In this document: in pieces, positions 1 through 64,000 of the stretch
Layout of the letters: each line of letters begins with the position of its first letter
Position numbering within the stretch: the first letter of the stretch is position 1
NCBI GenBank assembly: GCA_048772705.1
Contig: JBLWGC010000002.1
Location: forward strand, 186,001-250,000
Reading direction: 5' to 3'
DNA: 64,000 nucleotides
Source of the DNA: Leidyana gryllorum EB-2025a
Lineage: Eukaryota; Protista; Apicomplexa
Made by a program: the position numbers and the translations under genes
The notes under the pieces: model-generated
Told to the model about the DNA's origin: nothing
Seen by the model: only the letters and a program-made list of their open reading frames with translations
Databases searched by the model: none

Positions 1-697
1 AACATCGTGCAGAAGTAGTTGGGGCACAGAACTCCGACCACGATGCAGAAAGCGCTGCCAAAGAGCCGCAGCCTGAATGTGAGTGTAGCCGTGGAATGCA
101 GTGTCAGACAGCAGATTCTTTCAGTCCCGCGCCGCGACATTGTAGTCCAAACTTCCCCAGAAATCTCGCAGTATCTGCCGCTCATCCTGAATGGTCAGAG
201 CGCTCATGGAAGTACCGATGAGTCGATGGAAGTGTCAATTGGTGAGTGGGCTGTCGGATTGATCAGTGAATATTGAATCCGCAGTGACCGAAGTGGTGGA
301 GGAACTTGAGGCCGTTGAGGCGGAGAAGAATAGAGTACCGGGCTCTTTGATTTTATGGCCTGAGTCCATTCCGAAGGGTCCCGCGCTCACCACCAATCAT
401 CTTCGATCTGCCCATGACGAAGCCGCTCGTCACGGAAGGAGTCTGATGGGGAGCTGGGCAGACTATCTGGCCGGCCTTGTACCCACTTGGGACGAATTGA
501 AGTTTACGTTCCTTGGAATCTCTGATCTTGGATACAGCCCGGATTTTATGGATGAAGGATTCCTGAGATCAGTGCATCGCTTCCTCAGAGATGGCGGTTT
601 CACTGCGCACGCAATTACTGTGAGCGTGGCACTGATCAGTATTGTCGGTGTGTCCCTTTTGACTGTACGTGCCCGTCATCCCAGCGAGCAGCTGTAG
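1..697 (+). CDS. 3' part of acidic-repeat membrane protein, copy 0 (type B, 5'-truncated by the window edge)
   Basis: Homologous to the last exons of the downstream copies; intron 242-284 (gtgagt..ccgcag); hydrophobic C-terminus AITVSVALISIVGVSLLTV. Confidence 0.8.
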
Positions 698-758
698 TGA
701 CAGGTGTGTCCCTTTTGACTGTACGTGCCTGTCATCCCAGCGAGCAGCTGTAGTGACA
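647..758 (+). repeat. 56-bp tandem duplication spanning the stop codon, present in every unit
   Basis: ggtgtgtcccttttgactgtacgtgcc(c/t)gtcatcccagcgagcagctgtagtgaca at 647-702 and 703-758; equivalent pairs in all copies. Confidence 0.95.
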
Positions 759-1534
759 TCAACTGACGTTCATAAAGTGTGTGTATATTTAATAATTTCG
801 ACTCCGAACGAAGTAGTTAAACACCTTCGAACACATTGTCAATACCCTCATTGCGAACGACCAGAGTGACTTCTGGACTGTTCTGAAGGGTTTTATAACC
901 TTGACTGTGTCGAGCAAACCACTACTACCCCGTACCAACCACAGTAGCTCCTACCGAGCCGGCAACGACCGCTGCTGCCACTCAGCCCACCGGACAGTCA
1001 GCGCCGTTGGCACCACTCAGCTGCTTCCTTCGGGCACGGACGAGTGAGAGAAACCCACTATTTGCGACGAAGATGTCTTAATCATAATCGGGTTTGAACC
1101 CGCTCATCTCAACGTTGTTGTCAATGGGCGCCAAATCGCCGAGCTTTGGATGTGCACTACCATGTTGCGAATCTGATCGTATTATCAGCTACTTTACCAT
1201 CCATTATCGTCATCAATGAGACCTACGTACTACTTTATCGTTGCCGCACACGTTCGCAAACTAAGCAGACACACGGTTTCAGCACATACGCACACCAAAC
1301 AGGACTGTTGGTACAGCCAAACGACTTCTTTTGGCTTTGTACCACACAGATTCACCTCATGTCAGCCCCTCAAGTTCATTTCGGGAGTTTGGAAGAAGTA
1401 TGGCTGACCGATGGATTAAGAATTTAATGGATTGATCTATCAAATCTTATTGATTGATTATTGGGGCAGATCGTAGAGATGGGTGAACGTATCAGTAGGG
1501 AAACCTTGGAACTAGAAGTGGAACCGAAGTGCCG

Positions 1535-3457
1535 ATGATGATGATGAACACATCAGTGCTTGGAGCTATTTCTATCTTCATGAGCGCCACCGCCGAAGGC
1601 AACACTATTGTTATGCCGTACATGGACTATGAAATCGTATTCGAGAACCTCGAGAATGTTGTCCGCCCTACAGCTCAAACACACGTACAACCTAAAGTCT
1701 TTCCTGGTACGTACAAATCTACATTCCACACACCACTCTTTCAACTTACAGGAAACCTCAAAATACGTGATCGTACATCCCATATGTCCTTCAGTCTCCC
1801 CCTGGAGACAGAGATGACGCTATTACGTCGTTTGACCAATCAACCTCTTTTGGTCGTTGGATCGTACGAAGATGCCGACTTGGCCGCTTGGCCCGAGCAA
1901 AATATAGTTGAAGAATGTAAGTTTGTCTAACAGGACATGTTCCCATGCTACGATCAGTGGAGGAAAATGCTGTGCTGCCTGTCGAATCTCAAGGCGAAGA
2001 GCAGTTGGATGGATTCGCTGATGAAGAAAATGTTCTGCTCGCCGTCACCCCGGACGAAGAGCAGTTGGATGGATTCGCTGATGCAGGAAATGTTGTGCTC
2101 TCTGTTACTCTGGACGAAGAGCAGTTGGATGGATTCGCTGTTGAGGAGATCGCTTTTTTGCCGGCCGAATCAATTGCTGAGGAGGAAATCAATGAACCCG
2201 CTGACGAGTTGGTCGAAGATGAGAAGTTCAACGGGTTCGTTGTTGAAGCCGATGCTCTCACCCTGGAATCCGACGCGGAGGAGCAATTGGACGGATTCGT
2301 TGTCGCAGAAAATGCTGCTGGAGCCATCGAAGCCAGCAGCGAGGAGGAGGTGAATGGATCGATTGTTGAACAGAATATTGTACTACCGATCGGATCGGAC
2401 GAAGAGCATCTGGACGGTTTTGCTGTTCTTGTGGAGTCCAACGAGGGGGAGCAGTTGGACGAAATCGCTTATGAGGAGGAGGCTATCGTTTCAGTCGAGT
2501 CAAACGACGACGACGAAGCCCAGTTGGATGGGTTCTCGGTTGGGGAACCCGCGAACGCTGCGGTAGAGAAGATACCCAGCGACATCGAAAGCAGTGATGG
2601 TGAGGAAGATCAGCCGTTACACGCAATATCCCGTCCTTTTTCAGTCGACACCTTTGAAGCTCCTTTGTTAGACATCATTGCTGATGCTGAACCCACTGCA
2701 TCAGAAGAAACAGTTAGTGGTCAGTCCGCCCTCATCGACAGCGAAGGTAGGCACGCGCAGTTTCTTCGAATTCAACATCGCGCAGAAGTCGTTGGGGCAC
2801 AGAACTCCGACCACGATGCAGAAAGCGCTGCCAAAGAGCCGCAGCCTGAATGTGAGTGTAGCCGTGGAATGCAGTGTCAGACAGCAGATTCTTTCAGTCC
2901 CGCGCCGTCACACCGATATTATATTCCAAACTTCTCCAGAAATCTCGCACTACCTGCCGCTCATCCCGAATGGTCAGCGCGCTCATGGAAGTACCGATGG
3001 GTCGATGGAAGTGTCAGTTGATAAGTGGGTTGTCGCCGCAGTGACCGAAGTGGTGGAGGCACTTGAGGCCGTTGAGGCGGAGAAGAATAGAGTACCGGTG
3101 GTTTCTGAGATTGTGTTCCCCGAGCCCATTCCGAAGGGCCCCGCGCTCACCATCAATCATCTTCGATCTGCCCGTGACGAAGTCGCTCGTCACGAAAGGA
3201 GTCTGATGGGGAGCTGGGCAGACTATCTGGCCGGCCTTGTACCCACTTGGGACGAATTGAAGTCCACGTTCCTTGGAATCTCTGATCTCGAATACAGCCC
3301 GGATGCTATGGATGGAGGATTCCTGAGATCAGCGAGTCGTTTCCTCAGAAATGGCGGTTTCACTCAGAACGTAATTATTTTGAGTGTGGCAGTGATCAGT
3401 GTTGCCGGTGTGTCCCTTTTGACTGTACGTGCCTGTCATCCCAGCGAGCAGCTGTAG
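1535..3457 (+). CDS. Signal-peptide, acidic-repeat, single-pass membrane protein (~568 aa), copy 1 (type A)
   Basis: Exons 1535-1706, 1752-1916, 1958-2599, 2645-2746, 2786-2851, 2898-3457 join in frame through GT-AG introns of 45, 41, 45, 39 and 46 nt. N-terminus MMMMNTSVLGAISIFMSATAEG is signal-like; EEQLDGF repeats; C-terminal TM VIILSVAVISVAGVSLLTV. Confidence 0.8.
1995..2150 (+). repeat. 60-bp coding repeat x3 (EEQLDGFA units), with further degenerate copies downstream in the exon
   Basis: 'cgaagagcagttggatggattcgctg' at 1995, 2055 and 2115. Confidence 0.9.
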
Positions 3458-3609
3458 TGACAGGTGTGTCCCTTTTGACTGTACGTGCCTGTCATCCCAG
3501 CAAGCAGCTGTAGTGACATCAACTGACGTTCATAAAGTGTGTGTATATTTAATAATTTCGACTCCGAACGAAGTAGTTAAACACGTTCGAACACATTGTC
3601 AATATCCTC

Positions 3610-3950
3610 ATTGCGAACGACCAGAGTGATTTCTGGACTGTTCTGGAGGGTTTTATCGCTTAAATCGAGAACCTTGAGTGTGTCGAGCACACCACTACTA
3701 CCCCCGTACCAACCACAGTAGCTCCCACCGAGCCGGCAACGACCGCTGCTGCCAGTCAGCCCACCGAACAGTCAGCGCCGTTGGCACCACTCAGCTGCTT
3801 CCTTCGGGCACGGACGAGTGAGAAAAACCCACTATTTGCGACGAAGATGTCTTAATCATAATCGAGTTTGAACCCGCTCATCTCAACGTTGTTGTCAATG
3901 GGCGTCAAATCGCCGAGCTTTGGATGTGCACTACCATGTTGCGAACCTAA
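3610..3950 (+). pseudogene. Decayed fragment of a Thr/Pro-rich, possibly vWA-flanked, gene in each spacer
   Basis: Consensus across copies reads IANDQSDFWTVLEGFIAEIENLDCVEQTTTTPVPTTVAPTEPATTAAATQPT. Individual copies carry different lesions (TAA for GAA, 13-nt deletion, C5 to C4). Confidence 0.5.
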
Positions 3951-4308
3951 TCGTATTATCAGCTACTTTACCATCCATTATCGTCATCAATGAGACCTAC
4001 GTACTACTTTATCGTTGCCGCACACGTTCGCAAACTAAGCAGACACACGGTTTCAGCACACACGCACACCAAACAGGACTGTTGGTACAGCCAAACGACT
4101 TCTGGTGGCTTTGTACCACACAGATTCACCTCATGTCAGCCCCTCAAGTTCATTTCGGGAGTTTGGAAGAAGTATGGCTGACCGATGGATTAAGAATTTA
4201 ATGGATTGATCTATCAAATCTTATTGATTGATTATTGGGGCAGATCGTAGAGATGGGTGAACGTATCAGTAGGGAAACCTTGGAACTAGAAGTGGAACCG
4301 AAGTGCCG

Positions 4309-6247
4309 ATGATGATGATGAAGACATCAGTGCTTGGAGCTATTTCTATGATCATGAGCGCCACCGCCGAAGGCAACACTATTGTTATGCCGTACATGGA
4401 CTATGAAATCGTATTCGAGAACCTCGAGAATGTTGTCCGCCCTACAGCTCAAACACACGTACAACCTAAAGTCTTTCCTGGTACGTACAAATCTACATTC
4501 CACACACCACTCTTTCAACTTACAGGAAACCTCAAAATACGTGATCGTACATCCCATATGTCCTTCAGTCTCCCCCTGGAGACAGAGATGACGCTATTAC
4601 GTCGTTTGACCAATCAACCTCTTTTGGTCGTTGGATCGTACGAAGATGCCGACTTGGCCGCTTGGCCCGAGCAAACTATAGTTGAAGAATGTAAGTTTGT
4701 CTAACAGGACATGTTCCCATGCTACGATCAGTGGAGGAAAATGCTGTTCTGCCTGTCGAATCTCAAGGCGAAGAGCAGTTGGATGGATTCGCTGATGAAG
4801 AAAATGTTCTGCTCGCCGTCACCCCGGACGAAGAGCAGTTGGATGTATTCGCTGATGCAGGAAATGTTGTGCTCCCCGTCACCCCGGACGAAGAGCAGTT
4901 GGATGGATTCGCTGTTGAGGAAATCGCGTTTTTGCCGGCCGAACCAATTGCTGAGGAGGAAATCAATGAACCCGCTGACGAGTTGGTCGAAGATGAGAAG
5001 TTCAACGGGTTCGTTGTTGAAGCCGATGCTCTCACCCTGGAATCCGACGCGGAGGAGCAATTGGACGGATTCGTTGTCGCAGAAAATGCTGCTGGAGCCA
5101 TCGAAGCCAGCAGCGAGGAGGAGGTGAATGGATCGATTGTTGAACAGAATATTGTACTACCGATCGGATCGGACGAAGAGCATCTGGACGGTTTTGCTGT
5201 TCTTGTGGAGTCCAACGAGGGGGAGCAGTTGGACGAAATCGCTTATGAGGAGGAGGCTATCGTTTCAGTCGAGTCAAACGACGACGACGAAGCCCAGTTG
5301 GATGGGTTCTCGGTTGAGGAACCCGCGAACGCTGCGGTAGAGAAGATACCCAGCGACATCGAAAGCAGTGATGGTGAGGAAGATCAGCCGTTACACGCAA
5401 TATCCCGTCCTTTTTCAGTCGACACCTTTGAAGCTCCTTTGTTAGACATCATTGCTGATGCTGAACCCACTGCATCAGAAGAAACAGTTAGTGGTCAGTC
5501 CGCCCTCATCGACACCGAAGGTACGCACGCGCAGTTTCTTCGAATTCAACATCGCGCAGAAGTCGTTGGGGCACAGAACTCCGACCACGATGCAGAAAGC
5601 GCTGCCAAAGAGCCGCAGCCTGAATGTGAGTGTAGCCGTGGAATGCACTGTCAGACAGCAGATTCTTTCAGTCCCGCGCCGCGACATTATAGTCCAAACT
5701 TCCCCAGAAATCTCCCAGTATCTGCCGCTCATCCTGAATGGTCAGAGCGCTCATGGAAGTACCGATGAGTCGATGGAAGTGTCAATTGGTGAGTGGGCTG
5801 TCGGATTGATCAGTGAATATTGAACCCGCAGTGACCGAAGTGGTGGAGGCACCTGAGGCCGTTGAGGCGGAGAAGAATAGAGTACCGGTGGTTTCTGAGA
5901 TTGTGTTCCCCGAGCCCATTCCGAAGGGCCCCGCGCTCACCATCAATCATCTTCGATCTGCCCATGACGAAGCCGCTCGTCACGGAAGGAGTCTGATGGG
6001 GAGCTGGGCAGACTATCTGGCCGGCCTTGTACCCACTTGGGACGAATTGAAGTTCACGTTCCTTGGAATCTCTGATCTCGGATACAGCCCGGATGTAATG
6101 GATGAAGGATTCCTGAGATCAGCGCGTCGCTTCCTCAAAAATGGCGGTTTCACTCAGAACGTAATTATTGTGAGCGTGGCAGTGATCAGTGTTGCCGGTG
6201 TGTCCCTTTTGACTGTACGTGCCTGTCATCCCAGCGAGCAGCTGTAG
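4309..6247 (+). CDS. Acidic-repeat membrane protein, copy 2 (type B, extra intron 5789-5831)
   Basis: Same exon structure as copy 1 plus a 43-nt gtgagt..ccgcag intron that restores frame into the TM exon. Confidence 0.8.
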
Positions 6248-7098
6248 TGACAGGTGTGTCCCTTTTGACTGTACGTGCCTGTCATCCCAGCAAGCAGCTG
6301 TAGTGACATCAACTGACGTTCATAAAGTGTGTGTATATTTAATAATTTCGACTCCGAACGAAGTAGTTAAACATGTTCGAACACATTGTCAATATCCTCA
6401 TTGCGAACGACCAGAGTGATTTCTGGACTGTTCTGGAGGGTTTTATCGCTTAAATCGAGAACCTTGAGTGTGTCGAGCACACCACTACTACCCCCGTACC
6501 AACCACAGTAGCTCCCACCGAGCCGGCAACGACCGCTGCTGCCAGTCAGCCCACCGAACAGTCAGCGCCGTTGGCACCACTCAGCTGCTTCCTTCGGGCA
6601 CGGACGAGTGAGAAAAACCCACTATTTGCGACGAAGATGTCTTAATCATAATCGAGTTTGAACCCGCTCATCTCAACGTTGTTGTCAATGGGCGTCAAAT
6701 CGCCGAGCTTTGGATGTGCACTACCATGTTGCGAACCTAATCGTATTATCAGCTACTTTACCATCCATTATCGTCATCAATGAGACCTACGTACTACTTT
6801 ATCGTTGCCGCACACGTTCGCAAACTAAGCAGACACACGGTTTCAGCACACACGCACACCAAACAGGACTGTTGGTACAGCCAAACGACTTCTGGTGGCT
6901 TTGTACCACACAGATTCACCTCATGTCAGCCCCTCAAGTTCATTTCGGGAGTTTGGAAGAAGTATGGCTGACCGATGGATTAAGAATTTAATGGATTGAT
7001 CTATCAAATCTTATTGATTGATTATTGGGGCAGATCGTAGAGATGGGTGAACGTATCAGTAGGGAAACCTTGGAACTAGAAGTGGAACCGAAGTGCCG

Positions 7099-9024
7099 AT
7101 GATGATGATGAAGACATCAGTGCTTGGAGCTATTTCTATGATCATGAGCGCCACCGCCGAAGGCAACACTATTGTTATGCCGTACATGGACTATGAAATC
7201 GTATTCGAGAACCTCGAGAATGTTGTCCGCCCTACAGCTCAAACACACGTACAACCTAAAGTCTTTCCTGGTACGTACAAATCTACATTCCACACACCAC
7301 TCTTTCAACTTACAGGAAACCTCAAAATACGTGATCGTACATCCCATATGTCCTTCAGTCTCCCCCTGGAGACAGAGATGACGCTATTACGTCGTTTGAC
7401 CAATCAACCTCTTTTGGTCGTTGGATCGTACGAAGATGCCGACTTGGCCGCTTGGCCCGAGCAAAATATAGTTGAAGAATGTAAGTTTGTCTAACAGGAC
7501 ATGTTCCCATGCTACGATCAGTGGAGGAAAATGCTGTGCTGCCTGTCGAATCTCAAGGCGAAGAGCAGTTGGATGGATTCGCTGATGAAGAAAATGTTCT
7601 GCTCGCCGTCACCCCGGACGAAGAGCAGTTGGATGGATTCGCTGATGCAGGAAATGTTGTGCTCTCTGTTACTCTGGACGAAGAGCAGTTGGATGGATTC
7701 GCTGTTGAGGAGATCGCTTTTTTGCCGGCCGAATCAATTGCTGAGGAGGAGGAAATCAATGAACCCGCTGACGAGTTGGTCGAAGATGAGAAGTTCAACG
7801 GGTTCGCTGTTGAAGCCGATGCTCTCACCCTGGAATTCGACGCGGAGGAGCAATTGGACGGATTCGTTGTCGCAGAAAATGCTGCTGAAGCCATCGAAGC
7901 CAGCAGCGAGGAGGAGGTGAATGGATCGATTGTTGAACAGAATATTGTACTACCGATCGGATCGGACGAAGAGCATCTGGACGGTTTTGCTGTTCTTGTG
8001 GAGTCCAACGAGGGGGAGCAGTTGGACGAAATCGCTTATGAGGAGGAGGCTGTCGTTTCAGTCGAGTCAAACGACGACGACGAAGCCCAGTTGGATGGGT
8101 TCTCGGTTGAGGAACCCGCGAACGCTGCGGTAGAGAAGGTACCCAGCGACATCGAAAGCAGTGATGGTGAGGAAGATCAGCCGTTACACGCAATATCCCG
8201 TCCTTTTTCAGTCGACACCTTTGAAGCTCCTTTGTTAGACATCATTGCTGATGCTGAACCCACTGCATCAGAAGAAACAGTTAGTGGTCAGTCCGCCCTC
8301 ATCGACAGCGAAGGTAGGCACGCGCAGTTTCTTCGAATTCAACATCGCGCAGAAGTCGTTGGGGCACAGAACTCCGACCACGATGCAGAAAGCGCTGCCA
8401 AAGAGCCGCAGCCTGAATGTGAGTGTAGCCGTGGAATGCAGTGTCAGACAGCAGATTCTTTCAGTCCCGCGCCGTCACACCGATATTATATTCCAAACTT
8501 CTCCAGAAATCTCGCACTACCTGCCGCTCATCCCGAATGGTCAGCGCGCTCATGGAAGTACCGATGGGTCGATGGAAGTGTCAGTTGATAAGTGGGTTGT
8601 CGCCGCAGTGACCGAAGTGGTGGAGGCACTTGAGGCCGTTGAGGCGGAGAAGAATAGAGTACCGGTGGTTTCTGAGATTGTGTTCCCCGAGCCCATTCCG
8701 AAGGGCCCCGCGCTCACCATCAATCATCTTCGATCTGCCCGTGACGAAGTCGCTCGTCACGAAAGGAGTCTGATGGGGAGCTGGGCAGACTATCTGGCCG
8801 GCCTTGTACCCACTTGGGACGAATTGAAGTCCACGTTCCTTGGAATCTCTGATCTCGAATACAGCCCGGATGCTATGGATGGAGGATTCCTGAGATCAGC
8901 GAGTCGTTTCCTCAGAAATGGCGGTTTCACTCAGAACGTAATTATTTTGAGTGTGGCAGTGATCAGTGTTGCCGGTGTGTCCCTTTTGACTGTACGTGCC
9001 TGTCATGCCAGCGAGCAGCTGTAG
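7099..9024 (+). CDS. Acidic-repeat membrane protein, copy 3 (type A)
   Basis: Nearly identical to copy 1 from the acidic exon onward; one extra Glu codon (AEEEEINE). Confidence 0.8.
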
Positions 9025-9875
9025 TGACAGGTGTGTCCCTTTTGACTGTATGTGCCTGTCATCCCAGCGAGCAGCTGTAGTGACATCAACTGACGTTCAT
9101 AAAGTGTGTGTATATTTAATAATTTCGACTCCGAACGAAGTAGTTAAACACGTTCGAACACATTGTCAATATCCTCATTGCGAACGACCAGAGTGATTTC
9201 TGGACTGTTCTGGAGGGTTTTATCGCTTAAATCGAGAACCTTGAGTGTGTCGAGCAAACCACTACTACCCCCGTACCAACCACAGTAGCTCCCACCGAGT
9301 CGGCAACGACCGCTGCTGCCACTCAGCCCACCGAACAGTCAGCGCCGTTGGCACCACTCAGCTGCTTCCTTCGGGCACGGACGAGTGAGAAAAACCCACT
9401 ATTTGCGACGAAGATGTCTTAATCATAATCGGGTTTGAACCCGCTCATCTCAACGTTGTTGTCAATGGGCGTCAAATCGCCGAGCTTTGGATGTGCACTA
9501 CCATCTTGCGAACCTAATCGTATTATCAGCTACTTTACCATCCATTATCGTCATCAATGAGACCTACGTACTACTTTATCGTTGCCGCACACGTTCGCAA
9601 ACTAAGCAGACACACGGTTTCAGCACACACGCACACCAAATTGGACTGTTGGTACAGCCAAACGACTTCTGGTGGCTTTGTACCACACAGATTCACCTCA
9701 TGTCAGCCCCTCAAGTTCATTTCGGGAGTTTGGAAGAAGTATGGCTGACCGATGAATTAAGAATTTAATGGATTGATCTATCAAATCTTATTGATTGATT
9801 ATTGGGGCAGATCGTAGAGATGGGTGAACGTATCAGTAGGGAAACCTTGGAACTAGAAGTGGAACCGAAGTGCCG

Positions 9876-11814
9876 ATGATGATGATGAAGACATCAGTGC
9901 TTGGAGCTATTTCTATGATCATGAGCGCCACCGCCGAAGGCAACACTATTGTTATGCCGTACATGGACTATGAAATCGTATTCGAGAACCTCGAGAATGT
10001 TGTCCGCCCTACAGCTCAAACACACGTACAACCTAAAGTCTTTCCTGGTACGTACAAATCTACATTCCACACACCACTCTTTCAACTTACAGGAAACCTC
10101 AAAATACGTGATCGTACATCCCATATGTCCTTCAGTCTCCCCCTGGAGACAGAGATGACGCTATTACGTCGTTTGACCAATCAACCTCTTTTGGTCGTTG
10201 GATCGTACGAAGATGCCGACTTGGCCGCTTGGCCCGAGCAAAATATAGTTGAAGAATGTAAGTTTGTCTAACAGGACATGTTCCCATGCTACGATCAGTG
10301 GAGGAAAATGCTGTTCTGCCTGTCGAATCTCAAGGCGAAGAGCAGTTGGATGGATTCGCTGATGAAGAAAATGTTCTGCTCGCCGTCACCCCGGACGAAG
10401 AGCAGTTGGATGTATTCGCTGATGCAGGAAATGTTGTGCTCCCCGTCACCCCGGACGAAGAGCAGTTGGATGGATTCGCTGTTGAGGAAATCGCGTTTTT
10501 GCCGGCCGAACCAATTGCTGAGGAGGAAATCAATGAACCCGCTGACGAGTTGGTCGAAGATGAGAAGTTCAACGGGTTCGTTGTTGAAGCCGATGCTCTC
10601 ACCCTGGAATCCGACGCGGAGGAGCAATTGGACGGATTCGTTGTCGCAGAAAATGCTGCTGGAGCCATCGAAGCCAGCAGCGAGGAGGAGGTGAATGGAT
10701 CGATTGTTGAACAGAATATTGTACTACCGATCGGATCGGACGAAGAGCATCTGGACGGTTTTGCTGTTCTTGTGGAGTCCAACGAGGGGGAGCAGTTGGA
10801 GGAAATCGCTTATGAGGAGGAGGCTATCGTTTCAGTCGAGTCAAACGACGACGACGAAGCCCAGTTGGATGGGTTCTCGGTTGGGGAACCCGCGAACGCT
10901 GCGGTAGAGAAGATACCCAGCGACATCGAAAGCAGTGATGGTGAGGAAGATCAGCCGTTACACGCAATATCCCGTCCTTTTTCAGTCGACACCTTTGAAG
11001 CTCCTTTGTTAGACATCATCGCTGATGCTGAACCCACTGCATCAGAAGAAACAGTTAGTGGTCAGTCCGCCCTCATCGACACCGAAGGTACGCACGCGCA
11101 GTTTCTTCGAATTCAACATCGCGCAGAAGTCGTTGGGGCACAGAACTCCGACCACGATGCAGAAAGCGCTGCCAAAGAGCCGCAGCCTGAATGTGAGTGT
11201 AGCCGTGGAATGCACTGTCAGACAGCAGATTCTTTCAGTCCCGCGCCGCGACATTATAGTCCAAACTTCCCCAGAAATCTCCCAGTATCTGCCGCTCATC
11301 CTGAATGGTCAGAGCGCTCATGGAAGTACCGATGAGTCGATGGAAGTGTCAATTGGTGAGTGGGCTGTCGGATTGATGAGTGAATATTGAACCCGCAGTG
11401 ACCGAAGTGGTGGAGGCACCTGAGGCCGTTGAGGCGGAGAAGAATAGAGTACCGGTGGTTTCTGAGATTGTGTTCCCCGAGCCCATTCCGAAGGGCCCCG
11501 CGCTCACCATCAATCATCTTCGATCTGCCCATGACGAAGCCGCTCGTCACGGAAGGAGTCTGATGGGGAGCTGGGCAGACTATCTGGCCGGCCTTGTACC
11601 CACTTGGGACGAATTGAAGTTCACGTTCCTTGGAATCTCTGATCTCGGATACAGCCCGGATGTAATGGATGAAGGATTCCTGAGATCAGCGCGTCGCTTC
11701 CTCAAAAATGGCGGTTTCACTCAGAACGTAATTATTGTGAGCGTGGCAGTGATCAGTGTTGCCGGTGTGTCCCTTTTGACTGTACGTGCCTGTCATCCCA
11801 GCGAGCAGCTGTAG
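9876..11814 (+). CDS. Acidic-repeat membrane protein, copy 4 (type B, extra intron 11356-11398)
   Basis: Nearly identical to copy 2. Confidence 0.8.
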
Positions 11815-12664
11815 TGACAGGTGTGTCCCTTTTGACTGTACGTGCCTGTCATCCCAGCGAGCAGCTGTAGTGACATCAACTGACGTTCATAAAGTGTGTG
11901 TATATTTAATAATTTCGACTCCGAACGAAGTAGTTAAACACGTTCGAACACATTGTCAATACCCTCATTGCGAACAACCAGAGTGATTTCTGGACTGTTC
12001 TGAAGGGTATTATCGCTGAAATCGAGAACCTTGACTGTGTCGAGCAAACCACTACTACCCCGTACCAACCACAGTAGCTCCTACCGAGCCGGCAACGACC
12101 GCTGCTGCCACTCAGCCCACCGGACAGTCAGCGCCGTTGGCACCACTCAGCTGCTTCCTTCGGGCACGGACGAGTGAGAGAAACCCACTATTTGCGATGA
12201 AGATGTCTTAATCATAATCGGGTTTGAACCCGCTCATCTCAACGTTGTTGTCAATGGGCGCCAAATCGCCGAGCTTTGGATGTGCACTACCATGTTGCGA
12301 ACCTAATCGTATTATCAGCTACTTTACCATCCATTATCGTCATCAATGAGACCTAAGTACTACTTTATCGTTGCCGCACACGTTCGCAAACTACGCAGAC
12401 ACACGGTTTCAGCACACACGCACACCAAACAGGACTGTTGGTACAGCCAAACGACTTCTTTTGGCTTTGTACCACACAGATTCACCTTATGTCGGCCCCT
12501 CAAGTTCATTTCGGGAGTTTGGAAGAGGTATTGCTGACCGATGAATTAAGGATTCAATGGATTGATCTATCAAATATTATTGATCGATTATTGGGGCAGA
12601 TTGTAGAGATGGGTAAATGTATCAGTAGGGAAACCTTGGAACTAGAAGTGGAACCGAAGTGCCG

Positions 12665-14478
12665 ATGATGATGATGAACACATCAGTGCTTGGAGCTATT
12701 TCTATCTTCATGAGCGCCACCGCCGAAGGCAACACTATTGTTATGCCGTACATGGACTATGAAATCGTATTCGAGAACCTCGAGAATGTCGTCCGCCCTA
12801 CAGCTCAAACACACGTACAACCTAAAGTCTTTCCTGGTACGTACAAATCTACATTCCACACACCACTCTTTCAACTTACAGGAAACCTCAAAATACGTGA
12901 TCGTACATCCCATATGTCCTTCAGTCTCCCCCTGGAGACAGAGATGACGCTATTACGTCGTTTGACCAATCAACCTCTTTTGGTCGTTGGATCGTACGAA
13001 GATGCCGACTTGGCCGCTTGGCCCGAGCAAAATATAGTTGAAGAATGTAAGTTTGTCTAACAGGACATGTTCCCATGCTACGATCAGTGGAGGAAAATGC
13101 TGTTCTGCCTGTCGAATCTCAAGGCGAAGAGCAGTTGGATGGATTCGCTGTTGAGGAAATCGCGTTTTTGCCGGCCGAACCAATTGCTGAGGAGGAAATC
13201 AATGAACCCGCTGACGAGTTGGTCGAAGATGAGAAGTTCAACGGGTTCGTTGTTGAAGCCGATGCTCTCACCCTGGAATCCGACGCGGAGGAGCAATTGG
13301 ACGGATTCGTTGTCGCAGAAAATGCTGCTGGAGCCATCGAAGCCAGCAGCGAGGAGGAGGTGAATGGATCGATTGTTGAACAGAATATTGTACTACCGAT
13401 CGGATCGGACGAAGAGCATCTGGACGGTTTTGCTGTTCCTGTGGAGTCCAACGAGGGGGAGCAGTTGGACGAAATCGCTGATGAGGAGGCTGTCGTTTCA
13501 GTCGAGTCAAACGACGACGACGAAGCCCAGTTGGATGGGTTCTCGGTTGGGGAACCCGCGAACGCTGCGGTAGAGAAGATACCCAGCGACATCGAAAGCA
13601 GTGATGGTGAGGAAGATCAGCCGTTACACGCAATATCCCGTCTTTTCAGTCGACACCTTTGAAGCTCCTTTGTTAGACATCATTGCTGATGCTGAACCCA
13701 CTGCATCAGAAGAAACAGTTAGCGGTCAGTCCGCCCTCATCGACACCGAAGGTAGGAACGCGCAGGTTCTTCGAATTCAACATCGCGCAGAAGTCGTTGG
13801 GGCACAGAACTCCGACCACGATGCAGAAAGCGCTGTCAAAGAGCCGCAGCCTCATTGTGAGTGTAGCCGTGGAATGCAGTGTCAGACAGCAGATTCTTTC
13901 AGTCCCGCGCCGCGGCATTATAGTCCAAACTTCCCCAGAAATCTCGCACTATCTGCCGCTCATCCTGAACGGTCAGAGCGCTCATGGAAGTACCGATGAG
14001 TCGATGGAAGTGTCAATTGGTGAGTGGGCTGTCGGATTGTTTAGTGAATATTGAACCCGCAGTGACCGAAGTGTTGGAGGCACTTGAGGCCGTTGAGGCG
14101 GGGAAGAATAGAGTACCGGTGGTTTCTAGGATTGTGTTCCCCGAGCCCATTCCGAAGGGCCCCGCGCTCACCATCCATCATCTTCGATCTGCCCGTGACG
14201 AAGCCGCTCGTCACGAAAAGAGTCTGATGGGGAGGTGGGCAGACTATCTGGCCGGCCTTGTACCCACTTGGGACGAGTTGAAGTTCACGTTCCTCGGAAT
14301 CTCTGATCTTGGATACAGCCCGGAATTCATGGATGAAGGATTCCTGAGATCAGCGCGTCGCCTCCTCAGAGATGGCGGTTTCACCCAGAACGTAATTATT
14401 GTGAGCGTGGCAGTTATCAGTGTTGCCGGTGTGTCCCTTTTGACTGTACGTGCCTGTCATCCCAGCGAGCAGCTGTAG
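12665..14478 (+). CDS. Acidic-repeat membrane protein, copy 5 (type B, two 20-aa repeats shorter)
   Basis: 120-nt in-frame deletion of two 60-nt repeats. The apparent 2-nt frameshift near 13642 falls inside predicted intron 13607-13649, so the spliced frame is intact. Extra intron 14020-14062. Confidence 0.75.
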
Positions 14479-15119
14479 TGACAGGTGTGTCCCTTTTGAC
14501 TGTACGTGCCTGTCATCCCAGCAGGCAGCTGTAGTGACATCAACTGACGTGCATAAAGTGTGTGTATATTTAATAATCTCGACTCCGAAGGAAGCAGTTA
14601 GACACGTTCGAATACATTGATAATACCCTCGTGTGGGAGAAGACATTCATATATGCATTGAGTGAGGGTTTCAGCCCCGAGGGCCACGACTTTCGCTTTG
14701 CCAGTCATTAGATCTGGGTCTGGTCAAGTTCACGTAATCACGCACACGAAGATCGAAAGTTCACTCACACACGTGTGTCCGTGTCTCTCTGATGCCGGCC
14801 GGCAATCCCGGAGAAACCGTCCTTCGGCTGTCCACGCTGTTAGTGATCCCGACACCACCAGTAGCTTGGTAGTTGGTAGTCGGAATCAACCTACCGGTGG
14901 TGTCAGAGTCACTGACAGCTGGCTGGCCGAGGGAATGTGCCTATCTGAGTTCGCTCAGTGGGTGATTTGACGTCCTGTGAGCAGACGGCCGCCTTGGAGC
15001 GTGCCGTGGGTTGCGTGCAGGAGAGGAGGCGGGACTAGCAGCGGCCGTGGCGTGCTAGAACAGGGTCGCAATATGCGTCAATTGACAAGTTGACCGCCAT
15101 ATTGGATTTGGGTTCCCAA

Positions 15120-15431
15120 ATGCAGTCAGTGGTGTTAGAATTGCTTAGACAACAAGTCAGTCGGATGATTGATTTGTTTGATACTGAACAGGTGGTCGAG
15201 TAAGTAGGAGTTGTCGAGTAGGCAGGCGACCTTCCTATTGGTAGACGCGCTGAAGAAGACAAACAGAGCAATTCCAAAGGCAATGTCGATTATATCAATG
15301 ATCTAAAAGAGGATTTCAGCAGCGAGTCAATGAGATTGGTGGGAGGTTGCCTTCGTTTCACGTCAAAAATGGTGACGCTGAGCGCAATGTCACGCTCTCA
15401 ACGTCGAGTCGCCTTGACACAGGGCACTTAG
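15120..15431 (+). CDS. Possible small spliced hypothetical gene or gene remnant
   Basis: A 45-nt gtaagt..ggtag intron (15200-15244) removes two in-frame stops, giving MQSVVLELLRQQVSRMIDLFDTEQVVERAEEDKQ...; 5' end unclear. Confidence 0.3.
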
Positions 15432-15499
15432 TTGTTTGCGTTTGCCTTTGCTATGTCGGTGGGTACAACACAGCGCGGCTTGTTGGGTTAGCCGATTTT

Positions 15500-17008
15500 T
15501 TAAGACTTGACATCGGATCGAAAGAGTGTGGCGCTGAGCAAACTTCGGAATTTGGCCCGGCATCCTGGGGGGGTGGGCTCCTGATCATTTGTGGAGTACA
15601 GTTTGCGTAACCTTTCGAGGTCTGAGAAGGAGCAAGTTCGTTGTCGATACTCGAATTGGCCATTTCTGAGGCACATTCGAGAGCCTCGATCCTGTGCATT
15701 CCTTCGTTTATCCCAGTAGGAGCTATCGGGTGCGGGCGGAGTGTGTGTTAAGTGTGCAATGGAGGGTCGGTCTTGAAGCTGTTTGCGTCGTGGAGGTCTT
15801 CTGGGTCGTCTTTGATCGAGTACGGTGATATTCTTTGCATTCAGGAGATCGTGGGCGTAGATGGCGGCTCCTCGCGCGACGATCCCTTCAATTTCGACAT
15901 TGGGAAGTACGTAATCTTCATTTTTCCCCTCGAATTCGGCCCTAACTATCTTTTTGATTTTGGGGATCCGCGTGGAGCCTCCGATGAGGAGGACCTCATC
16001 GATTTCCTGTTTTTCAACTCCGGAGTACAGCATGAGATCTTTGAGAAGTTTTTGGCACTTCTTGAAGATATTGGCGTTGATTTCCTCGAAGGTCTCAATG
16101 GTAATGCAAAGAGTCCATTTTTCTTCATTGCTGATATCGAGTTCCAGATCAACGGCTGGAAGGGCTGAGAGGAGATGTTTGGCTTTGATACACTCATTGT
16201 TCAGCTTATATAAGAGTGGTTTGTCATTGGCGATATTTTTGTGATATTTCTTCTCGAATTCCCGGACACAATAATCGACCATATTATTGTCGATATCGAC
16301 TCCCCCACAGCGGTGGTCTCCTTCGCTGGCCTTGAGTTGAATGATAGTGCGATCCTTTTTGACAATTTTGATCAGTGAGGCGCCAGCCGACCCGCCGCCC
16401 ATCCCAAACACGACCAGAGTGGTCCCGGTGACGGTTCTGTTTGAGGCGTAGGCGATTGCGGTGGCAGTGGACTCGGTGATGAGGCCCAAAACATTCAGAT
16501 GGATAAAGGCTGCGGCGTCTCGAAGGACCAAACTTTGCGAATAGGAAAAGGCGTCCGGGAGAGTGAGGACAGCTCCATCAATAAATTGGCCAATAGCGCT
16601 GGAGGCAATGTCTATCATATGGAGGAGGAGGAATTCGACGAGATCCTGAGTGATATGCACTCTATTTTGGCCGACTTGGGTTGGGGGCAGTGGGATTTGC
16701 GCCTGATCGTTCATCTGGACGATGAGTGGGAAGGGCCAATGAGAGATGAAATATTCTGCCATTGGGTCGGCGGGCGTGAGACCCATCCATCGTTTGATGT
16801 GGAAAGCGGTTTTGTGAATATTCTCCGGAGTGCACCTCAGAGAAGCCGCGTCGCCCACAAACCGTTTCCCACTATCGTCAAACAGTATCACGCTGGGAAT
16901 AAGTTTCTTATTCTGTTCGAGATGAACGGTCTCCAAGCCCCGTTTCCCATTATGGATTGCCACACGACAGTAGCACGTCCCGAAATCCAATCCTATTCCG
17001 TCCATCAT
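15500..17008 (-). CDS. Atypical Hsp70-family protein 1 (NBD only plus basic tail)
   Basis: GLDFGTCY, HIKRWMG, LITESTATAIAY, FGMGGGS, GDHRCGGVDID, LIGGSTRIP, IVARGAA; no substrate-binding domain after linker NITVLD. First ATG at 17008. Confidence 0.9.
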   Translation of the reverse strand: MMDGIGLDFGTCYCRVAIHNGKRGLETVHLEQNKKLIPSVILFDDSGKRFVGDAASLRCTPENIHKTAFHIKRWMGLTPADPMAEYFISHWPFPLIVQMNDQAQIPLPPTQVGQNRVHITQDLVEFLLLHMIDIASSAIGQFIDGAVLTLPDAFSYSQSLVLRDAAAFIHLNVLGLITESTATAIAYASNRTVTGTTLVVFGMGGGSAGASLIKIVKKDRTIIQLKASEGDHRCGGVDIDNNMVDYCVREFEKKYHKNIANDKPLLYKLNNECIKAKHLLSALPAVDLELDISNEEKWTLCITIETFEEINANIFKKCQKLLKDLMLYSGVEKQEIDEVLLIGGSTRIPKIKKIVRAEFEGKNEDYVLPNVEIEGIVARGAAIYAHDLLNAKNITVLDQRRPRRPPRRKQLQDRPSIAHLTHTPPAPDSSYWDKRRNAQDRGSRMCLRNGQFEYRQRTCSFSDLERLRKLYSTNDQEPTPPGCRAKFRSLLSATLFRSDVKS

Positions 17009-17236
17009 TCCCGGGCCAATAATCTTTTTTGTTACCGACCATAACTCATTGTTCACTTATATAACGAAATACTCAACAATGTCATCTGTAATGGGCCCAA
17101 TATACATCGGGGGGCAGAGAGCAGCTCCCCCCCCGCTCCCTGCCCGCGGCTCGTCGAGAAATATCTCTCGCCGACTTGAGTAGGAGAGGCCTTTGTGCCC
17201 TCTCCTCCTCCTCCTCACTGCCCTCTTTTTCAAGGA

Positions 17237-18838
17237 TCACTCAGCGGCCTCAAAGTTGTCTTTGATGTGATCGATCTCAATTTCGGAGAGTCTGCCTTTG
17301 GCGTCGGCATCTTCGACTTCGAGATTTCGGTTATCCGATTTTTGGATCACAGTGAGGTGAGTGATACAGTCGGCGTCGATATCGAAAGTGGCCTCGAATT
17401 GGGGCCCTCCTTTGGGTCCGCGGGGGATATGTTCGATTTCATAGTGTCCCATTAAGTGATTTTCGTCCGTCATAACCCGGTCGCCTTCAAAGATTTCGAG
17501 GCTCAATGTGCTCTGATTGTCTGTGTGTGTGGTGAATGTGTCCTTTTTGGTCGTTGGAATGCGAATGAACCGATCAAAGACAATTCTCATCACTCCCGAG
17601 CCAAACTCGACGCCTATAGAGAGCGGGAGGATCTCGAGGACTCTCAGTTTCTTGGAGAGGGCGTCACTGGGCTCGCGGTGGTCTGCGAGGGTCGCGGCGT
17701 AAATGGCCGCTCCGCGGACAGCTGCGAGGTCGGGGTCGATAGAGCTGTAGTCACAGGACTGTTTGAGTATCTCTTTGACCAGTTTCCGGAGAGTGGGTAT
17801 GGCGGTCGACCGTCCCGAGAGAACAATCTCCGAGATGTCATTGGGTTTCAGGTTGGCCTCTTTGACAGTCTCTTCGAGACACATTAGGATTCCCAGGAAG
17901 AAGGCTTTGTTGACATCTTCGACGTGATTCTTTGTGAGTTTCATCGAGAACTCCATATCTTCGGTCGCCATAGACACTGTGGTTTCCTCCTCGGAGGAGA
18001 GAGCAATTTTGGCTTTCTCGCATACGTCAGTGAGCCGTCGCACAAAGAGGGGATCGTCGCTCAGATCTCGGTGAAACTTTTTCCTCAGTCGACCGATACA
18101 GTGGCGAGTGATATTATCCGTAAAGTCCTGACCCCCACACAAAGAGGCCCCCATTGTCGTTTTCACCTCCAATATGCCGTCCTCCACACTGATTATAGAC
18201 ACATCAAAGCTTCCGCTCCCCAAATGAAACACACAAATGTTCCGCTTCCCACTCATATCGGTATCCGCTGTGACTCCCTCAGCCTTCTCACGACAAGTTT
18301 CGTTAGTTATCGCCGCAGCTGTGGGCTCATTCACCAGTCGCAGCACCTCCAACCCGGCGATGGCAGCCGCATCCTTCATGGCCTGACGCTGGCCGTCCGT
18401 GAAACACGCCGGCACGGTGAGCACTGCCGATGCCACCTGCTGTCCCAAGTGCTCTTCAGCGAGTGCGCGCAGCTTCGCCAAGATGATGGCCACAACTTCT
18501 TCCGCGTGCAGAGTTCGCATTTCACCCCTATCGCGCACAAACAATAACGGTTTGTGGTGCCAATGATTCAATGGCCACCGGTTCGGATCCGACGAAGCGA
18601 TCGCATCGTCGTCCGATCGACGACCCAACAACCGTTTAATATCGTATATGGTGTTGCGCAGATTCTCCTGAGTTTGCTCCACTGCGTCCTGTCCCACCAA
18701 ACGTCCCCCATCCGTGAAAGCTACAACAGATGGAATCGTCGCAATGATCTCCACCTCTCCATTGTCTTTCTGCACAGCCACTCGCGAGAATGACTGACCG
18801 ACATCAATACCGATCGACACTCCTCGACCCGATTCCAT
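17237..18838 (-). CDS. Atypical Hsp70-family protein 2 (NBD plus SBD-beta, no lid)
   Basis: GIDVGQSF, TVPACFTDGQRQAMKDAA, LVNEPTAAA, FHLGSGSFDVS, FTTHTDNQ, FEGDR; ends just after GRLSEIEID. Confidence 0.93.
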   Translation of the reverse strand: MESGRGVSIGIDVGQSFSRVAVQKDNGEVEIIATIPSVVAFTDGGRLVGQDAVEQTQENLRNTIYDIKRLLGRRSDDDAIASSDPNRWPLNHWHHKPLLFVRDRGEMRTLHAEEVVAIILAKLRALAEEHLGQQVASAVLTVPACFTDGQRQAMKDAAAIAGLEVLRLVNEPTAAAITNETCREKAEGVTADTDMSGKRNICVFHLGSGSFDVSIISVEDGILEVKTTMGASLCGGQDFTDNITRHCIGRLRKKFHRDLSDDPLFVRRLTDVCEKAKIALSSEEETTVSMATEDMEFSMKLTKNHVEDVNKAFFLGILMCLEETVKEANLKPNDISEIVLSGRSTAIPTLRKLVKEILKQSCDYSSIDPDLAAVRGAAIYAATLADHREPSDALSKKLRVLEILPLSIGVEFGSGVMRIVFDRFIRIPTTKKDTFTTHTDNQSTLSLEIFEGDRVMTDENHLMGHYEIEHIPRGPKGGPQFEATFDIDADCITHLTVIQKSDNRNLEVEDADAKGRLSEIEIDHIKDNFEAAE

Positions 18839-19234
18839 TATGCAAACGATCAAATGTGCGATACCCGCGCATTACAACACATGCTGATCGAATCCCAATA
18901 TTGGGCGGCACCTCAATCCATTACATTCGGCTGGGGTACTTTGAACTTTGAACTTTAAATTCAAAAGTCGAAGCTCAAAACTCGCAGCCTTTTTCATCAA
19001 CCAGGGCTACTACCGTTAAGGCGACTGACAGTTTGACATACGTATACGGCGGTTTCGAAATAGTTATGGCCGCGGTCAGCATAATCAATGTTAGTCCCGT
19101 CTTTCAGAAGCGAAAGAGAGCTCTGATCGCAAAGTATGGCAAATGTATAACAGCGATGGATCAATCCAAGTTCTCGTGTCCCTTAATTCTTGACGCCTTG
19201 GATGGAATCTTCTTTTCAGGGCCCTCAATCTGTG

Positions 19235-19241
19235 CGTGTGC

Positions 19242-19275
<34 letters not shown>
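19235..19275. repeat. (GT)n microsatellite
   Basis: Long uninterrupted GT run just downstream of the Hsp70-like gene 3 stop. Confidence 0.95.
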
Positions 19276-19277
<2 letters not shown>

Positions 19278-19319
19278 GCTTTGAATGTGTGTTCACAATC
19301 CGCCATGGATATTTGTGGC

Positions 19320-20996
19320 TTAAGATGTGGGTGGCGACGCCGGATTGGGAGGCGACGTGGGGTTGGGGGGCGAGGCCGGGTTGGGGGGCGAGGCCGGGTT
19401 AGAGGCGGGAGCAGCGATTGGGGGGTTCCCTCTGTTCCAGTATTCGTCGAGCATTGTGGCGAGTCGGGCTCTGTCTTCGCGTCCGAGATGCGGTTTCTTG
19501 ACTCGGGTTTTGACGGGGAAGCCGTTTCGGGTTGCGCGTATATTGACGAATCCTTCCTCATCAAAGTCGAATAGGACGTCGACTTCGAGTTCTCCGGCGG
19601 CAGCCCGCGGGAGGTAACAAATGTAAAAGAGTCCCAGGAGTCTATTCTTGCGCATATCGCGATGTTCACCTTCGATGAGTCGAAGGATAATGCATTGTTG
19701 ATTGGTGACGGTGGTGTAGAATTTGCGAGCGCGGGTGGTGGGAGTGGCATCTGTGCGACGAATCAATGGCTGCAGCTCTCCAGAGGCGTCTTGGAGCATA
19801 ACAGAGTGTGAGGGGACCTCCAGAAAGTAGAACTGCTCATCGTGGAAGCATCCGTCGTGGTCGCTGATGACAGACGCGATGCAGGTGCCCAGTACGGCAC
19901 AGAGATCGTAGTTCATCTCGCGTCTGGGTGAGTCTCCGCGGAAGTATGAGCGAACTGCGCGTTTGACAGCCGGAATGGCTGTGGAACCGCCGACAAAGAC
20001 GATTTCCTGAACCTGATTGAGGACAGAGTACCTGACGTCTCCACTGAGTCGAGACAAGGCATAGGGGATCATATCCAAGTAGGGCTCTATGAACTTTTCG
20101 AAGAGTTCTCGAGACAGAGCGATCCTTGCATTTTCTCCGGTGCGGTGATTGATATCGAGTTCCACGACAGCCCAAAGCTGTTCGGACAGCTGATGTTTCG
20201 CGCGGTTGCACTCGTTCCAGAGTCGTGTGTACATTGGTGTGTTGGCCACGATTGCCACATCATAGACCTCCTCAATGGCGACTTGGCAGTATTCGACAAT
20301 TTTGTCGGTGAAATCCATTCCTCCGATGGGACATTCGCTCGCAGTCCCCTTCACATCGTACGCGTTGCCGTCGATCGACACGAACGACACGTCCATGAAA
20401 CCGCCTCCCATACTGAAGATGAGCACATTGTCCGGGTGCTCGTGGAAGTGGTCGGGGAACCCGTAGCCAATGGCGGCCGCCAAGGGCTCATTGATGAGCC
20501 GACAGCGCTCCAGACCCGCCAGAGTCGCCGCGTCCTTGACACATTGCCGTTGATACTCGTTGAACGACGCGGGCACAGTGATCGTTGCGGCAGTCACCTT
20601 TCCGCCGACGCGGATCTCTGCCTTCTTGACCAGATATTTAATGAGCATCGCGGCAATCTGTTCTGCGTAAAAGTTCTCCGTGTTGCCCTCCTTATCTATG
20701 GGCACGCGGGCCAACGGTCTGTCCTTCTGGAGCACCACATCCCACTGCCGACTTTGGATAATGTCAAACCCGGGCTCCTTTGCCGAGCGACCCAGCAGTC
20801 GACGGATGCGCTGCACTGATCTCGGACCCAATTCCTCTCCAATGACCGCATCGCCAATCTGAATTCCCTCTTCAGTAATGGCCACCGCAGATGGGATAGT
20901 CGTAATCACGTCGGGACTTCGGCGGTCCCTCAAGACAGCCACTCGGGAAAAAGAAGTGCCTAAATCGATACCAATACTCGGAATGGGGGGCGGCAT
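19320..20996 (-). CDS. Atypical Hsp70-family protein 3 (NBD plus SBD-beta plus Pro-rich tail)
   Basis: GIDLGTSF, TVPASFNEYQRQCVKDAA, LINEPLAAAIGYG, FSMGGGFMDVS, FVGGSTAIP; C-terminal (PASPPN)n. Confidence 0.93.
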   Translation of the reverse strand: MPPPIPSIGIDLGTSFSRVAVLRDRRSPDVITTIPSAVAITEEGIQIGDAVIGEELGPRSVQRIRRLLGRSAKEPGFDIIQSRQWDVVLQKDRPLARVPIDKEGNTENFYAEQIAAMLIKYLVKKAEIRVGGKVTAATITVPASFNEYQRQCVKDAATLAGLERCRLINEPLAAAIGYGFPDHFHEHPDNVLIFSMGGGFMDVSFVSIDGNAYDVKGTASECPIGGMDFTDKIVEYCQVAIEEVYDVAIVANTPMYTRLWNECNRAKHQLSEQLWAVVELDINHRTGENARIALSRELFEKFIEPYLDMIPYALSRLSGDVRYSVLNQVQEIVFVGGSTAIPAVKRAVRSYFRGDSPRREMNYDLCAVLGTCIASVISDHDGCFHDEQFYFLEVPSHSVMLQDASGELQPLIRRTDATPTTRARKFYTTVTNQQCIILRLIEGEHRDMRKNRLLGLFYICYLPRAAAGELEVDVLFDFDEEGFVNIRATRNGFPVKTRVKKPHLGREDRARLATMLDEYWNRGNPPIAAPASNPASPPNPASPPNPTSPPNPASPPTS

Positions 20997-21104
20997 TGTG
21001 TAATATCTCACTTCAAAGTCAATTCCACTTAATGTGTCTTAAGTGTCCACGCCCCATATTTCACTCACACACCTCAAGCATGCGACACGCTTGGCTTCTC
21101 CTCC

Positions 21105-22844
21105 TCAATCAAAGCTCACTAAGCGGTCAATGACCCCTTTTTCGATTTCAATATCGGAATGAAAGTGTTCTTTCTCCCATTTCTCATTCACAATCCGTAA
21201 ACTCAAAGACTCCACCCGCTTAGTCGCCGTTTCCAGACGTTCACTCGACAGTAACCCTTTCACAACGGTTATTCGGTGCGCCTCCGGGGCCACCGCCTGG
21301 AAGATGCCATTCGCGTCCACCTCCATCGCCAAATCTAACATCGGAACACCCCGTTCAGACGGACCAACGCTCTCAATGTCCACCGTACACAATACCGCCG
21401 TCCGCCCAGAATCACTCAAATCCTCAGCCTCACCCTCGTACACTTGAACAGCCACACTCGGCTGATTGTGTGCGTGTGTGGTGAAGGAGTGTGTGAATTT
21501 GGCGGGTATTGGTGAGTTGCGTGGGAGTAATGTACTGATTCCCTCGCGATTCACCTGGACGCCGATCGTTCTCGGACAGATATCGAGTGTGATCAGATCT
21601 TTCAGCTTTGTGGGGGTGCAGCCGGCTGCGATAGCGCCCACCAAAGCCGCCCCATAGACGACGACTTCCTCCAGCGGGGACTCTGTGCATTCGGTCTCTG
21701 ACTTGTTGAGAAACTCTAAGAGTCCCTGGCGTAACGTGGGGGTGTGGGCGGCTCCGCCGGCGAAGACAATTCGGAAAATGTTCACCGGATTCACCTTTGA
21801 GTCGTTAAGGGCGTCTTGAGTCAGACTGCAGACTTTTGCCACGAGATCTTTGAACAGATCTCTCAATTGATCTTTTTTGAGGACGACATTGATTTTGACG
21901 CCCTCCAACTCCACATCGATAGCCGTCGACGGGTCACCGATCAAAAGCACTTTAGCCTTCTCACACTCCTCAGCCAACCGACGGATACTCGTTGGACTCC
22001 CGCGCAACGTTTTCGTGTCGATCCCTCTCTTCTCCACCTCCTCCAAACAGTACCGCAGAATCGCGTTATCGAAATCGTCTCCGCCAAAGGCGCTCAGACC
22101 TTTCGTCACTCGAACCTCTGCAAAGTCCTGATCCATATTGACGATGGCCACATCCGTATTCCCGCCGCCCACATTCGCCAACAACACGTTCTGTGCTCCA
22201 AAGGACCACTCATTGTCAAAAAGGTACGCTACGCACGTCGCGGTCGTCGCCGTAACCAGCCGAAGCACTCGCAGCCCAGCAATAGCAGCCGCCTGCAACA
22301 GACTCTCTCGCTGACAGTCTCTGTAATGGGATGGGATCGTCAGAACGCACTCGTTCACACACTCCCCGAGGTGCTTCTCAGCCATCTCCTTCAGCTTCAA
22401 CAGAACCAAAGCGCATAGCTCCTGGAGGCTAAAGAAACTCTCTTTCGAATCCTTCGACCGCACACACACTCCCAACACATTGTCCTCTTCGACCGTCAAC
22501 GAGAACGGGAGGCGTTGCTGCTCGTCTTTCACGTGATCGTCGTCCAAATTCAGCCCCAGAAATCGCATCCACATAAACACAGTGTTGGCCAAGTTGTCCT
22601 CCCGGAACTGAGCCTCCTTGCTGGCCTCGCCAACAAGGATCTGCCCATCGGCACTGAACGTCACGTACGAGGGTATCGCTCGCTCCCCATTCCCGTCCCG
22701 AATTATCTCCACTTTCCCCTCTCGAAACACACTCGCCCGACAATGGTGGGTGCCGAGATCAAACGCTACCACACTCGACCCTTTGGCTGCTGGCATGGTG
22801 CACACTCTCTGGTCAACGAGTTTGAGGGGAGTCGGACAACGCAT
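21105..22844 (-). CDS. Atypical Hsp70-family protein 4 (NBD plus SBD-beta, predicted ATPase-deficient)
   Basis: AFDLGTHH, GERAIPSYVTF, ANVGGGNTDV, FGGDDFD, VVVYGAA, DLITLDICP, FTTHAHNQP. Alternative start at 22796. Confidence 0.93.
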   Translation of the reverse strand: MRCPTPLKLVDQRVCTMPAAKGSSVVAFDLGTHHCRASVFREGKVEIIRDGNGERAIPSYVTFSADGQILVGEASKEAQFREDNLANTVFMWMRFLGLNLDDDHVKDEQQRLPFSLTVEEDNVLGVCVRSKDSKESFFSLQELCALVLLKLKEMAEKHLGECVNECVLTIPSHYRDCQRESLLQAAAIAGLRVLRLVTATTATCVAYLFDNEWSFGAQNVLLANVGGGNTDVAIVNMDQDFAEVRVTKGLSAFGGDDFDNAILRYCLEEVEKRGIDTKTLRGSPTSIRRLAEECEKAKVLLIGDPSTAIDVELEGVKINVVLKKDQLRDLFKDLVAKVCSLTQDALNDSKVNPVNIFRIVFAGGAAHTPTLRQGLLEFLNKSETECTESPLEEVVVYGAALVGAIAAGCTPTKLKDLITLDICPRTIGVQVNREGISTLLPRNSPIPAKFTHSFTTHAHNQPSVAVQVYEGEAEDLSDSGRTAVLCTVDIESVGPSERGVPMLDLAMEVDANGIFQAVAPEAHRITVVKGLLSSERLETATKRVESLSLRIVNEKWEKEHFHSDIEIEKGVIDRLVSFD

Positions 22845-22938
22845 GCCCGCGCCAAAGTCTATCAGCGCGAGAAAAATACCACTGCACTCGCTCGCTCGCT
22901 GACAAAGTCCTCACTGCTGCCTGAGCGGTGCTGATGGA

Positions 22939-25346
22939 CTATTGTAACATTGCCAAGGGGTCACGCAATAATTGAGTCAGACCAGCTTGGATAAGATCTG
23001 GGTACATTGAGAGGGATCTAAAGGCTCGCCATTGTTTTCTGAGCTCAATAACTTTGAAGTCAAACTGGTCGGCAGACGCTTCTTGGTGATTCATTAGCCA
23101 TTGGCTGATCTCCTCAATAGACGTACGCAGCTGCCGCCATTCGATCTCATGCCTCAGATCGTCGGCCAAATACTTCTCAAACTGCATTTGTACTTCTCTC
23201 AAACACTTCTCGCACGCGGATTTGGCTCGCAACCGCTCTCTGCGACTGTGGATCTCCCGCCATTTCGGTTCGTCGTCATTGGCGTCACTGTCCGCTAAAA
23301 TCTGACCGACTTCCAATCCACTCGCACGACAACAGCCCGGAACGCGCATAACAACATAATCAGTAAACGTCTGCAGATCGCTCGAGAAAACGAGATGTCC
23401 GTTATCATCGACCACAAACTTTAGTGTAATTTCGGCCACAGTACCCGGACTGAGCTGAGCTTCAAATGCTCCAATTCGCTTTCCAAATGCAACGAACTTC
23501 CTTTCACATTCATAAATAACGATCCGTATTGATCCATCTTTGACGTCCGCTCGCCTCTGCACGACCTTCGACATCCCACACGGTATAGGTGTGTTGCGGG
23601 TCACTATAGGCTCAAACAACCCGTCCTCGTCCCCAATACCGATAGACAAAGGTACAACGCAAACGGGGATAACGTTCCGACCACAGTCCCCCAGTACAGA
23701 TCCCGTCTGGATTGCAGCTCCGCACGCCGCTATCTCCCCAACGGCGAGATGTTTGTCGGCAGAGCGATGACCTGCGGCCGCGGGTGAATGAGCACCAAAG
23801 TCAGATCCGCGATAGGGAGATACAGGGAAAAATGATAGCTTCGTTTGCCTGCCCGCGGGACTGTTCATACATGACGTAGTAGGACTCCGCGCCGTCCAAC
23901 AAGATCTGCCCGTCTCGTCATCACCCCGTCCGAGAGTAAACAGGGATGGTTGCTTCTGTGTTTGGGATCGCACACAAGGAGACCACACCACATCCAGTGT
24001 GGACGGGTTCAGAGGTAAGAGGTTCAAAGTAGTATCGGAGGCAACGGCAAGATCAACCAGGTCGTCCGGAGCCAGTGTGATGCTGAGCTCCTGACTGCTG
24101 AGGTAAGAACGGAGCAATTGCTGGAATTTCGGCATCCGAGCTTCGTGACCAACGATTATTAGATCATCCACTTCGCCTCTGTCAATTTGGGCGTCCTGTA
24201 AGGCCTCGCGCAATAAGGCGAGGCAGCGGCCGTAATTCTTTGTATTCAGCGACTCAAAGGTAGTCCGGCGCAGCGTGCATTGGAACTCGATCCCGTCATC
24301 ACATACCAATATGCGCGCACTGCTGGACTTGCTGAATTGCCGCCGGGCAAGGTCTGCGCGAACCCATAGTTGAGCTAGAGCTCGCCGACTTCGTATTTCG
24401 CATTTCTTCTGCTTGCAGAACTCCGACTCGACGTGTGTTACAATTGCATCGGTGAAATTATCAGCACCCAGATCGTGTTTCCTCACCACACACTCTTCGG
24501 AGACGGCCCCCTCAGCGCTTTTCAGGACGGTTACTTCGGATACTCGAGCTCCGAAATGATATATGACGGTTCTTTTCTCATTCGTCGTCATGGTGTCGCA
24601 GTCACTCCTTCGCCTGACTAATGGGCGTTGAATATTGAGCCCGAACGCTACCCCAACGGCGAAGGATTGTTTAATAACTTGACAGACTCGAAAGCCTGCC
24701 TTTTGAGCAATAATCTCAATGGCTCGAATTGTGAAACCATCAAAGTGGTTTGGTACGACGATAGTGGTCCTAGCGGAGAACCACTTCGAGTGGCGACGGA
24801 GGTACTTTTCGGCGTATGATCGGAGTTCTTGAAGGAATGCGAACGCTGCTTGCGCCGGCTCCATGGGGCAAGATCGTTTCACACCCAGGACGTTCGATAT
24901 AGCCGTCACAGCCGCTGCAAAACGGGCCCATTCCTTCTGAAGTGAAGCATGGTCGTGTTTCTCCCAAGTCTGGCTAATTAGCTCCCCGAAATCACTGATG
25001 CATACATCTGGATGATCTTTGGCAAAGGCACGAGCCCTTTGTCCGTACACAAACTTGGTTCCATTGTATGCTAGATACATTGGAATAACACGGTTGCCAT
25101 ATGGATCAGGTATCACCTCCACACCCCCATCACGAAACACAGCCAAACAGGCGTGCCGATCTCCCCAGTGGAGTCCCAATCGGAAAGCGAGATTGCCACC
25201 TACCCAAACACACACAGGTGGATTGGCGTCAATGATAGATGCACGAGCAAACTCACAAAGCAATCCGTCCTTCACATCGGCAACACCACCTCACGACCAT
25301 CGCAAACACTCACTCACTCACTCACTCACTCACCTTCGGACATCAT
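22939..25346 (-). CDS. Atypical Hsp70-family protein 5 (highly degenerate NBD with ~105-aa insertion; SBD and lid retained)
   Basis: Exon 1 25346-25334 (MMSE), 44-nt intron 25333-25290, then ORF to 22939. VEVIPDPYGNRVIP, VVPNHFD, DLGADNF, PLSIGI, RNTPIP, lid-like ISQWLMNHQEASADQF. Confidence 0.88.
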
Positions 25347-25665
25347 CACCGGACTCACTCAAAGTGCACTAAACTTTCACCCCCAATACGAGTTTGGAAT
25401 CCAAAAATCGAGACAGTGCTGTGGTGGGTAGCGAAGCCGCGCGACTGCGGCAGTTGACATCTGGCGCGAGCGACTGATCGCGGCGCTCGCAATCGGCGCG
25501 TAGGGAAATCTAAGTGTTTTCTGAGAGTTGGATGGACTGTGAGTACATTCCTCAGCAGCGACTCGTTCACACCAACTCATTCTCACTCCATCAATTCAAT
25601 CTTAACAGCTTCCAAGTTCATATACGCCCATTTCTTACACACACAGAGAAACTTACAGATACAGA

Positions 25666-26271
25666 ATGTTCAACTTCAACCAGCGTTTGGGTCGCGGCTC
25701 TGACACCTTTCTGGCAGGCAGTTTTATCCCGCAGGTTGAAGTTCACGAAGACTCCCCCGTTTATATGGTGGACACAGAAGAAGAATGGATGGAGATGAGT
25801 GCCGCCAAGAGAACTGATATGTCTCTTGGTGTATTTGATACCAATTGTCGTCAGCCTTCGACAATGGGCACTTCAAATCTTAGATCAAACACTGGCTTAC
25901 TTTCTGATTGCGACCAAAGAGTCGCGGAAACAGACAGTCAGTTGATTCATGGTCAGGACTCGAACATTATGGGGTCGTGGAAGTGCGCCAGCAGAAATCC
26001 CTCAGATTTCTGTGCGGAAGGTGCCGGCGAGTCGGTGGGCATCTCACTCGCAGAGTGTTTCGCCAAGTTGAGTCCCTCTCGGATAGAGACTGCCTCCGAC
26101 GACGATATGCTTTCCCCCACGATCAGCAGCTACAATCCAAATATTTTCCCGAACACTGAAGAGTACTCTTTGAGCAGAGAACTTGTGCAATGGGATATCG
26201 ACAACCCTTCTTTTTACAAAGCCCTTCCACCCAGCACTCCACCGTGTGGTAAAACCTATCCACACCTTTGA
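25666..26271 (+). CDS. Hypothetical acidic/Ser-rich protein (201 aa)
   Basis: ATG-initiated ORF filling the gap before SRP19; no recognised domain. Confidence 0.5.
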   Translation: MFNFNQRLGRGSDTFLAGSFIPQVEVHEDSPVYMVDTEEEWMEMSAAKRTDMSLGVFDTNCRQPSTMGTSNLRSNTGLLSDCDQRVAETDSQLIHGQDSNIMGSWKCASRNPSDFCAEGAGESVGISLAECFAKLSPSRIETASDDDMLSPTISSYNPNIFPNTEEYSLSRELVQWDIDNPSFYKALPPSTPPCGKTYPHL

Positions 26272-26400
26272 ACCATAAAATTACAAAGAGAAATATAACG
26301 TCCAATTAGTAGACGGCTTGCGTGCTCAGGTAAAAGTGTTGTCGCTCCCTTTGAAGAAGAAAGCAAATAAAAGTACTTGGTTTGAGTATTTGTGGTGACG

Positions 26401-27090
26401 ATGATGAAGGGTGGCTTCAAGCTGGACCAGTCGATGATGGCGGAACTCCAGCGTCAGCTGGGGAGTGGCAATCCGCTGGAGGCGTTGGCTGGAATGGCTA
26501 CTGGAGGCGGCGGTGGTAAGAAGAACCCACTCGCAGCTTTGGCGCCGGATTTGAGCGATTGCAAGGCTCTCCAGACCGCCATGATGCCGGAAATGGCACC
26601 CAGTGTGATCTATGGCCCCAATGTATCAGAGTTAGATGATATCTCCCGATGGACTATTCTATACCCTCAATATATCGATAAGAACAGGTCTCGGAAAGAA
26701 GGTCGTAAAATGGAACGAAGCTTATGTGTACGTGACCCTGAGGTAGGAGAAATGGCCGAGGCGGCCCATGAAATGGGCTTGAGATGTGTTTTGGAGAGAG
26801 ACAAGTGTTACCCACGAGACTTCCTGGTACGAGGAAGAGTTCGAGTTGAAACGAAGGACCCAGAAACTGGCGAGATACTGTACAACAAGACCGCTCTGAT
26901 GGAACTCATGGCGAGTGTCATGCTAAACCTAGAAAGTCGCACTCGACGGCTCGCTGCTGCTGCCGAGGCTGCCGCCAAACTCAAAGAAGCTCAGGAAGCC
27001 GAAGCCAAACAAGCCGCTAAAGCAGCAGCCAAAACGTCTAGTGGCAAAGGCAGCGCGGCCGCTTCCAAGTCCAAGAAAAAGAAGAAATGA
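26401..27090 (+). CDS. SRP19: Signal recognition particle 19 kDa protein
   Basis: RWTILYPQYIDKNRSRKEGRK, CVRDP, KCYPRDFLVRGRVRV, NKTALM, Lys-rich tail; N-terminal extension. Confidence 0.93.
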   Translation: MMKGGFKLDQSMMAELQRQLGSGNPLEALAGMATGGGGGKKNPLAALAPDLSDCKALQTAMMPEMAPSVIYGPNVSELDDISRWTILYPQYIDKNRSRKEGRKMERSLCVRDPEVGEMAEAAHEMGLRCVLERDKCYPRDFLVRGRVRVETKDPETGEILYNKTALMELMASVMLNLESRTRRLAAAAEAAAKLKEAQEAEAKQAAKAAAKTSSGKGSAAASKSKKKKK

Positions 27091-27115
27091 GGGTGTAATT
27101 CGAAAGCATGCGCCT

Positions 27116-27997
27116 ATGACACCGTGCAGCCATGACGAGTCGTTGACGTTATGGGGCGATCTGGTGGAAGCCATGTTAAAACTGAGTCTCGATGGAGGAC
27201 CACCGTCGGTCACTGAGAAGGACAGATGCTCAATCATGTTGTCATTGCTCCACCCCAGCTTCGAGCCCTTATGCCATAGGCCTAGTTACATTGATTCAGT
27301 GATGCGATTGATCAGAGGCAGCTTTATCGTTGATAGAGTGACTAATCGCGGCGAAAGAGGAGACATATTGGACCTGGTGCTCCACATGGTGGAGCACTCC
27401 CCTAGCCGCGAACCCCTTCTCACCGCTATCATACTTTTCACATGCTGGGGGGATCATTGGCATCCAACTTCCATGGAAACACTCATCACACTCGCTCTTG
27501 AAAGACCAAACGACATGGAACTGCAGCTGGCCACCATCCGCCTCACCGAAAAGCTCCTGAAGAGCGACCAGACGCTCAAAGACTCCCTGTCTCCATCGCC
27601 ACACACACAACAATCACTTTTGCAGCATTGGCTAGATCACCTGCACCCTGATAGCGAGGCTCACGAGGCGCTCGACCGCCTCATCTCTAGCTTGAGAGCA
27701 GACCCAGAATCCGTTGAGATCTATCATTCATTCTCAAATGAATCTATCTGCACAGAAACCAGCAGGGTGGCGGAAGAGGTGCCAGACATGCCTGCTGATG
27801 TGGAAGCAGAGGAGCCAGGTGGCTTGGCATCCGGCCTTAAAGCCGCCGATAGCAAGATTGCGGGTTATCAGATAGACGACTTTGTTCCCGAAGCGTTGCG
27901 ACATACTGAGCCAACATCACCCTCTTCCACGCAATTGGTATACAATAGTTCGTATGCAGCTGGGGATTGTCAAGTGATACATCATTGTCAGATCTAA
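27116..27997 (+). CDS. Hypothetical helical (ARM/HEAT-like) protein
   Basis: Long Leu-rich ORF directly after SRP19; first ATG 27116; stop lies 6 nt from the stop of the convergent TGT gene. Confidence 0.55.
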   Translation: MTPCSHDESLTLWGDLVEAMLKLSLDGGPPSVTEKDRCSIMLSLLHPSFEPLCHRPSYIDSVMRLIRGSFIVDRVTNRGERGDILDLVLHMVEHSPSREPLLTAIILFTCWGDHWHPTSMETLITLALERPNDMELQLATIRLTEKLLKSDQTLKDSLSPSPHTQQSLLQHWLDHLHPDSEAHEALDRLISSLRADPESVEIYHSFSNESICTETSRVAEEVPDMPADVEAEEPGGLASGLKAADSKIAGYQIDDFVPEALRHTEPTSPSSTQLVYNSSYAAGDCQVIHHCQI

Positions 27998-28003
27998 TTT
28001 AAA

Positions 28004-29585
28004 TCAGATTCTATTGCCCGCTTTGTGCGGAACGTGATGCGGAGTTTGACCACATCGCGCTTCTTCTTGGGTCCATTGTCTTTCTTTGATATTGTATCCG
28101 GCAAAGACCAGGGCATCTCGGATCCACACCGGAGGATTGTTTTCTGGATAGTACGCAGTGAGAAGGCTTTCCAAGAACTCTTCGAATTTCCCATCTTGAA
28201 TTGCTTGGCGCATAGTGGCGCCAAGGTTGTGCATATATCGCAGATTATGCAATGTTACAGCCGCGAGGGCCGATGGTTGCTGCAGAGAGATATCGTTGGA
28301 GAGGAAATGTGTCAGAAGATGTCATACCTTGCCGATTACCCTATGGAAGTAGGCACGTGTGAAGGATTTGCACGAATCACAATCACAGTTTGGATCGATT
28401 GGGCTCATATCAGTCGCATATTTGTTCAATTTGAGCCTCACGATTCCTGTGCGGGAGTGAAGAATGGAACGATAGAAGTTATATTGACTTGCTCACCTTG
28501 ACTAGTTAAGGCTGACCCAAAGCGGGCTGTGCGTGTGGGATAGACACAATCGAAGAGGTCGCATCCGAGAGCGACACACACTGCGATATCCACAGGATAG
28601 CCGACTCCCATCAGATAGCGACTCTTTTGAACTGGAAGACCTTCGCCGTTCTGACGCGCGCACTGCGGATAGGACAGTTGGGGAACGAAGACTTGTTAGG
28701 TGACTCACCAATTCGACCATGCGCCAGAAATCATCTTTAGCTTCACCCCCACTGAGACCTCCGATGGCATAGCCCGGCGTGTCGCGCTCGATGAGCTGTT
28801 TCAAGGATTGTTTTCGAAGATCCTCGTGAAGGCCTCCTTGAATGATAGCCCAGAGATGTTGTCGTTCGGGATGTTTGTGCGCCTTGATGCATCTGTCCAA
28901 CCATCTGGTGGTTCTGTGGACAGCCTCCTCTACTCTGTCTTTGTTGGGCTCAACAGCGCTGACCACATCATCCAATGCCATCATTACGTCAGCGCCGATC
29001 GAATTCTGTGAAAGGTGGTGCGATTAGTGGATGGATGGTGTTGGGGCGACGCCGTGCGTACCTGAACGCGCATTGACTGTTCTGGTGTGAGGAGAGCTCG
29101 CTCTCCTGTGACGGGGTGTTGGAATTCTACGCCCTCCTCTGTGATTTCCGCGAGGGACAGAAGGGAAACCATTTGGAAGCCACCGCTGTCGGTTAAGAGG
29201 TTATATTTCCAGCCCTCCATGCCGTGGAGTCCGCCAGTCTTCCCGAGGACAGTGGTGCCTGGGCGGTTTCCGAGGTGATAGGTGTTGCCGAGGATCATTC
29301 GGGCTCCCAATAGCTCCATCTGAGTGGGTGATGGCGGTGAAGGTGTGTTTTCTGACTCACCACTTCGGAGGGGATCATCTTGATGCTACCGTAGGTGCCT
29401 ACAGGCATGAAGGCCGGTGTCTCAACTTCGCCATGTGGGAGGGTAAGTACGCCTCTGCGAGCTCTGTTGTTGGTACATATGAGATGATAGGGTGAGGTGC
29501 TGCCTTTTTGACGTTTGAGCGGAGGAGCTTGGATACGACTTGGCGGGACTTGTTGCTCGTCCTCCTTCTCTCGTTGGCGCTTCAT
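28004..29585 (-). CDS. QTRT1: Queuine tRNA-ribosyltransferase catalytic subunit (multi-exon)
   Basis: [74 protein letters not shown] zinc site, HNL. Five short introns restore frame (e.g. 29360-29320, 29061-29006). Confidence 0.96.
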
Positions 29586-29606
29586 TTATGTTGTTTTTTG
29601 GAGGCG

Positions 29607-29988
29607 CTATTGCCGTGTTTCATGTAGGAGGATGCACTTGCGCAGTATGTTATCAGGGAGGTTCTCTATGGAGACCAGTGTGGGTTCTGAAGCGCCGCCT
29701 TGGGTGGAGGGCGTGAGGAGAGGCGGTGCATCTGGAACGATCATTTTAAGTCCTTTGTCGATGGCCTGAAACCGCTCTTTGGCGTCTGCAGCTTCGGTTT
29801 CTAGAGGCTGCAAGTATCGTTGTGCCTGTGTGATGAGAACAAGACGAGTGTAGGTCGCTCGATGATTGTGCGGACGTACGTACAAGTACGAGTTGTCTCT
29901 CTAATGACGTTTTCTGTGCCCTCAATTGGGCCACCTCTCGCGCCAATTCAATGTTGGGTCCGTCGTGGGTCCTGTTGCAAAAGGTCAT
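29607..29988 (-). CDS. Small coiled-coil hypothetical protein (2 exons)
   Basis: Intron 29883-29826 (gtacgt..cacag) joins LAREVAQLRAQKTSLERQLVL to AQRYLQPLETEAADAKERF in frame. Confidence 0.6.
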
Positions 29989-30356
29989 TGTTGTTGTTGT
30001 TGTTTCATTGAATTCCTCTAGTTGCTTCGTCGAGCGGAAGCCGACCGAGCTCGAGGACGAGTCGTGGTAACAAAACTGAGCAGAGTCCTGGTGAGTGACC
30101 GGGGGGGGGTTATACTTGTCAATCCCGAACGAAGCTCACCTTACCTATCGGCTGTCTCATCCTGGGCGCTCTGGGAGGCTCCCCAGCCCCTTGAGACCTC
30201 GGCTGGAAAGGCACCACATCGGGTTTGCCCCCAAAATCGCTCTTGCAATCGTCGGAGTTTGTCACGCATTTGTAGTCTGGGGGGGAGGAAGGGTGTCTGA
30301 CTATATCGGTAAAAAGCAATCTCTGTGTGGTTAACAAAATACTAAAAGCGCCTGTG

Positions 30357-30851
30357 TCACCCTTTGTGTCTTGATGATGAAAGGGCAGGGCTTGGCCGAC
30401 TTGGCAGTCGGATCACCCTTCTTTGTGACTGAGGTCGGATGATCCAGTTGGTATTGCTGCTGTGAGGCTGAATCATTGGGCTATTGCTGTTGCTGTTGCT
30501 ATTGTCGTGCGACAGAGTGCGCCACCACCGTTTCAGTCGTGAAGCGCTGTGGGGGACGCTTGGCGTATCGTGATCAGCATTGTCGGACCGGCGGAGAATT
30601 CCCAGTATCAACAGACCCAAAAGGCAGACGTATCCGTACAAGCTGAGTGTTGCCACCGTCGACATGAAGCGTCCGCCTACTGTGTCATCAGGACCCGCTT
30701 TGGGACGGTGCAACGCAAGTAGAATCTGCTGTATCATCAAAGACAATAGGACTGCTATCCCTAAAACTGCGATCAACGCTTGGTAGCTGGCAAATGTCAC
30801 TATTGGCTTTCCATCAACACAGATTGTGATCTCTCCACGACCTCTCGCCAT
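30357..30851 (-). CDS. Hypothetical two-TM membrane protein
   Basis: Two hydrophobic spans (ALIAVLGIAVLLSLMI; LYGYVCLLGLLILGIL); ATG at 30851. Confidence 0.55.
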   Translation of the reverse strand: MARGRGEITICVDGKPIVTFASYQALIAVLGIAVLLSLMIQQILLALHRPKAGPDDTVGGRFMSTVATLSLYGYVCLLGLLILGILRRSDNADHDTPSVPHSASRLKRWWRTLSHDNSNSNSNSPMIQPHSSNTNWIIRPQSQRRVIRLPSRPSPALSSSRHKG

Positions 30852-31011
30852 CGTGTGTTCCGCGTGGAAACCGAAAACCCTAGTTCCCAAAACCAACTTT
30901 TGACCAGAAACACTTGGCCCACGCCTTTGCCGGCCGACTAATGGCCAAAGTCATCCACACCTTCGCTCACTTGGCCACTAAATGTCCAAAAATTATTAGT
31001 ACAACCTATTC

Positions 31012-32850
31012 ATGACCAAGGAAGCTGCTCAGCAGTACAAAGCCCAAGGCAACACGGCCTTCCAGGTGCGTGCGTTCCTCCCAAAACTAAAGTTAGTCAT
31101 CACATCTTCCTCCTACACAGGCCCAACGCTACGAGGAGGCAGTAGACCTCTTTTCAAAAGCTATTGCCGAGGACCCCACCGATCATGTCCTCTACTCCAA
31201 CCGGTCTGGTGCTTATGCATCAATGAAGGACTACACCAACGCCTTGGAAGATGCCAACAAGTGTATAGAACTCAAACCGGACTGGCCCAAAGGCTACAGT
31301 CGTAAAGGATTGGCAGAACACAACTTGGGACACACACTCGAAGCCATTGAAGCCTACGAGGCTGGCCTCAAGTTGGACCCCAACAACGCCGCACTCAAAG
31401 ACGGCCTCGATAGCGCCAAGGCGGCGGGCAGCAGCTGGGCCCAAACCGCCCAGATGGAGATGGCCATCATGGCCAGCTTGTCGCAAGACCCAAAGTTCGC
31501 CAAATACATCCAAGAGGACCCGGAATACGTTCGCAAACTGCTGGGCATCTTCAAACAGATCAGTGGCGCTGCCGGTCAACCTTCCAATGTCGGTCTTTTG
31601 CAGGAAGCCTTCGCTATGGCTCCTCCACGGATCAAGGAGGGCCTCAGCAAACTGATGGGCATCCCCACCGACCCCTCTGACGACTTCCCTGCGCCTCCTC
31701 CTCCTCCCCAACCAACCGCCTCGGCTAAACCCCAGCAGCCAGCGGCGGCGCCTGAGCCCGAAAAACCGAGCGAAGAGAAGCAGGCTGAGGAGTTCAAGCG
31801 TCAAGGCAACAAGGCATACACCGAGAAGAAATTCGAGGAGGCTCTGGCCCTCTACGACAAGGCCCTGGAGCTCTGTCCCACCGAGATCCTCTACGTCAAC
31901 AACAAGGCAGCCGTGTACCTTGAAATGGGTGACTACGACCAGTGCATCAAGACCTGCGAGGAGGCTTTGGAGCTCCCGCGCGCAGGCGAGACTGCCTTCA
32001 GCAAAGTCGCCAAAGTATACGCTCGCATGGCCGGCTGCTATCGCAGACAGCGCAAGTACGACGAGGCCATCAAGATGTACCAAAAGGCTTTGACTGAAGA
32101 CTCAGACCGTCACATCAGAGCCGCACTTAGAGAGTGTGAACGGGAGTTCGAAAAGTGGCAAGCCGAACAATACATGAATCCCGAACTCGCCGAGGAGGTA
32201 AGTGTGTGCTATCGTGTGTGTGTAATAGGAGACGTCGATTTCTTTAGTTGAGATTGAAGGGTAATGAGCAATTCAAGAATAAGGACTACCCGGCGGCCAA
32301 GCAGACTTATGATGATGCGATCAAGAGGAATCCCAAGGACGCTCGTTTGTACGGGAACCGTGCTGCGGCTTACATGCAGTTGTTAGAGTTCCCAAGCGCT
32401 TTGAGAGATGCTGAGAAGGCTCTGGAGTTGGATCCCAAGTTCGTTAAGGCTTGGGCCCGCAAGGGAACCTGTCACTTGAAAATGAGAGATCACAACAAGG
32501 CTCTGACAGCTTATCAGGAGGGTTTGAAGATAGACCCCGACAACGAGGAGTGCAGGAATGGAATGAATATGACCCTGATGGCGGTCCAGCAGATGCAGCG
32601 AAGCAGTGAGGCCGATCCTGAGCAAATCGAGCGTGCTATGGTGAGTGTGTTGGTGTGTGTGAAGGTTTAAGATTGATTGAATTGTCAGGCCGATCCGGAG
32701 ATCCAGCAGATACTGTCTGATCCTCAATTCCGACTGATTCTGGAGCAGTTGCAGCAGGATCCAAGTCGGTTGACCGAGTTTGCTCGTGATCCAAAGATTG
32801 CGGCGGGTATTCAAAAGTTGATGGTAGCTGGAATTCTGCGTACAGCTTAG
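31012..32850 (+). CDS. STI1: Hsp70/Hsp90 organising protein (TPR1-DP1-TPR2A-TPR2B-DP2)
   Basis: [63 protein letters not shown]; introns 31066-31120, 32198-32247, 32641-32688. Confidence 0.96.
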
Positions 32851-32978
32851 ATGGCGACAATTGAGTTTTACGCCAATAAACATATGCAATTTGGGTGGTG
32901 TGCGACTTTACATGCACTGTTCCTCAATCACAGTCAAGGGGCAGCGAGTGTGGTGCAGTCTGTCGATTACTCTGCTCC

Positions 32979-34751
32979 ATGGAGAACGACTTTGTTGTGG
33001 GTCAACACAGTGACCCGAATCTTTTCCCAAAGAGTCGGGGACTTGTGGCCCGCGCTCTGTCAAAACAGGGAACTGATGAGCCTATAATACTGGACGAAGA
33101 AGAAGATGACACCAAGGAAGTTAGCATAGAGACAGTGTCTCGTCGATCAGCTGTTCTGATCAATGCAGCCGCTGGTTTGGATGGGTGTGATGACCAAATG
33201 TTACCGGCTTCGTTTCGAGCCATGGAGCACGAACTGGGATTCACACCCGTCACGCTGGGCAGAATCACTCTTGCCCAAACATTGGCCTTAGCACTCGCGT
33301 GCCCCATATGGGGTTTCCTCGCCGATCGGATCAGTCGAAAGAAAGTTCTCGCCTGTGGATGTACACTATGGGGTGTCATGACCCTTCTCATAGCCGCCGC
33401 TCACGACTATTGGCAGATAGTTCTCCTCCGAATGGCTAATGGCTTCTTCATGGGCTCCATTGGCCCAATTAGTCAGTCGATACTCGCGGACAGCAGCCGG
33501 TCTGACGATCGGGGATTCGTCTTTGGGTTAGTGCAGACCTGCAGCAACTTTGGCCGCGTTGTGGGTGGGGTCACCACCACTGCCATCGGTCTCCAATTCT
33601 ACTATGGCATCGCGGGGTGGCGGTACTCCATCGGGACCGTGGGGGTCCTCAGTATCGTCCTCGGCATTGTCATAGGATACGCTCTGCCCCCAATCCCCCG
33701 AAACCTAACTCGCAATCTCTCACCCGAAGATAGGGAACTTGTCAACGCAGTCAAAGCCGCCCGGAAGCGAGGTGTCAGTGCCGACGAACTCAGAGAATCC
33801 ACTGAAGGTTTTCTGCTTGGCACAGCCCAGTCAACCGACAGACTCCAACACGCCACCAGTCTGAGCACTGGAGCTTTCATGGGAGACATCTACAAACACA
33901 GCCTACGACGACCATCTGTATGGCTCATTTTCGCCGAAGGGGTCACCGGAATGATCCCGTGGTCAGCACTCAGTTTTATGACAATGTTCTTCCAGTACTG
34001 CGGTCTCACAGATCTGCAAGCCGGGCTCGTCAACGGAGCAATGCTCGCTGGTGCAATGATCAGTGGCCCCATAGGAGGACTTATCGGAGATTGGATGTCA
34101 TCCCGTGCACCTGACCACGGACGCCCCTTCATGGCACAGTTCAGTATGCTCGCACGCATTCCCGTCCTGGTGGTCTGCTTCCTCATAGTCAGCCGCACAC
34201 CCAGCAGTCTGTCAGAATTCTTCTTGTTGGCACTGTGTCTTGGACTGTCAAGTTTCGCTGGCGCCGCCGTCAACAGACCGATTCTCAGTGACGTAGTCCT
34301 CCCGGAACATCGCGCCACCATTTTCAGTATCGCCATCGCATCCGAGGAAGCTGTGGGAGCCTTACTGGGAGCACCATTGGTCGGTCACTTGGCAGAGAAA
34401 TACTTTGGATATATAGCAACAAGCGCTCTTGTCGAAGACACACCACCTGAAGTCAGACATCAAAATGCCACCGCACTCGGTAAGGCTATGGTGTGGCTGA
34501 CTACAATTCCGTGGGCCATCTCATTTGTGATCTATGCGGGTTTGCACTTTACATACGGCAAGGACAAGAAGAAAATACAGTCACTGACACGCCAACGTTC
34601 TCTGGCTCGGGAAGGCCTCTTTGTTGACGCAGAGAAAGAAGGTGCCCATCCATTCTATGGATTACATCAAGATGCGAAAGGCGAAGCTTCAGAGGACAAC
34701 AGCCCAGGCACGTCTCCCGCAGCAAGTCCCAGGACCCTCCAGCCTCAATGA
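32979..34751 (+). CDS. Major facilitator superfamily transporter (spinster-like)
   Basis: Motif A WGFLADRISRKK, ~12 hydrophobic spans, second-half GGLIGDWMS..GRP; first ATG 32979. Confidence 0.92.
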   Translation: MENDFVVGQHSDPNLFPKSRGLVARALSKQGTDEPIILDEEEDDTKEVSIETVSRRSAVLINAAAGLDGCDDQMLPASFRAMEHELGFTPVTLGRITLAQTLALALACPIWGFLADRISRKKVLACGCTLWGVMTLLIAAAHDYWQIVLLRMANGFFMGSIGPISQSILADSSRSDDRGFVFGLVQTCSNFGRVVGGVTTTAIGLQFYYGIAGWRYSIGTVGVLSIVLGIVIGYALPPIPRNLTRNLSPEDRELVNAVKAARKRGVSADELRESTEGFLLGTAQSTDRLQHATSLSTGAFMGDIYKHSLRRPSVWLIFAEGVTGMIPWSALSFMTMFFQYCGLTDLQAGLVNGAMLAGAMISGPIGGLIGDWMSSRAPDHGRPFMAQFSMLARIPVLVVCFLIVSRTPSSLSEFFLLALCLGLSSFAGAAVNRPILSDVVLPEHRATIFSIAIASEEAVGALLGAPLVGHLAEKYFGYIATSALVEDTPPEVRHQNATALGKAMVWLTTIPWAISFVIYAGLHFTYGKDKKKIQSLTRQRSLAREGLFVDAEKEGAHPFYGLHQDAKGEASEDNSPGTSPAASPRTLQPQ

Positions 34752-34806
34752 GCGCGCGGTGTGCGTGCGCGTGTGTGTATGTGTGCCGCGCTTACGATAT
34801 CGCGTT

Positions 34807-36879
34807 TCACGCAGTCCGGATCATGTTAGGAGGGAGACCATATGCGGTTTCCAGTACCTGGCACACCTCTGAGACGAAAGCCCCTTGCACCAATACACCG
34901 ATGGGTTTCGTTTTGCCCTTGACCTCGTCCACTTCACAAGTAGTAGCAGCCGCAGCACAAGCTTTCTGCAGCTTTTCGGCGAGTTGTTTGGGATCAATCA
35001 TTGAGAAATTGTGGATTCCGGCAACCCGAGTACGGGTGAAACGTTTGGTCCGTTGGATGGATACGGTGATATGGGCATCGGCCTCGATCATCCCGAAGTC
35101 TTCTGGTCTTGACAACGCATCCTCTGTATCCTGAGAGGCTTGAAGGAGGAGTGTCACAGCTTTCATCCCGTTGGCAATGAATTTTTGCGCAATGGCTTCA
35201 TTGGTCATTGGCGGTAGATCAGCTCCAGTTTTGAGGGCTTGGCGATCAGCCTTCGAGACACACAGATTGAGCAATCGCTGATCCTCGCTCAACAAGGCAT
35301 CCCACCGGCCGGTGAAAGGCTCAACATCTTCGCTTTGATCTGGAACCTCTTCTCCGAGGGCCGGTTTGCATGAGATTTTGGCAAAGATGATGGCTAATGC
35401 ATCTTTGATTTCCTTATCTTGCAACAGCTGTTTGGGGTTGGTGTATCCAGCTAAAGCGAGGAGATCTTTAGACTGGGCGGTCGGTTGGTAGGCGATTACG
35501 GCTCTCATACTCTCATTGCCTGCGGCATTGGCGCCGGCCGCACCCTCGTTTCTGCCACCCTTCTTTTGAGTCTTGGTGGAGGACCCCGCCTTTTTCCCAC
35601 CCTTGCCGCCGGTAGCGGCAGATACGGGTTCGGTGGAGGCGACGGCCGCGAAGCCTTTGAATCCCTGAACGAGCGGATGTGCGCGATTGACTTTAACAAC
35701 ACCAATGCCACCACGTAACTCCTTGACGGTCCACAACTTATTTTTCTTGAAGTGTGTAGACATTCGCTTCAGGTTCTTCCAACTTGTTTTCTTGAGGTCT
35801 ATGCCGCTCAGATCGTCCAACAGCTTGGCATCGATATCGGTGACACCGCGATGCTCCAACCAGGCTGTCAGCTGCGACACAACGGGCTCTTTGGTAGCGA
35901 TAGGCAGAAGTTTGGTGACCATCCCATAGACTGCACTGGCGTCCATAGGCAGCTGTGAATCCACCAGACGGTTCTTGATGACCTCAAAGAGGCAAAACTC
36001 GATAGCGGCGTCTGCTGCTTGTGTGCTATAGTTCCCTCCGGCGGACTGTTCGTCATCAGACGAGCCTCCGGCGGACTTGGCATCTTCATCATCGCCCTCC
36101 CCGGCGGCTTCTCTGTCAGTGACTTTGGCTGACCCTTTATTACGTTCGCGGTCGCTGTCGGCTGCCTCCTCCTCGTCCTCGTCCTGGGCGGCTGGAGGTG
36201 GTGAGCTCACAGCCTCAACGAGGCCTTCAGTATCGCTGCCGGGCTCGTCGCCTGGAGACGCCGGAACACTGTCACCATTGATAGGGACGCAGTTTGAGGC
36301 AGTGAAACCCTCAGGGAGTGGATCGGGAGTCTTCATCTTGAACAAACTGTCTCCCAGAACATGGTGGACAACAAGGAGTTTGCCCTTGTCTGCTTCGGCC
36401 AGCTCTGCTGCTCGCAACAGAACCTGCCCGACCGCGAATGGATAGGGGTTCCCGGCGATCCGTACAGCCCAAACTTGGTTAATGTCCATACCGATGGTGT
36501 GATATCCTCCGGGAGGCACTATACAACCCGGAAGCATCAGGTCTGCCCCCCTGATTAAATACTTGGGGGTCAACACCTGACAGACTATAGCTGGGAGTAA
36601 GTCGGGATATTGCCACAAAAGATGAAGAGTGGGTATCAGTTGGGCCCCTTTCTTCTTTGATAGCGTAAACATCTTGGGCTGATCATCGGACAGGTACAGC
36701 TCTACTGGCTGACCTTTCACAGAGAAACATTGTATGGGTTCCTCGGGTGGAAACACATTCTGGAATGTTTCTAGCCCGTGCTTGGGGTACTGAGCCACGA
36801 ACGCTTGACGCAGATTTTTGCGGTCCTTCTCGCCCAGCACGTTGCTGCGACCCACCAACGGGCCCTTGGCTCTGAACAT
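34807..36879 (-). CDS. EIF2D: eIF2D/ligatin (PUA, SWIB-like and SUI1 domains)
   Basis: N-terminal MFRAK..KDRKNLR, PTLHLLW, LIRGADLMLPG, DLKKTSWKNL, C-terminal SUI1 (IDPKQLAEKLQKACAAA..VLVQG). Confidence 0.9.
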   Translation of the reverse strand: MFRAKGPLVGRSNVLGEKDRKNLRQAFVAQYPKHGLETFQNVFPPEEPIQCFSVKGQPVELYLSDDQPKMFTLSKKKGAQLIPTLHLLWQYPDLLPAIVCQVLTPKYLIRGADLMLPGCIVPPGGYHTIGMDINQVWAVRIAGNPYPFAVGQVLLRAAELAEADKGKLLVVHHVLGDSLFKMKTPDPLPEGFTASNCVPINGDSVPASPGDEPGSDTEGLVEAVSSPPPAAQDEDEEEAADSDRERNKGSAKVTDREAAGEGDDEDAKSAGGSSDDEQSAGGNYSTQAADAAIEFCLFEVIKNRLVDSQLPMDASAVYGMVTKLLPIATKEPVVSQLTAWLEHRGVTDIDAKLLDDLSGIDLKKTSWKNLKRMSTHFKKNKLWTVKELRGGIGVVKVNRAHPLVQGFKGFAAVASTEPVSAATGGKGGKKAGSSTKTQKKGGRNEGAAGANAAGNESMRAVIAYQPTAQSKDLLALAGYTNPKQLLQDKEIKDALAIIFAKISCKPALGEEVPDQSEDVEPFTGRWDALLSEDQRLLNLCVSKADRQALKTGADLPPMTNEAIAQKFIANGMKAVTLLLQASQDTEDALSRPEDFGMIEADAHITVSIQRTKRFTRTRVAGIHNFSMIDPKQLAEKLQKACAAAATTCEVDEVKGKTKPIGVLVQGAFVSEVCQVLETAYGLPPNMIRTA

Positions 36880-38315
36880 TACCACCAAAAAACTTTGTCC
36901 CAACCTCCCACACTACTAAAAAGAAGAGCCCAAATACGAGTCGAAGCACTCCTCAGAGATCATCATCACTTCAAAAGCTATCATTAGACCAAAAAGTAGT
37001 GACTATCCCAGCGTCTCACGATCCAATCTCACGCCCACCTGTGTCTCACGCTCCTCATCCAGTGTGATTGCGATGGAATCTGTGATTAGGTGTGGGTGAA
37101 GGGGTGTTCAACCAGTGGAGCGAACAGATTCTGCTAACTCGCCAAAGCGGACCAAAAAGTGTGTGTCAGTGGAGAGAAGACAGCTACTTCTGTCGGCTGA
37201 TGGGAACAGCACAGCGTTCTTCTCGAAAGCCAGCAGCAGTGTTTGGGCTGAGGAGAGAAATGCGTGGGAATGTGGACACCGATCAGTCAAAGTGGCGACA
37301 ATTGCTAAAGTGGCTCTCTGACCAGCCGCCTGCAGTGTGACTGCTGGGCGGGCGTGCGTGGATCGCACTATGACTGAAGGACTGCTGAAGGACTCAGTGG
37401 TGCCCTGAAGTTGCGGGGGAGGACGGGTCCTGCGGGGGGGAATACTTCGCTTCCAGAAAAGTTGGCACTGAACTTGTGACGCGCGATAGAAGAGGGGAAA
37501 GCTCCAGGAAGATCACCAACTCTCGAGCCCACAAGGCGAAGGAATGAGCAAAGGGAACGGAATCTGAGGGACGACTATACAGGTGTGAAAGGTAACGGCG
37601 TGGAGCCGAATATGGCCTTTCGGCCCCAACGAGACTCAGCAGCGGTGGGAAGGAAGGGGGGTCGGAATTGCAGTCAAATGTGATCGACGGCTTGAGATGG
37701 GGAGCCAATGAGCCTCGAGGGCCCCTCCCGACTCTACAAATCGGGAACACCGCCCCCGCTCAAAACATGTTGCATCGGGCTCAAAGGAAGCCAAGTACAG
37801 GGCGGAAAGGGCAAAGTTAGTGACCGCCCTCCACGAAGTCGTCGATTCCAAAGCGATGCGGGAGAGCGCTTTGGCAGTCTGACGGTGGGAAGGCTATGCA
37901 CACGCCCACTTGGAGGAGTGAAGCATCGAGCATTCTTCCGCAGGCACAGGTGAGGAGTTGAGATGCACGCGAGGCGCAAGCTGAGAAAGCAGATTGAATG
38001 GAGAAGTTTGATGGGAGATTGGAGGACCAAAGTGGGGGCGGGGGGCTGGAGAGGTTCCATAGGAAGGCGGGGGATTCAATTTAATTTGCGATCAATGTTG
38101 AATTAAGGACTGTTTGTTAGTCTTTGGGATGCATTGGACGGAAGTAACAATGAGATCCATTAATTAAGGGTCAGTGTCGAGAAAAGGGCAATACTGCCCA
38201 AACTGCACGGTGTGTCTCTAATTGTAGTGGATGATTCCCCAAGGCAAGTGAACTTTTAATCATGAATAATCTTTTAATTAACTTCGTTGGCTTCTGTGTG
38301 TCAATGGTATTTAAT

Positions 38316-39620
38316 TTAAACGAGCTTGTAGCTGAGCATTGGGTTCTCCAAATCGCGGACGTAGCCATCTTCGGTGCTGAAGCGGGAGGCGAAGTTCGCG
38401 GCCATGCTCCAGTCGTAGTCGTAGCCGACGTTTCTGTTGGTGAAGATAAGGCGGTCGACAGACCAGACGTCCTGCTTGTCGCGGTTCTCGTAGTCGGTGC
38501 GCTCTCTGTCCCAGCTGTAGATAGTGCGGTTGATGAAGGGAGCAACCCAACCGTAGTAGTTGCCGGCGACGCGGTTCACGATGCGGCCGTATTGCTGGTC
38601 GTGAGTGCGGCACGTCGGGGGGTTAGAGGCGGGGCCACAGAGGATCTCATTGACTCTGGGGTAGTAGTAGTTCCAGCCATCGTTGTCATCCGAGCGGATG
38701 TAGACGAAGTAGTTAGCGCGAGGGATGCGCATCTCCCAGGTGAGGTAAGGACCACCATCAGCGGCCTTGGTCATGATATCCAAGATGACGTTGCCAGCGA
38801 TGGCTTGTCTGTAGAGACTGTAGACACCGAGGGCATCCTTGGCAGGCGGGAGGCGGACCTCGAGGTTCTTGACGTAGAAATACAGGCGGTAGTAGCCACC
38901 CCAGGCGGAAGCAAGGTTGTAGGTCCAGGCCCACCAGATGGGAGTGTACTTGACACCCAAAGGCATGACCAAGACACCCTCGGCGAAGCCGTTCTTGGTA
39001 ATGTCAGTGGCAACCGGAGTAAGCTCGCGAACGGACAGCTCAACCTGATTCCACCGGATGTCCGGGCCCCTGGCGAGGGTGTCGCTCGTGAGACTGCTGT
39101 AGTTGAAGCGGACGAATTGATCGGACCACAGCTCATCCTCAAGGTGCTCGAGGGTGATGTGGGCCTCGTAGTTCTCGAGGTCAGGTTGAACCGGCTCCAT
39201 GTTGATGACCACACCAGTGTCAAGGTTGTCATTGCAGTCGTAGATAGGATGCATGTTGAGGGGCTCAATGCCTTCGCCGTCGGTGAGGCTGCGACTGTAC
39301 CACTCGGGCAGACGGTTGTCGTTGGCGCACCAAGTGCAGAAGCGACCATCACAACCGAAGTTGCAAGGGCAGATGCGGTCAAAGTACCAGGCGAGGCCAA
39401 CACGCTTGGTCCAGTTGGCAAAGTAATCGCGGCCAACGTAGTAATTAGTGTTGCCAGGCCTGAGAGTGGCAGGAGTCACACGAGTGATGGTGTAGAGGTT
39501 GGTCTTGTAATTGTGGTCCCAGGTGTAGAAGGAACCAACCATGTCAGTGCCATGGAGAACTTGGCTGTGGCCAGTGAGAGCGGCGCAACCGAGGAAGAAA
39601 AGCTTGGTGAAACCAATCAT
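38316..39620 (-). CDS. Secreted Trp/Tyr-rich protein of unknown function (434 aa)
   Basis: Signal-like MIGFTKLFFLGCAALTGHS; intronless; strong C-ending codon bias; Cys cluster CPCNFGCDGRFCTWC. Confidence 0.85.
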   Translation of the reverse strand: MIGFTKLFFLGCAALTGHSQVLHGTDMVGSFYTWDHNYKTNLYTITRVTPATLRPGNTNYYVGRDYFANWTKRVGLAWYFDRICPCNFGCDGRFCTWCANDNRLPEWYSRSLTDGEGIEPLNMHPIYDCNDNLDTGVVINMEPVQPDLENYEAHITLEHLEDELWSDQFVRFNYSSLTSDTLARGPDIRWNQVELSVRELTPVATDITKNGFAEGVLVMPLGVKYTPIWWAWTYNLASAWGGYYRLYFYVKNLEVRLPPAKDALGVYSLYRQAIAGNVILDIMTKAADGGPYLTWEMRIPRANYFVYIRSDDNDGWNYYYPRVNEILCGPASNPPTCRTHDQQYGRIVNRVAGNYYGWVAPFINRTIYSWDRERTDYENRDKQDVWSVDRLIFTNRNVGYDYDWSMAANFASRFSTEDGYVRDLENPMLSYKLV

Positions 39621-39754
39621 GATGTTGAACTGGTTGCTCGAAAGGAGTAGAACAGAAGGAGAGAAGAGAAGCTGATGAGCTGATGTTATTTGATAACATT
39701 ATTATATTACCTGTCGCACACACGTGTGCGACCAGATTCCCAGATTGGTGTCCC

Positions 39755-41112
39755 ATGACGACTGTGCTAGTTGGATCTAAGATAACCTCCACACACGTGA
39801 AGGCACACCCTACACAAGGCACAGGTACACCCCAGATTACACTTTTGCGCTATTTCCATTTCAGCAAAAGAAATTGGTGTCGGTGGCCACCCGGATGAAG
39901 TGGATGTCACTGAATCTGTCGATGATTTGGACGATGGCACCGTGGTAGAAGAAGAATCCTTCCAGGAAATCGATAAGCTCTATGAAGTTGGTGTGTCGCT
40001 CGCGGATATCGCTAAGCTGAAGACCTCAGGCTGTTGTACCGTCCTTTCTGTACTTCAAGCTACACGGAAGGACCTCTGTCACGTGACCGGATTCACAGAT
40101 ACGAAAGCCGAGAAGATAATGGAAGCAGCTTCTAAGATCGCTGGTGACTCCTTCAACTTTGTGAGTGGAGCCGCCCTTCTGGTGCGCAGGGCGATGGTGC
40201 TGCGCATCGGGACTGGGTGTCGTGCTCTTGATCAACTACTTGGAGGAGGTATTGAGACCATGGCTATGACTGAGGTCTTTGGAGAGAGTAGGACTGGGAA
40301 AACACAGCTTTGCCATACGCTGTGCGTCACGGGTGAGTCGAACGGTTCAGCTGCTTTGCTTTATGAGGTCGCAGCACAATTGCCACATGAAATGAATGGT
40401 GGGAACGGTAAAGTCTGCTTCATAGACACCGAAAATACCTTCCGACCCGAGAAGATCAAGAAGATATCAGAAAGGTTCGGTCTGGACGGCGATGCGTAAG
40501 TACTGCTTTTGAGAGTTCCTGTCCAGTGATGAATGTGCTTAGGGTGTTGGACAACATATTGTACGCTCGGGCGTATACGCATGAACATCTGAACCAGTTG
40601 TTGTGCGCCGCAGCTGCCAAAATGGTTGAAGACTGCTATAGTATGCTGGTGATTGATTCCATCATGGCGCTCTTCCGAGCCGACTTTTCTGGTCGAGGTG
40701 ATCTGGCAGAGCGTCAACAGGTGCTCGGGCGAACGCTCAACAAGTAAGTATCGTAAAATTCGACCTTCAATGGACTTTTCAATTTCCTCAGGTTGCAGAA
40801 GATTGCTGACCAATTCAACATTGCCGTTTTCTACACGAACCACGTTATGGCGGACCCCTCTGGCGGAGTGGCTTTGGTGGCAAACCCCCCCAAACCGGTA
40901 GGGGGTCACGTGCTCGGCCATGCGTCGACACACAGACTCAGTCTGCGTGTTGCACGGGGAGATGTTCGGATCGCTAAAGTCTACGACTCACCTTGTCTGG
41001 CGGCATCTGATGCTCCCTTTCAAATCTCAGGTGAGTGACGAGTCCAGCGGATGCAGACCGCCAACCACGTATTATTCAAATAGATCAAGGCATCACCGAT
41101 GCTCCACAATAA
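39755..41112 (+). CDS. DMC1: Meiotic recombinase DMC1 (6 exons)
   Basis: [79 protein letters not shown] (GGH = DMC1-type, not RAD51 GGN); introns include 39825-39864, 40333-40374, 41031-41083. Confidence 0.92.
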
Positions 41113-41135
41113 TTGGATGTCTACTAGTGCGGCTC

Positions 41136-42409
41136 CTATTGGCGTGGAGCCTTATCATCCGGAGACTCGTCCTTGTATTTCTTCTCAAGGGCACATATTA
41201 AGCGCCACGTAGCTACCACAACGTTGAATTTCACAGGACGGACCTTACGATCGAGAGGTTGAGATTGCGTGTTGTCCAAATGAGAGTTCAGCCCCAAGGC
41301 AGCGAACAGAGCTTCCGAGCTGCTGCTGTATAGTAACGCTTGTGATAGTTGGCCGATAGTCTGACGCAATTGAGGAGATTTCAAGACTTTAGCCACACTC
41401 GCCACGTCTTGTTTCCCGGGTGGCAGGAAACTAGTGAGAATGTATACTTTTCAGTTAGTCATTGGCAACTTACTCGCACAAATCCTTCATAGCTTCCTCG
41501 TCCGTGAGCAAATTGCTCAGTACATCACCTGTCAGTATCTGCTCCAGCGGTCGCACATTCAACGCTCGTCCGCCTGGCTGCTGCTGTTGCTGCAGCATCT
41601 GCTCGGCATGGCGCGCTTGCAATGCTCGTAGCGCCTGATGGATAGATAGATTCGTGTGGTATCGCCCTGAAAGCCTCACCTCGAGAATCACCTGCTGCTG
41701 GCCCGCCAAGTTACCTCCAGTGGGCGCACCTGGTGCGTTAGCGGCCTGTGAAGATGTCTGTTTGGGAGTCTTTGCCGCCGCGCCAGTCTCACCTGCGTAT
41801 CCCCATCGTTCATTTGGTTATCCGAAGCCGCTTGAGGCGGCGATGGCGCTGGAGCTGCGTTGGCGGGGGGTGAGACAACAGGCAGAGTTGCTTGGATTGA
41901 TTCTGTGGGTTCCGCAGCTTCGGCCAAGACAGCCTGGAAGGTTTGGATGTACATCTGGGTGGAAAGTGGGGTTTGGAGGCGAGAACAATGGGTTCCGTTT
42001 ACCTCTGCTTCTTCAACGTCGCCTTCTTGCAGCCAGAAGACTATTTTGTCTGCATCCGGTTGAGTGACGATCAGCCCCCGGCCATCTGTGCAGTTCTTAG
42101 ACTGGTGGATGGTGGCTCCCGGCATGAGCAGCCAGCTGTCAAAGTCATCTTCCGATGCAGAGTCCTCGAGGCCGCGAGTGCACCACTTGAGGATAAAGTA
42201 GCCGGGCTCAGCGCACTGACAGAGCGAGTGGCTTCATTTGAATCGAGGCAGTATAGTATTGACTCACTCTGAAAAGTGATAAGGTCCCTTTGCTGACGAG
42301 AGGAACACAGAGTCCCTGTACGACGAGGCATTTTCCTGCGCGGCAGGAGAGGATCTGACGAGTGAGTGAGGCGGAGCTCTCTTTGTGCGTTACTTACCCT
42401 TTCTTCCAT
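41136..42409 (-). CDS. RPN13: Proteasomal ubiquitin receptor Rpn13/ADRM1 (multi-exon)
   Basis: Spliced Pru domain MEER|ILSCRAGKCLV..KGTLSLFR|CAEPGYFILKW..CTDGR..VFWLQE; C-terminal VLKSPQLRQTIGQLSQAL (DEUBAD-like). Confidence 0.85.
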
Positions 42410-42439
42410 CTGGTCAAAGTGGGCGAAAAATTGTAGAAG

Positions 42440-43045
42440 ATGGCTGGAGGGGAAGCTCCTCTCATCGTCTCGAGCGAGAAGGTGAGTTTCGTTTTGTTAG
42501 ACGTACTGACTGATTCCTACGCAGCTGGCTGAAGCAAAAAGGGACTACAAGAACGCTCATGACCAATTAATCCGCACCAAGAAAATGCTTCTGGATGCTC
42601 TGCACGAGCAAAAGAGGGCAGAGACGGCCAAGGCGGAGGTGAGTGTGTCTTTGAGACTATACATTGCCGAGCAGATTGAGCAATCAGAAAACTGCAAGAC
42701 CTTCGGTCAAGCTGGGAGAGTGTGAGTCAGTTGCCCGCCCTATCGAAACCTAAATTGTGTGTTACAGTTTCATCAATGTGCCGAGGGGTCAGATGCTTGA
42801 GGATTTGAGTGCTACGATAACCTCAAAGACTGAATATCGCAAGCAGTTCCAGGTACGTTGAGTGTGTCGCGAGACAGTATGTTGCTTTTTGGCTCCAAAT
42901 ACAGGAGTTGGAACAAAAGATGGAGGAACGTGTGGCTGAGAAGAAACAAGCTCTGGCCAATGCTCAGGCTGAAGTGCTGAATGAACTTTCTCAGAAACAG
43001 GCCGCTGCCGGCGGTAGTAAAACCGACGAGCCTCCCAAGGCATAG
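42440..43045 (+). CDS. Prefoldin beta-type subunit (PFDN1-like; 5 exons, missed by the ORF track)
   Basis: Four short introns give coiled coil, KTFGQAGRCFI hairpin, coiled coil (cf. PFDN1 YEGVGRMFI); stop TAG 43043-43045. Confidence 0.7.
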
Positions 43046-43275
43046 ACGGCGGCACCATTGGCTTTGCAATGGACTGTGTGTGCGGATTGTGGTGGTGGTG
43101 TGCTCTTCATCCTCAATGTGCTCGGTTTCTTGTCGAAGAGCCCCGGGACAACACATTGTGCGCTCGCACGATATATGTTCATATTCACCCTCACACACTA
43201 ACTAAATCATTATGAGTTTCTCTTTGTCTGGTGAACGAACGAACGAACGATCGATCGATTGATTGGCTCTGTCTC

Positions 43276-45550
43276 TCAAAGGGGAGCGCAAGCCTCGGCG
43301 AGCCACTGCACAGCTGAGGTCTTGAGATCATCCGGAACCTTCATAGAGGTGACAAACGGCAATGTCAGCCGATGTACTTCTTGGTGGTACTCATTGATCC
43401 AATCAATTTGCTGCAGGAAGAGTCACTGGCAATCATTGAATTGTAATCCAACTCACCTTTTGGGACAGAAGGGATCTGTCGATGAGTTTGCGGCAGTATG
43501 GAACGCGCGTCAATTGCGCAAATCGCAGGTATTCTTGTCCATTGAAGGCGTGAGGGGTGGAGTTGGGCTCAGCAAACATCAAATTCTCTATCCTGATACC
43601 GAACTGGCCATCCAAATATACTCCGGGTTCGTTGGAAACCACCATTCCAGCGAGCATTAGTGAGTCTGTTTGTCCCACTATATATCGGCTGGTGATAGTT
43701 GGTGGTGCCTCGTGGACTTCGAGGCTATGTCCAACTCCGTGGCCGGTGCCGTGCAGATAGTCCATACCGATCTCCCACAAAGGGCGTCTGGCGAGCAGAT
43801 CGAACTGATGGCCTCGCGTTTTAGCCGTGAAAGAGGTCATGGCGATGTCAACATGACCGATAAGAACGCGAGTGTACAATTCCTTCTGCCAGGCACTGGG
43901 TGTGCCAAAGTGGACGGTACGGGTGATATCGGTGGTTCCACCCTGATAGTGAGCCCCGGAGTCAATCAAATACATCCCGTCGGGGTTGAGACTCTTCGCA
44001 GTCTCTGGCTCGGCTCGGTAATGAATCACCGCCGCGTTGCTGTCAACCCCACTGATGCAGGGGAACGACAACGCCACGTAGTTTGGCTGAATGGACCGGA
44101 AATAGTCGAGTTTCGCCGAAGCTGTCGCCTCTGTGTGCTGACGGAGTGCAGCGGGAGTCATCGTATCGAGCCAAGCCAAGTATACAATAACAGCCGACGC
44201 ATCTTCCAGATGTGCATCAATCATTCCAGCAATCTCTGTCGCATTCTTGATGCCTTTGGCCTCCTTTATCGGACTGCTCTGCTCCAAATACAGCTCCTGG
44301 GCACTCTCAGTGGCCACACTGGCCTTAGCCAGTTGGTTCAGAGCGACGTTCACACTGCTGTCGATCCACACGCCGTTTATAGCGTCAGTCTGGGACTGTT
44401 TGATGATCGTCGGCAGATCACCAGCAATGTTAGAATACTCCTTCACCGTCACTCCGCAACTGTCCAAAGCCTTACGAGCGTCTTTCTCCAGACGGTCAGC
44501 AATATTCAAATACAGAAAGGCCTTATCCTGAGTCACCAGACCGTAACTCAGGAATATACGGCTGTAAGGAGCATCCAAACCGCGCAGGTTGAACAGCCAC
44601 GCCACTTCGCCCAGAGCCGCAACAATCAGCGTAGACATCTTCTTATCTGCCATTTTCTGGCGAAGACGAGTCAGTTTGTCCTCAACGGTCTCTCCAGCAT
44701 AAATGTCCTTCATCAACACCACAGGCACACTCGGGTACTTGGGCCGGGTCCCGTCCGCGTTCCACACACGATCCACCAGATTGTCCTGACCCTTTTCGAT
44801 ACCCTCCATCACCTTGAGGTCTTCGCATTTACCCTCGAGAGTCTGGAAACTCTCTCCACAACCGCGGTGAATGGGCACCAACTTGACGTTGTGTCCCTCC
44901 AACTCCGCTGATACGTCCTTCAGCCACTGCACTGTGTGCACATAAGGGTCAAATCCCACACGGTAACTTCGACCTTGATACTCTCCTCCTCGGGTACGCA
45001 GAAACTCTGGAATCGTGGGACATCCTGGAGTTCCGGAACGCTTCAACTCCCACAACTTGTTGTCCAACTGACGCTCGGCTTGCAGGAAGTAACGCCCATC
45101 GGTCCACAGATGTGCTGTGGTCAATTCAATCACAGCAGTACCCGCACTCCCGGTAAATCCCGTCATGTACTCCCGCCGGGCATCAGCTGGCACTGGATAT
45201 TCACTGTCATGAGCGTCAGTAGTCGGTACGAAATAGGCGTCAAGTTGATACTTGCCCAGTTCCTTCCTCAAGAGGTCAAGCTTAGTCTTGTTGTCAAACC
45301 CCATCTTGGCACCTATGCTGAAAGCGAAAGACTCTGTGGTACGACGAACACCAGCAACCGGCTTTGGATAATTCGATTGGGTAGCGAACAATGTCTCAGG
45401 AGGTAAAGCTTCACTCGATCTCCAGACTTCTTCGTATCGCTTCTCAGGACGAATCCGAAAGAACGAACTGTAATATCCCAAAGGATTTTCGCTTATGGGA
45501 AATCCTTCACACAGCCACCACAAGTTGAGAGCAACAGCACACAACAACAT
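43276..45550 (-). CDS. Xaa-Pro aminopeptidase (aminopeptidase P, M24B) with N-terminal signal-like extension
   Basis: DAHDSEY, TGFTGSAG, WTDGRYFLQA, IDSGAHYQGGTTDITRT, HGTGHGVG..VHE, SNEPGVY..GIRIEN; last intron before QIDWINEYH. Confidence 0.95.
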
Positions 45551-45982
45551 TCTCCGTTTTTGACCTTACCACCGACAAGAGACGCGGGAACTATGGATCC
45601 ATTGTCGCCAGGTGTCTCTGAAATGCCATTCTGCTGTCTGACTTTCCACTTTGCCACCGTAGAAATCTGGGATCGCACCGCGGTCAGCCAGCCGCACACG
45701 TGTGTGATGGACTTGAAAGGTGGAGGAGCCTCTGCTTTAGCTTCAACGCTGCGAAGTTTACTTGTTACCAGTGACGTTGTCACCACAACCCCATTGAGAC
45801 GTTGGTGGTCATCAACGGAGTTGCGGTGGACGGTCACCAAATATGCCTGAGGGCAGGAAGTATTGCTGCTACTTAAGGTCGTATGTTGGAATTGCTACGT
45901 TATGCTAGTTGTTGTTGTACCTTTTCTTCCTTCGAGGGAAGTTGAGGATACTGAATTTGTGGCGTGCAGACAGGTGTGTAAT

Positions 45983-47755
45983 TTAACGATATCTGGTGGG
46001 TTGAGGAGAGTCGTTGCTGTCGGGTGGTGACTCATTGCTGTCTGGAGGTGACTCGTTGCTGTCTGGTGGTGACTCGTTGCTGTCTGGTGGTGACTCGTTG
46101 CTGTTGGGCGAGTCATTTTCGGGAGATGCGGACTGCGGAGACTCCTCTGAGGGGGGTGTATCGTCGCTGTTGGGTTCCTTGCTGGAGCTACTATCGTCTG
46201 AGGGGGGTGATATGCGTGGGGCTGGTGTGGATTCGGGGGAGACGCTATCGAAGCCGGAGCGGTGAGGGATTGCGTAGAGGTCGGGGCTGGGATCTGGGCT
46301 GCCGCTGCTGCCACTACTGCTGCTGTCATCGGGGCTGATACTATTTGTGTCATAATCTGGATCTGAGGGGTAGGTGGAGGGGCTGCTTTCCTCTGAGTCC
46401 AAAATATGTTGTCTGCGATCGCCGAGGTGGGGTTCCATGGCATTGTGTCTCCAGCAGCCGTTTCCGGGTTTCTCGAACCAGTTGTATTCGCCGGCTGGTT
46501 CGCGTTTTTCTTCGTCGTCGATGTAGAAAGTGGTTCTGGTCCATTTGGTGCCACTGATCTGTTGGTATTCCCATTGTTCTTTGGCGAGTTTCTCGAAGAA
46601 GGGGTCTCTGGGGTCGACTTTGCGGCTGACGATGCGTCCGACTTGGACATAGGAAGCTCTGCCTTTGCAGCTTCTGAGCACCTCTGCGAAGAACTGGTGG
46701 ACGCGGCGGTCCGGGAGGGCGATTTTGTTGGTTTGGTCGACGAGTTTGATGACTTCACATTTCTTGGGGCTGAGGTCGGCGGGGAGGGGGGCGACTGTGA
46801 AGGAGCGAGTGCTCTGGTAGTAGCTAAGGAGGTAAATGGGGTATCCCGTCTTTGTATAGATGGCTGCGAACTGGACGTCGCTGTCGCGTTTGTTGTATTT
46901 GGAGGTGATGATGAGCGGCTGATTGTCGGGGAGGAGCTTCAAGCGGAGGGCGTCGGTGACAAAGGCGGCGTGATCGTCCATGGCTTTGATAATGTCGTAG
47001 TCTTTGGTGTCTGCGACGGCGGGGTCATCCGTGGCCATGAACCAACTGGGGTTGGAGCGGATCTCTTTGCGGCACCAGCAGCAAAGGCCGGTGGGTTTGA
47101 CGTAAAAGAGGATTCCGCGGGTCTCTGGGTACTGTCGGGAGGCCTCTCCGAAGGTGCTGGTTATCGTCAGACGGTCGTCGCCTTTGTACAAGTGGTCGTC
47201 CACGATGAAATCAAAGTTGCGTAATTTGATATTCTCGATACCAATGTTCTTCATCAAGTACTGATCGGAGATGTAATACTCTTCGCGAGCGGCTATCTGA
47301 CGATCCATAAAGACGATCGACGGGGGCCGCCCTTTGTCCGGGCTCGTCAAGAAAATCTTCTTGCAGTCAGATGGGAACCCCTCCTGACACAACACGGCCA
47401 CCAACAGATTGATGTTAAACAGCAGAGCGTGTTTCAGAGACTCCTCTCCCTGTTCCGACGTGAAAATCTCCCAATGATCGCTCCCGTCAGCCAACGCCAA
47501 CGCAAACAGCCGACCGCCCGCTGTGCTCAATCTGATCACCGGAAGCAACGGACACACCGGGGGAATGTCTTTGTCACCACCCAGAAACGCCCATCCACCC
47601 GGCCAGATCTCCACCAAAATCCTACCGTACTCGGCAGCCCAATGATCACTCACAATCATTGACGAGTCCATATCCTGCACATCAAAACCCTCCTTCCGCC
47701 ACGCATTCGGAATGGCCGTCGCACCAATATTGGCTATATACTTTCGCTGCGTCAT
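45983..47755 (-). CDS. Orphan protein (590 aa) with Ser/Pro/Asp-rich tail
   Basis: Intronless ATG ORF with coding-like codon bias; globular-looking N-terminal ~440 aa; (DSNESPP)x4 tail. Confidence 0.8.
   Translation of the reverse strand: MTQRKYIANIGATAIPNAWRKEGFDVQDMDSSMIVSDHWAAEYGRILVEIWPGGWAFLGGDKDIPPVCPLLPVIRLSTAGGRLFALALADGSDHWEIFTSEQGEESLKHALLFNINLLVAVLCQEGFPSDCKKIFLTSPDKGRPPSIVFMDRQIAAREEYYISDQYLMKNIGIENIKLRNFDFIVDDHLYKGDDRLTITSTFGEASRQYPETRGILFYVKPTGLCCWCRKEIRSNPSWFMATDDPAVADTKDYDIIKAMDDHAAFVTDALRLKLLPDNQPLIITSKYNKRDSDVQFAAIYTKTGYPIYLLSYYQSTRSFTVAPLPADLSPKKCEVIKLVDQTNKIALPDRRVHQFFAEVLRSCKGRASYVQVGRIVSRKVDPRDPFFEKLAKEQWEYQQISGTKWTRTTFYIDDEEKREPAGEYNWFEKPGNGCWRHNAMEPHLGDRRQHILDSEESSPSTYPSDPDYDTNSISPDDSSSSGSSGSPDPSPDLYAIPHRSGFDSVSPESTPAPRISPPSDDSSSSKEPNSDDTPPSEESPQSASPENDSPNSNESPPDSNESPPDSNESPPDSNESPPDSNDSPQPTRYR
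46010..46105 (-). repeat. 21-bp coding tandem repeat (DSNESPP)
   Basis: ctcgttgctgtctggtggtga repeated ~4.5 times on the + strand. Confidence 0.9.
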
Positions 47756-47822
47756 ATGTGTACTGCCTCCAGATCTTCAAAGTAATGTGTCAATAAACTT
47801 CTCATTTCACATGCAACCCTTC

Positions 47823-47925
47823 GACACTCAGACACATACGACACTCAGACACAGTGAACCTTTGGACACTCAGACACACTATGGTGAGGGGATTTGAAGG
47901 GGTTTGAGGGGATTTGAGGGTTTGA
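47823..47925. repeat. Intergenic 14-bp direct repeat x3 plus G-tract repeat
   Basis: gacactcagacaca at 47823, 47840 and 47865, followed by gaggggatttgaaggggtttgaggggatttgagggtttga. Confidence 0.85.
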
Positions 47926-48011
47926 ATAAATTTGAGAGTCGGTTTTGTTCTCATCACGTAACGAACGTGGCACTACCATAAAAAGTAACCCTGCCATACC
48001 GCTTCCTCTCC

Positions 48012-49070
48012 TCAGTTGGCGGTGGCGTGGCTCCCCTTAACGTCGATGACGAAGCGGAATTTCACGTCACTCTTCAGAACGCGTTCGTAGGCTTCGTTGA
48101 TATATTCGCCTTTGATGACTTCGATCACCGGAAGCACTTTGTTCTCTCCACAAAAGTCGAGCATCTCCTGCGTCTCTGGGATGCCACCAATGCAGGACCC
48201 CAGAATCTGACGCCGTTTCATCAATAAGGCGAACGCGGGGAGGCTGTCGGGTTCGGCGGTGGGCGGGGCGCCCACCACGATATAGGTGCCGTCTCTCTTG
48301 AGCAGGTTCAGGAACTTGTCCAGAGCCTTCTTGTTGGACACAGTGTCGATGACGACGTCCAGAGATTGGACCTTCGAGGCGTATTCCTCCTCAGTCACCA
48401 AAAAGTCCGTGGCGCCCAGCGACTTGGCCAACTCTCTCTTTGCATCCGAACGAGACAGCACAGTGACTTCGTTGCCAAAGGCAGCGGCAAATTGCAGAGC
48501 CATGTGCCCCAACCCCCCGAGGCCCACAACCCCGACTTTCTTGCCGCCCTTCTTCAGTCCGCAATGGTTCAGCGGCGAATAAGTGGTAATTCCCGCACAC
48601 AGCAACGGGGCCGCGCGATCTAAGGGGAGGGAATCTGGGATCCGTAGGACAAAGTCTTCCGGGACAACGACATACTTCCCATACCCGCCTTGGGTCCGCT
48701 CGCCGTCCGGCAGAGTAGTGCCATAAGTGAGCTCGGCACCATTGCAGTATTGTTGTAAACCCTCCGAACAGTCTTCACATTTGCGACAACTGCCAACCAA
48801 ACAGCCAACACCTACGCGGTCGCCTTCCTTGAATTTGGTTACATCGGCTCCCACTTTGCTCACAACGCCGGTAAACTCGTGACCCGGCACCAACGGATAG
48901 GTGCTCGGGAACCACTCATCGCGCACAGAGTGAATGTCAGAGTGACAAATGCCACAGTAAGCAACTTCGATCAAAACATCGTTGGGACGCGGGTCACGGA
49001 TCTCGTACTTCCACGGGGCCAAAGGAGCGCTGGCAGCGGGAGCGGCAAATCCAACGTTCTCAACGGGCAT
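48012..49070 (-). CDS. Zn-dependent NADP(H) alcohol dehydrogenase (CAD/AdhA/YahK-like MDR)
   Basis: CGICHSD, VPGHE, GDRVGVGC, CxxCxxC..C, APLLCAGITTYSPL, GLGGLGHM, SDVKFRFVID; intronless. Confidence 0.96.
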   Translation of the reverse strand: MPVENVGFAAPAASAPLAPWKYEIRDPRPNDVLIEVAYCGICHSDIHSVRDEWFPSTYPLVPGHEFTGVVSKVGADVTKFKEGDRVGVGCLVGSCRKCEDCSEGLQQYCNGAELTYGTTLPDGERTQGGYGKYVVVPEDFVLRIPDSLPLDRAAPLLCAGITTYSPLNHCGLKKGGKKVGVVGLGGLGHMALQFAAAFGNEVTVLSRSDAKRELAKSLGATDFLVTEEEYASKVQSLDVVIDTVSNKKALDKFLNLLKRDGTYIVVGAPPTAEPDSLPAFALLMKRRQILGSCIGGIPETQEMLDFCGENKVLPVIEVIKGEYINEAYERVLKSDVKFRFVIDVKGSHATAN

Positions 49071-49536
49071 TTGCGATTACGGAATGAACGAACGAGTGAC
49101 TGTGAGTGAGTGATAGCACTGAATAAATCTCTCATCAAAGGCGACGGCATGTCTCTGTCCCATTGGGACACCACACTGTCCCAAGAGCCTTTCTGGCGCT
49201 CACTGTTTGTCCCATCAGCCATTCTTCTACTCACTCACACCCGAGACACAACGAGCATTAGAACTGACTTTAGTAACAAAACTCAACTTACCTGCGGGGT
49301 GCAGTGGCTCGATCAAGAAGCGGCCCGCAGACAGAGGAGCAAACCATTGCACGGATAACCGGTGTTGTGATTCTGTCGGAAGGGCCACATTCGTTGGGCC
49401 TTCCACCTGAGATTTTCTGGGAGGGCGGACGAGGCTTGTCTCGGCGCCGACGAAACCCCGAGTTTTAAAAACTAGGGTTTGTCAAGTGTTCGAATTATAT
49501 TGATCAACAGTTTGCGCTCGCGCAACTATCGCCCAA

Positions 49537-50346
49537 ATGGCGCTGCAGAGGAAAATCAATGTAATGATACGAGTGGCTGCACTGGAAAAGAACAGTGTGG
49601 AGACTTTGGCCCTACCGAAACAACGACGACGCTCGTCCGCTAGTAGTATGTCAAGACAGGGACAACTCGCGCAAACGAAGAAGCTGACTGCTACGGACGC
49701 GGCTTATATGGGAAACAACAAGTATTTGCGCGCTATTGTTTGTACACCGCCCGCCAGACCGCCGGAATGGGTGTGTGTGGAGCGCGTGCGTCAGCAACTC
49801 ATGTCTGCGCCGTGTCGTTTGCGGGCTCACAGATCGCCGCCGACGGCTAATATGGCGCAATTGAACGTTAGAAAGCGGCAATTAAACTCGAATTTACCGC
49901 CGCAGGGGAAACCAGAAATTCCGCCATTTCCAGTGGGAACCTCTTCAAGACTGAGTTTCGAGAATTTGATTGTTAATCGTTTCATCTCCTACAATGACAC
50001 TCACCCCTTTGAGGGTGGGGCCTCGCGTCAAACGACTACGGCGACCACATCGACTGATCTGTCGAGTGTTATACAGAACGGATTGAGGATTTGGGCGCGA
50101 AATAACGCGCAGAACGGAGGCTCGTGTGTGGGTTGTGGACTGAGTGACGCGGCTGAGTCTCCAGTCTCAGCGCCGCGCACGACTGTGCGCGAGCAATGCG
50201 AGGTCGCGCGCGCGCGCGACCGCAAAGAAAAGCGATCTGAAAGTCAAAGGGACACACAACCGCGTCAAATTCCCGTTCGACGAAAGGAGGCTCGGATATG
50301 GGCATTTCTGCGCAAGTTGGGCGCACTTCTGATGTTTCGGGTGTGA
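49537..50346 (+). CDS. Hypothetical basic low-complexity protein
   Basis: 269-aa ATG ORF overlapping the start of the ankyrin ORF by 49 nt; no domain recognised. Confidence 0.4.
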   Translation: MALQRKINVMIRVAALEKNSVETLALPKQRRRSSASSMSRQGQLAQTKKLTATDAAYMGNNKYLRAIVCTPPARPPEWVCVERVRQQLMSAPCRLRAHRSPPTANMAQLNVRKRQLNSNLPPQGKPEIPPFPVGTSSRLSFENLIVNRFISYNDTHPFEGGASRQTTTATTSTDLSSVIQNGLRIWARNNAQNGGSCVGCGLSDAAESPVSAPRTTVREQCEVARARDRKEKRSESQRDTQPRQIPVRRKEARIWAFLRKLGALLMFRV

Positions 50347-52685
50347 AAGAGACTGATAATAATAAGACTGATGAAAGAACTGACATTCCGTCTGCTCAAC
50401 TGGACCCGACCCCCGCGACTGAAACTACGACCACCGCTGCTTGTGGCGATACGAGCTTCACCGCCACCTTCACTTTGACCTCGGTAGCGCGGTTTCCGAT
50501 CTCCTCGTCGTCTGCCTCTTCGCCCGCGGGTTCAGAGCTCGATAACCCCCCCAAATCGCCACCGGGCGCGGAATCGCGCGGGCCCGAAGTGGGTATCGAT
50601 GGGTACTTTAAGGCCACCCCGCCCGATCAGATACCTCTGAATCTGTATCGGAAGTGGCAGAGCCTCACACACTTAGCCGCTGACCCCTCTGTGATAAACG
50701 GCGATGAGATTCTACCGGTGTTGGAGTACCATCTTCGGCTGTGTCGGGCTGTTGGACGACGCCGAGCTGCAGTGGAGCTCCGCCGAAAGCCGCTGTCGTT
50801 ACCTCAAGTTGTGCTCGAGTTGATCGAGTTGGAGCAGTTGGGATGGCTCCGGAAGCACTATCCTCAGGTGCTGACCTCACCGCTGGACGACCAGGGATAC
50901 ACGATTTACCATTGGGCCGCGTGTCGGTCACTGCCGAGTCTGAAAGCGTTACTGTATAACGATCGATCCATTCTTTCGATCTCATCGACGGACGGAAAGG
51001 ACCCATTGATGGTGGCGATCCTCGCTCGGAATTATGAGAGCTTTGAGCTGCTGTGGAAGATTACGGGGATGCGATACCATCAGAACGCGGATGGGTATTA
51101 CGCCATTCATACCGCCGCACAACTCGATGAGGCCGAGTTTCTCAAACGAATGCTTCAGGACGTTTGTCAATCGGATTTCGAAGATCGATACGGCCGAACT
51201 CCGCTACACATTGCCGCTCTTTGTAACGCTGGGGAGGCCATCAAGCTTTTGTGCGCTCAGCCGCGTGACGCGCTGGTCGCCAGCCTCACCCACAAAGACG
51301 TCTGCGGCTATGTGCCGCTGGATTACGCAATTCAGAACGGCCACTTCAAAGCTGCGCTCCTTCTCACAGACTGTGGACGAACGCCGCTCTCGGGACAATT
51401 CAATGTGTCTATGTGCATCGCCCTGGAGAATGGTCACAAGAAGATTGTGCAATGGGTGGTGCATAACTACGGGAGATTGAGGCCGAATGGGCTCTGGTTG
51501 CTTCCTAAGGACTCGACTGGGTGCTCAATGTGGCTGGCGGCTATGAAGAGAGGGTCGGTTGAGCTCCTCGATATGGTGATGGAAGCCGAGTTTGATCTTT
51601 GGGGCGAGATCGACTCGACGAGCCGAGAAAGCATTCGGGACGAGGACGCCAATGCACTGTGGTACGCGTTCCACAATGGAATGAAAGACGCTTTCCGGTG
51701 GTTCTGGTGGAACTTTCCGTCGAAATTTGAGTGGATGGCTCAGAAACGCATCAAGGCGTATCTGTTGACCCAACGTCACGGAGACGCGCGACGTGTGTTT
51801 CGCATCGTCAATGTCCTCCTCCCGGGACACACTGACAGAGAGGCCGTCCAGTGGCTGTTGGATCGCTTCGAGTGCATTTTCAGCGCCGCCACAATCAGAG
51901 AGCTGATGCTCCAGTACCCACTGGGGTACTCTGTCCTCCATGTTAACCGGGCGCCGCTGAGCATCATACTGATCAGAGATCCCGCGTCGGCTCTGCAGGA
52001 CTCGTATTTGGGACTCCTGCGATCGTACGGGTACGAGATCGACGATGACTGCGGCTTTATGGACGCTCTCGCTGCCGCTCAGCTCGAACCACCGGCACTT
52101 CCACGGGCGGCCGATGCGAAAGCCATCGGCCGCATTAGCGCTCGGTCGATGCTCAGATTCAAACTGAGTCTGCCGCGAAGCGCTCAACGGCGCTTCCGGG
52201 ACCCAAATATCGCTGACCCGACTCTACGGTTCATTGCAATGAAAGTCGCGCAAGTGTTCTTGGCCACATTCCTGCGGAGTCTGTGGGCCGAGAAGGAGCT
52301 CGAGGGTTTCTGGAACCTGCGGTATTTGGCGGAACCGCCCCCGCGTAGGCGCCGCCAGAGACCCGAATTAACGATCAGATTCGGCGGAAAGCGCGAGAGG
52401 GCGGCGGCAGCGGGAACAGGAACGCCCAGCGGCCGGGCGGCCCGGGGAGAAGATGTTCGCAGTACGACGATACCCGTCTCCTCGTCTGCGGGAGAGGAGC
52501 CGACTTTGGTCGGGGCGAAGAAGAGTGGTGCGAGACGGCTCGCTTTCCGAAGACGTGGTGGAGATTACGATAGCCGCGCAGTACGTATCACTACGAAGAC
52601 GACTCCAAACTCAATAATGGATTCTGTAGTCGACTCTCTCGGGAAAATGGACAGCGTTCTGTCGACGGAGGATTCGAGGCTTTGA
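50298..52685 (+). CDS. Ankyrin-repeat protein
   Basis: GYTIYHWAA, GKDPLMVAI, GYYAIHTAA, GRTPLHIAA, GYVPLDYAIQNGH, IALENGH. Confidence 0.88.
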   Translation: MGISAQVGRTSDVSGVKETDNNKTDERTDIPSAQLDPTPATETTTTAACGDTSFTATFTLTSVARFPISSSSASSPAGSELDNPPKSPPGAESRGPEVGIDGYFKATPPDQIPLNLYRKWQSLTHLAADPSVINGDEILPVLEYHLRLCRAVGRRRAAVELRRKPLSLPQVVLELIELEQLGWLRKHYPQVLTSPLDDQGYTIYHWAACRSLPSLKALLYNDRSILSISSTDGKDPLMVAILARNYESFELLWKITGMRYHQNADGYYAIHTAAQLDEAEFLKRMLQDVCQSDFEDRYGRTPLHIAALCNAGEAIKLLCAQPRDALVASLTHKDVCGYVPLDYAIQNGHFKAALLLTDCGRTPLSGQFNVSMCIALENGHKKIVQWVVHNYGRLRPNGLWLLPKDSTGCSMWLAAMKRGSVELLDMVMEAEFDLWGEIDSTSRESIRDEDANALWYAFHNGMKDAFRWFWWNFPSKFEWMAQKRIKAYLLTQRHGDARRVFRIVNVLLPGHTDREAVQWLLDRFECIFSAATIRELMLQYPLGYSVLHVNRAPLSIILIRDPASALQDSYLGLLRSYGYEIDDDCGFMDALAAAQLEPPALPRAADAKAIGRISARSMLRFKLSLPRSAQRRFRDPNIADPTLRFIAMKVAQVFLATFLRSLWAEKELEGFWNLRYLAEPPPRRRRQRPELTIRFGGKRERAAAAGTGTPSGRAARGEDVRSTTIPVSSSAGEEPTLVGAKKSGARRLAFRRRGGDYDSRAVRITTKTTPNSIMDSVVDSLGKMDSVLSTEDSRL

Positions 52686-52881
52686 CTGAAACTGACTAAT
52701 GGAAAGAGGTCTACGCACTTTGCTGTGCATTTACGCACTGTAATACTCATTGGTGGTTTGGGATCCAAAGTAAACAGCGGCCAGCTCTACGAGACGTGGA
52801 AGGGAAGAGAAGAGAAGAGTCGGCAACAGAGACTCCTTTGACTTCGGAGAGACGACTCCTAAAAAGTAGCGGAGAGAGATC

Positions 52882-53928
52882 TCACCAGCGCAATCCGTGT
52901 TCCTTGAGCAAATTTGCTAAGGTTTCGAGTTCCCGAAGTTTGCGCCGCGCCGTCTTTCGTGCCTTCTTCCCCAGTTTCAGGGGACCGGCATTCTGACCGC
53001 GCGTCTGGAGGACTTTGTGCATATCTTCGTACAGCAAATTGAGGATCGGCTGAGAATCCCAACGGTCCCTCCCCTGACGTCTGTGGTGAGGAGGCGGTGG
53101 CCGACGATTCTGCTGCTGGGGCGGACGCGGTGGATTCTTCCCTTTGGTGGAACGGCCCCACTTGTGAGACCCAAATTTGGTCATCAACTCGCCGCGCAGA
53201 ATCCGTTCAATGCTGCGAGGCGTCACATCGAGCTGACCGTCCTCGTATTCGAGCTCCGCCGTGTCTCTCCTCCTGTGTAGGAAACCAGTTGGACGCCAGC
53301 TGTCAGTACCGGTCGTTGTCACAGTCGATGGGATACCCTCATCTTTGACAACTGCTCCACTCGGCTGCTCGCCGACTCCTCCCGCCGCACACGGGGGAGA
53401 CGGCTCCAACTCTTCCGTTTTCAACGCCGGCAGGGAACTGTGTTGAGTCTCGACCGCGCCCGACGCGTCCTCCCTGCCACCCGAAGGGGGGGCCAAGGAG
53501 TCGCCGTGTTCGCTCGGAAGCGGGAAAGAGGACGGCTCAGCCGTTGTTGCGATGGGCACATTGTCGTCATCGACCAAAGATGTGTCATCTCCGTCCTCCG
53601 GCAATAATTCGTCGCACCCATCGTCTCCCTCCACCTCCCAACTCTCCTCCCCTTCCGAATCTTTGGCCTCCCCAAAAGGGTAACCAAAGCTGTCAGTGCC
53701 CCACAACACTCCTTCTGTCCGACCTGACTCACCCCTGGCTCCCTCTGGGGGGAACCACCCAGTCGAGAGCTCATCACCATCTGCCCAGAGGTCGTCCTCA
53801 GCACTCACCACTGGCAGTGCGTTAGCTTCGAGGTCGTCGACTGAATCAGCTTGTGGGAGTCGCACCTCCTCATCCGATTGGCTGACTCGCAACCAATCGT
53901 GTCTGTGGCTTGACTGCGCTGTGTACAT
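52882..53928 (-). CDS. Hypothetical acidic/disordered protein with basic C-terminus
   Basis: 348-aa ATG ORF; D/E-rich N-terminal half; C-terminal KKARKTARRKLR (NLS-like). Confidence 0.7.
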   Translation of the reverse strand: MYTAQSSHRHDWLRVSQSDEEVRLPQADSVDDLEANALPVVSAEDDLWADGDELSTGWFPPEGARGESGRTEGVLWGTDSFGYPFGEAKDSEGEESWEVEGDDGCDELLPEDGDDTSLVDDDNVPIATTAEPSSFPLPSEHGDSLAPPSGGREDASGAVETQHSSLPALKTEELEPSPPCAAGGVGEQPSGAVVKDEGIPSTVTTTGTDSWRPTGFLHRRRDTAELEYEDGQLDVTPRSIERILRGELMTKFGSHKWGRSTKGKNPPRPPQQQNRRPPPPHHRRQGRDRWDSQPILNLLYEDMHKVLQTRGQNAGPLKLGKKARKTARRKLRELETLANLLKEHGLRW

Positions 53929-53960
53929 GATACCCGATAATCACACGTAATAAATGTTTC

Positions 53961-53991
53961 TTGCGTGTTGTTGCGTGTTGTTGCGTGTTGC
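53961..53991. repeat. 10-bp tandem repeat x3 upstream of the 53928 ATG
   Basis: ttgcgtgttg x3. Confidence 0.85.
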
Positions 53992-54689
53992 ACGTCTTGT
54001 GTGGGATCACAAGGATCAGTTGCACCATTATAACGCAACCCCTCTGCCCAAAAGTGCTTCTATTCCTGCTTCCAGTGGCCAATTATGGCACAAACACTGC
54101 GTTCCATGTCGCCTGTGAAATCCCAATGCCTAAACAGCGGCGGAAAGTGAGTACCGCTCTCAGCCCAGTATCCGCTGTGCAAACACTAATCCTTGTCGTG
54201 CTGCCATAAACTGGATTTAAAGAAAGTCAGATCGGTGCGGCGCCAGTCCAAGCCCGAGCCCAAGTCCAAGTGACCAGACGATGTCTCTAAAACCGACACT
54301 AGAAGAACTCGCTCAATTCACATAATACCTCAATCCTTCACACTCTGATATCGAATTCCCGGTAAGTCAAGACAGGACGTCCGGTGGGAGCCACAACTCG
54401 TCCGCCAACGTCTAATAAACGCGTGATGTGGTGATCACACGCGCCGAGCCGAACAATATGGTACGTCGCTCCCCTCGACGCTCAAAAGAAGAGTCGCAGG
54501 CCGACGTCGTACCCGCACAAGGATCGATCACAGAACTACGGCGGATCGGAACAAGAATCAATTAATTGCACCTTGGGGAATCTATCACCATCAATACAGT
54601 ACATACTGGGACATGCCGTTGCTTGTTACATGACTAATTCACGATAACACTCTGTGACAGAACTCACTAACAGATAGTCACCGTCAGTG

Positions 54690-56011
54690 GGGCGATCCAA
54701 CTGTTATGCTCCCCCCCCGCAACGAAGAATTGCGCGACACACACACGTGTGCTTCACTTGGATCTACGATGTCCACTTCAATCAAAATGTCGCTCACTCC
54801 CAGCCCACCGTGTCCTATTGCCCCTTCCAGACTATCGGATTTTCTCTACTTTCCTCAAACATATTCTACAACCTTCTCTACTTGGTCTCTTTCAAAATGA
54901 TCTTTCCGCATTCTATCTGGCGTCCCTCCTTTCGAAAAGATCGGAGGGAGACAGTGTCCCTCCGTCAATGGCTGACTTTGTAATCTCGGGCAGTTCTGGG
55001 GTTCCTCCACTTGTAGGTGAAGGGTCGGTCGACTAGGACTATTTGTTTGGGTATTGAAGTGGACTTGGGGGTGTAAGTTTCCTCGATTAGTGTTTGTTGG
55101 CGCGACGGAGGTGGTTCAAGGCGGAGGTAACTGGGGTACCTCTGTCGGTGGATTTGGAGGAGGGGGTATGCGACATTGCGTTATGTCAACTGTTTCTATA
55201 TCCAGCAGTTGTCGCCATGATGTTTGCGTCTGAATTAGGAACACGTAGAGGAGTTTTGTTTTGTTAACCCCACCAGCCCCGGTGGAGCTGGTCGGGTTGG
55301 ATCTAGATCCACCCCCGGTCCGGCAGGTGATCTGAGGAGGATCTGATTGCTACCATTTGGTAATTTGGTAATTTAAGGGGTTTTGGCGTGCTATCTATGT
55401 TCAGGGTTTTGTATAAAAAGGTTGGTGCAAAAGAGATTCTAACTATGTGTAAGTCCGTGTCTCCGGGGCCGGGCGGCCCGGAAACGGAGACACAGACAAC
55501 CGACGGTAGTGCCGATTGTAACCAGCGAATAACAAGGTAAACTGAGAAGGTGTAACAGCTTTGGTGTTTGGGTCGGTTGCTGACGTTGTCCGGCCCCATA
55601 ATGTCCTTCAAGGTATTCTAGGGTACGGTAAGTAGCCCTGGATACCGAAAATTTCCCTTTATTTGCCTCCTGTAACGCCGTGTGGAGGTATCCCTACACG
55701 GTACCTTGGCGAGGGTACCACAGCGAGAACAGCTGCGCCACCACCGCCTGGAAATCCCCGGTTGTGAGGGCCAGGTCCCTCGTCCTCCACAGGGGAAGGT
55801 GGTTCCGGAGGTAGGCCTTCTTGGCCTCCTCATCGGCAATGCCGACGGCGGTCATGTGTTCCTCTAGCTGCGTAAACCAGAGGTCGCAGTCTAGCGGGGT
55901 GGATTGCAGAGGCAGTTGTTGAGAATGGCAGGGTTTCAATAGGTAACAATCCAGCAGTTGTCGCCATTGGTGTTTGGGTCGGTTGCTGAGTATACTAAAA
56001 CGGTGTAGCAC
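54690..56011 (-). mobile_element. Probable decayed retroelement-like (gag-like) remnant
   Basis: Minus-strand DCDLWFTQLEEHMTAVGIADEEAKKAYLRNHLP resembles the N-terminal helical motif of LTR-retrotransposon Gag. In-frame stop at 55694; internal ~20-nt duplications; no long ORF. Confidence 0.4.
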
Positions 56012-56315
56012 AGCTTAGCAAACACAGGAAAAGCGAAACTTGACAAGAAGGGGGTGGGAATGTCGGGTCAGCGACCCTCTGAAAAATGAATGACGATGAT
56101 TTGTCAGCCCACTGCACCATCTAGTAAAAGGCGAGATGGTGATAAGCATTAGGTTGACAAAATCGGCGATTTTTGTGTTATATTTGGCGCTGAGGGAATG
56201 GACAGAACGGGAGTGTGTGAGTGTTTGATTGCGAATGCGAGTAAAATTAGAGACATTCCATCTAAGTAATCCTCTGTTTCCACTATCCAATTAGTTTTAC
56301 CGTGAATTAAGCATC

Positions 56316-57385
56316 ATGAGCGTTCCTGTGGTTGAATTGAACAATGGTGTGTTTCTCCCTGTTATGAGTTTGGGAACGTATCGCATGTTCAACGGTGACG
56401 GTACCGTTGAGCCGGCAATCAAGAGCGCTATCGAACTTGGATATCACGCGACAGACACCGCTCAATACTACAACAACGAACAAGACATTGCTGCTGCTGT
56501 AAACGCTCATGGAACCACTCGTGAAGTAGAGATGCCGGTGGTAAAGGATCACCTCGACCACGTGCGGTGGATCAGCGAGAAGGAGTGGGCTGACAATCGC
56601 GCTGTGCCTCACGGATTCCAGCCGAAGAGCAAAATCTTCGTAACTACTAAAGTTTGGGCATCGAACTTTACCACCGAGGGAGTCAAAGCCTGGGTTGATG
56701 AGCACACGGCTCTGTACGGTGGTGAAGGCGACCTGGTGATCCTTCACTGGCCGGGTTTCCCGATCTCTCCGGACGTGCCGGAGGTAAGAATGCAGATTTA
56801 CGGCACTGTTTGACTTTGTGTTGATAGGAAGGTGGATTGGGTGTTAAGGACAACTGTTTCGAAACACGCCTCACAGCCTGGAAGGCACTGGAAGAGGCTT
56901 ATCACGCCAAGAAAGTCCGGGCCATTGGTGTGTCGAACTTTATGTACAAACATCTCAAGCCGCTGTTGGAAGATATTGAAGCTCGCAAGGCTTCCGGCTG
57001 CCCCAAGGCCACATTCCCGGTGTGCAACCAGTGCGAGTTCTCGCCCCTGTTGGGCTGGGAGCCGGAACTGGTCAGTCTGATGAAGGAATATAAAATCATT
57101 GGGACAGCCTACAGTCCACTGTGCCTCAACAAACCGGATTTGATGGAGAACGAAATGATGCTTGAGCTTTCGAAGAAGTATCAAAAGCCCATTTCTGTGC
57201 TCGCTCTCCGTTTCTGCTTGCAGAGTGGTTTGTGCGCGCTCCCAAAGAGCGCATCTGCGACTAATCAAAAGAAGAATCTTGAAGCACTCTGTGTCGCCAT
57301 TGACGATGAAGATATGAACCGTATCCGCGAATTGCAAAAGAAGTCTAACATAAGATACTGTCCCGACCCTTTCGCCATTAATTGA
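56316..57385 (+). CDS. Aldo-keto reductase (2 exons)
   Basis: LNNGVFLPVMSLGTY, GYHATDTAQYYNNE, IFVTTKVW, DLVILHWP, AIGVSNF, NQCE, AYSPL, LPKS; intron 56784-56827. Confidence 0.95.
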
Positions 57386-57413
57386 AGTTATAATCGAAAG
57401 AATTTCCCGTTAA

Positions 57414-59660
57414 TTAGCTCCGATGCCATATTCGTTGGTACCAAGGTACCGCTCCAACGGCTGGTGTATTCGGCACGGCTTGTGGAGCTGATTGACACGC
57501 ATTTGGTGCAAATTGACGCGACCTCTGTTGCTGTTGCTGTTGTTGCAGTCGGAACAGATTTTGTGAAGCAGTGACCATCTGAACATATTGTTGCTTTCTA
57601 ATACCCTCATTGTGTGACAGCCACGCCGCAGCCGCCCCGCCCGGCGCCTCCACCAACTTTTGTTGGTGCTGTCGCAATAATATATCGCTCGGCTTTTCGC
57701 CTCCCAACTGGCCGCCTCCCCCCAGCGCAGACGGCACCGCCAGATAGTACTGAGCGCTTTGTGGTGTCTGCTTTCCGGGCGCTGGGATCAACTTTTGTGC
57801 TGCCCACTGTTGGGATCCATAGGGAGACAAATGCGAATGAAGCATTGACAGTGGGGGACCTATTGTCGGAGGGGGGGCGGGCACAAAGGACACTCCAGGA
57901 GGAGGCGGGGGCGCAAACGACACTCCGCTGCCGGTGTTGGGCTTCCCACTGTCCACCGGACTCGTGCCCGGTGGCTGACCACTCCGCATTTGACTCATCC
58001 TGCTGTAACTCCCTCCCCCGTGTTTGTCGTGTGTGGGCCGCAATCCAATCAAATGTCGCGGCTGCGACGCTGTTCTCGTCTTCTGCGGGACGACACCTCT
58101 CCCGTTGACCTCTAACGGATGACGGACCCTCGCCGGGAGCGTCGCCAGAGAGGCCGGGGAGTTGGTGGCGTCTGTTACCGTCCAGGACGCTCGAGCTTCG
58201 AGTACGCCACCAGGAGTGCGCGCCCGACTGACCACCGGGCGGCTTTGGGAGCGGCGGCTGATCTGTACCCATCCCGGTGCCGCGGCAGTCTGGGACACAG
58301 TCGCTGAAGGACGCGGCACCTGAATGGTACGGGATGGGCGCTGATGCATTTCTTTGAGGGTGGCCGCTACAGTGTTTGGCATAATGGTTTGTCGCCGGGT
58401 GTCGTGTAACGTGGGTGGATTGGAAGGCGAGCGCGGGAGGGGGTTCACATTGGGAGTGGTTCTGGGCTGATAGGACGGGCGGACAGTATTCCGGGTGACG
58501 TTAGGCCGTGGATTCAACTTGGAGGGTGAGGGAGGCTTCTCCACCGTCAGAAGGGTAGATCGCGGATTGAGCCGCTGAGGGGACGCCGGTTTCTTCTTCT
58601 CTGTTGTCAGAAACGAAGTTCGTAGTGGATAAGTGGAGGTGGTGGCGGTTGGTGGGCGAGTGTGTGTGCTAAGAGTGGGAAGCATTGTTCTGCGGTAGAG
58701 ATTTCGTGTGTTGGCGGTCGGGGAGGGGCGTCGAGTTCTATCGGGTTCTGGTGCTAAAGTTCGCTCGGCTATTATCGCGGAAGGGCGGAGTGTCTCATTG
58801 ATATAGCGACTCCGAATCGAAGGAGTATTGGACTGTTTCCGGAAACTGGGGACTCTGCTGGTGGACGCCCGGGAGGCCGAGGATCTCTGTTGGGGTTCAC
58901 TGCGCCGGCTGATATTGGATAGTGACGGGAGTCGCGAGAAGGATCGGGTGGCAGCAGGCGGCTGATCTTTGCGTTTGAGCAGACTTGAGGCTGTGGGTCG
59001 GGCGAAGGAGGGAGCACTTGTGACTGCTGTTTGTCCCCGGCCGTTTCTGGCTGTGGGTGAGGGGCTTTGTGCGGCAGATTTTTGCTTTAAGCTCTCAAGA
59101 CGGTCGTGTAATTCGACAGATTCAGTGCGAAGGGGCAGAACTTTGATGGGTTTTGAGGGCTGTTGTTGCTGTTTGGTCTGATCGTCGGCGGCATTCGCTT
59201 GTGGGGGTTTTGGGGCCGGCGGCTCTTCGGCGGCCTCCAGGAGCTTCTCCATGGCGGCTTTGCGTTCCTGTTCCTGATAGGCGTGATAGTGCGGCCGCGG
59301 TGTGGTGACACACCGCCTTCTACGACGAGTTGTGTCTTTTAAGAGTTGCTGCAGTTTGTTGAGTTCCTCCAGGATGGCTTCAGTTCGTTCATCGATATCA
59401 TTGTTGGAGGAAGAAGATGACTGGGTGCGTTGGCGAGGCGGGGCTGCTGCCACTTTGGGGGGCACACGGAGCGCGGGTTTGACTGCTTGGGGCTGTTGGG
59501 GAGGCGCGGGGATAATGTCCTCAAGACTCTCAACAGGGCTGGGCTTGAGATAGTTGTGAACTGAGTTGCGATCTTCGTCGAAACAAACAGATTTGACTGA
59601 ACCAACAGTCAGCCGGCTTGGCGATGCTGTGTGCTGCCCTCCACCTCTTTCAAAATTCAT
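57414..59660 (-). CDS. Hypothetical Pro/Ser/Thr/Arg-rich disordered protein (748 aa)
   Basis: Long ATG ORF, short coiled coil near the N-terminus, PSFARPTASS motif, KSVCF (RVxF-like). Confidence 0.75.
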   Translation of the reverse strand: MNFERGGGQHTASPSRLTVGSVKSVCFDEDRNSVHNYLKPSPVESLEDIIPAPPQQPQAVKPALRVPPKVAAAPPRQRTQSSSSSNNDIDERTEAILEELNKLQQLLKDTTRRRRRCVTTPRPHYHAYQEQERKAAMEKLLEAAEEPPAPKPPQANAADDQTKQQQQPSKPIKVLPLRTESVELHDRLESLKQKSAAQSPSPTARNGRGQTAVTSAPSFARPTASSLLKRKDQPPAATRSFSRLPSLSNISRRSEPQQRSSASRASTSRVPSFRKQSNTPSIRSRYINETLRPSAIIAERTLAPEPDRTRRPSPTANTRNLYRRTMLPTLSTHTRPPTATTSTYPLRTSFLTTEKKKPASPQRLNPRSTLLTVEKPPSPSKLNPRPNVTRNTVRPSYQPRTTPNVNPLPRSPSNPPTLHDTRRQTIMPNTVAATLKEMHQRPSRTIQVPRPSATVSQTAAAPGWVQISRRSQSRPVVSRARTPGGVLEARASWTVTDATNSPASLATLPARVRHPLEVNGRGVVPQKTRTASQPRHLIGLRPTHDKHGGGSYSRMSQMRSGQPPGTSPVDSGKPNTGSGVSFAPPPPPGVSFVPAPPPTIGPPLSMLHSHLSPYGSQQWAAQKLIPAPGKQTPQSAQYYLAVPSALGGGGQLGGEKPSDILLRQHQQKLVEAPGGAAAAWLSHNEGIRKQQYVQMVTASQNLFRLQQQQQQQRSRQFAPNACQSAPQAVPNTPAVGAVPWYQRIWHRS

Positions 59661-59700
59661 TGGTCCGTCTCACATGCACACATGCACTGAGTAGGCACTG

Positions 59701-61689
59701 ATGGGAATCAAAGGCTTACTGCCGGCACTGGCGGGCATAAAGGTGGGCCTTTGTCTATGAGGGGAGTCCATACCAATTCTTCCTGCAGAAAGAGCGAAAT
59801 GTACGACATTATGCCGGAGGCAAAGCCGCCATAGATGGCTTCGCCTGGCTGCATAGAGCGGCCTTCACCTCAGTACAGGAGGTCGTCTTCGGCGGCAACA
59901 CCACCAGACCCGTCGACTTTTGCATCAAACGAGCCGACATGCTCCGAGCCTGTAATGTTGAACCCGTATTTGTGTTCGATGGCGCAAGCCTACCCAGTAA
60001 AGCCGCCACAAATGCCGCCAGACGCCAAGCACGAGCTGAGGCCCGCAATCACGCACAACGACTAATGGATGAGGGCAGAAAGTCAGAAGCTCGCAAAGTA
60101 TTGGGCCAGGCTATCTCTATCAAGCAGGAACTCGTTACCGCTCTTATCAAAGCATCCAGAGCCAATGACATTGAATGTATTGTCGCGCCATACGAAGCTG
60201 ACGCTCAACTTGGCTATCTCTCACATATAGACTACGTACAAATCGTTATCAGTGAAGATTCTGATCTCCTCCTATACGGCTGTAAAGAGGTCCTCTTCAA
60301 ACTCGACGATGCCGGCAACGGTATCGCCATATCTGCCGCTGATCTCCCTCAAGCGGGTATATTCCCACCCGATCGCTTCACGCGAGACGCTCTCATCGTA
60401 CTCTGCTGCTTGGCCGGATGCGATTACGTTGACGGCGCCAAAGGGGTCGGCATCAAGAAAGGGGCCAAGTTTGTCAGTAAAGTCTTCGGAGGCCTCAAAG
60501 AATCAGATTGGGATCACACCCTCGACGACAAGGAGAATACTGACCCCAATCTGAATGCTGACCCTCCGAGCCCCGTACGCAAGGAACCCACCACCCCCTC
60601 ACATAGACTCAAACTTCTCACAACGGAGCTCAAAGCCACCGGCTTCGAAGTCCCCGAGACATACCATGAAGATCTAAAGCGTGCACTATATACTTTCAAA
60701 TATCAAACTGTCTTTGACCCTCGATCAGTAAGTCCGTCGTCTATTCAACGAACACACACGTGTGTGGTGCGACATGTCAATCCTTTGTGAAACTGTGATA
60801 TGATATTGGTTGAGTAAATTGTCTCAACTCGCTGCAGCAACGATTGACACGGCGATTTCCTTTGCCCGACAATGTGTCGGAGCAATTGGCGGATTTCATT
60901 GGCCCCATGATTGACTGCGAGGAAGCAATCAAGTTGTGTAGGGGCGACATCAATCCTCATACTCGAGAACCCACCGGGCTCGAGGATGTCCCGATAGTTA
61001 GTAACGAAGCGAAGCGAGCGCCGAAGCCGCGCACTTGGCTCGACCAGCTGGGAGCTTCCAAGAAAGCTCAAGCAGCAACAAGCAACAGCAGCAGCAAGTA
61101 CTCAAATGCGGCCTCTAAGTTCACGAAAGGCCACCGCCGGACTCCGGCCACTCAACAGACCGGATCTCCGCCCCAATCTTCCGACATCGTCGCCGTTGGG
61201 CCTCGCAGCCGAAAGCGTGCGAGGACAACGAGGTCTCCTATCCGACTGACACAGGGGTCTGGGGCCCACTCGGCTCCGTCACCACGCGATTTGGAGTCAG
61301 AGCCCGCCGCCTCGAAGCCACGGGCGCGGGTTACAGGGATTGTGACTATGAAGGATCTACAGCCTCAGTCATCCAGCACTGCAACGAGTGGGACAGCTAC
61401 GACGTTACCCAGTATCAGCGACAGACTGTCGAATCTACACAGTTTTGCTGAAGCGACGATGTCTCAGAGGTCTCAAAGGCCGGCAAGTCAGAGGCCAGCG
61501 TGTCCGGGACGGAAGCGCAAGCGATCGCCGAGCAATAGTCCGGCGGTTGACGATTGCACACCAAAGAGTGGTGCTTCGTTGGAGGAGATTGGGAGCACTC
61601 TATCGTCGCTTCCCACCACTGTAGAGCCGAAAACACTGGGCAATATGTTCTCTGCGAAATTGGACAGCTTTCGGTCATCGATTTGCTAA
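59701..61689 (+). CDS. EXO1: Exonuclease 1 (XPG/RAD2 family; 3 exons)
   Basis: MGIKGLLP, AIDGFAWLHRA, VFVFDGASLPSK, VAPYEADAQL, ISEDSDLL, LAGCDY, TFKYQTVFDP; introns 59743-59788 and 60728-60837. Confidence 0.95.
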
Positions 61690-61775
61690 GGTGCGGCACG
61701 ACACGTTATTGGAGATTGGTTCTTTGTAGTAGTGGGTGGGTCAGGCTTTAGCAGGTTTATGTGTCATCAAAAAGC

Positions 61776-62219
61776 TCAGAAGAAGAAACCAATGATTTTG
61801 CCACCAGTGTGCTTCCTCTTAGCCTCTTCGTGGTCCATAATGCCGTAAGTGGTAGTGAGGACAACGTGGCCGAATTGACGAGACGGCAAAAGGTTAGAGG
61901 TGACTTGCTCAAGGTCCTTGATGGGCACATCGTAGCGGGGAGAGATGACGGCACACTTGTTGATGCGACCCAAAAGGTTCACAACAATCTTTCCGGCTCT
62001 CTTGTCATCGATGATCTCGAATTCGCCAATGTAACCTGTTCAGGGGAAAGTGTATCATCGAGCGCACACAAACCAATGTTCCTTACCCTTCTTCTGCATG
62101 ACAGTCAGGAAGTGGATGATGACCTTCGAAGAAGGACGGATCATCACCTGTCTCTTGGCGGCCTTCTCGGCGTTAACGATTGCCTTCAAGGCATCAGCCA
62201 ACACATTCATACGCACCAT
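61776..62219 (-). CDS. RPS15A: 40S ribosomal protein S15a (uS8)
   Basis: [29 protein letters not shown]|[35 protein letters not shown]; intron 62086-62036. Confidence 0.98.
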
Positions 62220-62407
62220 GGTGTTTACTGCAATCCAATTATCAACCGATCCCACCAATACTCCTTACCTTCTGGCTCGGCCTGCCACCCGCGAAACGCA
62301 AAATAAATGCACAGAACACCCTAAAAAAAATCACATTGTTTTCACACTGTTTCGTCTCACTCCGCATGCCTCGTTCCTGCTGCATGTTCAACTGGCACTG
62401 AGTGCTA

Positions 62408-63752
62408 ATGCTGCCCTGCACTCGTCTTGTGTCCCTCATCTTTCTCCTAATCCATGTACACCGAATAAGAGCAGCCAAACCTCTCACACCTGCTGAAGTC
62501 ACCAAGTCATTTCCTGACCGCCCAGATATTCGTGCCCATGCCACTCCTGCCATCCCGCCCTTAAATGGGGCGCCTCCCATATTCAACTCGCCCGCCAAAA
62601 TCGTGAGTCCTCAAACCACACCTCAAGAAATCCCATCCAGATGGAAGGCCTCACCACTATATATGCAATCCTCAATAATTGGGTCGCCAAATGGATACCC
62701 CCTCAACCTGTTCTCCCACACTACAAACACGTCTGGTCCCAGAACGCAGCCATAGGTTCAAAAGCCTCCTCCGTCCGCGACGAACTCAAAAAGAAAGCTG
62801 GACTTTGGGGGTCGGTCATCACACAGATCACAGACTTAGGCTGCCGAGACAACATTGCTGCCAAACCGGAACTATTCGGCACAAAAGGAGGTGACAAACA
62901 GCAGTCACCCCCCGGCTATCCCACATGTGCCATCAAGTGAGTCGTATCAGCATCACCACCAGCACCACTACTAAACCCACAGCTTCTATAAAACCCTAAA
63001 CGACGAGGGCAGAGAGCAGCTCGGCCGCGCACTTCGAGACTTAGCCACTCGCGCAGACACCCACAAAATCTTCAACAATCACCTCTGTCCCTTGTACGCC
63101 TACAAATTCGAATTGCCAAAAGAATTCTGCCCGCTGGTCGCTGATCTCCTCAAGGCTCTGCCCGCTGCCGTAGATGTAGCCGACTCCGCACAGTTCGCAG
63201 AGACCGCTGCTTGGGGTGACGAAAAGGGCGCCATGTGGCTCGCCCTCAACAGCAGAGTGGCACGCATTTCAGACACAGAAAGCTGGGCGAAAGCTCATGA
63301 ACCTCAATTGCCAGAGGCAGTCAAACAGAAACTGCTCGCACAGGGATATTCAGAGGCAGACATATCTGGAGGGGGCCGAAAAACCGCCCGCGAGATCTAC
63401 CAGCGCCTTGGTTATCAGGTAAGGCTTCACACAAAGCTCTCAGCAATTTGTTCGGCAGCCCACCGGTAGCTGGACAGACTTTATGGCGAAGCGTCGGGAA
63501 GAATTAAAAGCGAAACCAGTCAAGGAACGGGCGGCTGGCCTGACAGAGCTATTGGACCTGGCCAGATATAGAGATCAAGCTTTAACAACTCTCCGGTTCG
63601 TGAACGGGGTCAAAAATGTCGTTGCTCGCAGCTTATACGAGCATTGGGATAATCATCAGTCTCACCGATGGCGTTACGCAACGCCACTCCTTCTGCATAT
63701 CCTTCTCGAAGGCGATAGTATCCTTAGAGTGAACAGTGATGCGGGTAATTGA
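62408..63752 (+). CDS. Secreted hypothetical protein (4 or more exons; 3' end uncertain)
   Basis: Signal-like MLPCTRLVSLIFLLIHVHRIRA; introns 62603-62640, 62937-62982 and 63419-63458 join four ORF-track fragments in frame. Confidence 0.7.
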
Positions 63753-64000
63753 TTCCATCAGAATCCAAGATTACGAGGGAAGAATTCGTGTACCGATTCG
63801 CCTGCACAAAGAAGAGAAAGGCAATATAACCAAGCAACCCAAGTTTTCTCACATCTTCCTAGGTTGCAGTAACCAGAGCAACACGTATAACGATAATTGC
63901 ACCGTCCACCATCACCTGTACACTGAACGTGCCCCACTTGACCCAAATAGGTGCTCTTCCCCCGCCAGTCTTGCCAGTGGTATGAACGCAAGGTAGGATT

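What the first reader, a model, noticed from the sequence alone, without database searches (positions are those of the whole stretch)
15500..25346. Cluster of five divergent, catalytically degenerate Hsp70 paralogues: candidate 'pseudo-Hsp70' system
Seen: five co-oriented Hsp70-fold genes packed head to tail, all with open frames, and so divergent from each other that there is no obvious DNA-level repeat. By eye against human Hsc70 motifs: D199 (IFDLGGGT) is replaced in all five (G, H, S, N, H) and T204 is replaced in all five (S, S, F, N, V). K71 is kept in genes 1-2, R in gene 3, M in gene 4 and lost in gene 5. E175 is kept in 1-3 and lost in 4-5. T13 is Q in gene 2, and D10/T13 are lost in gene 5. 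None has EEVD, an ER-retention end or a signal peptide. Established: K71, E175 and D199 support ATP hydrolysis and allostery, and known atypical members (Ssz1/HSPA14, HSPA13, Hsp110) are usually single, dispersed genes. Inference: an old tandem expansion kept intact for a non-canonical role such as a hetero-oligomeric scaffold, nucleotide sensors, holdases, or co-chaperone decoys, possibly stage-specific.
Basis: partly seen in the sequence, partly recalled or inferred. Interest (0 to 1): 0.88.

Follow-up and report, generated by a model that had tools for sequence, protein, structure and literature searches.

The report
Five degenerate Hsp70 paralogues in tandem
Five neighbouring, very divergent copies of the Hsp70 chaperone gene in a gregarine-like parasite genome have each lost residues needed to split ATP yet remain intact; they are one of several such arrays among about 30 Hsp70-like genes, and their function is untested.

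Summary
Five co-oriented minus-strand genes (15500-25346) all match Pfam HSP70 (E 1e-63 to 1e-125).

The genes share no DNA similarity and are only 16-33% identical to each other in the ATPase domain. Each is closer to the genome's own cytosolic Hsp70 (26-42%). All have open frames, coding-type base composition and confident Hsp70 folds (AlphaFold2 run on G1 and G5).

The organism is an apicomplexan. Its canonical Hsp70 is closest to those of the gregarines Gregarina and Protomagalhaensia.

The five are not an isolated system. The 15.5-Mb genome holds about 31 Hsp70-like loci, including a second array of at least eight genes and a canonical locus with a frameshifted pseudogene.

No orthologue was found: an exhaustive search of 1.84 billion proteins gave at most 36% identity. 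None is the Hsp110, BiP or mitochondrial type.

Best reading: an old, lineage-specific tandem expansion of cytosolic-Hsp70-derived atypical paralogues with impaired hydrolysis. A hetero-oligomeric "system", stage specificity and complete catalytic death remain untested, and no RNA data were available.

The scan's first readers had already noted similar degenerate Hsp70 arrays elsewhere in this genome.

The parts
15500..17008 (-). G1: 502-aa Hsp70-like protein with a nucleotide-binding domain (NBD), an interdomain-linker-like strand and a ~100-aa Arg/Pro/Ser-rich tail. It has no substrate-binding domain (SBD). K71 and E175 are kept; D199G, T204S and D206G are changed.
   Evidence: Pfam HSP70 covers profile positions 2-377 of 599 only. 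tblastn finds no SBD remnant downstream. The AF2 model has mean pLDDT 81.7 with the NBD above 90, residues 395-398 as a strand and 408-459 disordered. Top PDB hits are Ssb and HSPA1A/B.
15503..15814 (-). G1 C-terminal tail (about residues 399-502), rich in R, P and S. It replaces SBD-beta and the lid.
   Evidence: Composition is R19, S11, L10 and P10 of 107 residues. pLDDT is below 50 over residues 408-459.
17237..18838 (-). G2: 533-aa lidless Hsp70-like protein (NBD plus SBD-beta, ending in lid helix A). It is the least divergent of the five. Changes are T13Q, D199H, G202S, T204S, G339R and R342A; K71, E175 and D206 are kept.
   Evidence: Pfam E 2e-125, profile positions 2-515 of 599. Alignment to Hsc70 gives 402 bits.
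19320..20996 (-). G3: 558-aa lidless Hsp70-like protein ending in PASPPN-type repeats. Changes are K71R, D199S and T204F. It is sister to G2.
   Evidence: Pfam E 9e-91, profile positions 2-495 of 599. G2+G3 support is 99/89. Top PDB hits are HSPA2 and Hsc70.
21105..22844 (-). G4: 579-aa Hsp70-like protein with NBD, SBD-beta and part of the lid. Changes are K71M, E175A, D199N and T204N.
   Evidence: Pfam E 4e-104. PDB alignments reach Hsc70 residue ~546. No protein above 36% identity in 1.84 billion representatives.
22939..25199 (-). G5 exon 2: full Hsp70 architecture (NBD, linker, SBD-beta, helical lid) and the most divergent of the five. Changes are D10H, T13D, K71G, E175Q, D199H, G203R, T204V and D206E.
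   Evidence: Pfam shows two stretches. phmmer against HSPA2 aligns residues 7-381 and 488-721. AF2 mean pLDDT is 77.7. Foldseek top hits are domain-docked BiP and DnaK, TM up to 0.80.
23758..24057 (-). A ~100-aa Ser/Ala/Thr/Pro-rich insertion in G5, between the PDE-like motif and the last NBD helix. It is predicted to be disordered.
   Evidence: There is a gap between the two aligned stretches. pLDDT is about 28-36 over residues 381-480 of the exon-2 translation.
25200..25333 (-). Putative 134-nt GT..AG intron of G5. Its 5' end is a (GTGA)n run.
   Evidence: Read directly from the sequence. The ORF has no ATG before the conserved first strand, and the ATG at 25346 joins in frame. No RNA evidence is available.
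25334..25346 (-). Putative 13-nt first exon of G5 (ATGATGTCCGAAG).
   Evidence: The model is inferred from frame and homology only.

Best explanation
These are five real protein-coding genes. They form an old, lineage-specific tandem array of fast-evolving paralogues derived from the cytosolic type of Hsp70, in an apicomplexan whose canonical Hsp70 is closest to those of gregarines. The array is one product of a genome-wide birth-and-death radiation that has left about 31 Hsp70-like loci in 15.5 Mb.

All five keep the Hsp70 fold and lack targeting signals and EEVD, so they are probably cytosolic or nuclear. G1-G4 also keep most adenosine-pocket residues. All five have replaced residues that position Mg2+/water and the gamma-phosphate (D199 and T204 in all; K71, E175, T13 and D10 in some).

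Inferred mechanism: they work as 'atypical' Hsp70s, meaning they bind nucleotide and/or client but do not run the fast ATP-driven bind-and-release cycle.
- G3, G4 and G5 are most likely hydrolysis-dead.
- G1 and G2 are possibly slow ATPases.
- The lidless G2-G4 would behave as fast-exchange holdases or co-chaperone-like partners.
- G1 would be a free NBD with a basic disordered tail.
- G5 would be a conformationally locked full-length form.

Shown here: gene structure, fold, residue changes, origin on the cytosolic side, absence of orthologues, and family context. Inferred only: expression, nucleotide binding, loss of hydrolysis, and any partner.
For: - Family and fold: Pfam HSP70 for all five. 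AF2 models are confident in the NBD and SBD. Foldseek top hits for G5 are full-length Hsp70s.
- Degenerate sites. The roles of K71, D199, T204, T13 and E175 are described in PMC2196005 and PMC12406271.
- Adenosine-pocket residues: K271 is kept in G1-G4 (R in G5). S275 is kept in all but G4. E268 is kept in G2 and G4 only. G338 is kept in all five.
- Cytosolic origin: PDB bit scores rank cytosolic types (HSPA1A, HSPA8, HSPA2; for G1 also Ssb) above BiP, and BiP above mitochondrial Hsp70/DnaK where these were listed. In the careful IQ-TREE all five fall outside the DnaK clade (99/100) and the BiP group, on the cytosolic side (92/93).
- Tandem origin: adjacent G2 and G3 are sisters at 99/89. One clade for all five is not rejected (p-AU 0.237).
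- Maintained by selection: the five have intact ORFs of 502-757 codons at only 26-42% identity to the parent type. A true dead copy between the two canonical genes is already frameshifted and truncated at 59-66% identity. The GC1/GC2/GC3 pattern equals that of canonical Hsp70 and other genes. 33-69% of universally invariant NBD positions and 10-16 of 20 invariant glycines are kept.
- Family context: 40 PF00012 matches fall in about 31 loci, including arrays on C104 and C230.
- No orthologues.
Against: - There are no transcript, protein or population data. No sequencing run was listed, so expression is unproven.
- No orthologues were available, so dN/dS could not be computed. The selection argument rests on ORF integrity and internal controls only.
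- G1 and G2 retain K71 and E175. D199S is the weakest of the three Hsc70 mutants compared, and T204V hydrolyses at a normal rate (PMC2196005). 'Degenerate' may therefore overstate their defect.
- All five are long branches (0.8-3.1 substitutions per site), so their placement and the cytosolic origin carry long-branch risk.
- The G5 intron and start codon are inferred.
Confidence: 0.6

Rival explanations
1. At least G1 and G2 are still working ATPases and ordinary, if specialised, chaperones. The substituted residues are tolerated or compensated, so 'pseudo-Hsp70' is a misnomer for part of the cluster.
For: G1 and G2 keep D10, K71 and E175, and T204S is conservative. In Hsc70, T204V has a normal hydrolysis rate and D199S is the weakest of the three mutants compared (PMC2196005). 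G2 keeps 69% of invariant NBD positions and R171-type J-coupling residues.
Against: D199 is invariant in all 80 reference Hsp70s and helps coordinate the Mg2+ waters (PMC12406271). G2 also has T13Q, G202S, G339R and R342A. G1 has D206G and no SBD at all.
Confidence: 0.2
2. The five proteins form one co-functioning system: a hetero-oligomeric scaffold or a set of decoys or nucleotide sensors acting together. The genes would be kept adjacent for co-regulation.
For: The genes are packed tightly in one orientation with 94-481 bp spacers. Their domain make-up is complementary: NBD-only, lidless and full-length forms. ATPase-deficient Hsc70 K71M co-elutes with wild-type Hsc70 in a larger complex (PMC2196005).
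Against: Adjacency is what tandem duplication produces by itself. The same genome has other arrays and about 20 dispersed copies. No shared upstream motif or heat-shock element was found. There are no expression data. No interaction was tested.
Confidence: 0.1
3. One or more of the five is simply this lineage's orthologue of a known atypical subfamily. For example, a lidless member (G2, G3 or G4) could be the Ssz1/HSPA14-type subunit of the ribosome-associated complex.
For: From my own knowledge, lidless proteins of 533-579 aa with impaired catalytic sites resemble Ssz1/HSPA14 in size and design. Atypical Hsp70s evolve fast (PMC3879978), so similarity ranking can miss orthology.
Against: The top PDB hits of all five are canonical cytosolic Hsp70s and Ssb, not Sse1 or Ssz1. 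The same method does recognise the genome's Hsp110 at C208. No RAC_head (zuotin) match exists in the genome. Another lidless candidate exists elsewhere (L006). At most one of the five could fill that role.
Confidence: 0.1
4. The genes are decaying, functionless duplicates whose frames happen still to be open.
For: Branches are very long, catalytic residues are lost, domains are lost (G1, G2, G3), tails and inserts are low-complexity, and there are no detectable orthologues.
Against: All five frames are intact at 16-42% identity, while a much younger dead copy in the same genome is already frameshifted. The chance of 500 or more stop-free codons arising at random is below 1e-10. Base composition is coding-phase. 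Structural glycines and the fold are retained with high pLDDT.
Confidence: 0.07

Closest known systems
Canonical cytosolic Hsp70 (HSPA8/HSPA1A/Ssa type; this genome's copies are at C230, L001:7225-9156 and L001:1466-3376)
   Same: It is the best PDB and profile match for all five. The NBD fold is the same, and in G2-G5 the SBD-beta is too. Linker-like hydrophobic segments are present, and there is no organellar targeting signal.
   Different: NBD identity is only 26-42%. D199 and T204 are replaced in all five, with further catalytic losses in G3-G5. None has EEVD. The lid is missing in G2 and G3, and the whole SBD is missing in G1.
Atypical regulatory Hsp70s of fungi and animals (Ssz1/HSPA14, Sse/Hsp110, Lhs1/Grp170), as described in PMC3879978
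   Same: They are fast-evolving and have limited ATPase/allosteric cycling while retaining the fold. Truncated or altered SBDs are common. This is the functional class the five most resemble.
   Different: The known subfamilies are ancient, have 1:1 orthologues and stable low copy number (60, 54 and 54 copies in 53 fungal genomes). Here there are five mutually divergent copies in one array, plus more elsewhere, with no detectable orthologues. The genome's Hsp110 is a separate gene.
Laboratory ATPase-site mutants of Hsc70 (K71M, D199S, T204V, D206S, T13 variants)
   Same: G4 naturally carries K71M, G3 carries D199S and G5 carries T204V. PDB entries 1QQM (D199S) and 1QQN (D206S) appear among the hits.
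   Different: The mutants are single changes in an otherwise canonical protein and act as dominant negatives (PMC2196005). The natural genes carry many further changes across interfaces, so their effects cannot be read from the single mutants.
Sporadic degenerate Hsp70s in other eukaryotes (for example Phytophthora ramorum P0307, Elysia chlorotica P0351, Pristionchus P0284 and metagenomic P0381/P0379 with K71M)
   Same: They are single-domain-set Hsp70 homologues with substitutions at the same catalytic positions. 46 of the 149 fetched hits of G4 deviate from the consensus at these positions, although about 11 of those merely lack the N-terminal columns. They group loosely with G1-G4 in the tree.
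   Different: Identity to G4 is only 27-36%, with no supported sister relationship, so the grouping is likely long-branch attraction. None is from a gregarine, and none was seen in a comparable array.

Membership tests
Hsp70 superfamily (Pfam PF00012) | Actin-like two-lobed nucleotide-binding domain recognised by the family profile | tested here: met
   All five score 213-420 bits against a 20.6-bit cut-off. AF2 NBD pLDDT is above 90 for G1 and G5. Foldseek probability is 1.00 to Hsp70 structures.
Hsp70 superfamily (Pfam PF00012) | C-terminal substrate-binding beta-sandwich followed by a helical lid | tested here: inconclusive
   SBD-beta is present in G2-G5 and absent in G1, with no remnant downstream. 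The lid is complete only in G5, partial in G4, and absent in G2 and G3.
Canonical (cycling) Hsp70 | Invariant catalytic and phosphate-loop residues D10, T13, K71, E175, D199, T204 and D206 | tested here: not met
   D199 and T204 are replaced in all five. K71 is lost in G3-G5 and E175 in G4-G5. T13 is lost in G2 and G5, and D10 in G5. D206 is lost in G1 and G5.
Canonical cytosolic Hsp70 | C-terminal EEVD motif for TPR co-chaperones | tested here: not met
   The C-termini end in DVKS, EAAE, PPTS, VSFD and AMLQ. The genome's two canonical copies end in EEVD.
BiP/Kar2 (ER Hsp70) | N-terminal signal peptide and an H/KDEL end; groups with BiP | tested here: not met
   There is no hydrophobic N-terminus: the maximum 10-aa Kyte-Doolittle value is 1.7 or less, and it lies in the first NBD strand. 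There is no retention motif. The genome's BiP is L005 and groups with the BiP references.
Mitochondrial Hsp70 / DnaK | Groups with DnaK-type sequences; has a presequence | tested here: not met
   All five lie outside the DnaK clade (99/100). DnaK and mortalin score below the cytosolic Hsp70s for G2, G4 and G5 and did not reach the listing cut-offs used for G1 and G3.
Hsp110/Sse | Best match to Sse1/Hsp105; extended SBD with an acidic insertion and a long lid | tested here: not met
   Sse1 is not among the top sequence hits of any of the five. It ranks only 46th or lower in the structural search for G5. The same sequence search puts Sse1/Hsp105 first for the separate gene on C208.
Ssz1/HSPA14 (ribosome-associated complex subunit) | Orthology to Ssz1/HSPA14 and pairing with a zuotin-type J-protein | tested here: inconclusive
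   No Ssz1 or HSPA14 reference sequence could be brought into the tree. PDB ranking favours canonical Hsp70. There is no RAC_head match in the genome, although this is a short, fast-evolving domain. The lidless design of G2-G4 is compatible.
Atypical Hsp70 (functional class, sensu PMC3879978) | Limited ability to run the ATP-driven client bind-and-release cycle | not testable with these tools
   This is inferred from residue changes only. It needs ATPase and client-release assays.

The most novel reading that the evidence does not exclude
This apicomplexan lineage has evolved a large radiation of about 25 or more 'pseudo-Hsp70' proteins, organised in several tandem arrays. These would have left the chaperone cycle and taken on new roles such as client-specific holdases, scaffolds, or regulators or decoys of the canonical Hsp70/J/Hop machinery. 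That would be an Hsp70 counterpart of pseudokinase radiations. It would also explain why Hsp70-like loci (about 31) outnumber J-domain loci (about 16), the reverse of the usual eukaryotic ratio.
Probability: 0.3. Interest if true: 0.8.

Novelty: new variant of a known kind. Interest (0 to 1): 0.58.

Why it matters
Atypical Hsp70s are usually a few ancient genes with stable copy number (PMC3879978). ATPase-site mutants of Hsc70 act as dominant negatives in cells (PMC2196005).

A compact 15.5-Mb parasite genome that keeps five intact, mutually unrelated-looking, catalytically compromised Hsp70 derivatives in one array, and many more elsewhere, would show two things. The Hsp70 fold can be recruited repeatedly for non-cycling roles. 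And cells can tolerate, or exploit, many such copies beside the canonical machine.

It gives chaperone biologists a natural series for dissecting which parts of the fold matter without the cycle: K71M/E175A/D199N, D199S, T204V, NBD-only, lidless and insert-bearing forms. It also gives gregarine and apicomplexan genomics a marked lineage-specific family.

Without expression or biochemical data it remains a well-documented genomic observation rather than a demonstrated system.

Tried and rejected
- Word-indexed homologue search with G2. It was swamped by bacterial DnaK (best 40% identity) and is useless for finding orthologues.
- Exact look-ups of the five proteins and the canonical Hsp70. None is in the collection, so the genome's proteins are not public there.
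- Sequencing-run search on the whole cluster. None was listed, so read laying was not used and expression, intron and start could not be checked.
- Exhaustive phmmer with G4, with name and context look-ups. The best hits are ordinary BiP and Hsc70. The tree neighbours P0268 (a metagenomic contig with PARP and kinase genes) and P0333 (a 2-kb contig) are not orthologues and not in arrays.
- Synteny through the neighbouring SRP19 gene. Only one weak metagenomic hit came back and no Gregarina orthologue, so this was a dead end. The Gregarina niphandrodes canonical Hsp70 locus has no tandem Hsp70.
- Search for an SBD remnant after G1, or lid remnants after G2. None was found.
- Heat-shock elements or shared upstream motifs. 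None was found.
- PDB ranking to spot an Ssz-type member (L006). It does not discriminate.
- Literature searches for gregarine or apicomplexan Hsp70 expansions. Nothing relevant was found.
- Complex prediction was not run, because I make no claim that particular proteins bind.
- For G5, all searches and the fold used exon 2 alone by reference (window:22942-25197:-). The joined exon1+exon2 product was read only in a local script, to inspect its N-terminus, and was not searched.

Full report
**Observation.** The region holds five minus-strand ORFs of 518-778 codons. Each matches Pfam HSP70 far above the cut-off, at E 7e-63 to 2e-125.

With ATG starts the gene models are:
- G1 15500-17008
- G2 17237-18838
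- G3 19320-20996
- G4 21105-22844
- G5 22939-25199, plus a 13-nt first exon at 25334-25346

G5's frame has no ATG upstream of the conserved first beta-strand. An ATG at 25346 joins in frame over a 134-nt GT..AG intron whose 5' end is a (GTGA)n run. This model is inferred, because no RNA data exist.

Spacers between the genes are only 94-481 bp. The five share no DNA similarity beyond one 24-bp match.

**Domain make-up.**
- G1 is an NBD followed by a short linker-like strand and a ~100-residue Arg/Pro/Ser-rich tail. tblastn finds no SBD remnant downstream. AlphaFold2 gives pLDDT above 90 for the NBD and below 50 for residues 408-459.
- G2 and G3 have an NBD plus SBD-beta and stop at or before lid helix A. 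G3 ends in PASPPN-type repeats.
- G4 reaches about Hsc70 residue 546, which is part of the lid.
- G5 has the full architecture including the lid, interrupted by a ~100-residue disordered insertion just before the last NBD helix. Its model superposes on domain-docked BiP and DnaK structures (Foldseek E 3e-42, TM up to 0.80).
- None ends in EEVD or an ER-retention motif, and none has a hydrophobic N-terminus. The genome's two canonical cytosolic copies end in EEVD, and its BiP has a signal peptide.

**Catalytic residues.** I aligned all copies to a profile built from 40 DnaK and 40 eukaryotic cytosolic Hsp70s.
- D199: G, H, S, N, H
- T204: S, S, F, N, V
- K71: K, K, R, M, G
- E175: E, E, E, A, Q
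- T13Q in G2
- D10H and T13D in G5

Independent phmmer alignments to bovine Hsc70 (G2) and to human HSPA2 (G5) agree.

The adenosine-pocket positions are mostly retained in G1-G4. K271 is kept in G1-G4, S275 in all but G4, G338 in all five, and the GG of the HLGG motif in G1-G4. Nucleotide binding is therefore plausible for these four and doubtful for G5, which keeps only 33% of universally invariant NBD positions.

- K71, D199 and T204 lie in the nucleotide site.
- K71M is the strongest ATPase-deficient dominant negative.
- T204V hydrolyses normally but binds ATP about 100-fold more weakly.
- D199S is the weakest of the three mutants (PMC2196005).
- T13 hydrogen-bonds the gamma-phosphate.
- D10, E175 and D199 hold the Mg2+ waters and contribute to allostery (PMC12406271).

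From this, G3-G5 are very probably hydrolysis-dead. G1 and G2 may be slow enzymes.

**Organism and genome context.** The window is C2:186001-250000 of a 15.5-Mb, 237-contig assembly. Its canonical Hsp70 is 77% identical to those of Gregarina niphandrodes and Protomagalhaensia wolfi, and 75-76% identical to those of Eimeria, Vitrella and Chromera. It groups with the Gregarina sequence in the tree at 90/94. The organism is therefore an apicomplexan and probably a gregarine. Its proteins are not in the public collection.

The five genes are not unique in this genome. A six-frame profile search gives 40 PF00012 matches in about 31 loci. These include:
- a second minus-strand array of at least eight genes at C104:1252909-1268878, with its own signature (K71R, D206K, altered GGG loop);
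- a canonical locus on C230 with two EEVD copies, a lidless paralogue, an NBD-only gene and a dead fragment;
- separate Hsp110 and BiP genes.

J-domain loci number only about 16. First-stage notes elsewhere in this genome describe the same arrays. I verified their existence only through.

**Origin.** Within the NBD the five are 16-33% identical to one another but 26-42% identical to the canonical cytosolic copy. PDB bit scores for every one rank cytosolic types (HSPA1A, HSPA8, HSPA2; for G1 also Ssb) above BiP, and BiP above mitochondrial Hsp70/DnaK where these were listed.

I built a careful IQ-TREE of 42 NBDs under LG+C20+F+G4 PMSF. It shows:
- all five lie outside the DnaK clade (99/100) and the BiP group, on the cytosolic side (92/93);
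- the adjacent G2 and G3 are sisters (99/89);
- G1, G4 and G5 are unresolved long branches of 1.5-3.1 substitutions per site.

Forcing all five into one clade costs 7 log-likelihood units and is not rejected (p-AU 0.237). A single tandem origin is therefore possible but not shown. Long-branch artefacts remain a caveat.

**Orthologues.** An exhaustive phmmer search of G4 against 1.84 billion representatives found 33,534 homologues. None exceeded 36% identity. The best single-domain hits are ordinary BiP and Hsc70 of animals and plants.

Of the 149 top hits that were fetched, 46 deviate from the consensus at the catalytic positions, though about 11 of these merely lack the N-terminal columns. 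The ones I looked up come from Phytophthora, a sea slug, a nematode and metagenomes, not from gregarines. The two loose tree neighbours are not in arrays.

The Gregarina niphandrodes Hsp70 locus has no tandem copies. A synteny attempt through the neighbouring SRP19 gene failed. No 1:1 orthologue was therefore detected, with the caveat that very divergent gregarine co-orthologues could hide among generic hits.

**Are they functional genes?** There is no direct evidence, because no sequencing run was listed. The indirect evidence is consistent:
- All five frames are open over 502-757 codons at 26-42% identity to the parent type. By contrast, a copy between the two canonical genes that is still 59-66% identical is already frameshifted and truncated. 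Dead Hsp70 copies in this genome evidently decay quickly.
- Position-specific GC content (GC1 0.55-0.60, GC2 0.39-0.44, GC3 0.52-0.65) matches that of the canonical Hsp70 and neighbouring genes.
- 10-16 of 20 invariant glycines are kept, and the fold is predicted confidently for G1 and G5, the two that were folded.

**Mechanism (inferred).** The most economical reading is that these are additional 'atypical' Hsp70s. Atypical Hsp70s have the Hsp70 fold but do not run the full ATP-driven client cycle, and in fungi they evolve fast under relaxed constraint (PMC3879978).

On this reading:
- The lidless G2-G4 would bind clients with fast kinetics, or serve as partners of J-proteins or of the canonical Hsp70.
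- G1 would be a free NBD plus linker with a basic disordered tail.
- G5 would be a full-length form whose NBD can hardly sense ATP.

Nothing tested here shows that the five act together. Adjacency follows from tandem duplication. I did not run a complex prediction because I make no binding claim.

**Comparison and novelty.** The five are members of the Hsp70 superfamily. By tested criteria they are not canonical cycling Hsp70s. They are also not the Hsp110, BiP or mitochondrial types. Ssz1/HSPA14 orthology for one lidless member could not be excluded: no reference sequences were available, and there is no RAC_head match in the genome.

What is unusual is the number of copies, their mutual divergence and their tandem organisation. 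In 53 fungal genomes the atypical subfamilies stay at about one copy each. I rate this a new variant of a known kind.

**Limits.** G5 was searched and folded as exon 2 only, by reference. The joined product was not searched. Read laying was not used because no runs were listed.

Noticed in passing
L003:603-9901 and L004:586-8894 (G000:C104:1252909-1268878): A second minus-strand tandem array of at least eight Hsp70-like genes runs to within about 500 bp of a contig end. The genes share K71R, D206K and an altered GGG loop, and form their own clade (96/80). That clade joins two dispersed copies, L009 and L011 (100/98). One member has an in-frame TGA. Several end in a Cys-rich C-terminal motif instead of a lid.
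   Followed up: partly
L001:1463-9165 and L002:6188-7504 (G000:C230:1579055-1594793): The canonical Hsp70 locus is itself an array. Two EEVD-ending copies (88% identical) flank a lidless 559-aa paralogue (T14V, 55% identical) and a frameshifted, truncated pseudogene fragment (L001:5865-6805, 59-66% identical). An NBD-only gene lies about 8 kb away.
   Followed up: partly
window 31223-32251 (+): A 342-aa ORF with four or more TPR repeats matches human Hop/STI1 residues 53-362 (E 1e-63). It is probably one exon of the Hsp70-Hsp90 organising protein. It lies about 6 kb from G5 on the opposite strand. The five Hsp70-like genes lack the EEVD motif that Hop binds.
   Followed up: partly
whole genome G000: Hsp70-like loci (about 31) outnumber J-domain loci (about 16; 19 matches). 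From my own knowledge, this reverses the usual eukaryotic ratio. No RAC_head (zuotin) match was found.
   Followed up: partly
window 1945-11335 (+): A tandem duplication with a period of about 5.56 kb carries ORF triplets of 358/259/349 aa and 359/259/349 aa with no Pfam domains. Related smaller ORFs lie at 13075-14478, directly downstream of G1.
   Followed up: no
window 26392-27090 (+): An SRP19-domain gene lies about 1 kb upstream of G5 on the opposite strand. The word-based search found only one weak homologue (32% identity), which suggests generally fast protein evolution in this genome.
   Followed up: partly
window about 19244-19274 and 25290-25333: There is a (GT)n/(CA)n microsatellite in the G3-G2 spacer. 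A (GTGA)n run forms the 5' end of the putative G5 intron. It offers several alternative donor sites, some of them in frame.
   Followed up: no
G000:C182:81800-81937 and C182:85074-86192 (L010): A J-domain ORF lies about 3 kb from another degenerate Hsp70-like gene. This may be a co-chaperone/Hsp70-like gene pair.
   Followed up: no
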